Shown here: positions 1 to 64,000 of the stretch, one piece after another
How positions within the stretch are numbered: the first letter of the stretch is position 1
Layout: each line of letters begins with the position of its first letter
Notes under the pieces: generated by a model
Database searches by the model: none
Told to the model about the DNA's origin: nothing
The model's input: the letters and a program-made list of their open reading frames with translations, nothing else
Made by a program: the position numbers and the translations under genes
Assembly: GCA_965231215.1 (NCBI GenBank)
Contig: OZ246423.1
Coordinates: forward strand, 1,056,001 to 1,120,000
Origin: Candidatus Altimarinota bacterium
GTDB taxonomy: Bacteria > Patescibacteriota > Gracilibacteria > UBA4473
Direction: 5' to 3'
Length of the DNA: 64,000 nt

Positions 1-1785
1 CCAGGTTTCAGCAGGAGGATCTTCTGGCACAAGATAATCAGTCCCATCTACTTTAATGGTAGTCCTACCTGTAGGAAGTGGTGTTGGAGCTTCAAAATGT
101 GTATAAACTTTTTTTAGCTTATCTAAATCACCTTTATCTTTTTTATAGTCTTGGAGAGAGCTTTCCCAACTTTCTTGTAGCTCTTCAATTTTCTCAACAA
201 AACTGTCAATTTTGTTAAGGTATGCTTCAAGTAAAGTTTTTTCTTCTTGTGGTAGGTCATTGACTATACCTTCAACTTTTCTTTTAAATACTTCATGTTC
301 AGAGACAAAGGAACCTATTTCATCTAGTACGGTTTGATTTACATGTGATAGATTAATCACATCTTTTAATCCTCGACTTTTCCCTCGGGCTCCAAGACCG
401 TTGTTGACGAGTTTTTTAGCTTTTTCGAAGTGTTTTTTAACTTCATCTTTTTCAAATTTTTTAAATTCAGGAGAGAAAGCTACTTCTTTTTTGCCTAGAG
501 ATGTTTCCTCTTCAAGGTGAGCAATATAGCTCAAAAACTTTATTTTCAAACCTTTTGGCATAGAGCTTTTAATTAACGTAGTTCCAGCTGAAGTTTGTAA
601 GAACCGCGCATAAGCTACAAATTCTTGATAAGGATTCAGCTGATCCTTGTTTGGAAAGTGCTGAAAGAGTGTTTCTCTATTAACTATTCCCTGACTATCT
701 ACAAAAGGTTTTAGTTCTTTGAGTAAACCTGGGAGATCATTTTCTGGTGTTATTTCCTCACCAGGAACCTCTAACTTAGTCTTTATTGTATCAATCCTAA
801 GGCCACTTTGGGTGGCATCAAATCCATCTCGTCTGTCACGAGCCAGGGTTCTAATATCTAAATTTTCATCCAAAGCTGTAGTTTCTAGAACTTTGTTTAA
901 GTCTGTCTCATCCCAACCAAGTAGTTTATACATTTCTAATCTTTTTTCTTTTTCTAGCCCGCCAAAAAGAGATTTAGCAATATTGGTTGTAGCCGGATCG
1001 GTCATAATGTCATGTGTCAATGCTGGATCAAGCTCTTTTTCAACTCCTTCAATAATTTTTTTCTTTTGTTCGAAACTGAGGGTATCATTAAATTCTTGCT
1101 TAATTTGGCTCATTCTTTCGTTTTGGGCAGTTTCAACATCACTTTTCTTAGCGGCAATTTTTTCTTCTAGTTCAGAAAATACTTCATCGACAAAGCTAGC
1201 TCGGGTTTCAAAGTAAAATTTTTGTGAAGTGTTTGGGACACGATTACCTCCAAAGTTTTTCCAGAATCGGAAGAATTTCTTATTTTCTTCACTTTTGGTT
1301 CCGAGCTTAGTTTCGTATTCTCGTTGGTAGTTTTTTCGGAGGGTTTGAAGGGTGATAAGTGATCGGTTTACATTATCAATGGTGAGCACAGCTTCGTTTG
1401 AATTATCCTCAATATCACGAATCAGTCTTTGGTATTCAGCATTGTAGAAAACCCCATGAGAGCGTCGCCCTCGTAGTACATCAAAAATATCTTCTCTAGT
1501 TCTTTGCCTTAGGGTATCTATGTGCTTGTTCCAAGGCATTCGACCATTTTCAATATAGTCAGTCACCTCTAAGCCACGAATAGTACGGCTGTTGAAAGTA
1601 GTTAGGGCATCAATAGCTACTTCTTTGGCTTCGATTACTCGTGTTTTTTCTTCTTTTTCAGTACTTTTAGCCTTTAAAGCCTCAACTAAATCATCATTAA
1701 CTTCAGTGATGCGACCACTTGTATCTCTGTATACAAGAGGCTTAAATTGATTTAGTTGGTTCCTGAATTGTGGAAATAACTTCAT
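1..1785 (-). CDS. Large hypothetical protein, partial (>=595 aa, C-terminus outside the window)
   Basis: Not in the ORF track. Manual translation from ATG 1785: MKLFPQFRNQLNQFKPLVYRDTSGRITEVNDDLVEALKAK...; the same frame reads ...GTDYLVPEDPPAETW at position 1 (middle not translated codon by codon). Lys/Glu-rich helical; promoter directly upstream. Confidence 0.85.
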   Translation of the reverse strand, partial: MKLFPQFRNQLNQFKPLVYRDTSGRITEVNDDLVEALKAKSTEKEEKTRVIEAKEVAIDALTTFNSRTIRGLEVTDYIENGRMPWNKHIDTLRQRTREDIFDVLRGRRSHGVFYNAEYQRLIRDIEDNSNEAVLTIDNVNRSLITLQTLRKNYQREYETKLGTKSEENKKFFRFWKNFGGNRVPNTSQKFYFETRASFVDEVFSELEEKIAAKKSDVETAQNERMSQIKQEFNDTLSFEQKKKIIEGVEKELDPALTHDIMTDPATTNIAKSLFGGLEKEKRLEMYKLLGWDETDLNKVLETTALDENLDIRTLARDRRDGFDATQSGLRIDTIKTKLEVPGEEITPENDLPGLLKELKPFVDSQGIVNRETLFQHFPNKDQLNPYQEFVAYARFLQTSAGTTLIKSSMPKGLKIKFLSYIAHLEEETSLGKKEVAFSPEFKKFEKDEVKKHFEKAKKLVNNGLGARGKSRGLKDVINLSHVNQTVLDEIGSFVSEHEVFKRKVEGIVNDLPQEEKTLLEAYLNKIDSFVEKIEELQESWESSLQDYKKDKGDLDKLKKVYTHFEAPTPLPTGRTTIKVDGTDYLVPEDPPAETW

Positions 1786-1805
1786 TTTTGCGCAAAAATC
1801 CCATT

Positions 1806-1834
1806 ATTTTACCACAAAAAGGCTCAAAAAACAA
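1806..1834 (-). promoter_or_regulatory. Sigma70-type promoter with extended -10
   Basis: Minus strand TTGTTT-17 nt-TAAAAT in context TGTGGTAAAAT, 20 nt before ATG 1785. Confidence 0.65.
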
Positions 1835-1862
1835 GGGTGCCACACCTTTTTTAAACTTATAT

Positions 1863-4787
1863 TTATCGAACTTTTTGCTGCACTTTTTTGGTATAGTCTT
1901 TCATATCTCCTAAGACTTGCTTCATAACTTTGTCAGCGACCTCTTCCATACTAGTTCCAACTTGAGTTTTTTCAGCTCCAAAAGTCTGTGCCAAAGCACT
2001 AAAAGCTCTTTTTGCAAACATTTTCAATAATCTAATTTCTTCGCCATCGCCTTCTATGCTGTCGGAGGTATCAATGGCTACCGCTGAGTGTACTCCGGTT
2101 CCAATGATACCAGTTTCAATAATTTTTTTCATTTCTCGGAATCTTCCGGCACTATCAGCTCCGTCTCCAATGAGGTAAAAGGCTGGTCGATAATTTGGGA
2201 ATTTCTTTTTTTCTGCTTCTAAGTCTCTACTCGCTTTTTGAGTTGCTTCTACCATATAAGTACCTCCATTAGGTTTAACCTCTTTGATGATTCTTTTTTT
2301 AATGGTGCTTGGTTGACCGGTACTAAATTTTGATTTCTTTCTCCGGCCATCCATTGAGTAATCATCATCAAAACTTTTGATATCAGTTATTCCTTCAGCA
2401 AATAAAAAGGCCGCAAATCGAGTGTAACCAAGTTCTTTTTCAATTTTATCAAATAGCTCACAGAAGAAGAGAAGCATTTTCTTGGATTCCCTTTTATTTG
2501 GCGCCATAGAACCACTATCATCCAAGGCTACTACTGCCATGAATTTTGGCTTTGGTTCTTCTTCTTTAAGCACTCGAGGTTGGAATACTTTACCAGTCAT
2601 TCGGCTGGCAGGGCGCATTAAGGCGGACCTATCTAATTTACTTCCTTTCTGACGGTTCATATTTTCATCTATGACAAATACTCTTTTCTTTGGCAGTGCG
2701 CGAATGAATTTTTTGTACCACTTATCTACTAAAGGCAGAACTTCTTTTCTGAGTTCTAGATATTCTGCATAATCATGGTCTGCAATTTCTAGCTCTTGTT
2801 CAAGTCTTGCTAATTGATCAATGCCTTCTGTATTATCGAGTTTTTCATCCCACCTTTCTCTTTCGTGTTCCTCCATAAATCCATCTCCTTCAATTTGATC
2901 CAATTTTTGAGAAAAAATGTCCTTAAGGCGATCTACTTGTTCTTCACTGAGGTTTTCAAGCTCTTCTTTATAAGACTCAACTTTTTCATCTTGTGCAATT
3001 TCGTCCATAATATCTTTAATCTCTTGGGCACTTTGGGCTTTTCGTATTTCTTCGGAGTATTTTTTAGCCTGTTCAAAAGATTCTTTTTCGGCTTCGGCTT
3101 GAGCATCTTCACCCTCATCAATTTCCTGCATTTCATCTAAATCTTCATCTGGAGTAATCTCATCAGATATGTCTTCTTTCTCAGTGTTATCTTGGTCTTG
3201 ATTGTCACCTTCTGGTTTTTCTTCGGTTTGGGTTGGGGTCGGATCAATGGTCTGCCACATAGCCCCATCCCAAATCTCTACCCAGGCATGACCATCACTA
3301 TCGGTGATTTGTGATTTTCCGTCTTTGGTCTTGCTTACGGCAAATCCTCCAATAGACCTGCTAGGGATACTGAGTTTACGGCAGAAATCTATAAACAGGG
3401 TTGCAGCTGAGTGACATTCAATAGCCTCTTCGGCTTCGATATTAGGTAGATAATTTTCTGAAGTAGAAGTGCTATGCAGTCGACTCTGAGTATTAGCCGC
3501 ATCTGAAAGGTCTTGTCCGTCTCCTGGATATTTATATTTTTTTTGTATGTAACTAGCCAAGGCCTGAACTTTGGCCGTATTATTCAGGCTACTACTTTTA
3601 AGTTTTTTTAAGAGGTTTTCGGTATCTGAACTATAAGTTCCATTGTAGAGAATATCCGTATCAGCCGTTTCAGGATTGTCTTGAGGCTTGCTTCCTGTAT
3701 GCACAAACTCTACCGAAAAATCACCAGCACCTTTTGCTTTTAGGAAGAAGGCTCCTTTTTCATCTTTAAATATTTCACAATTGTTACCTGAAAATTGAAG
3801 AGTAGAGGCATCTACCTCATGCCCAGGAGGGAGGGGGAGAGCATCAAATTTTTCGCCTCCAGTGAGTTTAGCGTACATTCGGTACCTTTTGCTTCCGTTA
3901 GGACTTTCGTTATAAGGAGTTTTATTAGTTTTTGCATGCCAGTTTTTCCCAGACTTGTCATAATGACTGAATCGCTTTTTCACAAATTTACCAGTAGGGG
4001 CTTTACTGCCATCTACAGGTTCAATTTCATACCGGATCACAATATTAGGTTCGCCTTCTTTATTGGAAGGTTCTTCACTCATTGGTGGGGGCGTATAGTT
4101 TTCCTCATCTTCCGGGGCTGCAGCCATTTCTTCACGAGCTTTTTGAATTTCACCTGGATCATCCTGCTCCTCTTCAGGTGTATCCTCGGAATCATCCGGA
4201 GTATCTTCAGCATCATCTTCTGAATCATCAGGTTGATCTTGTGGTGAATCTGGAGGTTCTTCTTGACCTTCAGAGTCTTCAGGAGGAGTAGGTGGTTGTG
4301 GTTGAGGTGGGGTGGGAGGAGTAGATCCTTGGTTTACGTCTTTTAGTACGTTTTTAACATTGTGTTTGGTTCCTCCAGTCCATTTATCATACCATTTTCC
4401 GGCTCCTACAGCGTGGGCAATCTTTTTTAAAATACCATCTTTGGTTTCGGTGACTTCTGGCGCAATAACTTCATTTCGTTCAATCGCCCCAACTAGGCTT
4501 TGATAGTCTTGGGTTTTTAGTTCATGTCTAATTTTGGATACTCTTTTCCTGATTTTTTCTGTATCACCAATTTGGTCTTTAGGAAAGTGAATTTTATTAG
4601 GTCTAGGTGCATCATCTGGTAGAGCCTCTCCATTAAGAATACGTTTTTTGGTTTCTTCATCAAAACCTGGAGAGATACCCCATTTTTCACCTGCTACTAC
4701 TTTAATATCAGGGTCAGACAAGATCTCAGCTAATCGGTAAGCTTCTTGATCTTGTTTAAGCTGAGATGAGGCGGCTTCCGGATTCAT
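1863..4787 (-). CDS. Transglutaminase-like + vWA domain fusion protein
   Basis: Cys (ECHSAA), His/Asp (GHAWVEIWD...WQTIDPT) transglutaminase-like triad; C-terminal vWA with MIDAS DDSGS, GGT and IGDG; acidic Pro-rich linkers. Confidence 0.85.
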   Translation of the reverse strand: MNPEAASSQLKQDQEAYRLAEILSDPDIKVVAGEKWGISPGFDEETKKRILNGEALPDDAPRPNKIHFPKDQIGDTEKIRKRVSKIRHELKTQDYQSLVGAIERNEVIAPEVTETKDGILKKIAHAVGAGKWYDKWTGGTKHNVKNVLKDVNQGSTPPTPPQPQPPTPPEDSEGQEEPPDSPQDQPDDSEDDAEDTPDDSEDTPEEEQDDPGEIQKAREEMAAAPEDEENYTPPPMSEEPSNKEGEPNIVIRYEIEPVDGSKAPTGKFVKKRFSHYDKSGKNWHAKTNKTPYNESPNGSKRYRMYAKLTGGEKFDALPLPPGHEVDASTLQFSGNNCEIFKDEKGAFFLKAKGAGDFSVEFVHTGSKPQDNPETADTDILYNGTYSSDTENLLKKLKSSSLNNTAKVQALASYIQKKYKYPGDGQDLSDAANTQSRLHSTSTSENYLPNIEAEEAIECHSAATLFIDFCRKLSIPSRSIGGFAVSKTKDGKSQITDSDGHAWVEIWDGAMWQTIDPTPTQTEEKPEGDNQDQDNTEKEDISDEITPDEDLDEMQEIDEGEDAQAEAEKESFEQAKKYSEEIRKAQSAQEIKDIMDEIAQDEKVESYKEELENLSEEQVDRLKDIFSQKLDQIEGDGFMEEHERERWDEKLDNTEGIDQLARLEQELEIADHDYAEYLELRKEVLPLVDKWYKKFIRALPKKRVFVIDENMNRQKGSKLDRSALMRPASRMTGKVFQPRVLKEEEPKPKFMAVVALDDSGSMAPNKRESKKMLLFFCELFDKIEKELGYTRFAAFLFAEGITDIKSFDDDYSMDGRRKKSKFSTGQPSTIKKRIIKEVKPNGGTYMVEATQKASRDLEAEKKKFPNYRPAFYLIGDGADSAGRFREMKKIIETGIIGTGVHSAVAIDTSDSIEGDGEEIRLLKMFAKRAFSALAQTFGAEKTQVGTSMEEVADKVMKQVLGDMKDYTKKVQQKVR

Positions 4788-4792
4788 ATTAA

Positions 4793-7700
4793 TTAAATGT
4801 TATCAGCCGCCCGTGCAATTTCACCAGCAAGTTTTTCTCTAACACTGGCTTCATCATAGTGACTTAAATACTCTTCTTTAAGAAGGTCTAAAGCGACACT
4901 TCTAGGATCCGTAGCACTAGCCTCTACAAAATTACTGAGTCGATAAGCACATCGAGTTATGTCTCGAAGAGTAATAGGGTAGACAATATCTAAAATGTCA
5001 GTATTAGATTCAAAACCAGTGGGTTTATCGTTTACATATTGTTGTGCAAAATTGTATCTAATAACATCAGCCATTTTTACGAGCTCTAGAATTACTTGCA
5101 TATCAAATTGCTGTTTTTCATCAGCATCTATAGCTCCTGGAACTTGAGATCTATTTACATATTTATCCCACACCTTAACAAATTCGTTTTCTGATAAATC
5201 TGGATTATAAGTAAGATGTTGGAGTGAGTTAGTAGAACGAGCAATTTTTAAAGCTTCTGATGAAGCAAATTTTCTATCAAAAGGGGATTCTCCTAGTTCT
5301 TGTTTCCCATCTCTTCTGAGATGGTTATATTCAATTTCTATTTCTTGCATCCGACTTTTGGTTGCAGCTTGAGGGTCAAAGGTTCCTTCATATCCAGGAT
5401 TCATAGAACCTGCAATAACTACGCTCGGTTCCGTTTTAATAACTTTACCTCCACTAGTTTTTAGAGTCATTTGACGTTTACCATCCAAAAGAGAGTGTAA
5501 GAAAATTTGAGCTGACTCTGGCATCGCATTGAACTCATTAAAGTAGACTATCGCTCCTGGAGTTTGGATTCCTTCTACAATACTAGAAGGTACTTTTACA
5601 GTGTTTCCATCTTCTAGAAGGATTTCCTCACCCAAGTCAGCTTCAGTGGTCCATTTACTACAATCAAATGAAAAATAAGACCGGTTAGTATGATGAGCAA
5701 AAACTTGAAGTAAAACATCTTTACCAGTTCCAGTATGCCCCTTAAGCATAAGCATTCCTTCTTGCCTATCAGCCTGCATTTGGAATCTTTCAGCAATATC
5801 CTCAAGGTAACCTTGTTCTTCTTCACCAATAACCCAGCTTGGGTTTAGTTTTGGTACACCATTAATATATACCGGTTCAGAACTATTAATTTCATTTAAT
5901 TTCCTTTCGGCTTGTCTGAGATGAGGAATAAAATTTTGGGCACAGAATTCTGCGTATTGTTTGTAAAGAGTGGTGTATTGCTGTTTCCATTCTGGATTTT
6001 TTAGCTCTCCTTCTGGATGTTCCTCTGAAGGTTCGGTTCGTTCATTTTTTTCAGCGTATTTAGCTTTTAATCTGGTACGTAGGTCATCATGTTCTTTTTT
6101 TACATTGCCTCCGTTCATCCATTCATTAAGTAAACGAGAAATGTGTTTATATTGCTTTCGAGGAAGGTATCCTGGGGTAATTTCTTCACCTTTAGAATCA
6201 GCCCCAAGACGAAATTCTTGTTCTATACCTGTATCACCCCAGAGACGCTCTTGGGTTAGTTCACCTTTTTCATTGGTTATGGTGATACCAATATCTCCCA
6301 TAGCGGTTTTAGGATTATCGGTAAGAGTGGCTTGATTCATAATAAAGTCTAGCCGCGCGCTTTTTCGTCCACCTTTCTGAACTCGTTTCATAATTGGGGC
6401 ATTGATATGTCCAAAGGTATATACATTTTCTCCTCGGTCATTAGTTTTAGCATTTTGGCGTGCTATGATTTGGTTAATGACTTCGTAAGATTTTCGAGAA
6501 ATATCACTTTCTAATGCTTGAGCTTGAGGTACATTTTCAGACCGAATATCTTCAATTCCAGCTGTGATATTTTCAAAAGCTGGATCATTGGCAATAAATT
6601 CAGTTACCTCTTCTTTGGTAACCAGTCCAGATTCATTACTGAGAGTTTCAAAGTAATTATTAATATCGAGTTTAACATTTTCTACTTTTCTCATAAGAGC
6701 ACTTTCGGCTTCAGCACGAGCTTCTCCTCGTGCATCTTTAAAGCTACTTATTTTTTCTGCACAGATTCTGTGAATAGTTTCTTGAGATTGAAGAATGGCT
6801 AAACGAGCTTGTTCACCATCTTGTGAAGTTTGTTTGTAGTGTTCTTCCATACTTCTTAGATGGGCTATTCTTTCATTTCTATGCCAAACCATGTAGGCTT
6901 CATAAGTTTTTTTATTATCTATTTCACTTTCTACTTGTTCCACGATAGCCGCAAGGTCAGTTTCTAGACCGGATAGATGAGTTGTATAAAGGCTTTCTCT
7001 GTGAGATCGAGCGTTACTTAGAACTGCTTCAACATCCCTTTTAATGGTGCTTCCTTCTGCTAAAACTGGGTTAAAGTTTTGAAGAATTCGTAGACTCGGA
7101 GTTAGCTCATCCATTTGACTTGGACGTGAAGCTGCTTTGATTTTTGGCCCAACCTCGTTTACTAAAGCCTGGGCTCGATCTGTTTTTTTAGTTTCAATTT
7201 CATCGAAGATTGGTTTAAGGATGTAGTTTACATGAACTTCAGTAACGCCTCCGTCTTCTAGAGCTTGTTTTAATTCCGCTATAGATTTTTCAATGCCTCC
7301 AAAATCTTCGATAGTTTTGGCTTCATCTATTTGGGCACCAAGTCCATCTCTAATTTCTTTTGTTTTTTCATCTAATACTGGTTTTTCAGCATCGGTTACT
7401 TCATTTGGAGTTTCTTCACTTCCAGAAACAATAGAAGCAATATCAATACTGCTAGTTAATCGAATAGTCCGAATAGCATGTGAGAGCTCAGAAAGGTTTG
7501 ATTCACAGGTTTTAAGGTTTCCTTGGTCATCAATGATTTGTACTTGAGTTTCGGTAGTAGTGAAATCCTGAATCCCATCATATTGGAATAAAATTTCACC
7601 ATCATGTAGACCGATGAAGTAGATTTTTCCTTCTTCAGTAAGAATATTGATTATTTCTCCTCCTGGTACTTCTTTAATTTTTTTTACTTTTGAGTTTCGG

Positions 7701-8596
7701 ATTTCCTCAGGAAGTCGAATTGCATTCTTACTAGCTTCGTCTTCGTGGTTGAAAGTTACATGATAAAGATATTCTGGTTTTTCTTTGTCACAATAACTTA
7801 GACCGTCTCGAGATTTAGTTACGGCAGGATTCTGAATATTATCACTCAAAAACTCGTTCCCTCCATTATTGAGACTAACTACTTTTACTCCATTTCTATT
7901 AACGAGTGCTAGAAGCCTTCCATCTAAAGCTACAACATCATGGTTTTGTAAATCTAGACCATCTATTTGTCCATATATACTTTTGAGATCTTCATCTTGT
8001 TCATAGTTAAAAATAGTGAAACGTTTCCAATTATGTGGTGGCTCTGTTTGACCTTGCTCGTTGGTAGTTTTGAATATGATTTTTTCCCCTTTAGAATCAT
8101 AAAAAATGATGAATTTACCATCATCCAAAATGGCTGGCGTTCTGACTGGAACAAACTGACTTTGGACTAGCTGGCTGACTGCGATTTCACCAGAATTATT
8201 AGTTTGTATATTAATCAATTGTTTAAGTCTAGCGGCTTTTGTAGGATCGATTCCCTCTAGTTGATCTACACCACAGAGATTTCCATAAGTACTATCAATA
8301 ATGCTTATTGTGTCGGCGTCTTCTTTTTCTTCAGGTAATGTAAGACCTTCTTTTTCGAGCCATTGGTTTATGGTGTATTCGAGCTTTAGCTCATTTTCTG
8401 TAAAACTAGTATCCTCTATACCTTGATGATCTAGCACTCTTACAGTGCTGCCATCGATATAAAAAGAACAGTTTTTCCAAGAAAGTAGTTCACTACCTTC
8501 GGGGATTTGTTTTGCATTGAAGTCTTCAACGCGTTTGAAACTTGGGGAAGGCAGCCCTAAGTTTTTGTCCGCAGCCGTTTCATGTGATTTTGCCAT
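4793..8596 (-). CDS. Large MoxR/AAA_5-type AAA+ ATPase with N-terminal beta-rich and coiled-coil regions
   Basis: C-terminal module GHTGTGKD, FDCSKWTTEADLG, VYFNEFN, LHSLLD, SMNPGYEGT, ATKSR, ITLRD typical of MoxR/CbbQ/midasin-like AAA+. Confidence 0.85.
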   Translation of the reverse strand: MAKSHETAADKNLGLPSPSFKRVEDFNAKQIPEGSELLSWKNCSFYIDGSTVRVLDHQGIEDTSFTENELKLEYTINQWLEKEGLTLPEEKEDADTISIIDSTYGNLCGVDQLEGIDPTKAARLKQLINIQTNNSGEIAVSQLVQSQFVPVRTPAILDDGKFIIFYDSKGEKIIFKTTNEQGQTEPPHNWKRFTIFNYEQDEDLKSIYGQIDGLDLQNHDVVALDGRLLALVNRNGVKVVSLNNGGNEFLSDNIQNPAVTKSRDGLSYCDKEKPEYLYHVTFNHEDEASKNAIRLPEEIRNSKVKKIKEVPGGEIINILTEEGKIYFIGLHDGEILFQYDGIQDFTTTETQVQIIDDQGNLKTCESNLSELSHAIRTIRLTSSIDIASIVSGSEETPNEVTDAEKPVLDEKTKEIRDGLGAQIDEAKTIEDFGGIEKSIAELKQALEDGGVTEVHVNYILKPIFDEIETKKTDRAQALVNEVGPKIKAASRPSQMDELTPSLRILQNFNPVLAEGSTIKRDVEAVLSNARSHRESLYTTHLSGLETDLAAIVEQVESEIDNKKTYEAYMVWHRNERIAHLRSMEEHYKQTSQDGEQARLAILQSQETIHRICAEKISSFKDARGEARAEAESALMRKVENVKLDINNYFETLSNESGLVTKEEVTEFIANDPAFENITAGIEDIRSENVPQAQALESDISRKSYEVINQIIARQNAKTNDRGENVYTFGHINAPIMKRVQKGGRKSARLDFIMNQATLTDNPKTAMGDIGITITNEKGELTQERLWGDTGIEQEFRLGADSKGEEITPGYLPRKQYKHISRLLNEWMNGGNVKKEHDDLRTRLKAKYAEKNERTEPSEEHPEGELKNPEWKQQYTTLYKQYAEFCAQNFIPHLRQAERKLNEINSSEPVYINGVPKLNPSWVIGEEEQGYLEDIAERFQMQADRQEGMLMLKGHTGTGKDVLLQVFAHHTNRSYFSFDCSKWTTEADLGEEILLEDGNTVKVPSSIVEGIQTPGAIVYFNEFNAMPESAQIFLHSLLDGKRQMTLKTSGGKVIKTEPSVVIAGSMNPGYEGTFDPQAATKSRMQEIEIEYNHLRRDGKQELGESPFDRKFASSEALKIARSTNSLQHLTYNPDLSENEFVKVWDKYVNRSQVPGAIDADEKQQFDMQVILELVKMADVIRYNFAQQYVNDKPTGFESNTDILDIVYPITLRDITRCAYRLSNFVEASATDPRSVALDLLKEEYLSHYDEASVREKLAGEIARAADNI

Positions 8597-8616
8597 TTTT
8601 TAATATAAACGAGCAA

Positions 8617-11600
8617 TTAAGGGGTAATACTAAAAGTAACTTCACCTGATGGGTGAACTTTTGCCGCTACCTCAGGAATTCCATTGGCAGGATCGGCTTT
8701 TTGTATTCGATAAAAATTTCCATTTGCTAGAATCTGTGATCCAGCAAAAAATCCAGCATCTCCTGGTTTTGAAGGGAAAGAAAACTCTCCAAGACCAGTT
8801 TTTTCAAAAAGTAATTTAATTTTCTTACCTAAAGCTCCAGTAACCGTAATAGAATTATTTGGAGCATTTGTAAGTTCCTGAACTCTTAGACTTTTGGTTT
8901 GTTTTGTGAAGTAAGTTGCATTCTCTAATGTAATAGCGTCAGGATTAAGTATTTCTAGTTTTTCAGTTTTTGGTTTTGTTACTGGTTCTTTTGGGAGCTT
9001 AGTAATTTGGAAAAAACTTAAACTTCCATCAGCATTCTCAACTTTTTCAATACGAATTCTTGAACCATCAATTTTACTAGTAAGTATGTTACCTTCTAGG
9101 ATGGCGTTAGCTTCAATCAACTCCATTTTTCCTTTTCTGGTAATGAAAAGTACATTTCCTGAACCGTCTTGGAAATTTAGATCTTTAGCCTCTCTTACCA
9201 GTTCAGTTATTTCATGAGTGTTGTTGTCTTTAAGTTTATCTGTGTTTATGTTTTTACCTTCTTTGGCTGATCCTAGACCGGCTTCAGCGGCCTTTCTAGA
9301 TTGAACTTTTCGTCCAACGGTATAGACTTCGTAGAAAGTACTACCGTCTTTATTCACAATTTTGCTATGAGCATCTTTAATTCCGGCCTCTTGTAATTGT
9401 CTTACGACGGTATTGGCTTCTTCTAGAGTTCGATGTTGAGAGACTGGATCACCTTTTTCTCCTTGTTTTTCAAGTTTTTTAATGAGTTCATTTCTCTGTG
9501 CTTCCAACTTTCGTTGTCTTGTCTCATGTTTGTTTTTTCTAAACCTCTTTGGAGTTTTTTCACTATGCTGTTGTATTTGATCATTCAGATTTTGAAGCTC
9601 ATTTACTGTCGTATTCTTTTTTGGTAGTGAAGTGAGGTGGACTTCGTAGATTGGTTTTTCTCCGCTAGTGACTTCTTTGATTTTTCCTGTAGCGCCAGTT
9701 TCTTGGATTTCTTTGAGTACCGCTTCTGCTTCGGTTCGGTTTTCATGCTTAGAAACTGACTCATTCTTATTGGCAGCTTCTTGCATTTGCTTAAGCAGTT
9801 GTGATCTTTCACCTTCTAATCTTCGGAGCTCTCGCCCTCGCCACAAAGCCTTAGCTTTACCTCCTTTTATTAAGGTTGGTTCTGGCATGGCTCTAAGTTC
9901 AGCAATACTGGCATTAACATCTTTTAATGCATCTGGGGCTGATTTTGGTTCCGCTTTAAGTAATTCTTGTCGGTATTGTCGTCGAAGTTCTCGATATTTT
10001 TGATTAATAGCGGCTATATCTTCTCTTCCTTTTAATACGGCTTCTTGGGCTATATCTCTGGCATCTTGAAGTTCTTTGATATGATCCGCGTTGTCCTCTT
10101 TCTTAGCTTTAGCCTCAACCAGTTGTTGTTCTTTTTGTCTGAGAGTTTTTTCAGCTTCGCTAAGTCTTTGACGGGCTTCAAGTTCTTTGACTCTGTTTTG
10201 ACGCATAGATCCGTGATACTTCGCTTCGGCGGCTCTTCCTTGAGCCGATTCTGTTTTTCGAATAGAGCCCCAAAGTCTTTTAACAGGGGCAGGAATCCAA
10301 TTTTGTCTTTTTGGTTTGACCCCCAATGAAGGAGGCCTGCTAACAGTTATAGTAGGGCTATGAGCTGCGATAACTTCAGGTTTAGTTTGAGGTTTTCCAT
10401 TGGCGCCTATTTCGGTAAATTCGAACGTTACATTATCACCTTTTTTTTGAGTAATTTTTCCCCTTCTTAATTTTCCATCTTTTTTTATAATGACGGGTTC
10501 TCCAGCGATGAATGGTTCCCCATTTATGTTTACAATGTCATGGGTCAATTGTGTATCAATTTCGTTGATCTGTTTCTTGGTGGCCTTGATTTTTGCTTCT
10601 ATGGCTTTTTGTGTTTTATCATGAGCTTCTTTTTTAATTTTTTTATTTGTAAGGTCGTTTTGTAGCGCTCGACTTTGAGCCTCTAGAGTTTCTAGGTCTC
10701 TTTGTCTAGCTTCTTTTTGTTTTTTGAGGTTAAACTTATAGGCTTCAACGGGGTCTTTTGGTGTTCTGGCAAAGAAATCTTTGGCTCTTTCTTTCATTTG
10801 TTTTCGCGCCTTTGGGGCTAAGCTGGCTACTTTTTTGGGTTCAGCACCCCGGCCTAATTGTGGAAGTAAGAAAAACAGCATCCACTCTTTGGCAAATTGT
10901 TCACCGCTCATTTCATGTCCAATGTGTCCATTGGTGGCGCTGTGCGCAGTGGTAGCTGTAATGGCCATGAGTCCACTATCAAATCCAGTTCGGAGGGTTC
11001 TTTGAGCTAGGTAATTTCCAAAACCGCTTCGGGTTCTTTTTCCAGTATTTCGTACAGCCCAGTTTGGAAGAGTTTCTCCAAGGGTTCGTACTTCCTGGAT
11101 GCCTAATTTTTGCATTCCTTTTCCATAAACAAAATTTCCTCCTCGGAATACGTTGAACATAAGGGCACTCATAAGGTTTCCGTTGAGAGAAGTATCCATT
11201 TGTCCTTCAACGATCATGTTTTGGGCTTGGTTAAACATTAACCCCTCGAAAGAAGCAGCTCCAATTCCAGCAGCTAGTCTGGCGCCTCGGATACTATTGG
11301 CTTTAGCGCCAACATTAGCTACTGCGTCAGCTCCAGCCATGGCTGCGGCTGCCCATGAAAGTCCTTTTGCAGCGGCCCATCTAGCTCCTGCGGCTAGGCC
11401 TCCAGAGACCAATATAAGTGGAATATTGATGGCAATTTCTTTCCAAATCCAATCTTTGGTAGTTTCGGTCATATCCCATCCTTTCTCTAGTCCATGAATA
11501 TCTTGATAATCGGTTAAAGCTTCCGCGACTAGACCATCAACTCCAAGGTCACTAGCGGTTTTTTCGTTAATAGCAAAGTGAAGCTTGGCTCGATCAATCA

Positions 11601-13524
11601 TTTGATCACGCGTATAGGTGCGGTCTACTTTAGAAAGCATTTCAAGTACTTTGTAGGCCACATTTTTTACTTCAGTCACGTCGCTTGGGTTGCTGGCTTT
11701 GAATTTTGTCTCAGTATTATTTTTGGGGTCTCTGATAGTGAGTTCCTCCCCACTAGCCAGTTGACCTCTTATGCGTTCAGCAGTTCCATCATCTTCAAAT
11801 TTATTAATAATTTCACTTACACTTGGTAGATCATCATCAATGTCTTCAATTTCGTCTCGAACATCGTTATCACTTACTTTTGATTTAGCTTCTAAGATTT
11901 TAGGGTGACCAGCAAAGAGTGATCCATACATCTCTGCTGCGGCATCGTACAAACTTTCATCATGGAAAAGTCTTTTAGCAAGAGCTAATTGAGCTTTTTT
12001 GAATTTTGCCACATCTTTAAGAGAAACAGCCCCAGCGGGTTTATGAATACCAGCATCAACTACATCAGAAGACTGCCAAAACTTTAAATAAGTTTTATGG
12101 AATTGGTCTAGGGTAGTACTAAGCGCTGGCTTATTCGATTTTAGCTTCACAATAGCACTTTCTAGGTCAGTAGCTGCGCCAGAGATAATAAGTCCTTGCA
12201 GAGTGTTTGTAAGTTCAGTGTATTTTTGTGCATCTCGTATAATGGCATTATCTGCCTGAGAGGTGGCACTGCTTTCAAACGCATTTTGAATGGCCCATTC
12301 ACCTTGTCTGTCTAAAGCGAGTGAGTTTATATAACTTCTATAGAGTGTTAGTCCGGTAACATCCTGAGTTTTAGCTACCAGGGTGTTTTCCATGGCCTCA
12401 ATTGACCCCAGTATTTTTTCAACTTGGGTTCCAACTTCTGCATCACTTTTTAGACTTTCTAAAAGATCTTTAGCTTTTTTAGTGTTTTCTTCCTTATTAG
12501 TTGTAAGTAACCATTGAGCTTCAAAAATTGTTCTTTGGTTGGCTGAGAATTTTGGATTTTTAGAAAGTTTTTCAAATAGCTCTGAAGTTTCTTTTGGAGT
12601 GGTTGGAAGAGTTTCGCCTGTAGCGATATAAAATTCCATTTTAGCCACTATTTCCTCGCGTTCCTCTGGTTTATGCTGATTAAGCCAGGTGAATACATCT
12701 TTGTATTCTACAAAGGCGGAATGAGCGGTGTTAAACTTTTTAAAATCTCCCGCTACATCTGGAGGCAAAGAGGTCAGAGGGATGGTTAGATCTAGAATCT
12801 GAGATTCAACCTCCGTAGTAGCAATATTGGTTCCAGTATTTACTGGAGGTTTAGGACATTGGTCACTTTCTATGGCACTGATAACCGCACCAGTATTTAT
12901 GTTTATGGTTACGAGTTTTCCATCTATACATTCTGTTTTAGTTTTTACTTCAGGGTGTGGTCTTTCAGACTCTAGAGGTTGATCATCTCTTGGTGGGGGT
13001 TCTTGTTGTTGAGTGTCGATTCTGATTTTCCCATCTAGGTACTCTCCAGAAGCAATAGCTTCATGATTGTCGAGCCTTACATTCTGTCGTTTTTTCTTTC
13101 TTCTCCCTTGGCTGTCGGTGTAGTAAGTTATTTTTTGAGCTTTTCCAGAGTACTGGATTTTGAACCAATAATGATCAGCTCCACCACTATTTCCACTAGT
13201 ATCATGAGTTTTATCTTCAAGCCCTAAAATTTTCACTTTAGCGCCCTTTGGCACCACGAAATCTTCCTCATGATCACCGGCATGAGTTCTGAGTCTTAGT
13301 CCAGTGTGAAGTGTAATAATTCTTGAATGAGTATTTTCAATGATGACTTGCTTTTTGAGTTCATCCAGATTTAGACCTGTTCTCATTGAGAGTATTTCAA
13401 GTTGATCAGATAAGCTCCCCTCTACATGCGCATCAGTGCCTCTCTCCACATTGTTGGGGGAGGGCTTTTTCCAGACGAATTTAGTTGCCTGAGGGTCTTG
13501 GGTAAAAGTAAATACTAGTTTCAT
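8617..13524 (-). CDS. Giant 1635-aa protein: SH3b-like N-terminal domain, central Gly/Ala-rich hydrophobic helices, coiled coil, two SPOR-like repeats
   Basis: Long ORF. GLRLRTH...VPKGAKVKILG...YWFKIQY resembles SH3_3; IAINIPLILVSGGLAAGARWAAAKGLSWAAAAMAG is hydrophobic; duplicated ~65-aa unit near the C-terminus. Domain calls by eye. Confidence 0.75.
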   Translation of the reverse strand: MKLVFTFTQDPQATKFVWKKPSPNNVERGTDAHVEGSLSDQLEILSMRTGLNLDELKKQVIIENTHSRIITLHTGLRLRTHAGDHEEDFVVPKGAKVKILGLEDKTHDTSGNSGGADHYWFKIQYSGKAQKITYYTDSQGRRKKKRQNVRLDNHEAIASGEYLDGKIRIDTQQQEPPPRDDQPLESERPHPEVKTKTECIDGKLVTININTGAVISAIESDQCPKPPVNTGTNIATTEVESQILDLTIPLTSLPPDVAGDFKKFNTAHSAFVEYKDVFTWLNQHKPEEREEIVAKMEFYIATGETLPTTPKETSELFEKLSKNPKFSANQRTIFEAQWLLTTNKEENTKKAKDLLESLKSDAEVGTQVEKILGSIEAMENTLVAKTQDVTGLTLYRSYINSLALDRQGEWAIQNAFESSATSQADNAIIRDAQKYTELTNTLQGLIISGAATDLESAIVKLKSNKPALSTTLDQFHKTYLKFWQSSDVVDAGIHKPAGAVSLKDVAKFKKAQLALAKRLFHDESLYDAAAEMYGSLFAGHPKILEAKSKVSDNDVRDEIEDIDDDLPSVSEIINKFEDDGTAERIRGQLASGEELTIRDPKNNTETKFKASNPSDVTEVKNVAYKVLEMLSKVDRTYTRDQMIDRAKLHFAINEKTASDLGVDGLVAEALTDYQDIHGLEKGWDMTETTKDWIWKEIAINIPLILVSGGLAAGARWAAAKGLSWAAAAMAGADAVANVGAKANSIRGARLAAGIGAASFEGLMFNQAQNMIVEGQMDTSLNGNLMSALMFNVFRGGNFVYGKGMQKLGIQEVRTLGETLPNWAVRNTGKRTRSGFGNYLAQRTLRTGFDSGLMAITATTAHSATNGHIGHEMSGEQFAKEWMLFFLLPQLGRGAEPKKVASLAPKARKQMKERAKDFFARTPKDPVEAYKFNLKKQKEARQRDLETLEAQSRALQNDLTNKKIKKEAHDKTQKAIEAKIKATKKQINEIDTQLTHDIVNINGEPFIAGEPVIIKKDGKLRRGKITQKKGDNVTFEFTEIGANGKPQTKPEVIAAHSPTITVSRPPSLGVKPKRQNWIPAPVKRLWGSIRKTESAQGRAAEAKYHGSMRQNRVKELEARQRLSEAEKTLRQKEQQLVEAKAKKEDNADHIKELQDARDIAQEAVLKGREDIAAINQKYRELRRQYRQELLKAEPKSAPDALKDVNASIAELRAMPEPTLIKGGKAKALWRGRELRRLEGERSQLLKQMQEAANKNESVSKHENRTEAEAVLKEIQETGATGKIKEVTSGEKPIYEVHLTSLPKKNTTVNELQNLNDQIQQHSEKTPKRFRKNKHETRQRKLEAQRNELIKKLEKQGEKGDPVSQHRTLEEANTVVRQLQEAGIKDAHSKIVNKDGSTFYEVYTVGRKVQSRKAAEAGLGSAKEGKNINTDKLKDNNTHEITELVREAKDLNFQDGSGNVLFITRKGKMELIEANAILEGNILTSKIDGSRIRIEKVENADGSLSFFQITKLPKEPVTKPKTEKLEILNPDAITLENATYFTKQTKSLRVQELTNAPNNSITVTGALGKKIKLLFEKTGLGEFSFPSKPGDAGFFAGSQILANGNFYRIQKADPANGIPEVAAKVHPSGEVTFSITP

Positions 13525-13545
13525 TGCGCGCGAAAATATCAGGTG

Positions 13546-13575
13546 ATTTTACCACATTTTTGACTAAAAATCCAG
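13546..13575 (-). promoter_or_regulatory. Extended -10 promoter for the giant-protein cluster
   Basis: Minus strand TGTGGTAAAAT about 21 nt upstream of ATG 13524, identical core to the promoter at 1806-1816. Confidence 0.6.
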
Positions 13576-13613
13576 TGTTTTGAGTCTTTTGCTAAAAAAT
13601 TCGGATAAAAGCT

Positions 13614-13641
13614 TTGACATACGCACTAAAATCTCGAGAAT
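13614..13641 (+). promoter_or_regulatory. Sigma70-type promoter for V-ATPase A
   Basis: TTGACA-16 nt-GAGAAT followed by GC-rich CCGCG. Confidence 0.5.
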
Positions 13642-13681
13642 CCGCGAGAATTTTAATCCACAATTTTATTTTTTTTGAATC

Positions 13682-15445
13682 ATGAGTGACAAAAAGCCAG
13701 TTATCGTCAAAGTTTCAGGGCCATTAGTTGTGGCCGATAACATGTCTCACGCAAAGATGTACGAGGTAGTACGGGTGGGGGACGAAGGACTCGTAGGAGA
13801 GGTAATCCGACTTGAAGGAAATGAAGCCTATGTTCAAGTCTATGAAGAAACAGCCGGAGTCGGCCCAGGAGAGCCTGTAGAAACAACAGGAAAAACTCTT
13901 TCTGTAGAGTTGGGGCCAGGGCTTTTGGAGTCTATTTATGATGGAATTCAACGACCTCTCGGAGTATTAGAAGAAAAATCAGGCTATTTCCTAGCTCGCG
14001 GGATTGACGCTGATGGTCTAGATCAAAATAAAAAATGGGATTTTGTGGCTACGGTCTCTACCGGGAACACGGTTGAAGCTGGAGACACTATCGGAACGGT
14101 TCAAGAAACGACACTGATTCTGCATAAAGTGATGGTTCCAGCTGAAGTAAAAGGCAAAGCTAAAGTAAAATCTATTGAGTCTGGTCACTTTAAAGTGAGT
14201 GATACGGTAGCCGTAGTAGAAGATGAAGAGGGGAAAGAACATAACGTAGCCATGCGTCAGTACTGGCCAATTCGAAACAGCCGAAAAATTAATCGAAAAT
14301 TAATTCCATCCGAACCACTGCGTTCTGGATGTAGATCAATTGATACATTCTTTCCGTTGGTGAAAGGAGGTGCCGGATGTATCCCTGGGCCATTTGGTTC
14401 TGGGAAAACCGTAACGCAACAATCTCTGGCTAAATACTGTGATGCACAAGTAATTATATACATCGGTTGTGGAGAGCGAGGGAATGAGATGACAGAAGTA
14501 CTAAATGAGTTCCCCCATCTGATCGATCCAAATAGTGGAGAGCCACTCATGAAACGAACGGTGATGATTGCCAATACGTCGAACATGCCAGTAGCGGCTC
14601 GTGAGGCGAGTGTGTACACCGGCATTACTATTGCTGAATATTATCGAGACATGGGATACAACGTAGCCCTCATGGCTGATTCTACTTCACGATGGGCAGA
14701 AGCCATGCGTGAGATGTCAGGACGTCTTGAAGAGATGCCTGGGGAAGAAGGATATCCAGCTTACCTAGGGTCTAAAACGGCTGAGTTCTATGAACGAGCT
14801 GGAGCGGTTGAATGTCTTGGATCTGAAGGCCGAACAGGTAGCCTTACCGTAATTGGAGCCGTATCGCCTCCAGGAGGAGATCTTTCTGAACCTGTATCAC
14901 AAAATACACTTCGAGTGACTAAAACTTACTGGGGACTGGATTCTAAGTTGTCATACCAGCGTCACTTCCCAGCCATCAATTGGCTTAAATCATACTCTCT
15001 GTACACCCCAAATATTGAGAAGTACATGAAAGAAGAAGTAGCTCAAGATTACTGGGAGATTCGAGAAACAGGTATGAACCTCCTGCAAGAAGAATCTAAA
15101 CTACAAGAAATTGTACGTCTAGTTGGGCCAGACGCGCTTTCTGTGCGAGAAAAATTAGTATTACTTACAGCCAAATCTATTCGTGAGGATTTCCTCTACC
15201 AAGATAGTTTTGATGCAGAAGATGCCTACACTATTCCTCAAAAGCAATACCAAATGCTTAAGACTATTGTAACGTTATACCACGAAGGAATGAAGCTCGT
15301 TGATAGAGAAGAATTTGATTTCAGCAAAGTAGAAGAATCACCAGTAATTCAAGAAATTGCCAACGTGAAAAATCTTTCAAAAGAGGAAACAGAAGATTAT
15401 GAAAAAGTGCGACAAAACATTACTAAAGAAATTGGAGCACTCTAG
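13682..15445 (+). CDS. atpA: V/A-type ATP synthase catalytic subunit A
   Basis: GPFGSGKT P-loop, GCGERGNEM, ANTSNMPVAAREAS, MADSTSRWAEA, PGEEGYPAYL, plus the non-homologous region characteristic of V/A-type A subunits. Confidence 0.97.
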   Translation: MSDKKPVIVKVSGPLVVADNMSHAKMYEVVRVGDEGLVGEVIRLEGNEAYVQVYEETAGVGPGEPVETTGKTLSVELGPGLLESIYDGIQRPLGVLEEKSGYFLARGIDADGLDQNKKWDFVATVSTGNTVEAGDTIGTVQETTLILHKVMVPAEVKGKAKVKSIESGHFKVSDTVAVVEDEEGKEHNVAMRQYWPIRNSRKINRKLIPSEPLRSGCRSIDTFFPLVKGGAGCIPGPFGSGKTVTQQSLAKYCDAQVIIYIGCGERGNEMTEVLNEFPHLIDPNSGEPLMKRTVMIANTSNMPVAAREASVYTGITIAEYYRDMGYNVALMADSTSRWAEAMREMSGRLEEMPGEEGYPAYLGSKTAEFYERAGAVECLGSEGRTGSLTVIGAVSPPGGDLSEPVSQNTLRVTKTYWGLDSKLSYQRHFPAINWLKSYSLYTPNIEKYMKEEVAQDYWEIRETGMNLLQEESKLQEIVRLVGPDALSVREKLVLLTAKSIREDFLYQDSFDAEDAYTIPQKQYQMLKTIVTLYHEGMKLVDREEFDFSKVEESPVIQEIANVKNLSKEETEDYEKVRQNITKEIGAL

Positions 15446-15490
15446 CGCTTTCCCAAATCTGAGAAGAAGCTCTCTAAAGATACAGTCTTG

Positions 15491-15512
15491 AGACTTTGGG
15501 CAAGCCAGAATA
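15491..15512. repeat. REP-like palindromic unit (degenerate)
   Basis: AGACTTTGGGCAAGCCAGAATA, variant of AGATTCTGGACAAGCCAGAATA at 59021. Confidence 0.65.
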
Positions 15513-15536
15513 TTAAAAGACTAAAGACAATCAATA

Positions 15537-16058
15537 ATGAAAAAATTTCTCCCAGTTCTGGTTCTGCTTATAGCTTTAACGGCTTGTGAAAAACGAACCG
15601 AAGACAGTCCATCAGCGTCCCCTCTTGATATGCCAGGAGGAACCACTAAACAAGAATTTAAAGCTGAAAATGAATCTAATACTAACCAAACATCAGAAAT
15701 GACTAAAAAAGACACCCCAGCCGCCGAAGAGGTAACCGATCTAAAGATTGATATTGAAGTCGAAGGGGAAGGCGCCGTGGCCAAAGCAGGTGATACGGTA
15801 AAAGTGCACTATACGGGAACGCTACAAGACGGTACAAAATTTGATTCTAGTCGAGATCGAGGACAGCCATTTCAGTTCAACCTTGGAGCTGGACAAGTGA
15901 TTGAAGGTTGGGACGTAGGCGTTGAAGGGATGCGCGTTGGAGAACAACGAACCCTTACTATCCCACCACATATGGGATACGGAGAATACGGTATTGGACC
16001 TATTCCTGGAAACGCGGTTCTTATTTTTGATGTGGAGCTCGTAGAAATTGTGGATTAG
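15537..16058 (+). CDS. FKBP-type peptidyl-prolyl isomerase, lipoprotein
   Basis: Lipobox LTAC; [39 protein letters not shown]. Confidence 0.95.
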
Positions 16059-16103
16059 GTTAATTGCTTTAGTAGATTTTTTCATCAATTAAAAAATATA
16101 ACA

Positions 16104-16118
16104 CCCCATGCGATGGGG
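16104..16118. terminator. Small GC hairpin between convergent genes
   Basis: CCCCAT-GCG-ATGGGG between FKBP and the response regulator. Confidence 0.4.
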
Positions 16119-16143
16119 GATTAGAGGTGAATCTTCAAAATTT

Positions 16144-16914
16144 TTATGTATTGGTATCCAAAAAATCTATAACTTCTTCGGCAATTTGTTCTGGCGTGTA
16201 CTCACTCTTTTTCATAAAGGCGTCTACCCCTAAAGATTCCGCTTTTTTTACATCTTTTTGTTGGTTGAGATTACTAGTAACAAAGACCGGAGTATTGAGT
16301 TTAGCGTTGCCTTTAATATTTTTAATAACTTCAAACCCATCCATATCTGGCATAAGGATGTCTAGTAGTATGGCGTCTGGCTGAATTTCAACGGCCTTCG
16401 TGATTCCGTCAAAGCCATTATTACTGGCATAAACATGACAGTTTTTTTGTTCTAAAGAGAGGGTTAATAGATCAATTTCATCTTCATTATCCTCAATTAT
16501 TAAGATGGCATAGCCGTTCATTTGTCCTGGCTTATCCATGCTATCTACTCGGAGATAGTCTTTCACTCTTTGAATCACTTGTTGGGGCGTAAGCTCAGAC
16601 TTATTGATATAATCGGTAACGCCTAACCTATAAGCCTCTTTGATAATTTTATCATCAACAAGATTACTAATAATTAGGATAAGGCAGTCTAGGTTTGTAT
16701 TTTGACGGAGGCCTTCAATCACCTCTAAGCCATCCATATTGGGCATCATGATATCTAGCAGTATGACATCAGGGTTCATTGAGGCTGCTTTTTGAATACC
16801 TATGGAGCCCTCTTCACTAGAGTCAACCGTATATCCAGCCTGTGAAAAGGCTAAAGTATATATAGTTCTTAAATCAGGATTATCCTCTATAATAAGGATT
16901 TTCTCTTGTTTCAT
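16144..16914 (-). CDS. Response regulator with two tandem receiver domains and no output domain
   Basis: ILIIEDN...ILLDIMMPNMDG and ILIIEDN...ILLDILMPDMDG; both phosphoacceptor Asp and conserved Lys retained. Confidence 0.93.
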   Translation of the reverse strand: MKQEKILIIEDNPDLRTIYTLAFSQAGYTVDSSEEGSIGIQKAASMNPDVILLDIMMPNMDGLEVIEGLRQNTNLDCLILIISNLVDDKIIKEAYRLGVTDYINKSELTPQQVIQRVKDYLRVDSMDKPGQMNGYAILIIEDNEDEIDLLTLSLEQKNCHVYASNNGFDGITKAVEIQPDAILLDILMPDMDGFEVIKNIKGNAKLNTPVFVTSNLNQQKDVKKAESLGVDAFMKKSEYTPEQIAEEVIDFLDTNT

Positions 16915-16928
16915 TTTGTATTTGTTTG

Positions 16929-19052
16929 CTAACTTTCATTGTAAGGAAGCGTAAACTTAAACGAAGAACCTGAGTTAACCTTGCCTTCACTTTTGATCCA
17001 GATTGTGCCACCAAATTTTTCAATAATTTGTTTTACAATATTGAGTCCCAAGCCACTTCCAGAGTAAGACTTTTGGAGGGGATTTTCAGCTTGTTGAAAC
17101 TTGTTGAAAATGTACTCTTGTTTGTCTTTAGGAATACCAATACCATCGTCTGTAATTTCTATGAGAATATTTTCTTTGTTTTTATAGCCAATTTTGACCT
17201 CAATATGTCCGTTCTCTGGCGTAAATTTGTAAGCGTTTCCAAGGAGATTAGAAAATACCATATAGAGTTTTTCTGGATCTATATGGACAGTGGGATTTAT
17301 TTTTTTGGTATTTTTTAGAGTCAGAGTTATGTTTTTCTTTTTACAGATGACTTTAAATTCTTTAATTGTAGATTTTAGAAAAGAGGTGAGCTTTATATTT
17401 TCTGAATTAAACTCCATCTTTCCTGATTCAAGCTTGCTAATATCCAGCATCTTATTTACCAGCTGTATGAGATCATTGGTACTATTAAAGATTCGCTGAA
17501 CAAATTCTGTTTGTTTAGTATTGAGTTTTCCATAATCTCCGGAGAGTAGAAAGTCAGTATAGCCTTTAATAATGCTCATGGGGGTTCTCAACTCATGTGA
17601 AGCAATAGAGAGAAAATCATCTTTAAGATGATCTAGTTCTCTAAGTCGGTCGTAGGATTTGGTGAGTTGAATATTGGTCTTTTGGAGGGCTTCGGTTTTT
17701 TCTTGAACCTCATCCGTGAGTTTTTGGTTGTAGTAGATCACAGACAGGGAAAGAGAGATGTAATTGGCAGCCTTTTCCAGGGCTTCAATTTCTCGAGCAA
17801 AATAGGGATTTTCATACGGCTTTTTCCCCAAAACAAAAAACCCAAAGAGCTTTTTTTTATTTTTACAAAGCGGGATGCAGACCTCACCTAAATCTTTTAA
17901 TTCATGGTAAAAAGGGGGAGCAATACTGGAGTCTTCGGCTTTTATTTCTACCTCTTCAAATACCAAAGGCGCCTTGTTTTTTTGGAAGTAGGCACATAGG
18001 TGTTTGTAATTTTTTCTATCTTTTTCCGGAATAAGTATCAGGTTGGCTTTGCTTATATTTAGTTCTTTCCTGAAGGTATGATTTATAGCTTTTTTAAGAG
18101 GGCTAATTTGAGAATGGAAACTCTGTTGATTGATGAATTTTTGGATTTCCTCTGCAAAATGTTTGGTATTAGAAAGTCTGAGTAGTTTTTCAAAAAACGA
18201 TACCTTTATAATAGAGGTAAAAAAGTTATAAAAAAGGATCGCCGTTGTGAGGAAGATGATGTCACTTCTAATGCCCAGTTCCATGTGAGCTTGTTCATTT
18301 ACATAAAAGAAAACAAGATAGGTACAAGCTAGAGCCAAGAAAAACGAAATAACTTTTTGTAAAAAATCTAAAATAATCCTCTGATATTCAAAGAACCTAA
18401 ACCGTATGACGACGTAAGCAAAGAGGATCATCTGACCAGAAGCCAGGACATTCAGAGTGGGAACAATATTAATATCGTAGAACAAAAAGAAATTAGTAGA
18501 TCCAAAACCGAATGTAAGCACATCCCCAATAAGCACATAAGCAATCTGTCTCTGCCTGATCCCGGTGTGTTTAGAATAGTTTTGAGCCAGTACTATCAGT
18601 GATAGTAGAATATAGCCCATCCATATAGCCAACCAGAAGTGATAGAGAATTCCAGTATTAGCCCAGTATCCAAAATCAAATTTAAAGACCACCTCTTCAA
18701 TAAATAAAGTAGTGGGGACTGTGCAGACAAAGCAAAGGTTTATGAGGTATCCAAAACGGATATAGTATTTGTATTGCTCTTGAATTTTTAGCAGACACGC
18801 CACAAAGTGGAAGTGCGCTACAGCTATAAAAATAGCTCCAATATGCAGCATTCGAAAGGAAAGTTCGGATAAATTTTTGTCATAAGGAACCGCCGGGAAA
18901 AAATACATAGCTGCCCACAGAGACATAAAAAAGCAGAATATGGCAAAGGTTCTGTTGATCGGGTTTTGTGGATCTCGGCTATAAGTAAAAATCCCAGAGA
19001 TGATTCCCACAATAGTGTTGAAGATAGTCCCAAGTAGTAAAAACGAATACAT
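16929..19052 (-). CDS. Sensor histidine kinase with N-terminal multi-TM (HisKA_7TM-like) and GAF-like regions
   Basis: ~9 hydrophobic segments; ASHELRTP H-box, NLLGNAYKF, DDGIGIP, GSGLGL. Confidence 0.93.
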   Translation of the reverse strand: MYSFLLLGTIFNTIVGIISGIFTYSRDPQNPINRTFAIFCFFMSLWAAMYFFPAVPYDKNLSELSFRMLHIGAIFIAVAHFHFVACLLKIQEQYKYYIRFGYLINLCFVCTVPTTLFIEEVVFKFDFGYWANTGILYHFWLAIWMGYILLSLIVLAQNYSKHTGIRQRQIAYVLIGDVLTFGFGSTNFFLFYDINIVPTLNVLASGQMILFAYVVIRFRFFEYQRIILDFLQKVISFFLALACTYLVFFYVNEQAHMELGIRSDIIFLTTAILFYNFFTSIIKVSFFEKLLRLSNTKHFAEEIQKFINQQSFHSQISPLKKAINHTFRKELNISKANLILIPEKDRKNYKHLCAYFQKNKAPLVFEEVEIKAEDSSIAPPFYHELKDLGEVCIPLCKNKKKLFGFFVLGKKPYENPYFAREIEALEKAANYISLSLSVIYYNQKLTDEVQEKTEALQKTNIQLTKSYDRLRELDHLKDDFLSIASHELRTPMSIIKGYTDFLLSGDYGKLNTKQTEFVQRIFNSTNDLIQLVNKMLDISKLESGKMEFNSENIKLTSFLKSTIKEFKVICKKKNITLTLKNTKKINPTVHIDPEKLYMVFSNLLGNAYKFTPENGHIEVKIGYKNKENILIEITDDGIGIPKDKQEYIFNKFQQAENPLQKSYSGSGLGLNIVKQIIEKFGGTIWIKSEGKVNSGSSFKFTLPYNES

Positions 19053-19133
19053 CGAACTTCATTTTAGCGTCAGTTTCAATTTTGTTCTACGTAAATTTCC
19101 CTTTTCCTAGATTGCCTTAACTTAAATTTAATA

Positions 19134-20573
19134 TTACTTGTGGGCGGTGATTATTAATTGAGGTCCATTAGCACTTATACGCTTTATGTTTACTTTAGAG
19201 GCGGGAATCTCAGCTTCTTCGCAGAGACGGAACATATCGGTCTCATTTCTTCGGAAAAGGTACCAGTTGGTTATTCTTAAAAAAGCGGCTTCATTATGGT
19301 CAGTATTGAATTGTCCGATTCTAAAACTTCCACTAGGTTTGAGCATTCTATAAAAATGTTTTAGAGCCTTAGCTGTAAATTTATCATCAAAATAATCGAG
19401 CAAACCTACCGTAAGGATTTCGTCGTAATTGGCGGTAGTTTTCCGGTTTCCGATTTCGCGAATAATGTTACACTCTTCTATTCTGAAATTGGGGTGTTGT
19501 GCGAGCCTGTTTTGAGCGAAACCTACGGCGTCAGGATCCCCATCTACAGATCGCCAATCAAGGTGTTCAGGGTTAAGGTTTGCTATTTGCATTTGTTTGA
19601 TAAGGTCGGCTTCAAGCCTGGCTGGGCCACTAGCAAAATTAAGTACTTTTAGCGGTTTTTCTTGGGCAAGCTCAACGGCTCTATCCCTAAGGAGATCATC
19701 AATAATGGTATATCTTCGCTGGGCTACATCTTCGGCAGAAGTGGTAGAAAGTAAGGTTTGGTTCCAATTTTTGACCCTGTAATCCCCAGCAATGTCTTGT
19801 TCGTCTGATATTTGAAAGTTATAAATAGCCTCCATCATATCAAAGGTTCCGGCATATCCTCGAGGGCGCCAAAGACTTTGTCCCATCAGACTCATGGGGG
19901 AGAAGGCCATCCCGAATTCAGCAATAATCTGCATGAATTGGTCTGGACATAATTGGCGGGCTTCAATAGTCGCTTCTATGCCCTGACAGAGTTTTAAAAA
20001 TTCTTCTTGTTGGGCTTTATCTTGCGGGCCTCCTTGGTCCACTAGTTTTTTTATTCGTGCCAGGATTTTAGTGAATATTTCTTTATTGAGTCCCTCTGTG
20101 TTTGGAGTCTCAAAGAGTGGAGGAGCATGCCTATTTGTAAAAAGCATATCCTCTAAAATTTTAGTTCTCCGAATAATTTCTGAAGTAAACCCAGGAATAT
20201 TTAAAGCGGCTGCAAAAATGCTCCGCATATTTGACGGGACTTGAGTTAAAAGAGCTTGAGGATTTATTTGGTTATCCCCTACGAGCCATTGATCCTTGGC
20301 CTGAGGATGAAGTAAGCCTACAAATACTTTATAGATACCAGGGGTATTACTAATAAAAAGAATTTCTTCTGGAATGCGGCAAGATTGTGTTTGATGCCAG
20401 AGCTCATGGTTGGTTGAAGGGGTGAGGCAATAACTAATTTGTCCATTGATATGAGCTTCCAGATTTACCAAAGGGATAGGGGGTTTGGGTAATCCAAAAT
20501 TTTGGCCTAAGACAACAGGTACTTCATCTAAATCACTGCCAGGCTCTAGGTTTTTTTTTGTGAGAGAGTTCAC
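19134..20573 (-). CDS. Class I SAM-dependent methyltransferase, PhcB (3-OH fatty acid methyl ester synthase)-like
   Basis: WRPRGYAGTFDMMEAIY resembles the KPxGYAGDF motif of PhcB-like proteins; VLNFASGPA motif I, VDGD, GLLDYF, LKPSG, WYLFRR. GTG start uncertain. Confidence 0.75.
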   Translation of the reverse strand: MNSLTKKNLEPGSDLDEVPVVLGQNFGLPKPPIPLVNLEAHINGQISYCLTPSTNHELWHQTQSCRIPEEILFISNTPGIYKVFVGLLHPQAKDQWLVGDNQINPQALLTQVPSNMRSIFAAALNIPGFTSEIIRRTKILEDMLFTNRHAPPLFETPNTEGLNKEIFTKILARIKKLVDQGGPQDKAQQEEFLKLCQGIEATIEARQLCPDQFMQIIAEFGMAFSPMSLMGQSLWRPRGYAGTFDMMEAIYNFQISDEQDIAGDYRVKNWNQTLLSTTSAEDVAQRRYTIIDDLLRDRAVELAQEKPLKVLNFASGPARLEADLIKQMQIANLNPEHLDWRSVDGDPDAVGFAQNRLAQHPNFRIEECNIIREIGNRKTTANYDEILTVGLLDYFDDKFTAKALKHFYRMLKPSGSFRIGQFNTDHNEAAFLRITNWYLFRRNETDMFRLCEEAEIPASKVNIKRISANGPQLIITAHK

Positions 20574-20703
20574 GAAGTTTTGTTTTTAATTTTTTTAAAT
20601 AAAGCACACTTACGAGTTGCCGTGAAATAAGTATTTTCATTAAAGTTTCATGAGAAGTAGGGAATTATTTGGGGCCCTGTAAAAAATTAATACAATCAAT
20701 CTG

Positions 20704-22035
20704 ATGACAAAATTTAATATCAAAACCCCGAGCGGATTCCCTGAATTTCCACCTCAAGTCGAACCAGTGCGCCAAAAGTGGATTGAGATTATTACTCGTA
20801 CTTTCCACAATCATGGATTTATTTTTATCACTACTCCGTTAGTGGAGCGAGAAGAAAATCTTTTGGGGAAAGGAGGGAATGCTAAAGAAATGTATGTACT
20901 AAAACGTCTTTTAGATGAAGATGGAGAGAGTTCGCATTCAGGCAATGCTTTACGGTTTGATCAAACAGTGCCTCTAGCCTTATACGTAGCACGACATCAA
21001 AATGATTTGAGTTTTCCGTTTCGGAGGGCCGTTGTCGGGCCTGTGTTTCGTGGCGAGAGAGCTCAAAAAGGCCGTTTCCGACAGTTTGACCAATGTGACA
21101 TTGATGTCATTGGGAACGGGGAACTTTCGCTTTTAAATGACGCGCAGATTCCAGCAATCATTATTGAAATCTTTAAGCAGCTTAATGTGGGGGATTTTGT
21201 GGTACGGATTAATAACCGAAAAATTCTAACAGGGCTTTTTCAGTCTTTAGGCATTCCTGAAGCTGATATGAAAAAAACACTCGATATTGTAGATGATTTA
21301 GAAAAACTCCCGAGAGAAGAAATTCTAGAATCCTTTACCGCCAATGGATTAAGCCACAGACAAGTAGATACAATTTTAGAATTTGTATCTACCGATCATC
21401 ATGATTTTGAAGCTTTAAAAAACGTATGTGACCAGGCCGTTTTTCAGGAAGGAGTAAAGGAGCTACAGCAAGTTATAGAAGCTCTAGAAGCTATGGGAGT
21501 AGACGCAAACTATTACACGATTGATACGGCTATTGCTCGAGGTTTGGATTACTATACAGGGACAGTTTATGAGACTAATATTAAAGATCATCCAGCCTTT
21601 GGCTCTGTTTGTAGTGGAGGACGTTATGATGATCTGGCGGCCATTTTTACTGGAGGGAAGCGTTTTCCAGGAGTAGGCATTTCTATCGGTTTAACGCGTC
21701 TTTTTGCTCAGTGTTTGGAAGCGGGACTCCTTCCAGCATTACCCGTTTCCCCAACACAGGTTTTGCTAATTTCAGTCGATGATAAAGCGCTTCCTCAATT
21801 ATTAGAATTAGGAGCTGAACTAAGAGCCTCTGGCATAGTAGCTGAAAACTACTTAGAAGATAAAAAATTAGCAAAGAAGTTTGATTATGCCGACAAACTC
21901 GGGATTCCCTACTGCCTGGTTATGGGGGAAAACGAAATGGCAAAAAATAAGGTTCAACTTAAAGATATGCAAACGGGTCAAAGTGAGGCAGTGTCTTTAG
22001 ATGAAATCGTAAATGTCTTAGCCTCAAAATTATGA
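20704..22035 (+). CDS. hisS: Histidine--tRNA ligase
   Basis: LRFDQTVP, FRGERAQKGRFRQFDQCDID, ARGLDYYTG, GGRYD. Confidence 0.97.
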   Translation: MTKFNIKTPSGFPEFPPQVEPVRQKWIEIITRTFHNHGFIFITTPLVEREENLLGKGGNAKEMYVLKRLLDEDGESSHSGNALRFDQTVPLALYVARHQNDLSFPFRRAVVGPVFRGERAQKGRFRQFDQCDIDVIGNGELSLLNDAQIPAIIIEIFKQLNVGDFVVRINNRKILTGLFQSLGIPEADMKKTLDIVDDLEKLPREEILESFTANGLSHRQVDTILEFVSTDHHDFEALKNVCDQAVFQEGVKELQQVIEALEAMGVDANYYTIDTAIARGLDYYTGTVYETNIKDHPAFGSVCSGGRYDDLAAIFTGGKRFPGVGISIGLTRLFAQCLEAGLLPALPVSPTQVLLISVDDKALPQLLELGAELRASGIVAENYLEDKKLAKKFDYADKLGIPYCLVMGENEMAKNKVQLKDMQTGQSEAVSLDEIVNVLASKL

Positions 22036-23423
22036 AAAATTACGATCTAATTATTATTGGAACCGGTGGTGGAACTAAACTCCGACCAGCCGCAGACTTG
22101 GGACGTAAAGTCGCCATTATTGAAAAAGAAGCCCTTGGTGGAACGTGCCTTAATAGAGGATGTATTCCTTCAAAGATGCTTATCTATCCAGCTGATTTGG
22201 TAACTCATTGGAAAGAAGATCATGCCAAATTTGAGATCAAAACTGACCCCCGCTTTGAACTAAATTTTGAGAAACTTACGACGCGCACGACCGAAACCGT
22301 AACAAAAGATTCAGAAAGCATTAAGCCGGGCTATGAGCGTCATCCAAACATTGATCTCTACCAAGGTCATGCGCGCTTTGTAGATAACAAAGTGATTGAG
22401 GTGAATGGAGAACAACTCACCGCTGAAAAAATTTATATAGCTACGGGAACCCGCCCACAAATCCCCAATATTCCAGGACTGGAAGGCACGCCCTATTTCA
22501 CCAGTACAGAAGCTTTAAGGAATAAAACCCAACCCCAAAAGATGATCGTCATTGGTGGTGGGTATATTGCGGTAGAGCTAGGACATTTTTATGGAGCCAT
22601 GGGAACTGACGTCCATTTTTTGGTTCGAAGTTCAATGGTTAAAGCTGAAGATAAAGATATTCGTCAAATATTTGAACAAGATTTTAGTTCAAGATACAAC
22701 GTCCATTTTGGTCTAAGGCCGACCAAAGTTGAATACAAAAACAACACCTTTTGTGTAACGACTAAAAATAAAACAGGGGACACAGAAGTAATGGAAGCCG
22801 ATTCGCTTTTTGTAGCCACTGGTGTGGTGCCAAATACCGATGATTTAGGTCTGGAGCATACCAATGTAAACTTAAATAATGAAGGCTGGGTACAGGTAAA
22901 TGACTATCTGGAAACCGATGAGCCAGGCGTCTATGCGCTTGGGGATATCCTGGGACGATACCTTTTCCGACACAGTGTGAACTTTGAAGGGGAGTACCTA
23001 TTTGCTCAACATTATTGCCATATTGGGGAAGGGCCTATCAAATACCCACCCATGCCTCATGCGATTTTTTCTTATCCACAAATTGCCGGTGTTGGAGTAA
23101 CTGAAGATGCGCTACTTGCGGAGGGAAAAGTAGAAGGGACCGATTACGTTGTAGGTATAAATCACTATAAAAATTCAGCTATGGGAATGGCTATGCGGCC
23201 AGAAGTAGGCATGGTGAAATTGATTGCTGATAAGCGATCTCGGAAGCTTATTGGAGCTCATATTATCGGCGAAAAATCTTCAGACATCATTCATATGTTG
23301 ATTGCCTATATGACCATGGAGGCCATGGTGGATCAATTACTGGAAATGATTTATATTCACCCAGCCTTATCTGAAAATATTCGGAACGCTGCCCGAAAGT
23401 TAATTATAGCTCTTAGTAAATAA
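22032..23423 (+). CDS. Pyridine nucleotide-disulfide oxidoreductase (lipoamide dehydrogenase/mycothione reductase-like)
   Basis: GTGGG FAD motif, GGTCLNRGCIPSK redox disulfide, GGGYIAVE, C-terminal HPALSE. Confidence 0.9.
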   Translation: MKNYDLIIIGTGGGTKLRPAADLGRKVAIIEKEALGGTCLNRGCIPSKMLIYPADLVTHWKEDHAKFEIKTDPRFELNFEKLTTRTTETVTKDSESIKPGYERHPNIDLYQGHARFVDNKVIEVNGEQLTAEKIYIATGTRPQIPNIPGLEGTPYFTSTEALRNKTQPQKMIVIGGGYIAVELGHFYGAMGTDVHFLVRSSMVKAEDKDIRQIFEQDFSSRYNVHFGLRPTKVEYKNNTFCVTTKNKTGDTEVMEADSLFVATGVVPNTDDLGLEHTNVNLNNEGWVQVNDYLETDEPGVYALGDILGRYLFRHSVNFEGEYLFAQHYCHIGEGPIKYPPMPHAIFSYPQIAGVGVTEDALLAEGKVEGTDYVVGINHYKNSAMGMAMRPEVGMVKLIADKRSRKLIGAHIIGEKSSDIIHMLIAYMTMEAMVDQLLEMIYIHPALSENIRNAARKLIIALSK

Positions 23424-23442
23424 TTTTAGATAAATTTTGAAT

Positions 23443-24084
23443 ATGAAATTTGCGCCATTACTCATTTTGATTTTAGGCCTTATCCTTGTTGGCTGTGGGG
23501 GCCCAGAGATTGCTGAGGATCGTCCCAAAACTGGAAAAATTGTAGCGTTGGGGGATAGCAATACAGAAGGGTATGGGGTAGAAGAATCAGAAACCTATGT
23601 GAGTTTGCTCAATAAAAAACTCCAAGAGGAAGGTTACACCGAATATGAAGTGATTAACCTGGGTGTTAGTGGTGATAAAACCAGCGATGGACTCAAACGG
23701 GTAGGGGCTGTGCTCGAACAAGATCCGGAAATTGTGATGGTAGCCCTTGGGGGAAATGACTTTTTACGAGGACAACCTATGGCAAAAGTACAACAAAACC
23801 TCAGAGACATTATCATTGCTGTACGGGCCCAAAAAGCAGACGCTCTTTTGGTCGGTGTTATCGCTCCTCCTACTAGAGGTTTGGGATATATGGGGAGTGC
23901 CAAAGATATGTATAAAGCGGTCGCCAAAGAATTTGAAATCCCACTTTTCCCTAATATTCTTAAAGGCATTAGCCTAGATCAACGGTATATGCAGTCAGAC
24001 AAAATTCATGCCAACCCTAAAGGACATGAGGTGATTGCCGAAAACATGTGGGAGTATCTGCAGCCTCTGTTAAGAGAAAATTAA
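23443..24084 (+). CDS. SGNH/GDSL arylesterase (TesA-like), lipoprotein
   Basis: Lipobox LVGC; GDSNT, GVSGD, GGND, DKIHAN blocks. ATG 23443 preferred over TTG 23437. Confidence 0.9.
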   Translation: MKFAPLLILILGLILVGCGGPEIAEDRPKTGKIVALGDSNTEGYGVEESETYVSLLNKKLQEEGYTEYEVINLGVSGDKTSDGLKRVGAVLEQDPEIVMVALGGNDFLRGQPMAKVQQNLRDIIIAVRAQKADALLVGVIAPPTRGLGYMGSAKDMYKAVAKEFEIPLFPNILKGISLDQRYMQSDKIHANPKGHEVIAENMWEYLQPLLREN

Positions 24085-24172
24085 ATTTAGGTAGCTGAAG
24101 TTACGTTCACTATTTCTTTTTATGAATCGGTTCTGTTACACTTGAGATGCACATTTTTTAACTTACTTTTTC

Positions 24173-24829
24173 ATGCAATTTTTCTTAGATACCGCTGACC
24201 TCGACGATATTAAAAAATACGCCGCTTGGGGCATCGTAGACGGTGTTACCACCAATCCTTCACTTATTGCTAAAGAAGGAGTAGATCTCGAAACCCGTAT
24301 TAAAGAAATTGCGGAAGTAGTAGATGGCCCAATTTCTGCAGAAGTAGTAAGTGAAGACGCGGAAGGGATGATCCAGGAAGGCCGACGAGCTGCCAAATGG
24401 CATAAAAATATTTTTGTAAAAGTCCCAATGACTTCTGAAGGACTCAAAGCGGTTAAAGTTTTTTCTGCCGAAGGAATTCGTACAAATGTAACCCTTGTTT
24501 TTTCAGTTTCTCAGGCGGTAATGGCAGCTAAAGCTGGAGCCACGTTAATCTCGCCGTTTGTCGGAAGACTCGACGATATTTCAGAAGAGGGGATGCAACT
24601 TATTGCTGATATTCGGCAAGTATTTGATAATTATGGATTTGAAACATTGATTTTGTCGGCGTCTATTCGTCATCCAAAACATGTAGTAGATTCTCTGTTG
24701 ATTGGAGCTGATATTGCTACTATGCCTCCCAGTATTTTTGATAAGTTAGTAAAACACCCACTCACCGATAAAGGGCTAGAGGCCTTCTTGGCTGACTGGG
24801 AAAAGGTGAAAGATATACAAAAAAATTAA
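24173..24829 (+). CDS. tal: Transaldolase / fructose-6-phosphate aldolase (short family)
   Basis: [18 protein letters not shown] (Schiff-base Lys), [13 protein letters not shown]. Confidence 0.93.
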
Positions 24830-24840
24830 TAAAAACATCA

Positions 24841-26115
24841 ATGCTTAAAATCGACTTTAACAACTGTTATAAAATAGCTGAAGATCATGGTATGCCAAAA
24901 AGCACTTTTGCAGACCACAAAAATTATTTAACACCAAGCTTGCAGGGGATTGAAGCTCGGGATCAGGGATTTTATAAAGTAATCGATGACGAAAATATAT
25001 TAGATCAAATTCAGCACTACGCTGATTCAGTAGAGGGTAAATATTCAGATATCGTAGTTTGTGGGATTGGCGGGTCTTCATTGGGCCCCATCTGCCTAAG
25101 AGAGGCTTTTACCGATTTTTTTGCGGATCATAAACCCCGCCTTCATGTGTTGGAGAATATTGATCCAGATTTCCTCGGAGAAGCGGTAGATTACCTGGAT
25201 TTAGATCGAACACTTTTTTTGATCATTAGTAAGTCAGGAGGGACACCAGAAACAGTCGCTCAATATATGTTTTTTCGAAAACTTCTAGAAGATAAAGGAA
25301 GTAATATTCAAGATCATTTTGTATTCGTTACAGATCCAAGCCAAGAAGTAAGTCTGCTACGAACCATTGGCAACCAGGAAAATATCACAATGTTTGATAT
25401 TCCCCCAAGTGTAGGAGGGAGGTTTAGTGTACAGACGCCTGTAGGGTTACTGCCAGCCGCGCTAATAGGCATTGACATCAAAGACTTGATAGCCGGTATG
25501 CAGGATATGAGAGATTCTTTTTTGAATACAAATTTTGATCAAAATTTGCCTTTTCAGTTAGCGTGTACACAAACGGCTACTTACTTGAAAGGAAAACCAA
25601 TGAACATTCTGATGCCCTATCATACAAAACTTCGCCAGTTTGGAGCCTGGGCCGTACAGCTTGTGGCCGAATCTACAGGGAAAGTAGCGGCCGATGGAAA
25701 TCACGTTGGCATTACGCCTATTCCTTCACTGGGAGTTACCGATCAGCATTCTCAAGTGCAGCTTTTTGCTGAAGGGCCAAATGATAAGCTTATTATCTTT
25801 ATAGGGGTGGAAACCTTTAATTATTCACTCGACATTCCTGTGAGTGTAGACAGTCCTAAAACCAATTTTCTTGAAGGTAAAACTTTTAAAGATTTATTGC
25901 ATGCGGAGCAACAAGCTACAGCTCAAGCTCTGACAGAGGCTGACAGGCCTAATATTACTATTACCCTGCCTGAACTTTCTCCATACTATCTTGGGCAACT
26001 GTTTATGCTCTTTGAAGGAGCTACGGCTTTTTGGGGAGAGTTTTTCCAAATTGATGCGTTTAATCAACCAGGAGTAGAAAGAGGGAAGGTCTTGACCCGA
26101 GAGTTGCTGAGTTAA
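24841..26115 (+). CDS. pgi: Glucose-6-phosphate isomerase
   Basis: GIGGSSLG, SKSGGTPET, GGRFSV, QLVAESTGK, DQHS, NQPGVERGK. Confidence 0.96.
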   Translation: MLKIDFNNCYKIAEDHGMPKSTFADHKNYLTPSLQGIEARDQGFYKVIDDENILDQIQHYADSVEGKYSDIVVCGIGGSSLGPICLREAFTDFFADHKPRLHVLENIDPDFLGEAVDYLDLDRTLFLIISKSGGTPETVAQYMFFRKLLEDKGSNIQDHFVFVTDPSQEVSLLRTIGNQENITMFDIPPSVGGRFSVQTPVGLLPAALIGIDIKDLIAGMQDMRDSFLNTNFDQNLPFQLACTQTATYLKGKPMNILMPYHTKLRQFGAWAVQLVAESTGKVAADGNHVGITPIPSLGVTDQHSQVQLFAEGPNDKLIIFIGVETFNYSLDIPVSVDSPKTNFLEGKTFKDLLHAEQQATAQALTEADRPNITITLPELSPYYLGQLFMLFEGATAFWGEFFQIDAFNQPGVERGKVLTRELLS

Positions 26116-26191
26116 AAATTTTAGCTCAAAGATTGTCGAATCAATCCCGCTCTAATTCAGCCGAAATGCGGGACATGCTAAAATATTTTTG

Positions 26192-27118
26192 ATGAAACTC
26201 CTCCAACATTTACTCTCTACCAACGCACCAGCTGACGTGCAAAATACGATTCTTTTTGCGGCTAAAGCCGGTGTAAAGATTTACCAAGCGCTGAAAGAAA
26301 AAGAGATCAATTATTCACATCATTGTAATACTTCGGGAGAAGTACAACTAAGCCATGACTTAATCGCCGACGACATCTTGAAGCAACAATTACAAGCATC
26401 AGATTCGGTAAGTTGTTTTGTTAGTGAAGAACGTGAAAGCGATGTGTGTTTTATTCAGCATCAGCAAGATAAGTTGCTCGTGGCTTTTGACCCCATAGAC
26501 GGAAGCTCTGTCGCTGGAGCGGGGTTAGCTGTAGGAACTAGCTTAGGGATCTATAGAGGAAAAAAATCATTCACTGAATGTGTAGGTCGTGATCAGGTAG
26601 CAGCGATGTATATGCTGTATGGTCCTAGAATTATCTTGGTCTATTCTGTGGGGGAAGGGGTGCATCTGTTTGGATACAAGGAAAAGGAACAGTACTTTGA
26701 ACTTCAGCAGTCAGATCTCTCGTTAGAAAATCAGGTAAAAGTCTGTGGTATTGGTTCCCTTCAAACCTCTTGTGAAATAAAAGGGTTCCCCGATCTTATA
26801 AACCACTGGCAGGTAAAAGGATTTGCTCAAAGGTATTCGGGAAGCATGGTCGCTGATATAAATGGTATTTTATATAGAGGTGGTGGAATTTTTGCTTATC
26901 CGTCTTCTAAACTGAGATTGCTTTACGAATGCAATCCATTTGCTTTTCTCATAGAGCAAGCGGGAGGAAAAGCCGTGAATATGTGTGGACAACACATTTT
27001 AGATTTACCAGTAAAGGCTATTGATGCGACTTCTCCAATCCTAATTGGGGCTAAAGAACCAGTAGAGGCGGCTGAAAAATTCTTACTTGATAATTGCTCT
27101 ATAAATGAGTACAATTAA
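26192..27118 (+). CDS. fbp: Class I fructose-1,6-bisphosphatase
   Basis: SEE, FDPIDGSS, LYGPR, RYSGSMVAD, KLRLLYECNP, EQAGG. Confidence 0.9.
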   Translation: MKLLQHLLSTNAPADVQNTILFAAKAGVKIYQALKEKEINYSHHCNTSGEVQLSHDLIADDILKQQLQASDSVSCFVSEERESDVCFIQHQQDKLLVAFDPIDGSSVAGAGLAVGTSLGIYRGKKSFTECVGRDQVAAMYMLYGPRIILVYSVGEGVHLFGYKEKEQYFELQQSDLSLENQVKVCGIGSLQTSCEIKGFPDLINHWQVKGFAQRYSGSMVADINGILYRGGGIFAYPSSKLRLLYECNPFAFLIEQAGGKAVNMCGQHILDLPVKAIDATSPILIGAKEPVEAAEKFLLDNCSINEYN

Positions 27119-27139
27119 CAGAAATAAAAAAATAGAAAA

Positions 27140-27847
27140 ATGTCAGACCAAACCTTCACCACGGTACAAGAAGCGCTTAATCACCCAGAGATTTTTCGAG
27201 TAAGTATTTTTGGTTCAGCTCGAACTAAACCTGGGGATAAAGAATACGATTTAGTACATGATCTAGCTTATGACCTGGGGAAAAGAGACATCAGTGTGGT
27301 AACTGGAGGGGGACCTGGTCAAATGGAAGCCGGAAATCAAGGGCATAAAGAAGCGTGCTCAAAAGCCAACTCTATTGGCCTTACGGTACACCTGCCTTTT
27401 GAAAATGAAGGAAACGAGCACCTAGATATGCAAAAACATTTTCAAAAATTTGGAAATCGTTTAGATCACTTTATGGCTCTTTCTAATGCCGTAGTAATTT
27501 CTGCGGGAGGCATTGGCACGTGTTTGGAATTTTTCTATACGCTCCAACTCACCCAAGTAAAACACATCTGCCCCATTCCCATTATTTTGATGGATCCTAT
27601 GTGGGAAGACCTACACGACTGGCTTAAAAATGTAGCGGTTAAAAGAGGTTTTGTCAGTGAAAAAGATCTCCATAATGTTCTAATAGCTAAAAATAAACAA
27701 GAAGCACTCCAAATTATTGAACAGACTAAAAAAGCTTTTGATGAAGGCGGTGGTGAAGTGTGTGTTAATGCTCAAATATATAAAATCACTCAAAAATCAG
27801 CCGATAATGTGGTAGAAAACCCAGATATGAAAGATTTAGCTCGGTAG
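27140..27847 (+). CDS. LOG family nucleotide phosphoribohydrolase (TIGR00730-like)
   Basis: FGSAR, TGGGPGQMEAGN, GGIGTCLE. Confidence 0.9.
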   Translation: MSDQTFTTVQEALNHPEIFRVSIFGSARTKPGDKEYDLVHDLAYDLGKRDISVVTGGGPGQMEAGNQGHKEACSKANSIGLTVHLPFENEGNEHLDMQKHFQKFGNRLDHFMALSNAVVISAGGIGTCLEFFYTLQLTQVKHICPIPIILMDPMWEDLHDWLKNVAVKRGFVSEKDLHNVLIAKNKQEALQIIEQTKKAFDEGGGEVCVNAQIYKITQKSADNVVENPDMKDLAR

Positions 27848-27937
27848 ATTAAGATTTGGTAGTTTTGGTCACACGCTTTGATTTGGTTCATACTTTAAGT
27901 GTGTTAAAATTTGGGCTGAAATAATTCACAAAATTTT

Positions 27938-29365
27938 ATGGCGCAGTCTGATATTGGTTTGATAGGGTTGGCAGTAATGGGACAGAATTTAGCTCGGAAT
28001 ATTGCCTCTCGAGGTTTTTCAGTTTCGGTTTACAATCGGACCACGGCCACTATGGAAGCCTTTATTAAGGACCATGGAACAGATAATTTGGTCGGTCAAA
28101 CAGAGTTAAAAGACTTTGTAGAATCTATAAAAAGTCCACGAAAAATTATTATTATGGTAAAGGCTGGGGCTCCAGTAGATATGGTGATTGAATCTTTATT
28201 ACCATTGCTCGATAAAGGAGATACAATTATCGATTGTGGTAACACACACTTCCCAGACACTATCCGACGAGAAAAAGAACTCAGCCAAAAAGGATTTCAT
28301 TTTTTTGGAAGCGGGGTAAGTGGCGGAGAAGAAGGCGCACTCAAAGGCCCCAGTCTCATGCCCGGAGGCTCAAAAACCGTTTGGAATGAGCTCAAACCTA
28401 TTTGGGAAGCCATTGCCGCCAAAGACTTTGAGGGAAATCCGTGTACCACTTATATCGGGGAGAATGGAGCTGGGCATTATGTAAAAATGGTGCATAATGG
28501 AATTGAATATGGAGTCATGCAGATGATGGCTGAAGCCTATGACTTACTCAGCCGTAGTTTTGATCTATCTCCAGACGAAATAGCCGATATTTTTGAAAAA
28601 TACAATCAGGGAAAACTTCAGTCTTTCCTTTTTGAAATTTCGGTGCCGATTCTACGGCAAAAAGATGACCTTACCGATGATTATCTGATTAATAAAATTT
28701 TGGATAAAGCCGGTCAGAAAGGGACTGGGCGATGGACGGCCATTGAAGGGATGTCTAGAGGCGTAGATATTTCGGTGATCATTCAGGCCGTAAATGCCAG
28801 AATTGTTTCTAGCCGCAAAGACTATAGAACTCAGTTAGCTAAAAAGTATGAAGCCCCCCACAAAAATAATACGCTCCCAAAAGACGAATTAGAGGATATT
28901 ATACCCGTGTTGGAAAAAGCCCTCTATGCGGGAATGCTAATCAGTTATGCCCAGGGGTTTGACCTGCTTCGGGCAGCGGCTGAAGAAATGGAGTGGGATC
29001 TAAATTACGCCGAAATTGCTCGAATTTGGGAAGGGGGTTGTATTATTCGAGCTCAAATACTAAAAACCCTTCATGAAGCCTTCAAAAGCGCTAATAATGC
29101 GCCACTCTGGGAGATTGATGCAATCAGAAAAGACCTGCAAGATACATGGTTAGATATGCGAACGGTAGTGCAATTAGGAGCTCAAGTAGGCACCCCCATG
29201 TTTTGTTTAGGAGCTGGGCTTAGTAGTTTTGAATCTATGACAAGCGAAAGAGTATCGGCTAACTTTATCCAAGGGCAAAGAGACTTTTTTGGAGCTCATA
29301 CTTATCAGCGAACTGATCGTGAAGGCACCTTTCACACGGACTGGTCAGAGCACTGGAATGATTAA
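27938..29365 (+). CDS. gndA: NADP-dependent 6-phosphogluconate dehydrogenase
   Basis: GLAVMG, VSGGEEGA, KMVHNGIEY, GQKGTGRW, QRDFFGAH. Confidence 0.97.
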   Translation: MAQSDIGLIGLAVMGQNLARNIASRGFSVSVYNRTTATMEAFIKDHGTDNLVGQTELKDFVESIKSPRKIIIMVKAGAPVDMVIESLLPLLDKGDTIIDCGNTHFPDTIRREKELSQKGFHFFGSGVSGGEEGALKGPSLMPGGSKTVWNELKPIWEAIAAKDFEGNPCTTYIGENGAGHYVKMVHNGIEYGVMQMMAEAYDLLSRSFDLSPDEIADIFEKYNQGKLQSFLFEISVPILRQKDDLTDDYLINKILDKAGQKGTGRWTAIEGMSRGVDISVIIQAVNARIVSSRKDYRTQLAKKYEAPHKNNTLPKDELEDIIPVLEKALYAGMLISYAQGFDLLRAAAEEMEWDLNYAEIARIWEGGCIIRAQILKTLHEAFKSANNAPLWEIDAIRKDLQDTWLDMRTVVQLGAQVGTPMFCLGAGLSSFESMTSERVSANFIQGQRDFFGAHTYQRTDREGTFHTDWSEHWND

Positions 29366-29374
29366 TACCACCTT

Positions 29375-30829
29375 ATGAAAAACGACTTTCAAACCATTTT
29401 CAGAATTACCGATCCCTTCATCTTTACCGTCTTTGGAGCTTCAGGAGACTTAGCGAAGCTTAAGATTTTTCCAGCGCTCTTTGCCTTAGCCGAACAAAAC
29501 CGATTTCCAAAAGAGTTTGCTATTGTAGGGTACGCACGAACCCAAAAGACTCAGGAAGAATTTAGAGCTGAATTTTCGGCCTCTATCAAAGACCACTACA
29601 AAGGTGCTTGGGGCGAATATCAAGACCAAGTATTAACAAAACTACTGACTCATGTAGGGTATTATTCGGGGCAATATGATCGTCATGATGACTTTAAAGG
29701 ATACAAAAATTTTCTTTCTGAAAAGTTTAAAAAACTAGCTGACATTACACAAATCAGCTACTTTTCAGTGCCGCCATTTGTAGTAGATCCAATTATGCGG
29801 AATTTAGCGGAAGTTTTTGAACCCCAAGAAAATGATCTCAGAATTATTCTAGAGAAACCATTTGGTGATGATGAAGCCTCGGCTCGTCAACTCTTTAGAT
29901 GTATTAATAAATTTTATAGGCAAGACCAGGTGTATCTTTTAGACCACTACCTGGGCAAAAAAGCAGTGCGAAGTTTGATTCCGCTGCGGCATATGAACCG
30001 GATTCTAAATACTATGCTCAAAGGCCCTGAAATTGCTAATATCCAGATTTCGGCGTTAGAACCTATGGGAGTGGGGGAACGCATTGGGTATTTTGATGAA
30101 GTAGGGACACTCAAAGATGTGGTTCAGTCACATTTACTTCAAGTTTTGGCGATGTTGACCATGTCCATTCCTATTGAAGCTAATGCTGAAAGAGTTCAAG
30201 AAGAACGTGCCGCTATACTGGCGGCCCTAGAATTTGTCCCAGACAAAAACAATATTTCTCTAGGCCAATATGCAGAATACAAAAGTGAAGATGCGCAAGT
30301 AGCCAATTCTTCAACCAAAACTTTTGCAGCACTGAGATTAAATATTAATCGAGAGACCTGGTACAACGTGCCTATCTTTATGCGAACCGGGAAAAAGTTG
30401 CATGAAAAACATACGTTTCTGGTAGTAGAACTCAAAAAGTTTGCGTTTCAGGATGAATCGCATGAGCCTAATCGAGTGATTATCGAGTTTTTTCCTTCAG
30501 AATCTATTCAAATTCGTTTATTAGATGAAGATGGAGCCACAATGAGGCAGGGAGAAATTGCCGCCAGTGAATCTATTGCCTGTCATGGAGATTACTGTTT
30601 GCCCGAACATGGGTTGCTACTCTTAGACGTCATTCGCGGAGAAAAACGCTACTTCCTTAGCATGGACGAAATCATTGCTTCATGGCATATCATTGATCAG
30701 GTTATGGATTTTATTCAGACTCAAAAAATTAAACCAGAAATCTATGCTTCTGGAACCGAAGGGCCAAAAAATCAGCAAAATTTAATGAAGGGAACCGACT
30801 TCTCTTGGTATGATCCCCATGGGAAATAA
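29375..30829 (+). CDS. zwf: Glucose-6-phosphate 1-dehydrogenase
   Basis: GASGDLA, EKPFG, DHYLGK, DVVQSH, RTGK. Confidence 0.95.
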   Translation: MKNDFQTIFRITDPFIFTVFGASGDLAKLKIFPALFALAEQNRFPKEFAIVGYARTQKTQEEFRAEFSASIKDHYKGAWGEYQDQVLTKLLTHVGYYSGQYDRHDDFKGYKNFLSEKFKKLADITQISYFSVPPFVVDPIMRNLAEVFEPQENDLRIILEKPFGDDEASARQLFRCINKFYRQDQVYLLDHYLGKKAVRSLIPLRHMNRILNTMLKGPEIANIQISALEPMGVGERIGYFDEVGTLKDVVQSHLLQVLAMLTMSIPIEANAERVQEERAAILAALEFVPDKNNISLGQYAEYKSEDAQVANSSTKTFAALRLNINRETWYNVPIFMRTGKKLHEKHTFLVVELKKFAFQDESHEPNRVIIEFFPSESIQIRLLDEDGATMRQGEIAASESIACHGDYCLPEHGLLLLDVIRGEKRYFLSMDEIIASWHIIDQVMDFIQTQKIKPEIYASGTEGPKNQQNLMKGTDFSWYDPHGK

Positions 30830-30838
30830 TAAAAGATT

Positions 30839-31360
30839 ATGGGAAGTGTTAGATTAATAATGCCGGATATTAAATACCGAAAATCATTTCTAGAAGCCAT
30901 GGATGATTTTGAAAATGCTAAAATTGATGAATGGTTTTGGCCCCATGCAAATTCATCAAGAGAAACACTTCAGCCGTATTTGCAGATAATGAAAGAAAAC
31001 CATTTGGGCATCAATATTCCTAAAACTTTTGTTTCCAGTTCAATGTTCTGGCTACTTGAGGGTACAGAGGTCATTGGAAGAGTTCATATTCGTCATAAAT
31101 TAAATGAAAAACTTTTACAGAAAGGGGGGCACATTGGATACTACATTAAACCATCTAGGTGGAACCAGGGTTATGGAACTCAGGCTCTGAAGTTAGGACT
31201 TAAAAAGATGCCTGAGTGGGATATTCAAAAAGTTTTAGTGACGGCCGATGATAAAAATACAGCTTCATGGAAGATTATTGAAAAATGTGGAGGCGTATTG
31301 GAAAATAAGATTGTTGATGGAGAAAGTAATTTGATAAGAAGATATTGGATTAAGTTGTAA
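30839..31360 (+). CDS. GNAT family acetyltransferase
   Basis: GGHIGYYIKPSRWNQGYGT, NTASWKIIEKCGG. Confidence 0.9.
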   Translation: MGSVRLIMPDIKYRKSFLEAMDDFENAKIDEWFWPHANSSRETLQPYLQIMKENHLGINIPKTFVSSSMFWLLEGTEVIGRVHIRHKLNEKLLQKGGHIGYYIKPSRWNQGYGTQALKLGLKKMPEWDIQKVLVTADDKNTASWKIIEKCGGVLENKIVDGESNLIRRYWIKL

Positions 31361-31375
31361 AGTTTCATTTTTTTT

Positions 31376-31448
31376 GTCATCCTGCGCTTGTTTCAGGATC
31401 TTCCGAATTTTAAAAATATCGAAGATGCTGAAATAAATTCAGCATGAC
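31376..31448. repeat. Complete two-armed REP-like element
   Basis: GTCATCCTGCGCTTGTTTCAGGATCTTC...GAAGATGCTGAAATAAATTCAGCATGAC; each arm is a hairpin and the arms are mutually inverted with GTCAT/ATGAC ends. Confidence 0.8.
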
Positions 31449-31457
31449 ACTTTTGAT

Positions 31458-32123
31458 ATGGCCAATATCCAGACCTTTACCAACTCAAAAGACTTTGTAA
31501 ATAAGTCTGTTGAACTCGTGAATCAGACTCGAGACCACGCAGAAAAAAACTTCAGAATGGCTTTAAGTGGAGGAAGTTCAGCGGGCATTATTAATGCCTT
31601 ACAGCAAAAGAAGTTCTTATTTTTTCAGACAGAAATCTGGCAAGTAGATGAGCGGTTTGTATCACCAGATCACTCAGATTCTAACGCGAATTTGTTGAAA
31701 GGATACCTAGAAGGATCTGACTGGGATGAACGATTTTTCCCCATTTTAGATACGCCAGAAGCCAGCATTAAGGCCTATCAGGAAATGTTTGAACCGGATC
31801 TAGAAGGTTATCTTTTTGACCTAGTTGTCTTGGGGATTGGGCCAGATGGCCATACGGCATCTCTTTTTCCTGGAGCCGAAATCCTTGATAATGATTCAGA
31901 TTTAGTAGCCGTAACTCAGACAGATAAATTTGCGGTTAAGACTCGACTCACCTTAACCTTCGAAGCTCTCAAAAGAACTCGAAAAATTATAGTGCTTATG
32001 ATGGGGTCTACTAAATCAGAAATTTTTAAAACCATCACTGATCCGGCTACAGATTACCATCAATTTCCGGCGAGAAAATTGCTTGCTTGGGATAATGTGG
32101 AGATTTTATTCCTCAATAATTAG
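31458..32123 (+). CDS. pgl: 6-phosphogluconolactonase
   Basis: LSGGSS, DERFV, SNA, LGIGPDGHTASLFP, RLTLT. Confidence 0.93.
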   Translation: MANIQTFTNSKDFVNKSVELVNQTRDHAEKNFRMALSGGSSAGIINALQQKKFLFFQTEIWQVDERFVSPDHSDSNANLLKGYLEGSDWDERFFPILDTPEASIKAYQEMFEPDLEGYLFDLVVLGIGPDGHTASLFPGAEILDNDSDLVAVTQTDKFAVKTRLTLTFEALKRTRKIIVLMMGSTKSEIFKTITDPATDYHQFPARKLLAWDNVEILFLNN

Positions 32124-32210
32124 TCCGTTCAGGAAAGGAGTAAAGTTTTGAAGAAATCCGTTTTGGCTTTAGAATCTAAGACAACTCTTATTTTTTATTT
32201 CCACATTTAT

Positions 32211-32429
32211 ATGAAAAAAGAAGGATGGAATTGCTGTCCCGTTACTATGGCTGCTTATATTTTAGTACTCGTTGGAGGCCTAAACTGGGGGGCTGTAGCT
32301 TTTGATCTGAACCTGGTAAACACGCTTGTAGGGTCATGGCCAATGGTAGAAAAAGTAGTATATGCTGCTGTTGGTTTTGCAGCGGTATTCTTGGTTATCA
32401 AAATGGCTTCTAGTTGCAGTAAAAAGTAA
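32211..32429 (+). CDS. DUF378-family small membrane protein
   Basis: LVLVGGLNWG...NLV...VYAAVG; ATG 32211 preferred over upstream TTG. Confidence 0.85.
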   Translation: MKKEGWNCCPVTMAAYILVLVGGLNWGAVAFDLNLVNTLVGSWPMVEKVVYAAVGFAAVFLVIKMASSCSKK

Positions 32430-32550
32430 CGGAAACACCACGAGTGTGTGAGTGGCTATGCGAAAATGTTATCCCTTCTTGATATTAAGAGGAGGTTTGT
32501 AGGTAATAAAAAGGTGGGATATCTTTCTCGTTTTACTACACTTAAAATAG

Positions 32551-33234
32551 ATGGAATTAGAGTACAAAATCCGACGCAGTCAGCGAGCCCGGAAGATGCA
32601 GATCAGTATAGATCAAAAAGGGGAGGTAGTCTTAGTTTTACCTCGATTTATACCGGAATGGATAGGGCGGAATTTTGTAATCCAAAACCAGCACTGGATT
32701 TCTAAAAAAAAGCAAAAAATTTCATTTACTTTACCAGATCAAAAAGCCTGGAAATCGGGTGATGAATTGGTTTTTTTTGATCAAAAATTTTATACAATAA
32801 AAGTGCTTAAACCGACGAAAAAATCTCAGTTTGAAACGGTGTTTCAGGCACTACATATTTACGCTGATACTCAAGGAGATATCAATTATCAGATAGAACG
32901 ATTCTATCGTCAGCAGGCTCAGAAATATTTAACTTCTAGATCCCATTACTTTGCTGCAATTTTAGGCGTTGATTTTAATAGAATTACTATCAAAAATACG
33001 AAGTCCCGGTGGGGGAGTTGCTCCTCTAAAAAGAACCTGAATTACAATTGGCGTATTATGATGGCTCCCAGAGAGGTGATTGATTATCTAGTAGTTCATG
33101 AGGTTTGTCATTTAAAAGAAATGAACCACTCCCAGGCTTTTTGGAATTTGGTGGCAGGTCTCGATTCAGACTTCAAAACTCATAAAAAGTGGCTTCGAGA
33201 AAACCAAAACAAGCTCCTCAATTTTCTTTTATAA
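32551..33234 (+). CDS. YgjP/SprT-like (M48/DUF45) zinc metallopeptidase
   Basis: KSRWGSCS, YLVVHEVCHL, NHSQAFW. Confidence 0.92.
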   Translation: MELEYKIRRSQRARKMQISIDQKGEVVLVLPRFIPEWIGRNFVIQNQHWISKKKQKISFTLPDQKAWKSGDELVFFDQKFYTIKVLKPTKKSQFETVFQALHIYADTQGDINYQIERFYRQQAQKYLTSRSHYFAAILGVDFNRITIKNTKSRWGSCSSKKNLNYNWRIMMAPREVIDYLVVHEVCHLKEMNHSQAFWNLVAGLDSDFKTHKKWLRENQNKLLNFLL

Positions 33235-33310
33235 TATTCTGACTTGTTCAGCATACTCAAGTTTATATCATGAGTTCGTTTTTTATCAGACTCTGGGCGA
33301 GCCAGAGTGT
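33235..33310. repeat. Two-armed REP-like element (degenerate)
   Basis: Left arm TATTCTGACTTGTTCAGCAT abuts the upstream stop; right arm AGACTCTGGGCGAGCCAGAGTGT ends 3 nt before the next ATG. Confidence 0.7.
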
Positions 33311-33313
33311 TAA

Positions 33314-35026
33314 ATGAATATGCCTAAAATAAAAAGACCGCCCCGCCATTTTTTACCCGAAGATTTTATACCCACCACTTGGGAGGCGCTTTCACCCTAT
33401 TTTATGGAGCTTTTAGCCCAGAAGGTTGATTCTGTAAAAGATTTAGAAACGCTACTCAAAAATCGAAGTGAATTAGAAGCCGTGCTAGAAGAAGACTTTG
33501 CGTGGAAGTATATTAAAATGAATAAAGATACCACAGACCAAGAAGCCCAAAAAGCATTCCATGATTTTGTAGAAAATATTCAACCAAAGCTGGCATTAGA
33601 AGGCGATAAATTGAATAAAAAAATTGTTCAAAATGAGCATTTTGAAGCCCTGCCTGATGCCCCTTATTTAACGTATAAAAGAAACCTAAAATCTTCTGTA
33701 GAAATTTTTAGAACTGAAAATGTACCACTCTTTACAGAACTAGAAAAAGAGGCTCAACAATTTGGGTCTATCCAGGGAGCGATGACCATTGAACATGAAG
33801 GTGAAGAACTCACTATGCAGCAGGCGAGCCTGAAACTGCAAGAAAATGATCGAGGTTTGCGTGAAGCAGTGTATCGTAAAACTTCATCCCGAAGAATGCA
33901 GGATCAAAAACCCTTGGACCAACTTTGCTCTGACCTAGTTACTAAAAGACATAAAGTCGCCCAAAATGCGGGATTTGAGAACTTTAGAGATTATATGTTT
34001 GTGGCTCTCGGACGGTTTGATTACACACCACAAGATTGTTTTGACTTTCATCAAGCCGTAAAGACCCATGTAGTTCCAGTAGTGAAAAAAATTCTCCAAC
34101 AGAGAGCCTCAAAGCTGAAGCTGGATACACTTCGTCCTTGGGATATGCATGTAGATGTCTCTGGTAAACCAGCACTTAAACCTTTTGATGGAGCTGATGA
34201 TTTGATTGTAAAGACCAAAGAATGTTTTAATCGTTTAGATCCGTTTTTCGGAGAAGTGATTCAAACTATGGATGATTTAGGTCACTTTGATTTAGAGAGT
34301 CGAAAAGGAAAAGCTCCAGGGGGATTTATGTATCCGCTTTATGAAATTGGAGTGCCATTCATTTATATGAATTCAGTAAACGCGCACCGTGATTTAGAAA
34401 CGATAGTGCATGAAGGCGGGCACGCTATTCACTCAATGCTGACTCGCGACTATCCACTCAATGAATGGAAATCTACACCATCAGAAGTGGCAGAACTGGC
34501 CTCAATGAGCATGGAACTGATTTCTATGGCACACTGGGATGTTTTTTACAGTGCAGAAGAGTTGGAAAGAGCGCGTCAAGAAAAGTTTGAAGAAGTGGTT
34601 ATGGCATTGCCTTGGATTGCGATTGTAGATGCGTTCCAGCACTGGTTGTATGAAAATCCAGATCATACTCCAAAACAACGAAAAGACACCTGGCTTAATA
34701 TCTTGAGCGATTTTGATACTGGAATGGTAGATTATACCGACTTTGAAACCGATAGAGCTATAAAGTGGCAGTCTCAGATGCACATTTATGAAGTGCCTTT
34801 TTACTACATTGAATATGGTTTTGCTCAATTAGGAGCTATTGCCATGTGGAAAAACTTTGAAACCGACAATGTCAAAGGACTTGAAGGCTATCAGGATTTT
34901 ATGAAACTTGGATATACTAAGACCATTCCTGAAATATATGAGGCTGCTGGGATCAAATTTGATTTTTCACCGAGCTATATCAAAGATTTAATGGACTTTG
35001 TTGAAGGTCACATGCAGTTTGATTAA
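33314..35026 (+). CDS. M3 family oligoendopeptidase
   Basis: GKAPGG, HEGGHAIH, EVAELASMSME, PFYYIEY. Confidence 0.95.
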   Translation: MNMPKIKRPPRHFLPEDFIPTTWEALSPYFMELLAQKVDSVKDLETLLKNRSELEAVLEEDFAWKYIKMNKDTTDQEAQKAFHDFVENIQPKLALEGDKLNKKIVQNEHFEALPDAPYLTYKRNLKSSVEIFRTENVPLFTELEKEAQQFGSIQGAMTIEHEGEELTMQQASLKLQENDRGLREAVYRKTSSRRMQDQKPLDQLCSDLVTKRHKVAQNAGFENFRDYMFVALGRFDYTPQDCFDFHQAVKTHVVPVVKKILQQRASKLKLDTLRPWDMHVDVSGKPALKPFDGADDLIVKTKECFNRLDPFFGEVIQTMDDLGHFDLESRKGKAPGGFMYPLYEIGVPFIYMNSVNAHRDLETIVHEGGHAIHSMLTRDYPLNEWKSTPSEVAELASMSMELISMAHWDVFYSAEELERARQEKFEEVVMALPWIAIVDAFQHWLYENPDHTPKQRKDTWLNILSDFDTGMVDYTDFETDRAIKWQSQMHIYEVPFYYIEYGFAQLGAIAMWKNFETDNVKGLEGYQDFMKLGYTKTIPEIYEAAGIKFDFSPSYIKDLMDFVEGHMQFD

Positions 35027-35036
35027 GAATCATCAT

Positions 35037-36458
35037 TTAAGACTCTGTGCCCCCTCTGAGTTTTTTGATGAGTTCTGTACAAGTGCCAACGAAATTATGG
35101 ATACTTGGAGCAGGCGCTTCAGCTCGACCATCGTGATGAAAATCTACATAAAAGAGAGAAGCACAAGCCTGAAATTGCTCTGAGAGGTTGCTCGTCACAT
35201 TGAGCAGGTATTCTGCTCGAGCTGCCATAGCGCCCGTAAATTCATCGGGGTCACTCGCAATATTAAAAAAAACTTCAGGTCTCTGTACTCCATGCTGAAC
35301 TGCATTTTTTTTATTGATGGGAACCCCCGCTTCAGCCGCTGATTTAAATTCTGCTTCGTAGTTTTCCCAAGTATAGCTACTATCATTCGTAGCCTGATTT
35401 TTTAGGAGTGTTTCAGTTTGGAATACGCTTCTAATAGCGTGGGCTTCACTGGTAGCTTTTGGGCCCCAAAACTTGACGCTTTTCATCGCTCTAGCTCTGA
35501 GCCGTTCTACTACTTTAGCGGCTTGTTCCCGGCTTTCATTTTTTTCGGTTAATCTTGCGATTTCTTCCTGAACTTCAGGTGGTTCATCATCGTGGGCGGC
35601 GATCTCTGGAATATCTAGAGAGCTTCCAGTAATGGCTTCATACTGCTCATTTAGAGTTTCAAATTGATCAACGGCCTGGGATTCAATATTTTCAGCCTCG
35701 ATGAGGCGACTTTCAATATCACTTACCTCGGGATGTCTTTCATAAAAACTACGGCTCCCACAAAGCTCTAAAAGATTATCTAATTCAGTGCGACAATCAC
35801 TGGTGGGAGTTCCAATACTTTGATTATATTTTTTGATAAAAGTTTTGATATACTTTTGTTTAATATTTCGAGCCTTCATTACCTCTTGTCGCCAGGCTTT
35901 TACGGCATTTTCGTTGCCGCTAACTTCATCTAATTTTTCGTACCAGGCATCAATTTCATTTTGGGGGAAGTAGTTTTGGAGGTCTCGATCTAAGTCTGTT
36001 TTAGCCTTTTCTAAAGCTTTCTCTTTGAACTTTGCAATGTTTTCATATTCGAGCTTGGTTTCTTCAAAGATTTTATGAAGGGCTTTTAACTTTGGATCAA
36101 GATACTGACTTGTGAGGGTTTCAGGATTAAATGGAATAAAATCCTCCCAGAAAGTTTTTAAATATTCTTTCATCAAGGCCGTTGTTCCATAGGGTGTCAT
36201 CTCTAGTTCGAAAGCTTCTACAGAGTTTTTGAGCGTAACCGCATTTTGAATTAAATTTTCAATACTGCGTTTAGCCATCTCACTTTGATCAACATCAAAA
36301 ATACGCTGAATGTGATCAGTTAAAGGCTTATGTAATCTAGAGTTGGTTTGTTCTCGGATAATTTTTTTCTGATACTCTAGAAAGCTTACATCTGCAGGGC
36401 TTATGCTGCTTTCTATAGACGGATCATCTTCACTCGTACTGGGTTCTGACACATTCAT
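35037..36458 (-). CDS. Hypothetical coiled-coil protein
   Basis: 473-aa ORF, Glu/Lys-rich, no recognisable motif; TATAAT about 10 nt upstream. Confidence 0.75.
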   Translation of the reverse strand: MNVSEPSTSEDDPSIESSISPADVSFLEYQKKIIREQTNSRLHKPLTDHIQRIFDVDQSEMAKRSIENLIQNAVTLKNSVEAFELEMTPYGTTALMKEYLKTFWEDFIPFNPETLTSQYLDPKLKALHKIFEETKLEYENIAKFKEKALEKAKTDLDRDLQNYFPQNEIDAWYEKLDEVSGNENAVKAWRQEVMKARNIKQKYIKTFIKKYNQSIGTPTSDCRTELDNLLELCGSRSFYERHPEVSDIESRLIEAENIESQAVDQFETLNEQYEAITGSSLDIPEIAAHDDEPPEVQEEIARLTEKNESREQAAKVVERLRARAMKSVKFWGPKATSEAHAIRSVFQTETLLKNQATNDSSYTWENYEAEFKSAAEAGVPINKKNAVQHGVQRPEVFFNIASDPDEFTGAMAARAEYLLNVTSNLSEQFQACASLFYVDFHHDGRAEAPAPSIHNFVGTCTELIKKLRGGTES

Positions 36459-36478
36459 TCCACGAAGGATTATATGAT

Positions 36479-36504
36479 AAAAGGCTCGGATTGCCGAGCC
36501 TTTT
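36479..36504. terminator. Intrinsic terminator
   Basis: AAAAGGCTCGG-ATTG-CCGAGCCTTTT downstream of the 36526 gene. Confidence 0.8.
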
Positions 36505-36525
36505 ATTTATTTTTTAAATTTTTTT

Positions 36526-36882
36526 TTACTGAGTAGTTTCTTCAACTTCTGCTTCTGTTGCTGGTGAAGCAATTGGATCAACTTCAACCGGAGTTTCTAC
36601 AGGGGCTTGGATTTCAGGAAGTTCTAAAGCCTCACATTCAACATTGATGAGATTTACTTCAACTTTGTTGTTTTCATCTAGATGATTAAACAGATTGACT
36701 GGTTGACATGGAGCATTCTTTGCTCGAGCAATAATTTCACTAATAGCTTGGGCTTGTCCAGTCCTGAGGGCGGCTTCAATAGTTTGTTTGTCTACCTCAT
36801 CATTTCGGTGTTTTCCATCTTTACAGGCAGTAATAGCAAGAGCAACGATGATAAGGCTACAGAAAGTAATAAAATTTTTCAT
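36526..36882 (-). CDS. Hypothetical lipoprotein
   Basis: MKNFITFCSLIIVALAITAC lipobox from ATG 36882; upstream TTGCCC-17-TAAAAT (36918-36946). Confidence 0.8.
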   Translation of the reverse strand: MKNFITFCSLIIVALAITACKDGKHRNDEVDKQTIEAALRTGQAQAISEIIARAKNAPCQPVNLFNHLDENNKVEVNLINVECEALELPEIQAPVETPVEVDPIASPATEAEVEETTQ

Positions 36883-36997
36883 GGGTGAAAATAGGATTAA
36901 AAATTTAAATCGGAACAATTTTAGCGACTTCAAAAACTAAGGGCAATTATTAATATATTTACTTTCTATGAATAGATTTTTATGATATAATTATGGG

Positions 36998-38692
36998 ATG
37001 AAAATTTATTTTAGTTCAGTGTCTTTCAATTCTTTAAAATTATTTTTAAAGCGTCATGATGATTTGATTGGGGATGAAGTGCTTAACGATCAAGTGGATC
37101 TCAGTGTTGATTGGGGCGAAGAAATGAAGAAAAGTAAGATTTGGACTACTTCAACCCAAAATCGTCTAGCGCTTCAGATTGAGGCGGAGAGTAATACTAC
37201 TCAAAAAAAAGTAAGACAAGTTCAACGAGGAGATACCTTGGGTGCTATTGTTAAAGGATTAACTGGAAGCCTGGACTGGAGCCAGTCTGTAGATTATAAA
37301 AGCTCAAAATTGGGAAATAGACGTAAGCCAAAGGTTTTGCATAAAGCCAATCTCATCTATCCTGGACAGTATGTTTGGGTAGAAAATGGGGTTATTATTG
37401 TGTCGGACACAAAACCAGCCACAAAGCCAAGGCCAAGACCTCAACCAAGGCAAGAACCATCAAAAGATGATTCAGAACCAGTACCACTACCTCAGCATAA
37501 GCCTAAAGATGAACCAGAGATTGAGGTTAAACCTAAAAAGAAGTCTAAGAAAAAACCCAAAAAACAACCTGAAAAAGCACCCTCTAGCCCTGAACCACCA
37601 GCAACTCAAGAATCACCAAAACAACCTCCAAAGAAACAAAAACCCCCTGAAAAAGTACTGGTCCCTCAACAACCTCATCCTTTGCCAAAGAGGCCTGAGA
37701 TGACTAACTGGGATCCCCAATTGAGATTTAAACAGCAAGTACGTTTTAATCAATTAGAGCCAGAAAAGAAAAAGACTTTAAACTCTTTTTTTAATGTATC
37801 ACCAACAGATAGGTTTGATAAATATACATTTTCTGTAGTGAACCTGCCGCGCAGAACTCAGGGTATTTTAGATCAAGCACGGGAGGGTTTTCCAAAGGAT
37901 ACAGAGATTGATGTTTTAGGAAGTCGTGATATAGATATTCCAGGGTTTGCTAGTTTCTTACGCTCAGAAAACTCTGTGAATTTTACTTTAAGTAGAAAAA
38001 GAGTTAAAAACATAGAAGTAGAGCGACGCGGAGAATCACTAATTCTACTAAATTTTTTTGAAGGAAATAAATCGATCCTTAAAACTAAAGGAGGGCTTAA
38101 TGGTGATTTTACCAAAACAGCTCTTCTGAACGAATACAGTCATCAAGTAACGAATGACCTAGTTCATCGATACAAAAGCCTATGGGTTAAACAATATGTA
38201 GGAAAACCAGATCATGAGCTCCCAAGCAATATTCATGAGGTTATGAAAGCTTCACTCATAGATGGATTTTCTCACCCAGATATTCCATCTGGGAGGTATA
38301 ATTTCAATATGTTTAATGAGCTGCAATCTGATTGTATGTCTCATTCAGTCTATCCAGAAAGTTTGGAGGCAGTGTATTTTGTCTATGGGCAACAACCACT
38401 AGAGCCTGTACAGTATGCTTTGAATCGTGATTTTGTAGCTTTTCAATTGAGTAAATTTTTAAAAGAAAATGGTCACGGAAACTATACAAAAGATCAAATT
38501 AATCAAGCTTTTAGAGATTACTTTAATGCTTGGAGTCAAGGTCAAGCAACAAGAGTTGAAGAAATTATTGATCGATTCCACTTTAAAGATCCAGCTTTTT
38601 ATGCTCATATGCAAGAGAAATACACTGTAGTAGGAGAGGCGTTTTACGCGCATCTAGCTCAAAAAATTCAGAATATAAAACTAACTGCCTAG
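36998..38692 (+). CDS. LysM-domain protein with Pro/Lys-rich linker and gluzincin-like C-terminal domain
   Basis: VQRGDTLGAIV...ANLIYPGQYV LysM pattern; PKKQP-rich linker; LLNEYSH and FNELQSD motifs. Confidence 0.75.
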   Translation: MKIYFSSVSFNSLKLFLKRHDDLIGDEVLNDQVDLSVDWGEEMKKSKIWTTSTQNRLALQIEAESNTTQKKVRQVQRGDTLGAIVKGLTGSLDWSQSVDYKSSKLGNRRKPKVLHKANLIYPGQYVWVENGVIIVSDTKPATKPRPRPQPRQEPSKDDSEPVPLPQHKPKDEPEIEVKPKKKSKKKPKKQPEKAPSSPEPPATQESPKQPPKKQKPPEKVLVPQQPHPLPKRPEMTNWDPQLRFKQQVRFNQLEPEKKKTLNSFFNVSPTDRFDKYTFSVVNLPRRTQGILDQAREGFPKDTEIDVLGSRDIDIPGFASFLRSENSVNFTLSRKRVKNIEVERRGESLILLNFFEGNKSILKTKGGLNGDFTKTALLNEYSHQVTNDLVHRYKSLWVKQYVGKPDHELPSNIHEVMKASLIDGFSHPDIPSGRYNFNMFNELQSDCMSHSVYPESLEAVYFVYGQQPLEPVQYALNRDFVAFQLSKFLKENGHGNYTKDQINQAFRDYFNAWSQGQATRVEEIIDRFHFKDPAFYAHMQEKYTVVGEAFYAHLAQKIQNIKLTA

Positions 38693-38696
38693 AGCC

Positions 38697-40175
38697 CTAT
38701 CCTCTGTATCGGAAAAATAACCGAAGCCATCTTCGAACTTTTTCAGAAAAAAGCTTAGACCCATAATGTGATCCGGCGGCCCACTTACTGGCTTCACCAA
38801 AAGTTGGGTAAATAAAGGTCGATCTGGCAATTTTACTGAGTTTGAGTTTTTGATTTATGGCCAGCTGCCATTCACGGATCATCTCGCCGGCACGCGATCC
38901 TACAATTTGAGCGCCAATGACGCGTTCTTTCTTATCAATGATAATTTTTACAAATCCCATAGTTTCACTTTCAGTGAGAGCTCTATCATTTTTAGCAAAA
39001 TCAAACTTTACAATGGTATGTGGGATTTTGGCTTTTTTAACGGTGTGTTCGCTGTAGCCGATGCTAGCGACTTCGGGGTCAGTATAGATAGTCCATCCAA
39101 TGGTTTGGTAGTCTGCCTTGGCTGGGATATGTAAAATTTCATTAGCCAAAACGATGCCAGCTTCATAATTGGCAGTATGGGTAAACATGGATTTACCGTT
39201 TACATCCCCAATGGCGGTAATGTGTTTTTTGTTAGTACGGCATTTTTTATCCACGGTAATACCTCGTTCTGTGAATTTTACGCCGGCGGCACCTAAGTCT
39301 AATGCTGTATTGGGTTGCCTGCCAGCGGCGACCAAAATTTCATGGGCTTCAAGAACACTGGTTTCACCAGTTTCACTATTTTTAATATAGATATTTTTGT
39401 AAATATCATTCTTTTCAACTTTCTCAATCTCGGTGTTTAGTAGTACTTTTACGCCTTCTTCTTCGAATACTTGATTCATAGTATTGGCTATGTCATCAGC
39501 AAAACGTCCAAAAAATTTAGCATGTTGTTCTAAGATAGTTACTTCACTTCCAAGTCGTGTAAATGACTGAGCCAGCTCTGAGGCAATAACGCCACCTCCA
39601 ATAATGGCCAGTTTTTTAGGAAATTCACGAATTCGGAAAACGTCTTCATTGGTAATGAAACCAGTTTCTTTTAACCCTGGGATTTCTGGAATCCTTGGGT
39701 GAGAACCTGTAGCAATACAGATTTTTTTTCCCTGTACTTGAGCATTCCCAGCGGTAGTCATACCTTCCGGTTGCAGAGAGGTAAGCCGAGGATTAAACCT
39801 AATGTTTACTTTGTGTGATCCAAGAAAATTAGCGGTTCCAAAAACCACCTCACACCCTAGTTTTCTAAATCTATCTGGGTGATCATGTTTTTGTATATGA
39901 CCTTGTATATTAGCTATTCGATTCACCACATTAGACCAATCAACTTTAAGCGCTGTTGATTCTAGGCCATATTTTTGTGCGTGTTTGATTTGATGAGCTA
40001 GCTTAGAAGTCTTTATCAAAGATTTACTCGGTACACATCCGTAATGCAGACAATCACCTCCCAACATCTCGGCTGATATGAGTAAGGTTTTAACCCCTAA
40101 CTGAGCCGCTCCAGAAGCTAAGCTCAACCCTCCTGAACCACCTCCAATAATGATAAGATCGTAGTCGTAAGCCAT
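38697..40175 (-). CDS. FAD-dependent disulfide oxidoreductase (MerA/Lpd-like, without C-terminal Cys pair)
   Basis: GGGSGG, GGDCLHYGCVPSK, GGGVIASE, FTHTA, YPT. Confidence 0.9.
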   Translation of the reverse strand: MAYDYDLIIIGGGSGGLSLASGAAQLGVKTLLISAEMLGGDCLHYGCVPSKSLIKTSKLAHQIKHAQKYGLESTALKVDWSNVVNRIANIQGHIQKHDHPDRFRKLGCEVVFGTANFLGSHKVNIRFNPRLTSLQPEGMTTAGNAQVQGKKICIATGSHPRIPEIPGLKETGFITNEDVFRIREFPKKLAIIGGGVIASELAQSFTRLGSEVTILEQHAKFFGRFADDIANTMNQVFEEEGVKVLLNTEIEKVEKNDIYKNIYIKNSETGETSVLEAHEILVAAGRQPNTALDLGAAGVKFTERGITVDKKCRTNKKHITAIGDVNGKSMFTHTANYEAGIVLANEILHIPAKADYQTIGWTIYTDPEVASIGYSEHTVKKAKIPHTIVKFDFAKNDRALTESETMGFVKIIIDKKERVIGAQIVGSRAGEMIREWQLAINQKLKLSKIARSTFIYPTFGEASKWAAGSHYGSKLFSEKVRRWLRLFFRYRG

Positions 40176-40187
40176 AAATATAAAGAG

Positions 40188-40853
40188 TTATTTTTCTTCG
40201 CCTTGGAATTTTTTCACTATTTTGGGGACGAGTAAAACCAAAACAATCAGAACCGCTGGTAAAATCAGCGCCTTTGGGCCTTTTAACAAAGAGTCTCCAA
40301 AAAACACAAAGGCTGGACTAAAAATCATATTCGTCACCAATGTAGCGATGAAAAAGTCTCGAGCCTTAGCCGTCTTAATCATTCCAGCTGCATAGCTGAG
40401 TGGAGCGTAGGGGAGGAATAAGCATCTTAAGATGAAAAAGTTTCTGAGTCCGTTTTTTTGGCATTTTTCTTCGAGTGTTTTGATGAGGCTCCCAATGCCT
40501 TTTTTCTGTTTAAGGGCGTGTACTTTGTCTGAACCCAAATTCTTACTAACATAAAAGGCTGTTTGAGCCGCTGCTGTGGCCGCAATTATCACATAAATTG
40601 ATCCCCAAAGTTTCCCAAAAAGGAGTCCGGCTAAAACTGTAAAAAGCGCCGCAGAGACAAACAATAAAGTCAAAACGTAATAGATCACTATAAACACTAT
40701 CGGCGCAAAAACGCCGAAGGATTCTATAGTAGATTTCAAGTTCTCAGGGCTTGTAAAGGCCTTAATCTCATCAAAATACTGTAGCTGGTGTATACAATAA
40801 ATGCCACTTCCCATGAGGGTGAGCACCAAAAGCAGGATAAGCCATTTTCGCAT
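40188..40853 (-). CDS. TVP38/TMEM64 (DedA/VTT) membrane protein
   Basis: FGVFAPIVF, AGLLFG, LRCLFLP...SYAAG; commonly adjacent to this oxidoreductase family. Confidence 0.88.
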   Translation of the reverse strand: MRKWLILLLVLTLMGSGIYCIHQLQYFDEIKAFTSPENLKSTIESFGVFAPIVFIVIYYVLTLLFVSAALFTVLAGLLFGKLWGSIYVIIAATAAAQTAFYVSKNLGSDKVHALKQKKGIGSLIKTLEEKCQKNGLRNFFILRCLFLPYAPLSYAAGMIKTAKARDFFIATLVTNMIFSPAFVFFGDSLLKGPKALILPAVLIVLVLLVPKIVKKFQGEEK

Positions 40854-40909
40854 TGGTGTATATTTTATGAGAGGGCGGGAGAAATTAAAAGGAAGAGATG
40901 TGGTCTATG

Positions 40910-41812
40910 CTACTGGTTTGGGAAACCACTTTTGGAAACCCAGATATCATCAACATACAGCGTTTGGATGTTTGTTTCATTAGTATTTCCAGTCCCACCA
41001 ATCTCTAGGATGTTATAGACACTGCTAGGAGTTGGGAGAGTTCGCCCTTTATGGTGAATAAGTTTGCGATCATTTTGCCATACTTCCATCTGCCCACTAG
41101 TGGTTCCAGAGAGCTTCATTTTAACCCGAATATTCACCCATTTATTACGCGGAACTGAAATCTGTTCCATGAGGTCTTGGCTAAAGAGCTTGGCTTTGGG
41201 CATCCAGTTGTCTAGGTCTGAATAGATGTAGTTTTGCCCCTCAAAAAACAACCTTCTGCCGGGTTCTCCTAGGTATCTAAGAGAATGATGAGGAGACCTA
41301 ATAGCCAAAAATGAAAGTCCCTTTAGGTTCTGGACAGAATCTTCTGGTCCCTCGAAATAAAACCACCCAGAAAAATAAAAATCATCGCCTTCTTTAAAAT
41401 CAAAAAGCTGCCTCCTGATGGCGACTTTAGAATCTCCAAACCACTGCCTTTTAAAAGGATGTACAGTGAATTTTAAAGCATTGCGACCGCGGAAGGTGTT
41501 TTCATTTTGGATTTCAAAATGGTTTTGGTTTTCATCCATAGTACAATTATAAACCCCCAGCATACAGTATTTGATAGGGCGACGGATTTTTTTCTCATTA
41601 TTTTGGACGATCACTTCATGCCATCGTGAGTAATCTTGAGGAAATAAATCACTAATACTGCTGGCCTTCTCAAATCCATCAAAAAACTGATTTGTCTTTG
41701 GCTGAGTTGTGTAGGCTTCCTTCATTTTTTTTTGCTCAGGAGTCTGGTAAGCCACGTTGTATCCTACCCAGAGGAGTCCTAGTAAGATAGCGATTTTTAT
41801 AATTTTTCCCAT
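40910..41812 (-). CDS. Membrane-anchored beta-jelly-roll protein (polysaccharide lyase/heparin lyase I-like)
   Basis: N-terminal TM; FFDGFE, GRNALKF, SGWFYF, VPRNKWV, GQMEVWQND, LYVDDIWVS. Confidence 0.65.
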   Translation of the reverse strand: MGKIIKIAILLGLLWVGYNVAYQTPEQKKMKEAYTTQPKTNQFFDGFEKASSISDLFPQDYSRWHEVIVQNNEKKIRRPIKYCMLGVYNCTMDENQNHFEIQNENTFRGRNALKFTVHPFKRQWFGDSKVAIRRQLFDFKEGDDFYFSGWFYFEGPEDSVQNLKGLSFLAIRSPHHSLRYLGEPGRRLFFEGQNYIYSDLDNWMPKAKLFSQDLMEQISVPRNKWVNIRVKMKLSGTTSGQMEVWQNDRKLIHHKGRTLPTPSSVYNILEIGGTGNTNETNIQTLYVDDIWVSKSGFPNQ

Positions 41813-41829
41813 ATGTTTTTGTTTTTTTT

Positions 41830-42165
41830 TTAGCACAGGCGTGTACCGTTTTGTACGCTAGATTCTGTGGTTGTAAGTATAACACCATTAGGGCAATGAA
41901 ATCCAGTAATCAGTACTTCGGACATAAAATTGGCTACCTGTTTGGGCTTAAAGTTAGTCACACAAATGACCTGTAGACCTATTAAATTTTTAGGTGAATA
42001 GTTCTTGGTGAGTTGGGCTGAAGATTTTTTGACGCCAAGCTCATCACCCAAATCCACCCAGACTTTGTAGGCTGGATTTTTGGCTTTGGGAAATATCTCT
42101 GCTTTGGTGATGGTTCCAACGCGTAGATCTACTTTTTCAAAATCAGCCCATGAAATTTTTTCCAT
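41830..42165 (-). CDS. csaA: CsaA tRNA-binding/export chaperone
   Basis: DFEKVDLRVGTI, KKSSAQLT, VTNFKPKQVANFMSEVL. Confidence 0.92.
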   Translation of the reverse strand: MEKISWADFEKVDLRVGTITKAEIFPKAKNPAYKVWVDLGDELGVKKSSAQLTKNYSPKNLIGLQVICVTNFKPKQVANFMSEVLITGFHCPNGVILTTTESSVQNGTRLC

Positions 42166-42279
42166 GAGCTGATTGTAGTTAAGTTTTATAAAAACTTTAA
42201 GCGGCTAAAAAAAATTAAGGGCTAAATATAGTAGAAGTTTTTTTGTAGTTCTTGAAATTTTAACCTAAAATTCAGATTA

Positions 42280-42891
42280 ATGATTTCCCCACGAACATTA
42301 ATTTTTTGTCTGGTGTTTTTTCTTGCAGGGTGTTCTGTGAACCCAGAGCCGAAAGCCTCACACATTGCGGATCAAAATATCCCACTAGCGGTGATTTTAG
42401 AAGATGAAGCAGGAGGGGTTATCGGAAAGGGAACTCAATTTCAAGAGGATATCTACATTGCGCCAGATCACCTCTGGCAGCAAGGAGGTAAATTGTATGC
42501 TGATGGTTATCCTATAAAAGTTTTAGTGCGAGACTTTCGGCATGATTTACTCTTTTTTAGAACCGCTTCTAAACCCTCAGGTTCAGCACTTACTTGGGTA
42601 GAGACTCCGCCAGGGGTTGGAACCAAGCTTTTTTGGCATGATGGGAATCGCATCCATGAAGTACATGTAATGTCTACCAAAGGAACATTTGCCACTCAAC
42701 AGGTCGAGATAGAACAACTCATGACGGTAGATGATACGCTGAGTCATGGAGATTCGGGAAGTGCGGTGTTTGATGAAAAAGGACATATTCATGGTATTTT
42801 GATTGCTACAGATTTAGTAGAAGGGGTGTCTTATTTTGTGAGAGGCGACCGAATTCGAGCCTTAGCTGAAGAATATTTAGAAGATCTATAA
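42280..42891 (+). CDS. Trypsin-like serine protease, lipoprotein
   Basis: Lipobox LAGC; APDH (His), HDLL (Asp), GDSGSAV (Ser). Confidence 0.8.
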   Translation: MISPRTLIFCLVFFLAGCSVNPEPKASHIADQNIPLAVILEDEAGGVIGKGTQFQEDIYIAPDHLWQQGGKLYADGYPIKVLVRDFRHDLLFFRTASKPSGSALTWVETPPGVGTKLFWHDGNRIHEVHVMSTKGTFATQQVEIEQLMTVDDTLSHGDSGSAVFDEKGHIHGILIATDLVEGVSYFVRGDRIRALAEEYLEDL

Positions 42892-43026
42892 AAAACCTAA
42901 AAACCTTCAGTCTCCTTTGTCAGAAAAAAAAGAGCCTGTCATACGTTAAGTAGGTTTATTTACCGTCTTTTTAGCTTTCGTGAACCCTTCGTTTTTAAGC
43001 CTTTTATTCTTCCCTCTTTTTTAAGC

Positions 43027-43054
43027 TTGACCACTACACAAAAGCCCCTAAAAT
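43027..43054 (+). promoter_or_regulatory. rpsO promoter
   Basis: TTGACC-16 nt-TAAAAT with GC-rich discriminator CACGCGG. Confidence 0.7.
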
Positions 43055-43080
43055 CACGCGGCTAATTAACTTTTTTATTA

Positions 43081-43344
43081 ATGGTATCTAAAGACAAGAA
43101 AGCGGTGATCGGTGATCATCAAATGCACGGAAAAGATACAGGCTCTGCTCCCGTTCAGGTTGCAATTTTGACTGACCGAATTAATTCGCTGACCGAACAC
43201 CTTAAAACTCACCCAAAAGATAAACACTCCAGACGAGGCCTTATCGGGTTGGTGGGGAAACGACGCCGACTGCTCAGGTATTTACAGCTTAACGACCCCA
43301 AAAAATACAGAGAAGTTGTGAAAGCCCTTGAACTCAGATCGTAA
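43081..43344 (+). CDS. rpsO: 30S ribosomal protein S15
   Basis: [33 protein letters not shown]. Confidence 0.98.
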
Positions 43345-43350
43345 AAAACT

Positions 43351-43388
43351 AAAAACGCTGCGGAGTAACGACCGGGCGTTTTTCTTTT
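43351..43388 (+). terminator. Intrinsic terminator between rpsO and pnp
   Basis: AAAAACGCTGCGG...CCGGGCGTTTTTCTTTT. Confidence 0.6.
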
Positions 43389-43456
43389 AATAGGAAAATT
43401 CCTCATCGTTTTTCTGTGGCGTTGCAGTAATACTTTTATTTTTTAACGTTTAACAA

Positions 43457-45565
43457 ATGACAAACGTACAACGCTTCGCTACCCAACTCGGCGATCAACA
43501 AATAGAGTTTGAAACCGGTTTACTTGCGCCTCAGGCTCAAGGTTCAGTTTTGGTAAAATACGGAGAACAAAGACTTTTGGTAACCGTAGGTGTCGGAGCT
43601 GGAAGAGAAGGAACAGATTTTTTTCCGCTCGTAGTGGAGTACGAACCAAAGACATATGCTCTTGGGTTCTTAAAACACTCAAAAATTAGTAAACGAGAAG
43701 GCCGAAAAAGTGACCGAGATATACTAACTTGCCGAATTGCTGATAGACCTCTCCGGCCAATGTTTCCAAAAGGAATCCGAGATGAAGTGCAAATTATTGC
43801 GACTCAACTTCAGACAGACGGAACTAAAACTCCTGCTCCACACGTAATTAACGGAGCCAGCGTGGCGATTCAACTAGCCGGACTTCCATTTGAAGCTTCA
43901 GTGGCTTCTGTGCAAGTAGGGAAGGATGATGAAGGCAACTTTGTCACGTGCCCAACCTATGAACAAGTAGACAAAAATGGTCTGGATCTCATCCTAGCTG
44001 GAACCGCTGATGCCATTACTATGGTAGAAGCTGGAGCCGATTTGATCACTAATGAAGAAATGTTGGCCGCTCTAGAATACGGTCATCAAGAGATCAAAAA
44101 ACTGTGTGCTGAACAAGACAAATTCATCGCTCAGTTTGATATTGAACCAGTAGAAATGACCCTCGCTTCCGAATCTGAAACCTACGAAGCCGCAAGCGTG
44201 GCTGTAGATTCTCTTATTTCTGAAGATGCACTTAGTGAAGTTCGCGGAACGACGAAGAAAGAAATTAAAAAGAAAATGAAGGTTCTAGAAGCAAAACTTT
44301 GCCAAGCTTGTGAAGCTCAGATAGAAGCCGAAGAATTCTCGGAAAGCGAACTTATGACCGCCCTTGAAAAACGGTTTGCTAAAAATATGCGTAAAGGCGT
44401 ATTTGAAACCGGAAAACGAGCTGATGGAAGAGCTATTGATGAAATCCGACCACTTTACACGGAAGTCGGAATGCTGAACCGAGTGCATGGTTGTGGATTC
44501 TTTCAACGAGGAGAAACTCAAGCTCTTTCGGTGCTAACTCTGGGGGGGCCAGATGAAGAAATGCATGTGCCAGACACAGATCGACCAGAATTTAAACAAC
44601 GATATATCCATCACTATAACTTTCCTCCCTTCTCCGTGGGGGAAGTTCGGCCACTGCGTGGCCCGGGACGACGAGAGATTGGACACGGAGCTCTGGCTGA
44701 ACGAGCCCTCAAATATGTAGTTCCAGGCCCAGAAGAAGGATGGGCGTACACCATGCGTGTCGTATCAGAAATTTTGGCTTGTAATGGCTCAAGCTCTATG
44801 GCGTCTGTGTGCGGATCAACTCTAGCGCTTATGCACGGAGGAGTACCACTAAAAGCTCCAGTAGCCGGAATCGCTATGGGACTCCTTATGGATGAAGAAA
44901 CCGGTGATTACCGAATCCTTACCGATATCCAAGGACTAGAGGACTTTGATGGAGATATGGACTTCAAAGTAACCGGAGACGGTGAACGAATCACGTGTCT
45001 ACAACTAGATATCAAGATCAAAGGTCTAGATCTAAGCCTGCTTAAAGATGCCCTTGAAAGAGCTCAAACGGCTCGAAAAACCATCTTGGATAATATGCTG
45101 GCCACTATCCCAGAGCCAAGGAGTGAGATGAATGAATTTGCGCCACTCATTGAAGTAATGAAAGTAGATGAAGACGATATTCGCATCGTGATTGGGAAAG
45201 GAGGAGAAACCATCCAAGGAATGACGGCTGAATACGACGTTAAAATCTCTATTGAAGATGATGGGACCGTAACTATTGCTGGACTTCGTGAAAACATAAA
45301 AGGCGCTCGTGAAGCCATCGAAAAACTCACTTACAAACCTTCAGCAGGGGATGTTTTCACCGAATGCCCAGTAAAAACTATTATGGACTTTGGAGCGTTT
45401 GTAGAATACGTTCCAGGCAAAGACGGACTCGTACACATTTCTGAAATCGCTGAAGAACGGGTAGAAAAAGTAGAAGACTACCTCAAAGAAGGTGATTTAG
45501 TAACCGTTAAAATCAAAGAAATTGACCGACAAGGTCGAGTAAAACTCACCATCAAAGGTGTGTAA
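43457..45565 (+). CDS. pnp: Polyribonucleotide nucleotidyltransferase (PNPase)
   Basis: DFFPL, RREIGHG, NGSSSMASVCG, GDMDFKV, KH and S1 domains; canonical rpsO-pnp synteny. Confidence 0.98.
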   Translation: MTNVQRFATQLGDQQIEFETGLLAPQAQGSVLVKYGEQRLLVTVGVGAGREGTDFFPLVVEYEPKTYALGFLKHSKISKREGRKSDRDILTCRIADRPLRPMFPKGIRDEVQIIATQLQTDGTKTPAPHVINGASVAIQLAGLPFEASVASVQVGKDDEGNFVTCPTYEQVDKNGLDLILAGTADAITMVEAGADLITNEEMLAALEYGHQEIKKLCAEQDKFIAQFDIEPVEMTLASESETYEAASVAVDSLISEDALSEVRGTTKKEIKKKMKVLEAKLCQACEAQIEAEEFSESELMTALEKRFAKNMRKGVFETGKRADGRAIDEIRPLYTEVGMLNRVHGCGFFQRGETQALSVLTLGGPDEEMHVPDTDRPEFKQRYIHHYNFPPFSVGEVRPLRGPGRREIGHGALAERALKYVVPGPEEGWAYTMRVVSEILACNGSSSMASVCGSTLALMHGGVPLKAPVAGIAMGLLMDEETGDYRILTDIQGLEDFDGDMDFKVTGDGERITCLQLDIKIKGLDLSLLKDALERAQTARKTILDNMLATIPEPRSEMNEFAPLIEVMKVDEDDIRIVIGKGGETIQGMTAEYDVKISIEDDGTVTIAGLRENIKGAREAIEKLTYKPSAGDVFTECPVKTIMDFGAFVEYVPGKDGLVHISEIAEERVEKVEDYLKEGDLVTVKIKEIDRQGRVKLTIKGV

Positions 45566-45591
45566 TTTAAAAAAGTTTGAATCTTAAAGAA

Positions 45592-45628
45592 GAAGAGGCC
45601 AACACGCTCGCGCGGTTGGCCTCTTTTC
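45592..45628. terminator. Bidirectional terminator
   Basis: GAAGAGGCCAAC...GTTGGCCTCTTTTC between convergent genes. Confidence 0.75.
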
Positions 45629-45651
45629 AAGGTGTCGGTTTTTTTACTGAC

Positions 45652-46947
45652 TCACCCTAAGATGAGGAATCCGATAATGCTCCCTGGAATCAGTAAGAGC
45701 AAGGAAGCTCGCTTTATAGCTCCGAAAGGAGTTAGGCGAACAATCTTCCCTTTTCTAGCCTGCATGTCGCCGCCGCTTAGCCGCCCATCGTGAGAGATGA
45801 GAGCCAGAGCTGCAAAGGCAGGCATGAGCCCCAGTATGAAGACTGAGACAAGGGCGAACAGCTGTACCATCCAACGCTCGGGTAGTTGAGTCCTGATCCA
45901 CCCGAGTAGCTCATAGGCTACTTGCAGCAAAGTAGGCCACTCATGCCGTTGCTCAAAGAGCACGGTCATAAAGGGGGCTCCAGCCAAATGGAGTAACATC
46001 ATCACCCAGGCAGCTGCCCAGATAGGAGCAAAACCAAATTTATTTTTTTCTTGGGAATAGCGACCAAAAACGGTAGCCGCTACCCCAATAGCAACGTATG
46101 CTACTTCTCTCCAAGGGATGAGTTCCCACCACTCCTCGCGGATACGGTAGGATTTTCCCTGAAGTTTGTTCCACAAAGCCTCAGCCATCCTTTCGTGGAT
46201 GTCAGGGAGTGTATACTGAGCAATCACCAAGGCCGCAAAGCCAGCGATCATCAGAACGAACCCGTAACCATTATGAGGACGTAGAAGCTCCAAGTACCCA
46301 GTGGGAAACTTGTAGTGTTTGTTGTTTTCTCGAGCCCAGAGAAGGGCCGTGAAGTAGTGGAGGAACATCAGAATTAGCAAAGTCACCACAATGGTAACCC
46401 GCACCTGATTTTCGTCCCACAACAACTGGAACCCCAAGGGTTGAGCTTGAGTGGCTTGCACAAATGAGCCGAACGGACCGAAGCCCGTGAAAACGGCACT
46501 CCCAAGCAAGGTGGCGATTGTCGCGGCAACGACGGTTATAGCCGGCCCACGTAACCGAAGCACGTGGTAGATAACCGCAATGAGTGAAAGCAATGGGTCA
46601 ACCCACAAAGCTAGCACAAATGCGATAAATACCAGCATGGTTAGATTCCACGGAGTTGGGCTCAGTGGACTCTTTGGGTAGAAGGCGCTGAAAACCGAGA
46701 TAGCCGCAAACAGCAGCGTCACTCGACCCAACCCCCACATAAACGTTAGAAAAAGGGAGCGAGTCCCGTCTTCCATATCTACCAATAGAGCTCCACTAAC
46801 GGCTGTTAGGACCAAGGCCCCGACCGTTACATGGAAATTTTTCCATCCGCCGAATGGATCCCGCCACAGGATCCACAGAAGTATTACCAGAGGCGTCACC
46901 GACGCCGTCCAGCCTACCACACCAGGTAGTTCAAGCAAGTTTGTCAT
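45652..46947 (-). CDS. Orphan polytopic membrane protein (~12 TM), GC-rich; weak resemblance to putative Na+/H+ antiporter folds
   Basis: 431-aa hydrophobic ORF, visibly higher GC than neighbours, strong SD GGAGGTG upstream of the ATG. Confidence 0.75.
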   Translation of the reverse strand: MTNLLELPGVVGWTASVTPLVILLWILWRDPFGGWKNFHVTVGALVLTAVSGALLVDMEDGTRSLFLTFMWGLGRVTLLFAAISVFSAFYPKSPLSPTPWNLTMLVFIAFVLALWVDPLLSLIAVIYHVLRLRGPAITVVAATIATLLGSAVFTGFGPFGSFVQATQAQPLGFQLLWDENQVRVTIVVTLLILMFLHYFTALLWARENNKHYKFPTGYLELLRPHNGYGFVLMIAGFAALVIAQYTLPDIHERMAEALWNKLQGKSYRIREEWWELIPWREVAYVAIGVAATVFGRYSQEKNKFGFAPIWAAAWVMMLLHLAGAPFMTVLFEQRHEWPTLLQVAYELLGWIRTQLPERWMVQLFALVSVFILGLMPAFAALALISHDGRLSGGDMQARKGKIVRLTPFGAIKRASLLLLIPGSIIGFLILG

Positions 46948-47145
46948 CGGTTTTCACCTCCATTTTTCAATTTAATTTCGCTTGTTTGAGACTCTTCTAA
47001 AGACAAATATATCTTCACAAGAGTCTCAAACTTGAGCATCATCAGAATCTGTAAAAGAACCAAAACCTATCACGAGTTTAAAAACTAAGCACAAAGCTTG
47101 TTTTTAAACATATTTATATTATAACTTATTTCTTAAAAAAGTCAA
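46948..47145 (-). promoter_or_regulatory. Promoter + hairpin + boxA-like + 13-bp inverted repeat + SD leader
   Basis: TTGACT(47140-45)-16-TATAAT(47118-23); hairpin 47076-47109; GGTTCTTTTACA 47050-47061; IR GTTTGAGACTCTT/AAGAGTCTCAAAC 46984-47031; GGAGGTG. Confidence 0.65.
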
Positions 47146-47217
47146 TAAATTTCAATCCTGTAAAGCGTTTTTCATTATATTGACTTTTTTTAAAAAACAT
47201 TTTATAAATAATTATAG

Positions 47218-47595
47218 ATGAGAGAAGATCCAAAATTTGAAAATTTTAAAAAAGCCATTCCTGTCGCAAAAAAATTTGCAGAAGGTATTGTAATATCCAT
47301 TCTAGACACTCTGAATACGGCTTCACCTCCAGGGTTTGAGATATGGCTATGGTCTGAGTATTCAAAGCTTTCTAATGTTACATTAGGCGTTCTTTATAAT
47401 TTAGAGAGAATTCGTAAAGTTATCGAAGATATGCCACTGGAACACTATCCTTTAGTTTCAAAAAAAATTGCCCGAGGGATACTCATTCAGGAAGGACGCT
47501 TAGGGGACATAAAAAGGTTTAGAGAGTTAGTTCGGGCGATAGAATCGGGGAAACCAGTGGAATCTAATTCACCACTGGCAAACCACCACTCTTAA
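47218..47595 (+). CDS. Hypothetical protein
   Basis: 125-aa ORF preceded by TTGACT(47180)-17-TATAAA(47203); 3' end overlaps the convergent gene. Confidence 0.65.
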   Translation: MREDPKFENFKKAIPVAKKFAEGIVISILDTLNTASPPGFEIWLWSEYSKLSNVTLGVLYNLERIRKVIEDMPLEHYPLVSKKIARGILIQEGRLGDIKRFRELVRAIESGKPVESNSPLANHHS

Positions 47596-48010
47596 CCTTA
47601 TGACTATGCTGTTCATGAAGGAACTGTTCTAGTTTTTCAGTCGCTTCTGGACTGATAAGATGTTCAATCTTGCATGAATCGGCATCAGCGATGTCTTTGT
47701 TTACCCCTAAAATATTGACAAAAAAATCCATGAAGAGCGCTTTGTTTTTTTTAATCTGTTCAGCAACCCCCAGAGCGTTTTGGGTGAGTGAAAAAGACTT
47801 ATCTTCGTTTTGAACCAGCCAGCCTTTTTTGACCAAAGTTTTGAGCGCTTGAGAAACAGTAGGAGCGGCAATTTCTAAAGCTTTTACGATATCTGCAGCG
47901 CGAGCTTTTCCCAACTCATGAACCGTTACAAGGTAATGAGCCTCACTGTGGGTGAGCGGATTTTCTTGAAAGTGTTTCCATACGGCGTTAGTACTAGTGC
48001 ATCTCATCAA
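47564..48010 (-). CDS. DtxR/MntR family metal-dependent transcriptional regulator
   Basis: LTHSEAHYL, ARAADIV...APTVSQALKTL HTH, ADADSCKIEHLIS. Exact start uncertain. Confidence 0.88.
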   Translation of the reverse strand: MMRCTSTNAVWKHFQENPLTHSEAHYLVTVHELGKARAADIVKALEIAAPTVSQALKTLVKKGWLVQNEDKSFSLTQNALGVAEQIKKNKALFMDFFVNILGVNKDIADADSCKIEHLISPEATEKLEQFLHEQHSHKVKSGGLPVVN

Positions 48011-48204
48011 TGTCTATCTTAAAAATTCCTTTGAAATGAGCAATTACTTTGTTGCCCCTAAAATCCTAGATCGGTTCCCTGTTAGTAGATTTTATTCAGA
48101 AAACTTGATGACGCCTAGAACGTACTAATTTTCAAAAATTTTGACTGTTGCTTTCCTCTCTATTTTGAAATTGATACAATCGGAGGTACATAAACTATAA
48201 AGGT

Positions 48205-48996
48205 ATGAAAGAATTAATCTGGATCGGCTTTAAAAATCCTATGATTCAGTTTGTGGGACTTCTTGGAGTGGTTGTTTTAGGGGCTTTATATTTTAATCCC
48301 AGAATAGAAGTTTGGGCTCATGCGGGGCTAGTGACAGGATTTTTGATTTTGTGGGCGGCTCTTTTTTCCACTCTTTTTAAAGTCAAAAAAAATTTCTGGA
48401 GCACCCTAATTGAGGCCTTTATGTTGCTTTTGCTGATGCACCCTCCCTCGGAGTTGGATGTTAACAGCGTGCTTATAATTGCGGGAACAACATTAGTGGT
48501 AGTAGCTTCACGATTTTTAATTTTGTATCGTAAGCAGGTTATTTTTAATCCCGTTGCTTTGGGGTTGATAGTTGCGTCCTTTTTTGGAGCATTTGGGTCT
48601 TGGTGGGGGATGACCTATGGAGACGGATTTTCTCTGATTGCCATAGGGATGCTGGTGCTTTTTGCGGTATGGAAGATGAAAAAGTTCTGGTTAGGAGCTA
48701 CTTTCTTATTACTAAATTTAGTACTATTAGCAGCCACGGGTGAAGCCCAAAGCCTTAGTTATGTGTATACCGATTCTACTATTTATTTCTTTGCGGGGAT
48801 TATGTTGATGGAGCCTAAAACGTCTCCAAGGCATATACCACTGCAAATTCTCAGTGGAGTTTTGGCAGCTCTGTTCTATAGAGCTGGAGCTCACTTTGGG
48901 CTACCCGAAACGGAGTTAATGACTATCGTGTTTGTGAATGTGTTAAATTGCCTGGATAAAGCCACGCCTGTATTTCGCTTTCTCAAGAAAAAATAG
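48205..48996 (+). CDS. RnfD/NqrB-like integral membrane protein (stand-alone)
   Basis: IFNPVALG, SWWG, FFAGIMLMEPKTSP; no other rnf genes nearby. Confidence 0.7.
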   Translation: MKELIWIGFKNPMIQFVGLLGVVVLGALYFNPRIEVWAHAGLVTGFLILWAALFSTLFKVKKNFWSTLIEAFMLLLLMHPPSELDVNSVLIIAGTTLVVVASRFLILYRKQVIFNPVALGLIVASFFGAFGSWWGMTYGDGFSLIAIGMLVLFAVWKMKKFWLGATFLLLNLVLLAATGEAQSLSYVYTDSTIYFFAGIMLMEPKTSPRHIPLQILSGVLAALFYRAGAHFGLPETELMTIVFVNVLNCLDKATPVFRFLKKK

Positions 48997-49012
48997 CTCA
49001 AACCTATAATAA

Positions 49013-49051
49013 AAAAATACTTAGGGGCTTGTGGGTTCCCTAAGTATTTTT
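49013..49051. terminator. Bidirectional terminator
   Basis: AAAAATACTTAGGG...CCCTAAGTATTTTT between convergent genes. Confidence 0.75.
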
Positions 49052-49108
49052 ATTCGATATAGAGGAAAGGGGCACTTGGGGAAACCTTAGGTTTCAGTCC
49101 AAGAAGTT

Positions 49109-49498
49109 TTATTCCCAAATAATACCCTGGTAGCAGGTGTTCTCACTATGATCCCAAGTTTTTCCAGCCTCCAGACATTCATCAATCATTTGAACGATAG
49201 GCGACACTTGGTTTAAGTCTACGGTAGCGGTGTTTGCTCTATGCCGTAGGGCATTATTAGTATATACAGCAGGTTGTGGTGTCCAGGTGAAGTTACTCCA
49301 GTCTTCTCCTTCATCGAAGGTTGAAGCCCAGGCTTCAGAGGAACCACCAAGATAATGGTAAACATGGATAACGTTTCCAGTTTCAATAATATTTTCGGCC
49401 CATCCGGCGTCACGATCAGTAATAGTGCTGTGTTGAGCCATTACTGAAAAAGTCACCCCAAAGGCCACGAGAGCGATACCTGCGAATAGAGATTTCAT
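49109..49498 (-). CDS. Hypothetical secreted protein
   Basis: Signal peptide MKSLFAGIALVAFGVTFSVMA from ATG 49498; C-terminal C-x12-C. Confidence 0.75.
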   Translation of the reverse strand: MKSLFAGIALVAFGVTFSVMAQHSTITDRDAGWAENIIETGNVIHVYHYLGGSSEAWASTFDEGEDWSNFTWTPQPAVYTNNALRHRANTATVDLNQVSPIVQMIDECLEAGKTWDHSENTCYQGIIWE

Positions 49499-49642
49499 GA
49501 AAATGTAAGTTATTTCAATTTTTATATTAACGAATTTTTGCATTTGTCAAAGCCAAGTACATAAAAAAGCATGAGATCCCCACTCTACTTGGATCATTTC
49601 TTAAAGAGATTTCGGCCTAGAGGCTCATGTTTGGCAGGGGGC

Positions 49643-51052
49643 TCATTTAGCGCCCAAATCTTTTTTGAGAGCATGGATATGTCTGGCGGTTGCCGAATCT
49701 TTTCGGATCAAGTCTTGGATTTTTTTGATTCCATGCATAATAGTGGTGTGGTTCTTACCACCAAAGGCTTCACCAATAGCTTCATAGCTCATTTTCAAAA
49801 CCTCTTTACACAGTAGCCAGCAGATTTGTCGAGGAAACACTATTTCCTTTTTTCGAGATTCTCCCAGCAGATCTGTAGCAGGTATTTGGAAATAATCTGA
49901 GATGAGAGTAATCAGATCATCGGGGCTTTTGGCTAAACTGATATTTCCATCGGTGTCAGTAATAAGGTCTTCTTCTGGATTGAGTTGTCTAAAGATTTTC
50001 CCAACACTCTGGACGGTAGGGGACACCTGGTTGATTTCTACTTCAATAGAAATTTTGTTCAGCACATTTTCTAGCTCTCGTAGATTTTTCCGCGTATTAG
50101 TAGCAATAAAGGCTTGGACATCTTCTGGAAGAATAAGCCCCATGGCTTTGGCTTTTTCTTGAATAATAGCTAATTTAGTCTCAAAGTTAGGCATCTGAAT
50201 ATCCACAATAAGCCCCCACCCAAGCCGAGAACTGAGTCTATCCATCATGTCTTGGAGTTGAGCTGGTGGACGATCAGCTGAAAAAACCATTTGTTTTTCT
50301 AGATCTCGGAGGTCATTAAAGGTATTAAAAACCTCTACCTGAGTTTGTTCTTTACCAGAAAAGAATTGTACATCATCAATCAGCAATGCATCAGCCCGTC
50401 GGTATTTTTTTCTGAGGGCTTCGGTTTTACGCTCTTTAATAGCTTTGATAATCTCATTCATAAATCTTTCGGCCGTGGTGTAGATCACCAAAGACTCAGG
50501 ATGTCTTCGTAGAATTTCATTCGCCAGCCCCTGAAGTAAGTGAGTTTTCCCTAGTCCTACCCCTCCGTAAATGTACAAAGGATTATATTTTTTAGGCTGT
50601 CCGGCTTCGGTTTCAGCCACAGCGCTACAGGCAGCATGTGCCAAACGATTTTCTTCCCCTACGACAAAGTTTTGGAGGGTGAATTTAGGCTGGATTAATC
50701 GAGATTCCAACCCCTCTTCTAGACGGACTTCAGGTTTGTTTGGAAGTTTTCTTGGAGTGCGTTTTTCTTCAAACGCAACAGGGTCACTGACAGGTTTATC
50801 GGCCAAGCTAAGGTCTACATCAAAAAAAACTTTATGAACCTCAGGCAGTATTTTTTGAACATTAGCCAAGATCATATTGGCATATTTATTCTCCAGCCAA
50901 TTTTTGTTCATCTCAGTGGGACAACTAATCAGAATAGCCCCGCCAGAGATTTCTTTGAGATGAACTTTTTTAAACCAGGTATGGAACTCCATTCGGGAAA
51001 GTTTCCTCGATAGATTTTCTAGCACTTGGTGCCATACTTGAGTTTTATCCAT
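49643..51052 (-). CDS. dnaA: Chromosomal replication initiator DnaA
   Basis: Domain I (FHTWFK), YNPLYIYGGVGLGKTHL, LLIDDVQF, RELE, domain IV FGGKNHTTIMH. Confidence 0.96.
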   Translation of the reverse strand: MDKTQVWHQVLENLSRKLSRMEFHTWFKKVHLKEISGGAILISCPTEMNKNWLENKYANMILANVQKILPEVHKVFFDVDLSLADKPVSDPVAFEEKRTPRKLPNKPEVRLEEGLESRLIQPKFTLQNFVVGEENRLAHAACSAVAETEAGQPKKYNPLYIYGGVGLGKTHLLQGLANEILRRHPESLVIYTTAERFMNEIIKAIKERKTEALRKKYRRADALLIDDVQFFSGKEQTQVEVFNTFNDLRDLEKQMVFSADRPPAQLQDMMDRLSSRLGWGLIVDIQMPNFETKLAIIQEKAKAMGLILPEDVQAFIATNTRKNLRELENVLNKISIEVEINQVSPTVQSVGKIFRQLNPEEDLITDTDGNISLAKSPDDLITLISDYFQIPATDLLGESRKKEIVFPRQICWLLCKEVLKMSYEAIGEAFGGKNHTTIMHGIKKIQDLIRKDSATARHIHALKKDLGAK

Positions 51053-52336
51053 CTATCTAAAAATAAGGTCGGTTCTATCCATACCTATACCGATACTAGT
51101 AATAGGACACTTGATGAGGTTTTCCAGAGCCAAGACGTAGTCTTGAGCCTTTTGTGGGAGGTCTTCAAAATTTTTGGCGCCACTTAGATCCGTTTCCCAT
51201 CCAGGGAAGGTTTCATAGATAATTTCTAAATTTTGGTTGGCTTTTCGGGTCGTTGGAACCGTTCGTAATTCTTGGCCATCCAACATATATTTTGTAGCGA
51301 CTTTAATTTCTTTAAGTCCTGTGAGTACATCTAGTTTTGTGAGGTTGATAGCATCAAGCCCATTAAATTCGACAGCATTACGCACTACTACTGCATCAAA
51401 CCATCCACATCGCCGTGGTCTTCCAGTAGTAGCCCCGTATTCACCTCCCTTTTCACGAAGTTTTTCGCCCAGTTCATTTTCAAGCTCACTAGGGAACGGC
51501 CCGGTTCCGACTCGAGTTGTATAAGCTTTGGCAATCCCAATGAGGTTATTAATCTTGCGAGGCGGAATCCCCAGCCCAGTAGCAATGCCCCCAGCGGAGA
51601 CGCTAGAACTCGTCACAAAAGGATAGGTTCCATGATCAATGTCTAAGTGATGAGCTTGGGCGCCTTCAAAGAGTACTCTTTTCCCGTTCTTTAGCGCTTC
51701 TAACAAAACAATTCTAGTATCACACAGCAGCGGTTTTATCTGGTCTCGGAGAGACATGATTTTTTGGTATTCAGCTGCTGGATCCAGCTCTAAATCAAGG
51801 GTTTGACCATGAAGGGTGCAGGCTTGTTCAATCTTGTCCTTGAGTAGTTCGGTATCCAGTAAGTCTTCACATCGGATGCCTCTTCGTGCAATTTTATCTT
51901 GGTAACAAGGGCCAATTCCACGGCAGGTAGTACCGAGCTTGTCCTTGCCTTTGAGCCGTTCCAATTCGGCATCTACTTGCATGTGATAGTCAAGCACTAG
52001 GTGGGCGTGTAAGGATATTTTGATTCGATCACGGACTTGTAGCCCCGAACTTTCTAAAGATTCAATTTCCTTTAATAGATCGGGCAAAGAAATCACCGTT
52101 CCGTTTCCAATAATGCCTATAGTGTGTGGATGTAAAAGGCCTGAAGGAAAAAGGTGAAAGACAAATTTTTGTCCTTCTGTGTAAATAGTATGTCCGGCAT
52201 TGGCCCCTCCTGTACTTCGGCAAATAAAATCAAAACTACCAGACATAGCGTCTACTAATTTTCCTTTGCCCTCGTCTCCCCATTGGGTACCAATAATCCC
52301 GACATTAGGTCCGAGACTGGCTAAAAAATCCTGCAT
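51053..52336 (-). CDS. purA: Adenylosuccinate synthetase
   Basis: QWGDEGKGK, GGANAGHT, GTTCRGIGP, DHGTYPFVTSS, GATTGRPRRCGW. Confidence 0.98.
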   Translation of the reverse strand: MQDFLASLGPNVGIIGTQWGDEGKGKLVDAMSGSFDFICRSTGGANAGHTIYTEGQKFVFHLFPSGLLHPHTIGIIGNGTVISLPDLLKEIESLESSGLQVRDRIKISLHAHLVLDYHMQVDAELERLKGKDKLGTTCRGIGPCYQDKIARRGIRCEDLLDTELLKDKIEQACTLHGQTLDLELDPAAEYQKIMSLRDQIKPLLCDTRIVLLEALKNGKRVLFEGAQAHHLDIDHGTYPFVTSSSVSAGGIATGLGIPPRKINNLIGIAKAYTTRVGTGPFPSELENELGEKLREKGGEYGATTGRPRRCGWFDAVVVRNAVEFNGLDAINLTKLDVLTGLKEIKVATKYMLDGQELRTVPTTRKANQNLEIIYETFPGWETDLSGAKNFEDLPQKAQDYVLALENLIKCPITSIGIGMDRTDLIFR

Positions 52337-52528
52337 AAACGATTAAAAAATGTGGGGTGGTGAGTGTCTTTGACACCAAGGCCGAACTTAGCAAGTTTTC
52401 CCCATAAGATCAAACCAAAAGTGCAAAATTTGTGACAAAAAAGTTTTGCACATTTTTATCAGATTTGAACTTGAGTCATGAATAATTTTACAAGAAGTGA
52501 ATTTTTTTTAGAATTCGCCCGTTATTAA

Positions 52529-53575
<1,047 letters not shown>

Positions 53576-53615
53576 AAAAGGGTAAAAAATTTACCATTCT
53601 TTGTTAGCCAAAAAG

Positions 53616-53665
53616 ATCCTCAGACGTGTATGAAATAAAACCTTTGTCTCTGAGGATTTTTTGTT
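53616..53665 (+). terminator. Terminator after ilvC
   Basis: ATCCTCAGA...TCTGAGGAT followed by a T-run. Confidence 0.6.
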
Positions 53666-53848
53666 TCCTTTAAATTTAGAGAAGCTAGTTGAAAAGGATT
53701 TATACCTTTAATTTTGCCTGTTTTTAAAAATATATAAAAAACATAAATCCAAAAAAGGTACTACTAGAAAAAGAATAAAAAAATTGTACATGATCAAAAA
53801 AAGTAATTTAATTATGGTTGAATAATTTTTGTGAACTCGAGCAAAAAA

Positions 53849-55168
53849 ATGAGACAACCCCTAATATTCACCTTCAGTTTAGCTTGCTTGGCTGTAGCTT
53901 TCACCGCTCAGGCTCAAGAGACTCATTTTGGTGATGTGAATGAGGATCTCTATTTTCCTAATGGAGTTCTTTTAGAAGGGACTAACTCTACGACGCCAGG
54001 AACGGCCAATATAGAGATCGGTGGATCGGGGACCCTTACTATAGGGAACCAAGCCGGGGGAGGTTTTCCTCGTCTTATGATTGTAGGAGGTACCAAAATC
54101 ACAAGTGTCAGAAGTTTTGCCCCAGAAGAAATTAATGTAACTACTTGGGATGGACAATTTACAGCCCCTGGGAGTTCGGTTAAGCCGAATTCAGATGAAA
54201 TAACTTTCAGCGGATATACTCCGTCTCCAGATGTTGAGGCGGTTGCGGCTTTTAATTGGGGACTAGCGAATGAAAAATTCACCTTTGCTCCTAAGGCCGA
54301 AGTAGCACTACCAGTAGATGAGCAAGATGGGCAGAAGTTATGGACTGCTTATGAAGCATCAGATGATTGGCAGGTGAAGTCTATTGAAGATTTTTGTATT
54401 GCTGATAAGGGGCTTTGTACGCTTTCGGTAGGAGATGTAAATAAGATTGCTTTGGTTAAAGAGAATTTTGATACCTGTCCTATTACAAATATCAGTAATG
54501 GGAGTGTGGGGAGTATTCCTAGTTGTGTAATTACATGTGACAGTGGGTATGAACTTAATAGTGAGGCCAATGGTTGTGAAACCATCTCTTTTGGAGACGG
54601 TGAAACGGCTTTTGATGATACTACTACTGAAACCGGGTTTACTGGGGATGACAACTTTTTGCCAACAGAATTTGTAGCGCCAGCTAAAGAATATGAATTC
54701 CCTCCAGGACACTTTAGATACAGAGCCTCTAGTGAAAAGTTTTATAGAATGCTTGACGAAGAGGGTTTGGATGAAACAGATCTAGAAGTTGTTCGACACC
54801 AAAATACAACTTACCTTTCACGAAATCCTCGCACAGCGGCTGAGCAGATTGCTGCACGTGAAGCTCGCGAAGGAAATAGAGGTGAGACTGCGGCTGAAAA
54901 AGATGGATTTATCAGCTATTTGATTGAAATGCGAAATAAATTTGGAGATAACGCTCAAGAAAACCACTTTACCGCTCTTAGTGATGAGGGAGGAGAGAGT
55001 CATGCTTCAGCTCCCGTTGACGGAGCCGGAGACGATGATGATGGAGACTACTATGCCGCTGGCGGCGGAAGCACTGGAGGACTACTCCCCAGTACTGGAC
55101 CCGGTATGTTCCTCGGAATTGCTGTGGTCGGATTTATGCTCATGCTTTTCGGAGCAAGAAGGAGCTAA
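53849..55168 (+). CDS. Secreted surface protein with Cys-rich module and LPxTG-type C-terminal anchor
   Basis: Signal peptide ending AQA; CPITNISNG...CVITCDSGY...GC; C-terminus LPSTG + hydrophobic helix + RRS. Confidence 0.8.
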   Translation: MRQPLIFTFSLACLAVAFTAQAQETHFGDVNEDLYFPNGVLLEGTNSTTPGTANIEIGGSGTLTIGNQAGGGFPRLMIVGGTKITSVRSFAPEEINVTTWDGQFTAPGSSVKPNSDEITFSGYTPSPDVEAVAAFNWGLANEKFTFAPKAEVALPVDEQDGQKLWTAYEASDDWQVKSIEDFCIADKGLCTLSVGDVNKIALVKENFDTCPITNISNGSVGSIPSCVITCDSGYELNSEANGCETISFGDGETAFDDTTTETGFTGDDNFLPTEFVAPAKEYEFPPGHFRYRASSEKFYRMLDEEGLDETDLEVVRHQNTTYLSRNPRTAAEQIAAREAREGNRGETAAEKDGFISYLIEMRNKFGDNAQENHFTALSDEGGESHASAPVDGAGDDDDGDYYAAGGGSTGGLLPSTGPGMFLGIAVVGFMLMLFGARRS

Positions 55169-55214
55169 TTAACTATTGCTATAATTGATTTCTGGATATT
55201 TTGTGGGTCCAATT

Positions 55215-55238
55215 ACCCTCCGCTTGCGGGGGGTTTTT
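55215..55238 (+). terminator. Intrinsic terminator
   Basis: ACCCTCCG-CTTG-CGGGGGGT followed by TTTT. Confidence 0.7.
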
Positions 55239-55364
55239 GGTAAAGTATGGGCTGGAGGTTTTACCTCCCCCCAGGAGCCCCCCACCAAGAAGGAGCTCAC
55301 TTAATTTAAGGAAATCACAAGACCTTAAATTAGTTTGCGGTTTAAATATAGGTTTAAGAAGTTT

Positions 55365-56441
55365 TTAGATATAGGAACAAATCTTATCACCCATCTCATT
55401 ACAACTGAGTTTGGTTTCACCTTCTTTGTTGGCAAAGATGTCGCCGGTTCGGAATCCGTCTTTTATGGTTGATTTAATAGCGTTATCAATGGCGTCAGCT
55501 TCGGTGTGAAGATCAAAAGAATGTCTGAGCATCATGCTAGCAGACATAATCTGAGCGATAGGATTAGCAATATTCTTGCCAGCAATGTCTGGAGCAGAAC
55601 CTCCTGAAGGTTCATAAAGGTGAATCTTTTCTCCAAAGCTCGCAGAACCGAGCATCCCTAAACTTCCAGGGAAAACACTCGTAAGATCACTTATAATATC
55701 TCCAAACAGGTTAGGGCAGGCGAGTACATCAAATTGGCGAGGCCATTTTACGAGCTGCTGTACGGCATTATCTACATACAAACTTTGAAATTGTATCTCT
55801 GGCCAGTTTTTAGATTCTGCTTCAAACACTTCTCGCCACAAACGAGACGTCTCAAGGACGTTAGCTTTGTCGATGGAGTGTAGGACCTTTTTTCTTTTTT
55901 GAGCCGCCTCAAACGACGCTCTAGCTATTTTTTGTATAGTGGTTCTGTCATAGGTTGAAGTATCTAGAGCCAAGTCTTCTGTGGGACGTCTATGTTCTCC
56001 AAAATAAATTCCACCAGAAAGTTCTCTTATGACTAAAATTTCAAAGCTGTCTTCCCCAATAATGTCTTTTCTAAGAGGACAAAATTCATTGAGTTCTTTG
56101 AATACAGGAGCCGGTCTGAGGTTGATTGACGCTCCGATAAATTTTCGGATGGCTAAGATTGAGTTTTTTTCACAGTCCATCCATTGAGGCTCAAATTGGG
56201 CTTCTACTGGCCCACCAACAGAGCCAAAGAGTACCGCATCGGATTGGTTTACGAGGGCTTTAGTTGCTTCTGGAAAGTGGTTTTGATGCTTGGGCCAAGC
56301 CGCACCACCAATCAGTCCATGATTAATTTCAAAACTATGTCCATATTTTATTTCGATTCTTTGTAAAACCTTTACGGCCTCAGCGCAGACTTCTTCTCCG
56401 ATACCGTCTCCGGGGAGTAGGGCAATTTTGTAGCTTTTCAT
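55365..56441 (-). CDS. leuB: 3-isopropylmalate dehydrogenase
   Basis: GDGIGEEV, IRELSGGIYFG, DKANVL, NLFGDIISD, YEPSGGSAPDIAG. Confidence 0.96.
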   Translation of the reverse strand: MKSYKIALLPGDGIGEEVCAEAVKVLQRIEIKYGHSFEINHGLIGGAAWPKHQNHFPEATKALVNQSDAVLFGSVGGPVEAQFEPQWMDCEKNSILAIRKFIGASINLRPAPVFKELNEFCPLRKDIIGEDSFEILVIRELSGGIYFGEHRRPTEDLALDTSTYDRTTIQKIARASFEAAQKRKKVLHSIDKANVLETSRLWREVFEAESKNWPEIQFQSLYVDNAVQQLVKWPRQFDVLACPNLFGDIISDLTSVFPGSLGMLGSASFGEKIHLYEPSGGSAPDIAGKNIANPIAQIMSASMMLRHSFDLHTEADAIDNAIKSTIKDGFRTGDIFANKEGETKLSCNEMGDKICSYI

Positions 56442-56482
56442 GTGGTGCGATTGTAAAAAAATTTATATAATCATCAACAGTT

Positions 56483-56890
56483 ATGAAAAAATCTAAAAAT
56501 CATATTCGGGGGTTTAAAGTACTTTCGGTGTTCGCTTTTTTTCTGCATCTCTGTATTGTGATTTTATTTTTTAGTTCGCCGTTTTTGCCTTTTTGGTGGC
56601 AAATAACATTTTTAGTTTTGGGCGTGGTAACACTGCCTCTTCGAATTCTGTTTTTTGAGGGGAAATGCCCCTTTACTGGGTGGGAGAGGTATTGTCGTAG
56701 AGAAGCCGGGGATATGAAGGCCAAAATTCACACACACACTTTTATGGAGGCTTATTTTGGTATGCCAGATGCTGTTTTCAAAAAAGTTGAAAAAAGTATC
56801 ATGGGACTTTTGGTCATCACGATACTTTTTTATATTTTTATGGGACAAAGTTTGTGGCAGTGGTGTTTTACCGCTCTTGTCCAAACATAA
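56483..56890 (+). CDS. DUF2784-like small membrane protein
   Basis: LH in TM1, CPFTGWERYCR, FMEAY. Confidence 0.7.
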   Translation: MKKSKNHIRGFKVLSVFAFFLHLCIVILFFSSPFLPFWWQITFLVLGVVTLPLRILFFEGKCPFTGWERYCRREAGDMKAKIHTHTFMEAYFGMPDAVFKKVEKSIMGLLVITILFYIFMGQSLWQWCFTALVQT

Positions 56891-57890
56891 CGACCCAATA
56901 AGCTCCTTTGTAGTAGGTTCCCTTGGTCACCGGTTGACGGCCAATACCTACTTCCAGAAAGTTTGGGTTCATTACATCTTTCCATTGATTTTCAGAACCT
57001 CTCCATTTGGTGATCAAACCAGCAGGGGAGTAATCACCCACAGTAGTATTTTCTCCTAAAGCCATATAGTCATAGTCTACTTCTCGAGCTCGGTCAGCGA
57101 CTTTTTTGCCTTGTGGATCAATATAATGGAAAAATTCTTCCTCGTTCATTCGTTCAGAATAGTACTGCGAAGCCGCTTCTAGCTTTACGTCTCGTTTAAA
57201 ACTTGGAAGATTGTTGGCACGACGTACTTGGTTGAGCAATAAAAAGAACTTGTCTTTGTACGGATCAATACCTTCGAGTGAGGCATAAGATCGGAAATTA
57301 AATTCTCTTGAAGGCTTGTCGGTTCGATTAGTCATAATCCGGAAGATGAGTTCCGCCATTTCTCCTCGAGTGATGGCTTTTTCAACTTTGTCGATGTCAA
57401 AAGGAATAGCCCTTCTGTCAGACAAAATCTGTACAAAGGGGGCATACCAAGGCTGGAGCTCTTCTAGAGGGAGGTTAAAGCTCTGGGCGATAATTTTAGC
57501 CGCTTCACTAAAGATAATATTTTGTCCTGGTTTGAAGGTTCCGTCTGGGTATCCATCTACGATCCCTTCACTTTTGGCCACGCAAATGTAAGGCGCAAAC
57601 CAGGCATTTTTAGGAACATCGGTAAAACTAAAGCTATTTAGATTACAGGTATCTATTTCTAGCTGATTAAACTGACTAGCTACCAAAATTTTAGTAAATT
57701 CGGCCCGGTTAATATTGTTTTTGGGGCGGTAGTAGCCGTCTTTATAACCTTCTACCACGGCCTTACTTTTGAGATAAGAAACCGATTCGCTGTAAATATT
57801 GTTTCGGCTGACATCTGGAAAACTCGCACTTTGGGCGAGGGCTAAAAATGGAAAGACTAACACCGACAGCCCAAAGATTATTTGTTTCAT
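56868..57890 (-). CDS. S-layer homology (SLH) + CAP/SCP domain protein, paralog 2
   Basis: Signal peptide; FPDV...GYKDGYYRPKNNINRAEF and further SLH repeats; LNQVRR, GEN, IGR...YWVVMFG. Confidence 0.9.
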   Translation of the reverse strand: MKQIIFGLSVLVFPFLALAQSASFPDVSRNNIYSESVSYLKSKAVVEGYKDGYYRPKNNINRAEFTKILVASQFNQLEIDTCNLNSFSFTDVPKNAWFAPYICVAKSEGIVDGYPDGTFKPGQNIIFSEAAKIIAQSFNLPLEELQPWYAPFVQILSDRRAIPFDIDKVEKAITRGEMAELIFRIMTNRTDKPSREFNFRSYASLEGIDPYKDKFFLLLNQVRRANNLPSFKRDVKLEAASQYYSERMNEEEFFHYIDPQGKKVADRAREVDYDYMALGENTTVGDYSPAGLITKWRGSENQWKDVMNPNFLEVGIGRQPVTKGTYYKGAYWVVMFGQER

Positions 57891-57921
57891 TTTTTTTTAG
57901 ATTGTATACCAAGTTAAAAAT

Positions 57922-58956
57922 TTATTCCATTGGGGTTCCAAAAACCTGAACCCAAATAAAACCTGCATATCGAGGATCATTGGTTTCCTGAACTTTGCCT
58001 ATCCCTATTTCTTTATATTCGGATTTGATAATGTTGCCCCAATGAGGAGGCGATTTTTTCCAGGTATCAAAGACTTCTTGAGCCGTTACTTGCCCCTTGG
58101 CGATATTTTCACCAACAAACCTATAGCGATATCCGGCGTCTCGGACTCTATCGCTAGGAGTAGAACCTTCTGGGCCAATATGGTCAAAGAAGTTTTCATC
58201 ATCCATAAGTTGGGCAAACTCTTGGGCTACTTCTTGGAGCACTGGATTAAAGGTTAATGGAGCCGCCCCTAAATCCTTTCTGGCTTCGTTTACTAAATCC
58301 AATACGTCTTCAATATGGGCACTACCATCAGGAACATTTGGATCTCTCGGTTTTATTTCAATTTCTGGAGTGGCATTAAATTCAAAGAGGCTAGCCGGTT
58401 TGTTCTGAGTATTGGTTTTAACTCGGAAAATAAGCTCAGCCATTTCGCCTCTAGTGATGGTTTTGTCTACCTTGGTAATACTTTGAGGAATGGCTTTGGC
58501 GTCAGAAAGGCTTTTGACGTAAGGCGCATACCAAGGCTCTCTACGTTGAGTAGCGAGACTGAAACTCTCTACAATAATTTTAGCGGCTTCCGTAAAAAGT
58601 ATGTTATTGGCCGGATCAAACGTCCCATTTGGGTAGCCTTCTATAAGGCCCTGTTTTTTAGCTATACAAATGTAAGGGGCAAACCAGGCTTGACTGGGAA
58701 CATCCTCAAAGGTGTATTTTTGAGTGTCACATTCACGGATGGAGTTATCTGCAAATCTAGAATGCATTATAATTTTGGTAAATTCAGCTCGATTAATGGA
58801 GGCGTTTGGCCGAAAGGTGCCATCAGGATATCCGCTTATAATTTCTAACTTCCTTAAATGTTCAATAGCTTCCCCAAAAGGCAGCGCATCAACATCACTA
58901 AAATTAGCATGAGCCAAAAGGGGAAATCCGAGAATAAGGAGTAGAAGTTTTTTCAT
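57922..58956 (-). CDS. S-layer homology (SLH) + CAP/SCP domain protein, paralog 1
   Basis: GYPDGTFRPNASINRAEF; LVNEAR, FFDH, GENIAKG, SPPHWGNI, WVQVFG. Confidence 0.92.
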   Translation of the reverse strand: MKKLLLLILGFPLLAHANFSDVDALPFGEAIEHLRKLEIISGYPDGTFRPNASINRAEFTKIIMHSRFADNSIRECDTQKYTFEDVPSQAWFAPYICIAKKQGLIEGYPNGTFDPANNILFTEAAKIIVESFSLATQRREPWYAPYVKSLSDAKAIPQSITKVDKTITRGEMAELIFRVKTNTQNKPASLFEFNATPEIEIKPRDPNVPDGSAHIEDVLDLVNEARKDLGAAPLTFNPVLQEVAQEFAQLMDDENFFDHIGPEGSTPSDRVRDAGYRYRFVGENIAKGQVTAQEVFDTWKKSPPHWGNIIKSEYKEIGIGKVQETNDPRYAGFIWVQVFGTPME

Positions 58957-59020
58957 TTTTTTCCATAGGCTCTTTTTTTGAGAAGCCGATAAATAAACAA
59001 ATCTAGGATATAAGTTTGCC

Positions 59021-59042
59021 AGATTCTGGACAAGCCAGAATA
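59021..59042. repeat. REP-like palindromic unit
   Basis: AGATTCTGGACAAGCCAGAATA directly abutting the leuD stop codon. Confidence 0.8.
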
Positions 59043-59669
59043 TTAGAGACCAAAAGCCTTTTGCTGGTCATCAAAATGGTGAATTTTTGGCTGAAACTCT
59101 AAAAGGTAGTCCATATCAGAAAGCCCCTCAAGGAGTCGTTTTTTGCTAAACTCAGAAATTTCAAATTTATAGAGAGTTTCATCACTATCGGTTACGGTTT
59201 GAGTTTGGAGATCCACCGATAACCTTTCTCCAGATTTGAGAAATTTTTGGACTACGGCTTCAGGCAATACTACTGGTAGAATACCGTTTTTTTCAGCATT
59301 CCCTTTAAAGATATCAGCAAAGTCAGAAGCAATAATTACATCGATCCCCGCATCTTTGAGTCCCCAGGGGGCATGTTCACGACTGGAACCACATCCAAAG
59401 TTTTGTCCCGCTACCAAAATGCTTTGCCCACTGAATTGTGGGAAATTCGGATCACTTTTTCTAAGATTAAAAAATACGTGTTTTCCCAGGCCTTCTTTGG
59501 TAGTTACCTTTAGAAACTGAGCGGGCATGATCATATCCGTATCAATGTCTTTGATAGAGAGACAGATAGTTTCGGCTTGGTATTTTTTAAATTCCATTGA
59601 GGCCTCTGCCTCTACGTTTTGATGAGTAGATTTATGTCCTTGAGTGGAGTCAAATAAGTGATTATTCAT
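59043..59669 (-). CDS. leuD: 3-isopropylmalate dehydratase small subunit
   Basis: IDTDMIMPAQFL, NFGCGSSREHAPW, FADIF; true start may be the second ATG at 59597. Confidence 0.95.
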   Translation of the reverse strand: MNNHLFDSTQGHKSTHQNVEAEASMEFKKYQAETICLSIKDIDTDMIMPAQFLKVTTKEGLGKHVFFNLRKSDPNFPQFSGQSILVAGQNFGCGSSREHAPWGLKDAGIDVIIASDFADIFKGNAEKNGILPVVLPEAVVQKFLKSGERLSVDLQTQTVTDSDETLYKFEISEFSKKRLLEGLSDMDYLLEFQPKIHHFDDQQKAFGL

Positions 59670-59672
59670 ACT

Positions 59673-61070
59673 CTAAAAGAAATCATCTGGGTCAGTAATT
59701 TTTCCAGTTACAGCGGCTATGGCCACCATCTTGGGGCTCATCAAGTGCGTGAAGCTCCCTTGCCCTTGTCGACCAACAAAGTTTCGGTTCGAGGTTGAGG
59801 CGCATCTAGATCCTGCTGGCACGGCATCGCCGTTCATGGCAATACACATAGAGCATCCAGAACCCCGGACCATAGCTCCGGCTTTTTGAAAAATTTCAAC
59901 AAGGCCTTCAGCTTCACATTGAGCTCGAACTTTTTCCGAGCCTGGAACCACGAACGCCTTTACCCCTTCAGCTACAGAGTTGGTAGCCAGGATCTCAGCG
60001 ACAGCTCGCATATCTTCAATGCGGGAGTTGGTGCAGCTGCCCATAAAGGCATAATCAATGGGAGTATCTTTAATAGGAGTACCCATTCTAAGGCCATTGT
60101 ATTTAAGTGATTTTTCAGCGGCTAAGATTTTGGCTTCATCGCCGATTTCTGCAGCTGTAGGAATATTTTGAGTCACCTCTATGCCTTGTTCAGGATTCGT
60201 GCCCCAGGTGACAAATGGATGCCTTCCTTCTAAATCAATTTTTATAATCGTGTCGTATTCAGCGTCTTGATCTGAAGTCCAGATAGACCATCTTTTAACT
60301 TCTTGATCAAAATTTTTATTCACAAATTCTCTGTCTTTTAAATATTCAAAAGTCTTTTCATCTGGACTGACAATCCCAAATCTACCACCGGCTTCAATAC
60401 TCATATTGCACATGGTCATTCGGCCTTCCATCGAGAGGGCTTTAATGTAGTCACCACAAAATTCCATAGCATGGCCATTAGCCCCTTGGATTCCAATCTG
60501 GGCAATCAAAGCTAAAATAGCATCTTTAGCGGTGAAATGTTTGGTAGGGGTTCCGCTGAATTCCACTTTCATCGTTTTTGGTCGATCCAACAGCAAAGTC
60601 TGTGTAGCCATTACATGTCCAATCTGAGTAGTTCCAATACCAAAAGCTAAGGCCCCGAAGGCTCCGTGAGTAGAAGTATGACTGTCTCCGCACACGATAG
60701 TGCGTCCCGGTTGAGTTAGGCCTAATTCGGGTCCAATCACATGAACAATTCCCTGGGAGCCAGATCCAAAGTCAAAGAGAGGAATCTCAAACTCTTTGCA
60801 GTTAGCCCTCAGTTTGTCTACTTGGGCTTTGGCCTGGTTGTCCACGTAGGCTTTTCGAGTCTTGTCAGTAGGCACCGAGTGATCAAGGGTTGCAAAGTTC
60901 CTATGAGGGCAGGCAAATTTGGTAATACCTCGTTTTCGAAGCCCCTCAAAAGCCTGAGGACTAGTCACTTCATGAATGAGCTGTAGATCAATAAAAAACA
61001 CGTCTGGTGCGCCGGCTTCATGATGCACTTGGTGTGCCTCCCAAATCTTATCAATAATGTTCTGTTTCAT
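59673..61070 (-). CDS. leuC: 3-isopropylmalate dehydratase large subunit
   Basis: HEVTSPQAF, CGDSHTSTHGAFG, GSCTNSR, GCSMC, STSNRNF. Confidence 0.97.
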   Translation of the reverse strand: MKQNIIDKIWEAHQVHHEAGAPDVFFIDLQLIHEVTSPQAFEGLRKRGITKFACPHRNFATLDHSVPTDKTRKAYVDNQAKAQVDKLRANCKEFEIPLFDFGSGSQGIVHVIGPELGLTQPGRTIVCGDSHTSTHGAFGALAFGIGTTQIGHVMATQTLLLDRPKTMKVEFSGTPTKHFTAKDAILALIAQIGIQGANGHAMEFCGDYIKALSMEGRMTMCNMSIEAGGRFGIVSPDEKTFEYLKDREFVNKNFDQEVKRWSIWTSDQDAEYDTIIKIDLEGRHPFVTWGTNPEQGIEVTQNIPTAAEIGDEAKILAAEKSLKYNGLRMGTPIKDTPIDYAFMGSCTNSRIEDMRAVAEILATNSVAEGVKAFVVPGSEKVRAQCEAEGLVEIFQKAGAMVRGSGCSMCIAMNGDAVPAGSRCASTSNRNFVGRQGQGSFTHLMSPKMVAIAAVTGKITDPDDFF

Positions 61071-61244
61071 TAGCTCAAATAATGTAGGGAATTTTGCGGT
61101 TTTGGGAAGGTGATATAAAGAGAAATAAAGTTTATTTAATAGCAGATTTGGCGGTAAGAGGTAGAGAGTTACCTAACTTTGTTTGGACGCAGATTTAAAG
61201 CCTGGGGTACCTGAAACTAAATCACGTTGAGGGAAAGCCCCTGA

Positions 61245-61574
61245 CTACTCCCAAAATTTCCACTGATCAAATCGCACATTTTGAAATGGGGCGAGCGTTT
61301 CTTTTACCGTACTGAACTGATCACTAATAGAGGTTTTTACACCGTTAATTTGTTGATTCACAGCATCGAGTGAAGTCTGAATCGCTTGTACTATTTCCCA
61401 TACCTGCCAGAGCACGTAACCAATAATTGCCAAAAATATAAACGTCCATAAATTACTAAAAATCCAGCTAATCAAGCTTTTATAAAACGGTGGATGAACG
61501 GCTCTATCAATATCTTCTAGCCGGCTCATGATGTAGTCGAGTTTTTGTTCTACGGTTTTTGGTTTTCTAGCCAT
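61245..61574 (-). CDS. Hypothetical single-TM coiled-coil protein
   Basis: 109-aa ORF with one TM and a heptad-like tail. Confidence 0.7.
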   Translation of the reverse strand: MARKPKTVEQKLDYIMSRLEDIDRAVHPPFYKSLISWIFSNLWTFIFLAIIGYVLWQVWEIVQAIQTSLDAVNQQINGVKTSISDQFSTVKETLAPFQNVRFDQWKFWE

Positions 61575-61600
61575 CGGTATTTAGGATAGTAAATGATCTA

Positions 61601-61620
61601 ATTCTGGACAAGCCAGAATA
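61601..61620. repeat. REP-like palindromic unit
   Basis: ATTCTGGACAAGCCAGAATA, identical 20-mer to 59023-59042, 1 nt from the leuA stop. Confidence 0.8.
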
Positions 61621-61621
61621 A

Positions 61622-63145
61622 CTATTGTTTGGCTAAAAGGGCTTTATTAACAACTTCAAGATACGCCAGGATAGCGGCTTTTACAATATCTTCATTTCCG
61701 GCTCGGCCAGTAATCACGTGTCCATTTTTATGTTCTATCCGAACACTAACAACGGCTTGAGCATCAATACCAGAGGTTACGGCATCCATAGTAAATTCAG
61801 TGAGTTTTCCGTGATCGCCACAAATATCTTTAATGCAAGCGTAGGCTCCATCTACCATCCCAGTGCCCTCATGACGAGTAGTTTGGGTTTTGCCTGATTT
61901 TAAATTTTTAAGCGTGACTTCAGCAAAGGGTTTGTCCCTATCTCCAGAACCAACCGCAAAGGCTTCAAGCTCCCAAATATGGTTCTTATGCGCTTCTTCA
62001 CCCATCACTAAGATCATCAAGTCTGAGTCTGATATTTCTTTTTTCTTATCAGCGAGGGCTTTAAATTCTGTAAAAATTTCATTGAGCTGAGTTTCATTGA
62101 GTTGGTAGCCAAGTGCTTTGAGTCTATCGGCCAGGGCGGCGCGCCCAGAGTGTTTTCCTAATACCATTTCGGTCTTTTCTGCGCCGACAGATTCAGGTGT
62201 CATTATTTCATAAGTTTCTCGATTAGCTAAGATTCCGTGTTGATGAATGCCCGCCTCATGAGCAAAAGCATTGCGTCCAACAATAGCTTTGTTAGCCTGA
62301 ACTTTTTGTCCGGTAATCTGCTCAAGCAGTTTAGAAGTTTGATATATCTCAGGGCTTTTAATTCCAGTTTTAATATTATAAAAATCTTTACGAGTTTGTA
62401 GTGCCATTACGACTTCCTCGAGTGAAGCGTTCCCAGCTCGTTCACCGATTCCATTGATAGTACATTCTATTTGCCTCGCTCCATTTTGGACTCCGGCTAG
62501 GCTGTTGGCTACCGCTAAACCTAAGTCATTGTGGCAGTGCGTAGACCAAATGGCTTTATCTGAGTTTGGTACTTGTTTGATCAAGTAGGCTATAAGATCT
62601 CCAAACTCATCTGGGGTAAGATAGCCAACAGTGTCTGGAATATTTATGGTATCGGCTCCAGCCTCGATAGCAGCCGTCAAAACCTTCACTAAAAAATCCC
62701 TATCAGATCGGCTCCCGTCTTCGGGTGAAAAATCGACTCTATCGCATAAAGATTTGGCCAATTTCACCCCTTTAACGGCCATCTCTAGGACTGCTTCTGG
62801 CGATTTTTTCAATTTATATTCCATATGAATAGGGCTGGTAGCAATAAACGTATGGATACGTGGCTTTTCGGCTAATTTTATCGCGTCAGCTGTGGCTTTT
62901 ATATCGTTTTCCATGGCTCGAGCCAGTCCACAAACTTCAGATTTTTTTACCACTTTGGCAATACGTTCCACAGCCGTGAAGTCATCAGGACTGGCCGCGG
63001 GAAATCCAGCCTCCATAACATCTACCCCAAGGCGCTCAAGCTGTAGGGCGAGACGAATTTTTTCTTCAATGTTCATAGAAAATCCAGGAGATTGTTCCCC
63101 GTCTCGAAGAGTTGTATCGAAAATTTTTACGTAGTTTGGGTTCAT
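61622..63145 (-). CDS. leuA: 2-isopropylmalate synthase
   Basis: [37 protein letters not shown]-terminal regulatory domain. Confidence 0.98.
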
Positions 63146-63157
63146 ATTTTAATTTTT

Positions 63158-63190
63158 AAAAAAAACAGCTCTGAGTTTTGCTCGAGCTGT
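63158..63190 (-). terminator. Attenuator terminator of the leu operon
   Basis: Minus strand ACAGCTC-GAGCAAAACTCA-GAGCTG followed by 8 T, between leuL and leuA. Confidence 0.85.
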
Positions 63191-63217
63191 CTAGTAATTT
63201 GAAAAATTTTTTCACAC

Positions 63218-63271
63218 CTAAACCGCTCGAATTTCGAGAGTAAGCAGCAGGAGCAGAGAAAAGTTTTTCAT
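63218..63271 (-). CDS. leuL: Leucine attenuator leader peptide MKNFSLLLLLTLEIRAV
   Basis: ATG AAA AAC TTT TCT CTG CTC CTG CTG CTT ACT CTC GAA ATT CGA GCG GTT TAG: five tandem Leu codons, upstream of the terminator and leuA. Confidence 0.88.
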   Translation of the reverse strand: MKNFSLLLLLTLEIRAV

Positions 63272-63282
63272 TTAGCTCAACG

Positions 63283-63310
63283 AGTATACGATTTAACGTG
63301 TGTGAGTCAA
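63283..63310 (-). promoter_or_regulatory. leu operon promoter
   Basis: TTGACT-16 nt-TATACT, 11 nt before the leuL ATG. Confidence 0.75.
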
Positions 63311-63395
63311 TATTATAAAATATTGAATGTTTCTTCATAGAAACGCTAAGAGATATTTAATGATAAAAATCCAAAAACCATTGTGACTTAAAAAT

Positions 63396-63887
63396 TTAAT
63401 CCAACTTTTCTATGAGTTGGTCAATGCCATTCAAAAACAACACCAGAATGATAACCAGCATAATAGCTCCGCTTATCCCCAATATAAGACGTCCGTTATG
63501 GCTTTTTTGAGGTTTAGTGTGTTTGAGCTCAACTTTGTGTACCAACCCATCTCTTATCCACACAATGATGGCAAAAAGACTTACGGTAAGTATCATGAGG
63601 GTTAGCATGATAATCGGGTCAGTCTTCTCTACGATTTTGTAGAGTAAGAAGGCCCCACACAGATTCACCATGAAATGACAGGCAGCATCAATAGCTTCCC
63701 GTATTTGATTTACAGAAATATAATAGACGAAACATCCAATGGGAACAACAAGCCCAATGAAGATAAAGAGTAGGCCCATAATAGGGGCGGCAGTACTAAA
63801 ATATCCGAGTCCTACAATCACCATAAAATAAACCAAAAGCCGAAAGGTAAGTCCGTGACCGTACCACTGATCAAGCCATTTGTCCAT
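63396..63887 (-). CDS. Hypothetical membrane protein (~5 TM)
   Basis: 163-aa hydrophobic ORF. Confidence 0.75.
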   Translation of the reverse strand: MDKWLDQWYGHGLTFRLLVYFMVIVGLGYFSTAAPIMGLLFIFIGLVVPIGCFVYYISVNQIREAIDAACHFMVNLCGAFLLYKIVEKTDPIIMLTLMILTVSLFAIIVWIRDGLVHKVELKHTKPQKSHNGRLILGISGAIMLVIILVLFLNGIDQLIEKLD

Positions 63888-64000
63888 AGTGATGAGAAGT
63901 GCTAAAAAATGATAATTTCATTGTTGAAATTCAGAACCTTGCACATCGTACAGCCCAAGTACGATTTAGACAAGAACCTAGATTTTGCCTTGAACTTATC

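Follow-up and report, generated by a model that had tools for sequence, protein, structure and literature searches.

A conserved Patescibacteria gene pair as a candidate soluble variant of the MoxR-vWA-transglutaminase theme

Do four large co-directional genes in a Patescibacteria genome encode a single machine, or does a smaller conserved unit lie among unrelated neighbours? The locus occupies the first part of the 64-kb stretch of DNA analysed here (the window). The original prediction was of one system, in which a MoxR-type ATPase and a transglutaminase-like (TGase)-vWA fusion mature, cross-link, cleave or deploy two giant flanking proteins. The genes and the promoter-like motifs beside them are as follows.

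13546..13556, minus strand: promoter-like extended -10 motif, an exact TGTGGTAAAAT, some 20 nt ahead of the start codon of P0001
8617..13524, minus strand: P0001, a 1635-aa orphan (ORF call)
4793..8596, minus strand: P0002, a 1267-aa MoxR-type (AAA_5) ATPase with an N-terminal extension of about 925 aa
1863..4787, minus strand: P0003, a 974-aa, predicted soluble fusion of a TgpA-like transglutaminase-like domain with a C-terminal vWA/MIDAS domain
1806..1816, minus strand: the same promoter-like motif again, an exact copy lying in the 77 nt between P0003 and P0004
1..1785, minus strand: P0004, an orphan of which the N-terminal 595 aa lie inside the window, its frame running off the edge

The ORF call bears out the predicted arrangement of four minus-strand reading frames of 1635, 1267, 974 and more than 595 aa (P0001 to P0004), separated in that order by gaps of 20, 5 and 77 nt. 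Exact copies of TGTGGTAAAAT occur only twice in the 64-kb window, upstream of P0001 and upstream of P0004, and are putative promoters. The copy in the 77-nt gap suggests that P0004 may be transcribed on its own; a terminator was not detected there, as the gap folds no better than shuffled sequence (z -0.05). No promoter-like motif lies between P0001 and P0002, and P0001 is probably co-transcribed with P0002-P0003 in this genome. Scans of the window for tRNAs and Rfam families were empty.

The conserved unit is the middle two genes, P0002-P0003, only. A word-index search with P0003 returned only itself, and it was an exhaustive HMMER search that revealed a family, with 41 relatives at E<=1e-30. 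A gene-neighbourhood survey supports the prediction of a dedicated pair: wherever a related locus shows both positions, 47 loci in all, the ATPase gene immediately precedes the TGase-vWA gene and shares its strand, with a gap of 1-33 nt in 41 of them. In three further full-length loci, not counted among the 47, the contig ends at the TGase-vWA gene. The homologues at related loci are of similar build, with ATPases of about 1290-1350 aa and TGase-vWA proteins of about 1050 aa. The family is confined to Patescibacteria-type genomes, where its clades agree with those CPR labels that are dependable, a pattern suggestive of largely vertical descent. Within it the window's pair forms a long, basal branch (best identity 31% for P0003 and 14-16% for the ATPase N-terminal domains), and its function may have diverged. 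Elsewhere the neighbours of the pair are variable, unrelated housekeeping genes, and among the related loci neither a conserved target gene nor a third component (VMAP, iSTAND or FtsH) was found beside it. An NCBIfam search gave nothing relevant, and PADLOC returned no match for P0002 or P0003 except one marginal, unrelated hit.

The flanking proteins present a different picture. Both are indeed orphans and P0001 is as large as described, while the 'giant' P0004 is seen only as its N-terminal 595 aa. P0001 has a single hydrophobic segment (residues 693-715) and coiled-coil-like stretches; no Pfam family scores above cut-off in it, a BLAST of the protein against itself for repeats listed nothing, and among 5.8 billion clustered proteins it matches itself only. 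Its description as wall-binding-like was not confirmed: Pfam gives a sub-threshold SPOR match (16.9 bits against a cut-off of 21) in which no stretch passes alone, and two weak SPOR-like repeats near the C-terminus were seen by eye only. P0004 has no Pfam or NCBIfam family, and comparison with longer proteins gave no match, itself included. ESM Atlas look-ups for the two orphans returned no usable match, and neither has a relative in the 80 related loci. A large, unknown, co-directional gene precedes the pair in 1 of 32 loci and follows it in 1 of 37. One other locus, L047, is as divergent as the window's own and carries large orphans on both sides of the pair (1301 aa and 1496 aa), neither of them similar to P0001 or P0004. 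A machine for flanking giants is not supported as a general rule; in this genome P0001 could be a lineage-specific client or anchor of the pair.

P0002 is an AAA_5 protein (residues 949-1083, E 1.2e-17, 64.6 bits against a Pfam cut-off of 22) whose only sequence relatives in the PDB are NorQ and CbbQ (profile E 4e-14 to 4e-11). Its AlphaFold2 model has a mean pLDDT of 83.7 and resolves the predicted extension of about 900 aa, here about 925 aa and conserved across the family, into a beta-rich, propeller-like part, long helices and a small beta domain. Its parts map to the window as follows.

7499..8539, minus strand: P0002 residues 20-366, beta-rich, propeller-like domain (AlphaFold2 model and Foldseek)
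6452..7384, minus strand: P0002 residues 405-715, long alpha-helical region (AlphaFold2 secondary structure)
4796..5824, minus strand: P0002 residues 925-1267, AAA+ module comprising large domain and lid
5717..5740, minus strand: deviant Walker A motif GHTGTGKD, in which Lys-Asp replaces Lys-Ser/Thr (translation)
5534..5545, minus strand: deviant Walker B motif YFNE, in which Asn-Glu replaces Asp-Glu (translation)

The propeller-like domain aligns with WD40-type propellers in Foldseek at a TM-score of 0.41-0.53 normalised to the target. It is the fastest-evolving domain of P0002, with a mean pairwise identity of 0.27, whereas the AAA+ large domain, at 0.66, is better conserved than any other part of the two proteins, a contrast consistent with a functional motor coupled to a recognition module that evolves faster. 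P0002 has the AAA_5 domain, the MoxR kinship and the adjacent vWA partner of a MoxR protein but not the canonical Walker motifs (GK followed by Ser/Thr, and Asp-Glu). The Walker A Ser/Thr and the Walker B Asp are normally required for Mg-ATP handling, and as both are replaced, ATP hydrolysis by P0002 cannot be assumed. The replacements are nevertheless strict: Walker A reads G-K-D and Walker B reads N-E in 39 of 39 ATPase family sequences. K959, D960, N1020, E1021, N1066 and R1082 are all invariant, and we take N1066 to be sensor-1 and R1082 the arginine finger. We read the exchange of Walker A Thr to Asp and Walker B Asp to Asn as a probable compensated rearrangement of the Mg-nucleotide site and not as a loss of function.

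P0003 joins an enzyme core to a vWA domain, with Pfam matches to Transglut_core (residues 393-516, E 2.8e-12) and, below threshold, to VWA_2 (residues 752-876, 18.2 bits where the cut-off is 27). The AlphaFold2 model of P0003 (mean pLDDT 77.5) is organised as follows.

3699..4040, minus strand: P0003 residues 250-363, beta-sandwich ahead of the catalytic core, as in TgpA (AlphaFold2 and Foldseek)
3240..3668, minus strand: P0003 residues 374-516, core of the transglutaminase-like thiol enzyme, holding Cys458, His500 and Asp515
2697..3116, minus strand: P0003 residues 558-697, helical linker from the enzyme core to the vWA domain (AlphaFold2 model)
1869..2690, minus strand: P0003 residues 700-973, vWA domain with MIDAS residues D756-x-S758-x-S760, T828 and D875 (DxSxS codons at 2508-2522)

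Among 60 aligned family members the Cys458-His500-Asp515 triad is invariant, as are D756, S758, S760 and D875 of the MIDAS, while T828 is nearly so. The two sites lie in one chain throughout the family, in agreement with the original prediction. Foldseek matches the model, in order, to TgpA (E 2e-11), to the NorD VWA in NorQD complexes (E 2.7e-8) and to the Rea1/MDN1 MIDAS domain, and the vWA fold also matches integrin I domains. The family profile finds only TgpA in the PDB (E 4.2e-7). Despite the weak VWA_2 score, the vWA assignment stands because of the invariant MIDAS residues and the NorD and Rea1 fold matches. P0003 has no hydrophobic segment that would span a membrane; among 70 relatives such segments occur in 6, all inside the vWA part. 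Neither P0002 nor P0003 carries a signal peptide or a membrane segment, and the pair is most likely soluble and cytoplasmic. A role in host attachment or attack had also been proposed, and nothing we examined points in that direction.

The domain content of the pair places it within an established theme. The association of MoxR, vWA and transglutaminase-like proteins, which the original prediction took as known, is treated as such in the available part of Zhang and Aravind 2012 (PMC3495828), where the MoxR-vWA-YebA/TgpA operon is predicted to degrade proteins in an ATP-dependent manner and YebA is described with eight membrane helices. For the TgpA domain of Pseudomonas aeruginosa, the accessible text of PMC3507681 reports transglutaminase activity in vitro. 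P0002-P0003 contains the same three domain types as the MoxR-vWA (DUF58)-YebA/TgpA operon, and TgpA (structure 6g49) is closest to the beta-sandwich and core of P0003 by both profile and fold, with the triad retained. Unlike that operon, however, the pair has two genes in place of three, with the transglutaminase-like and vWA domains fused. P0003 lacks the membrane helices of YebA/TgpA, and P0002 is about four times larger than the MoxR of the three-gene operon, with its propeller and helical extension and its deviant Walker motifs. The P0002-P0003 family also differs in the restricted range given above. From sequence and modelled folds, P0002-P0003 is most likely a soluble, two-gene variant of the MoxR-vWA-TgpA theme. 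We found no description of this exact ATPase and TGase-vWA architecture in the literature, nor had it been recognised as a described system in the original prediction.

The closest solved relatives of the P0002 AAA+ module belong to the CbbQ/GvpN/NorQ branch, in the NorQ-NorD and CbbQ-CbbO systems. NorD and CbbO carry their vWA domain at the C-terminus after a linker. The vWA domain of P0003 shares the fold of the NorD VWA bound to NorQ and follows the same order of N-terminal part, linker and C-terminal vWA; to our knowledge, however, neither NorD nor CbbO carries a thiol-enzyme domain. NorQ and CbbQ are also smaller, at about 270-380 aa, and the two that were aligned residue by residue have GK[TS] and an aspartate-first Walker B. 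The NorQD and CbbQO targets (cNOR and Rubisco) are encoded nearby in the nor and cbb clusters, whereas P0002-P0003 has no conserved neighbour gene. In AAA_5-type modules acting with a MIDAS domain the pair also resembles midasin/Rea1. Midasin is one very large protein containing six AAA modules and is not known to carry a thiol enzyme domain, whereas each P0002 chain has a single AAA module and the MIDAS lies on a separate protein. Two further candidates were set aside. CPR-C4, a small protease resembling vasohibin and belonging to the same superfamily (in the part of PMC9108980 available), is absent from the PDB sequence matches and from the listed Foldseek matches and was rejected as a relative for that reason. 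The actinobacterial Esr pathway, with MoxR, vWA and a separate transglutaminase, is surface-directed and a different system.

Starting from the linkage, domain folds and motif conservation observed for the pair, a molecular model can be proposed by homology for its ring, its docking, its use of ATP, its type of catalysis and any client. The model makes P0002-P0003 a thiol peptidase/transglutaminase machine that is soluble, driven by ATP and coupled to a vWA domain, the cytoplasmic variant of the MoxR-vWA-transglutaminase-like triad, and we give this model about an even chance of being correct. P0002 would form a ring through its CbbQ/NorQ-like AAA+ module, and the C-terminal vWA domain of P0003 would dock on this ring like NorD on NorQ. 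A client protein would then be held by the MIDAS site together with the N-terminal beta-propellers, themselves arranged in a ring. An ATP-driven pull or twist on the helical linker of P0003 may present the client to the TgpA-like Cys-His-Asp centre, or gate it, whereupon the client would be cleaved or cross-linked. In most genomes clients would be encoded away from the pair. In NorQD, as described in the available portion of PMC13036017, NorD inserts its VWA finger into the pore of NorQ, which remodels a linker in NorD, and the helical linker of P0003 may be analogous. A complex prediction with two AAA+ modules and the vWA domain gave a score of 0.00 and a mark of 0.32, and is neutral on binding.

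A sister clade of the TGase-vWA proteins raises a further view of what such a machine may serve. These 17 proteins (group 2) split off with 100% local support, and their genes adjoin reverse transcriptases and template/variable repeat pairs, the hallmarks of diversity-generating retroelements; in the repeat pair of locus L057, 13 of 14 mismatches fall at template adenines. The diversified target in these loci is an AAA_5 protein, the variable repeat being found either where the ATPase gene ends (3') or within a small gene downstream of it. CPR retroelements are reported to target AAA/midasin-like ATPases (Wu et al. 2018, PMC5758913, which cites Paul et al. 2017), and P0003's sister clade sits inside such cassettes, which share with the window the pairing of an AAA_5 protein with a TGase-vWA protein. 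The link to retroelements favours a role in recognition or conflict over general protein turnover. We considered that the same machine may serve biological conflict or partner recognition, with the propeller (here) or the retroelement-diversified C-terminal domain (sister clade) sensing a foreign or host molecule, the MoxR-vWA switch freeing the transglutaminase-like effector, and the window's pair being the germline-encoded counterpart of the diversified version. This is a tentative reading and, on balance, an unlikely one. In its favour, the propeller evolves faster than any other domain of P0002, and precedents exist: in the accessible part of Kaur et al. 2020 (PMC7159879) MoxR-vWA pairs lie at the heart of predicted conflict systems, some of which include peptidase or propeller parts, and retroelement-diversified MoxR-associated sensors are proposed in the portion of bioRxiv 10.1101/2023.09.22.558884 available. 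The pair shares with the former, including their beta-propeller class, the MoxR-vWA core, a peptidase-type domain and a beta-propeller. However, it has none of their third components beside it, carries its propeller on the ATPase and not on the vWA protein, and gives no Pfam match to bpMoxR for P0002; among the relatives, the L048 neighbour does match that family. The PADLOC result was essentially empty. The multicellularity statistics in that part of Kaur et al. 2020 omitted CPR genomes. The window's ORFs include no relative of a reverse transcriptase, and a nearby one is absent from 46 of the 47 other group-1 entries, the sole exception being L018. Group-2 ATPases have ordinary Walker A motifs, show no propeller match and are only remotely similar to P0002, and the housekeeping neighbours and label-tracking clades of the pair also sit poorly with a role in conflict.

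The four-gene system of the original prediction, with the ATPase and TGase-vWA protein maturing, cross-linking, cleaving or deploying P0001 and P0004, perhaps at the cell surface, now appears improbable. It would account for the 20-nt spacing of P0001 from the ATPase gene with no promoter-like motif between them, for the hydrophobic segment and weak SPOR-like repeats of P0001 and for the large, if unrelated, orphans flanking the pair at L047. The orphans, however, have no relatives across the 80 loci and the large searches, the L047 proteins resemble neither of them, comparable neighbours are rare, P0004 has a promoter-like motif of its own and the pair lacks a secretion signal. The kinship with CbbQ and NorQ, and the C-terminal vWA domain placed after a linker with a fold like that of the NorD VWA, instead recall an assembly chaperone of NorQD/CbbQO type, which would remodel one enzyme or complex for cofactor insertion or activation and use the transglutaminase-like domain mainly as a binding module. 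We regard this as very unlikely, since the triad, invariant in 60 of 60 members, argues for catalysis and no conserved target gene adjoins the pair. With both Mg2+-handling residues replaced, P0002 might even be a pseudo-enzyme, a nucleotide-independent scaffold that positions the TGase-vWA protein, and to this we attach a very slim probability indeed. Decayed active sites usually drift; here the replacements are identical in all 39 sequences, the Walker lysine, the Walker B glutamate, N1066 and R1082 are invariant, and no part of either protein is better conserved than the AAA+ large domain.

The soluble, vWA-coupled machine proposed above bears on several wider questions. Patescibacteria genomes measure about 1 Mb and many of them spend about 7 kb on the pair, which therefore probably does something important in Patescibacteria biology. 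The MoxR-vWA-transglutaminase triad is widespread but functionally unsolved, and the pair, as a soluble version made of two proteins, should reconstitute more easily than membrane-bound TgpA systems. The strict Lys-Asp / Asn-Glu exchange offers an experiment set up by nature on the ways in which an AAA+ site can hold Mg-ATP. Kinship with the retroelement-diversified AAA_5 and TGase-vWA cassettes also provides a handle on the purpose of the abundant diversity-generating retroelements of Patescibacteria. More speculatively, and we think rather improbably, Patescibacteria may have two versions of one AAA_5 motor and TGase-vWA recognition-and-processing machine. The motor's sensing domain would be rewritten by retroelements in one version; the other, represented by the window, would have a fixed beta-propeller sensor and the Lys-Asp / Asn-Glu Mg-nucleotide site. 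The pair would then act as a switch, immune-like or devoted to host recognition, by which a target is cut or cross-linked after the propeller has bound it, and fast-evolving lineages might recruit lineage-specific large envelope proteins such as P0001.

The first 13,575 nt of the window hold four co-directional ORFs on the minus strand, and the ORF calls bear out the arrangement of the original prediction, with intergenic gaps of 20, 5 and 77 nt:

8617-13524, minus strand: P0001, an orphan protein of 1635 aa
4793-8596, minus strand: P0002, a MoxR-type AAA_5 ATPase of 1267 aa
1863-4787, minus strand: P0003, a fusion of transglutaminase-like (TGase) and vWA domains of 974 aa
1-1785, minus strand: P0004, an orphan protein of >595 aa, truncated at the window edge

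In the Pfam scan, P0002 matches AAA_5 over residues 949-1083 (E 1.2e-17) and P0003 matches Transglut_core over residues 393-516 (E 2.8e-12). VWA_2 at residues 752-876 of P0003 is sub-threshold (18.2 bits against a cut-off of 27), as is SPOR, the sole Pfam match of P0001. P0004 has no match in the Pfam scan, and an NCBIfam scan of the four proteins yields nothing beyond the Pfam calls.

A word-index search with P0003 recovers only itself. Exhaustive HMMER against 1.84 billion cluster representatives returns 446 proteins at E<=1e-3; tightening the threshold to 1e-10 leaves 110, and to 1e-30 leaves 41, with about 25 full-length at 29-35% identity. A GTDB scan, using one genome per species and a single peptide pattern, gave 305 confirmed relatives, of which the best 80 were taken as loci (L001-L080) and every stop-to-stop ORF within them searched with the four window proteins. 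Group 1 comprises 50 of the 80, each with a full-length TGase-vWA relative. In 47 the gene directly upstream on the same strand is an ATPase relative, measuring 1263-1451 aa when complete; in the other three (L005, L018, L045) the contig terminates at the TGase-vWA gene. The pair is thus adjacent in all 47 loci where the ATPase position is in view. The original interpretation is supported in part, namely for a dedicated ATPase and TGase-vWA machine of the P0002-P0003 type. In 41 of these 47 the partner's first ATG follows the ATPase stop at a distance of 1-33 nt. One locus, L021, has a tandem duplicate ATPase, and L017, L039 and L043 each show one of the two genes as two ORFs. Where record titles of the loci are dependable, they point to Peri-/Peregrinibacteria, Levy-, Davies-, Roizman-, Kerfeld-, Uhr- and Paceibacteria, Parcubacteria and Gracilibacteria. 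Certain third-party records bear the title Gammaproteobacteria, Methyloversatilis, Pseudomonadales or Sulfotelmatobacter; as their proteins nest at short distances inside Patescibacteria clades of the tree, titles of the Gammaproteobacteria type are probably mislabels. Loci under such odd titles include L009, L010, L013, L017, L024, L027, L037, L040 and L046, the last a single contig of 1.32 Mb.

A role for this machine in handling the flanking giant proteins, also proposed originally, is unsupported beyond a possible co-transcription with P0001 in this one genome. Neither P0001 nor P0004 has a match in any of the 80 loci (phmmer E<=1e-3; BLASTP 1e-3) or relatives in large protein searches or the Atlas. 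A Pfam scan of the pair's closest neighbours, two per side (73 proteins upstream, 85 downstream), shows that they differ from locus to locus and are mostly housekeeping, among them FtsA, SecY, EF-G, IMPDH, ClpB, IspG, TrmD, FtsZ, aminoacyl-tRNA synthetases and ribosomal proteins S7/S12. Neighbour calling took ORFs from stop to stop with the standard code; Gracilibacteria read UGA as a residue, and genes of UGA-reading lineages may be fragmented by such calling. A co-directional gene of >=800 aa lies directly upstream in 3 of the 32 loci with enough flank (ClpB, an ATPase fragment and one orphan) and directly downstream in 1 of 37. That upstream orphan and the downstream gene, likewise an orphan, both belong to L047 and share no similarity with P0001 and P0004. 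Group 1 has two long basal branches in the tree, L047 and the window, and FastTree warns on precisely that join. Three group-1 loci (L001:4373-8482, L044:12343-16312, L046:12190-16179) share a convergent downstream gene pair encoding a protein of ~1190-1240 aa and one of ~123-127 aa with no Pfam family. The large ones are homologous to each other but to neither P0001 nor P0004.

The AlphaFold2 model of P0003 (60 sequences, mean pLDDT 77.5) resolves into the following parts:

1-105: small N-terminal domain
107-210: disordered acidic, proline-rich stretch
250-363: beta-sandwich
374-516: thiol-enzyme core
558-697: helical linker
700-973: vWA domain

Cys458, His500, Asp515, Asp756, Ser758, Ser760 and Asp875 are invariant across the 60-member alignment, and Thr828 nearly so. 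Throughout the family, therefore, one chain carries both the thiol-enzyme triad and a complete MIDAS, the metal site of the vWA domain, as originally noted for P0003. The top Foldseek match is the Pseudomonas aeruginosa TgpA domain (E 2e-11, TM 0.60 on the target), followed by the NorD VWA in NorQD complexes (E 2.7e-8 and weaker) and the Rea1/MDN1 MIDAS; TgpA is also the sole sequence match of the family profile in the PDB. Neither signal peptide-like nor membrane segments were found in P0002, P0003 and their relatives, and the six hydrophobic stretches among 70 TGase-vWA relatives all fall within the vWA part.

The ~900-aa extension originally noted in the ATPase is likewise recovered, with its beta-rich and helical portions, in an AlphaFold2 model of P0002 residues 1-930 (37 sequences, mean pLDDT 83.7):

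~20-366: beta-rich region of propeller-like four-strand repeats
405-715: long helices
716-812: small beta domain, then more helices

Foldseek with the extension finds propeller-plus-solenoid proteins at low overall TM and plain WD40-type propellers at TM 0.41-0.53 normalised to the target, a resemblance that we take to reflect a generic fold class rather than kinship. By sequence, CbbQ and NorQ are the only solved structures that the AAA+ module matches. The Walker A position reads G-K-D and Walker B N-E in all 39 sequences (P0002 and 38 homologues), whereas the two solved relatives shown residue by residue have GK followed by Thr/Ser and an aspartate-first Walker B. K959, D960, N1020, E1021, N1066 and R1082 are invariant in the family. 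Mean pairwise identity is 0.66 in the AAA+ large domain, the highest of any segment in either protein, and 0.27 in the propeller. The site would thus appear to work, with the Mg2+ ligand shifted from a hydroxyl to a carboxylate and a compensating amide in Walker B.

In its parts and working the pair is comparable with the MoxR-vWA-TgpA triad and with the NorQD/CbbQO chaperones. PMC3495828 predicts that the MoxR-vWA-YebA/TgpA operon degrades proteins close to the membrane in an ATP-dependent manner, assigning recruitment to the vWA protein, unfolding to MoxR and cleavage to the transglutaminase-like domain; transglutaminase activity in vitro is given for the TgpA domain in PMC3507681. Gene linkage, folds and motif conservation are observed for the pair, whereas its assembly into a ring, the docking, the use of ATP and the kind of chemistry are inferred. 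P0002 would form a ring on which the vWA domain of P0003 docks, client proteins being gripped by propellers and MIDAS site. Force applied with ATP to the helical linker of P0003 may then bring the client to the Cys-His-Asp centre, or gate that centre. Unlike the triad, the pair has neither membrane anchoring nor three separate genes, and the P0002 family lacks the canonical Walker motifs of known MoxR ATPases. Missing beside the pair is the conserved target gene or third component of described systems, and a retroelement, as in the diversity-generating retroelement cassettes from CPR (Candidate Phyla Radiation) bacteria, is not a feature of it. The original prediction recognised no described system with such an architecture; similarly, we found no published description of the pair in the literature on MoxR, transglutaminase, vWA, Patescibacteria, Candidate Phyla Radiation and retroelements.

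Group 2, a sister clade whose 860-915-aa proteins are likewise TGase-vWA fusions, takes in at least 19 of the other loci. A quick FastTree tree of 64 proteins, with long branches, separates the 47 rows of group 1, among them the window, from the 17 of group 2 with 100% local support. Group-2 ATPases have an ordinary GK followed by Thr/Ser and only remote similarity to P0002. A reverse transcriptase of 331-380 aa lies directly upstream of the TGase-vWA gene in L054, L057, L058, L060, L061, L062 and L064. Repeat pairs of 112-146 nt with 87-90% identity sit just upstream of the reverse transcriptase in all four loci tested. The L057 pair has 14 mismatches, 13 of them at adenines in the template, the copy nearer the reverse transcriptase; this is the signature of a diversity-generating retroelement. 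The variable copy there lies at the 3' end of a gene for an 892-aa AAA_5 protein; L058 and L061 have similar AAA_5 proteins, of 873 and 891 aa, in this position, and L054, L060 and L064 have a 561-599-aa AAA_5 protein followed by small genes. The TGase-vWA gene is found inside retroelement cassettes in L054, L057, L058, L060-L064 and others, in the order, for example at L057:5064-12058, AAA_5 target (variable repeat 3'), template repeat, reverse transcriptase, TGase-vWA. That retroelements of these bacteria have targets with AAA or midasin-like motifs is published in PMC5758913 and quoted in bioRxiv 10.1101/2023.09.22.558884; no mention of the adjoining TGase-vWA gene was found in the texts searched. 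In a second subgroup (L053, L067, L070, L073, L074, L076, L079, L080) a 551-1066-aa AAA_5 gene follows rather than precedes TGase-vWA, and reverse-transcriptase relatives or fragments occur nearby in L053, L067, L070 and L076 (fragments in L053 and L070). No reverse-transcriptase relative was found among the window ORFs; the sole group-1 locus with one is L018, where a 758-aa RVT_1 protein (3131-5404) lies directly downstream of TGase-vWA. At L048:5498-11368, a 1246-aa match to bpMoxR (PF20030), the MoxR of MoxR-vWA-beta-propeller systems, precedes a 702-aa transglutaminase-like protein.

An 11-base extended -10-like motif has two exact copies in the 64 kb, one before P0001 and one before P0004, each ~20 nt upstream of the start. 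P0001, P0002 and P0003 may accordingly share one transcript, with P0004 on a separate one. The hairpin in the 77-nt gap before P0004 is no more stable than shuffled sequence, so no terminator is claimed there. A one-mismatch copy of the motif at 27900-27910 (plus strand), 28 nt upstream of the 6-phosphogluconate dehydrogenase start, suggests that it is the usual extended -10 element of the organism.

The remaining window genes, on a contig of 1,326,059 bases, are ordinary bacterial ones, including a V/A-type ATPase A subunit, FKBP, a two-component pair, HisRS, pentose-phosphate enzymes, PNPase, DnaA, leucine biosynthesis and two SLH-CAP proteins. The catalytic A subunit gene (13682-15445, plus strand) is solitary, being followed by the FKBP gene with no other V-ATPase subunit genes adjoining. 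The SLH-CAP proteins are tandem ~340-aa paralogues (56868-58956, minus strand). Each joins S-layer homology repeats to a CAP (cysteine-rich secretory protein) domain and is probably a surface protein anchored to the wall. Cumulative GC skew is lowest at ~10-12 kb and highest at ~56-58 kb, placing the turning points away from dnaA (49643-51052, minus strand).
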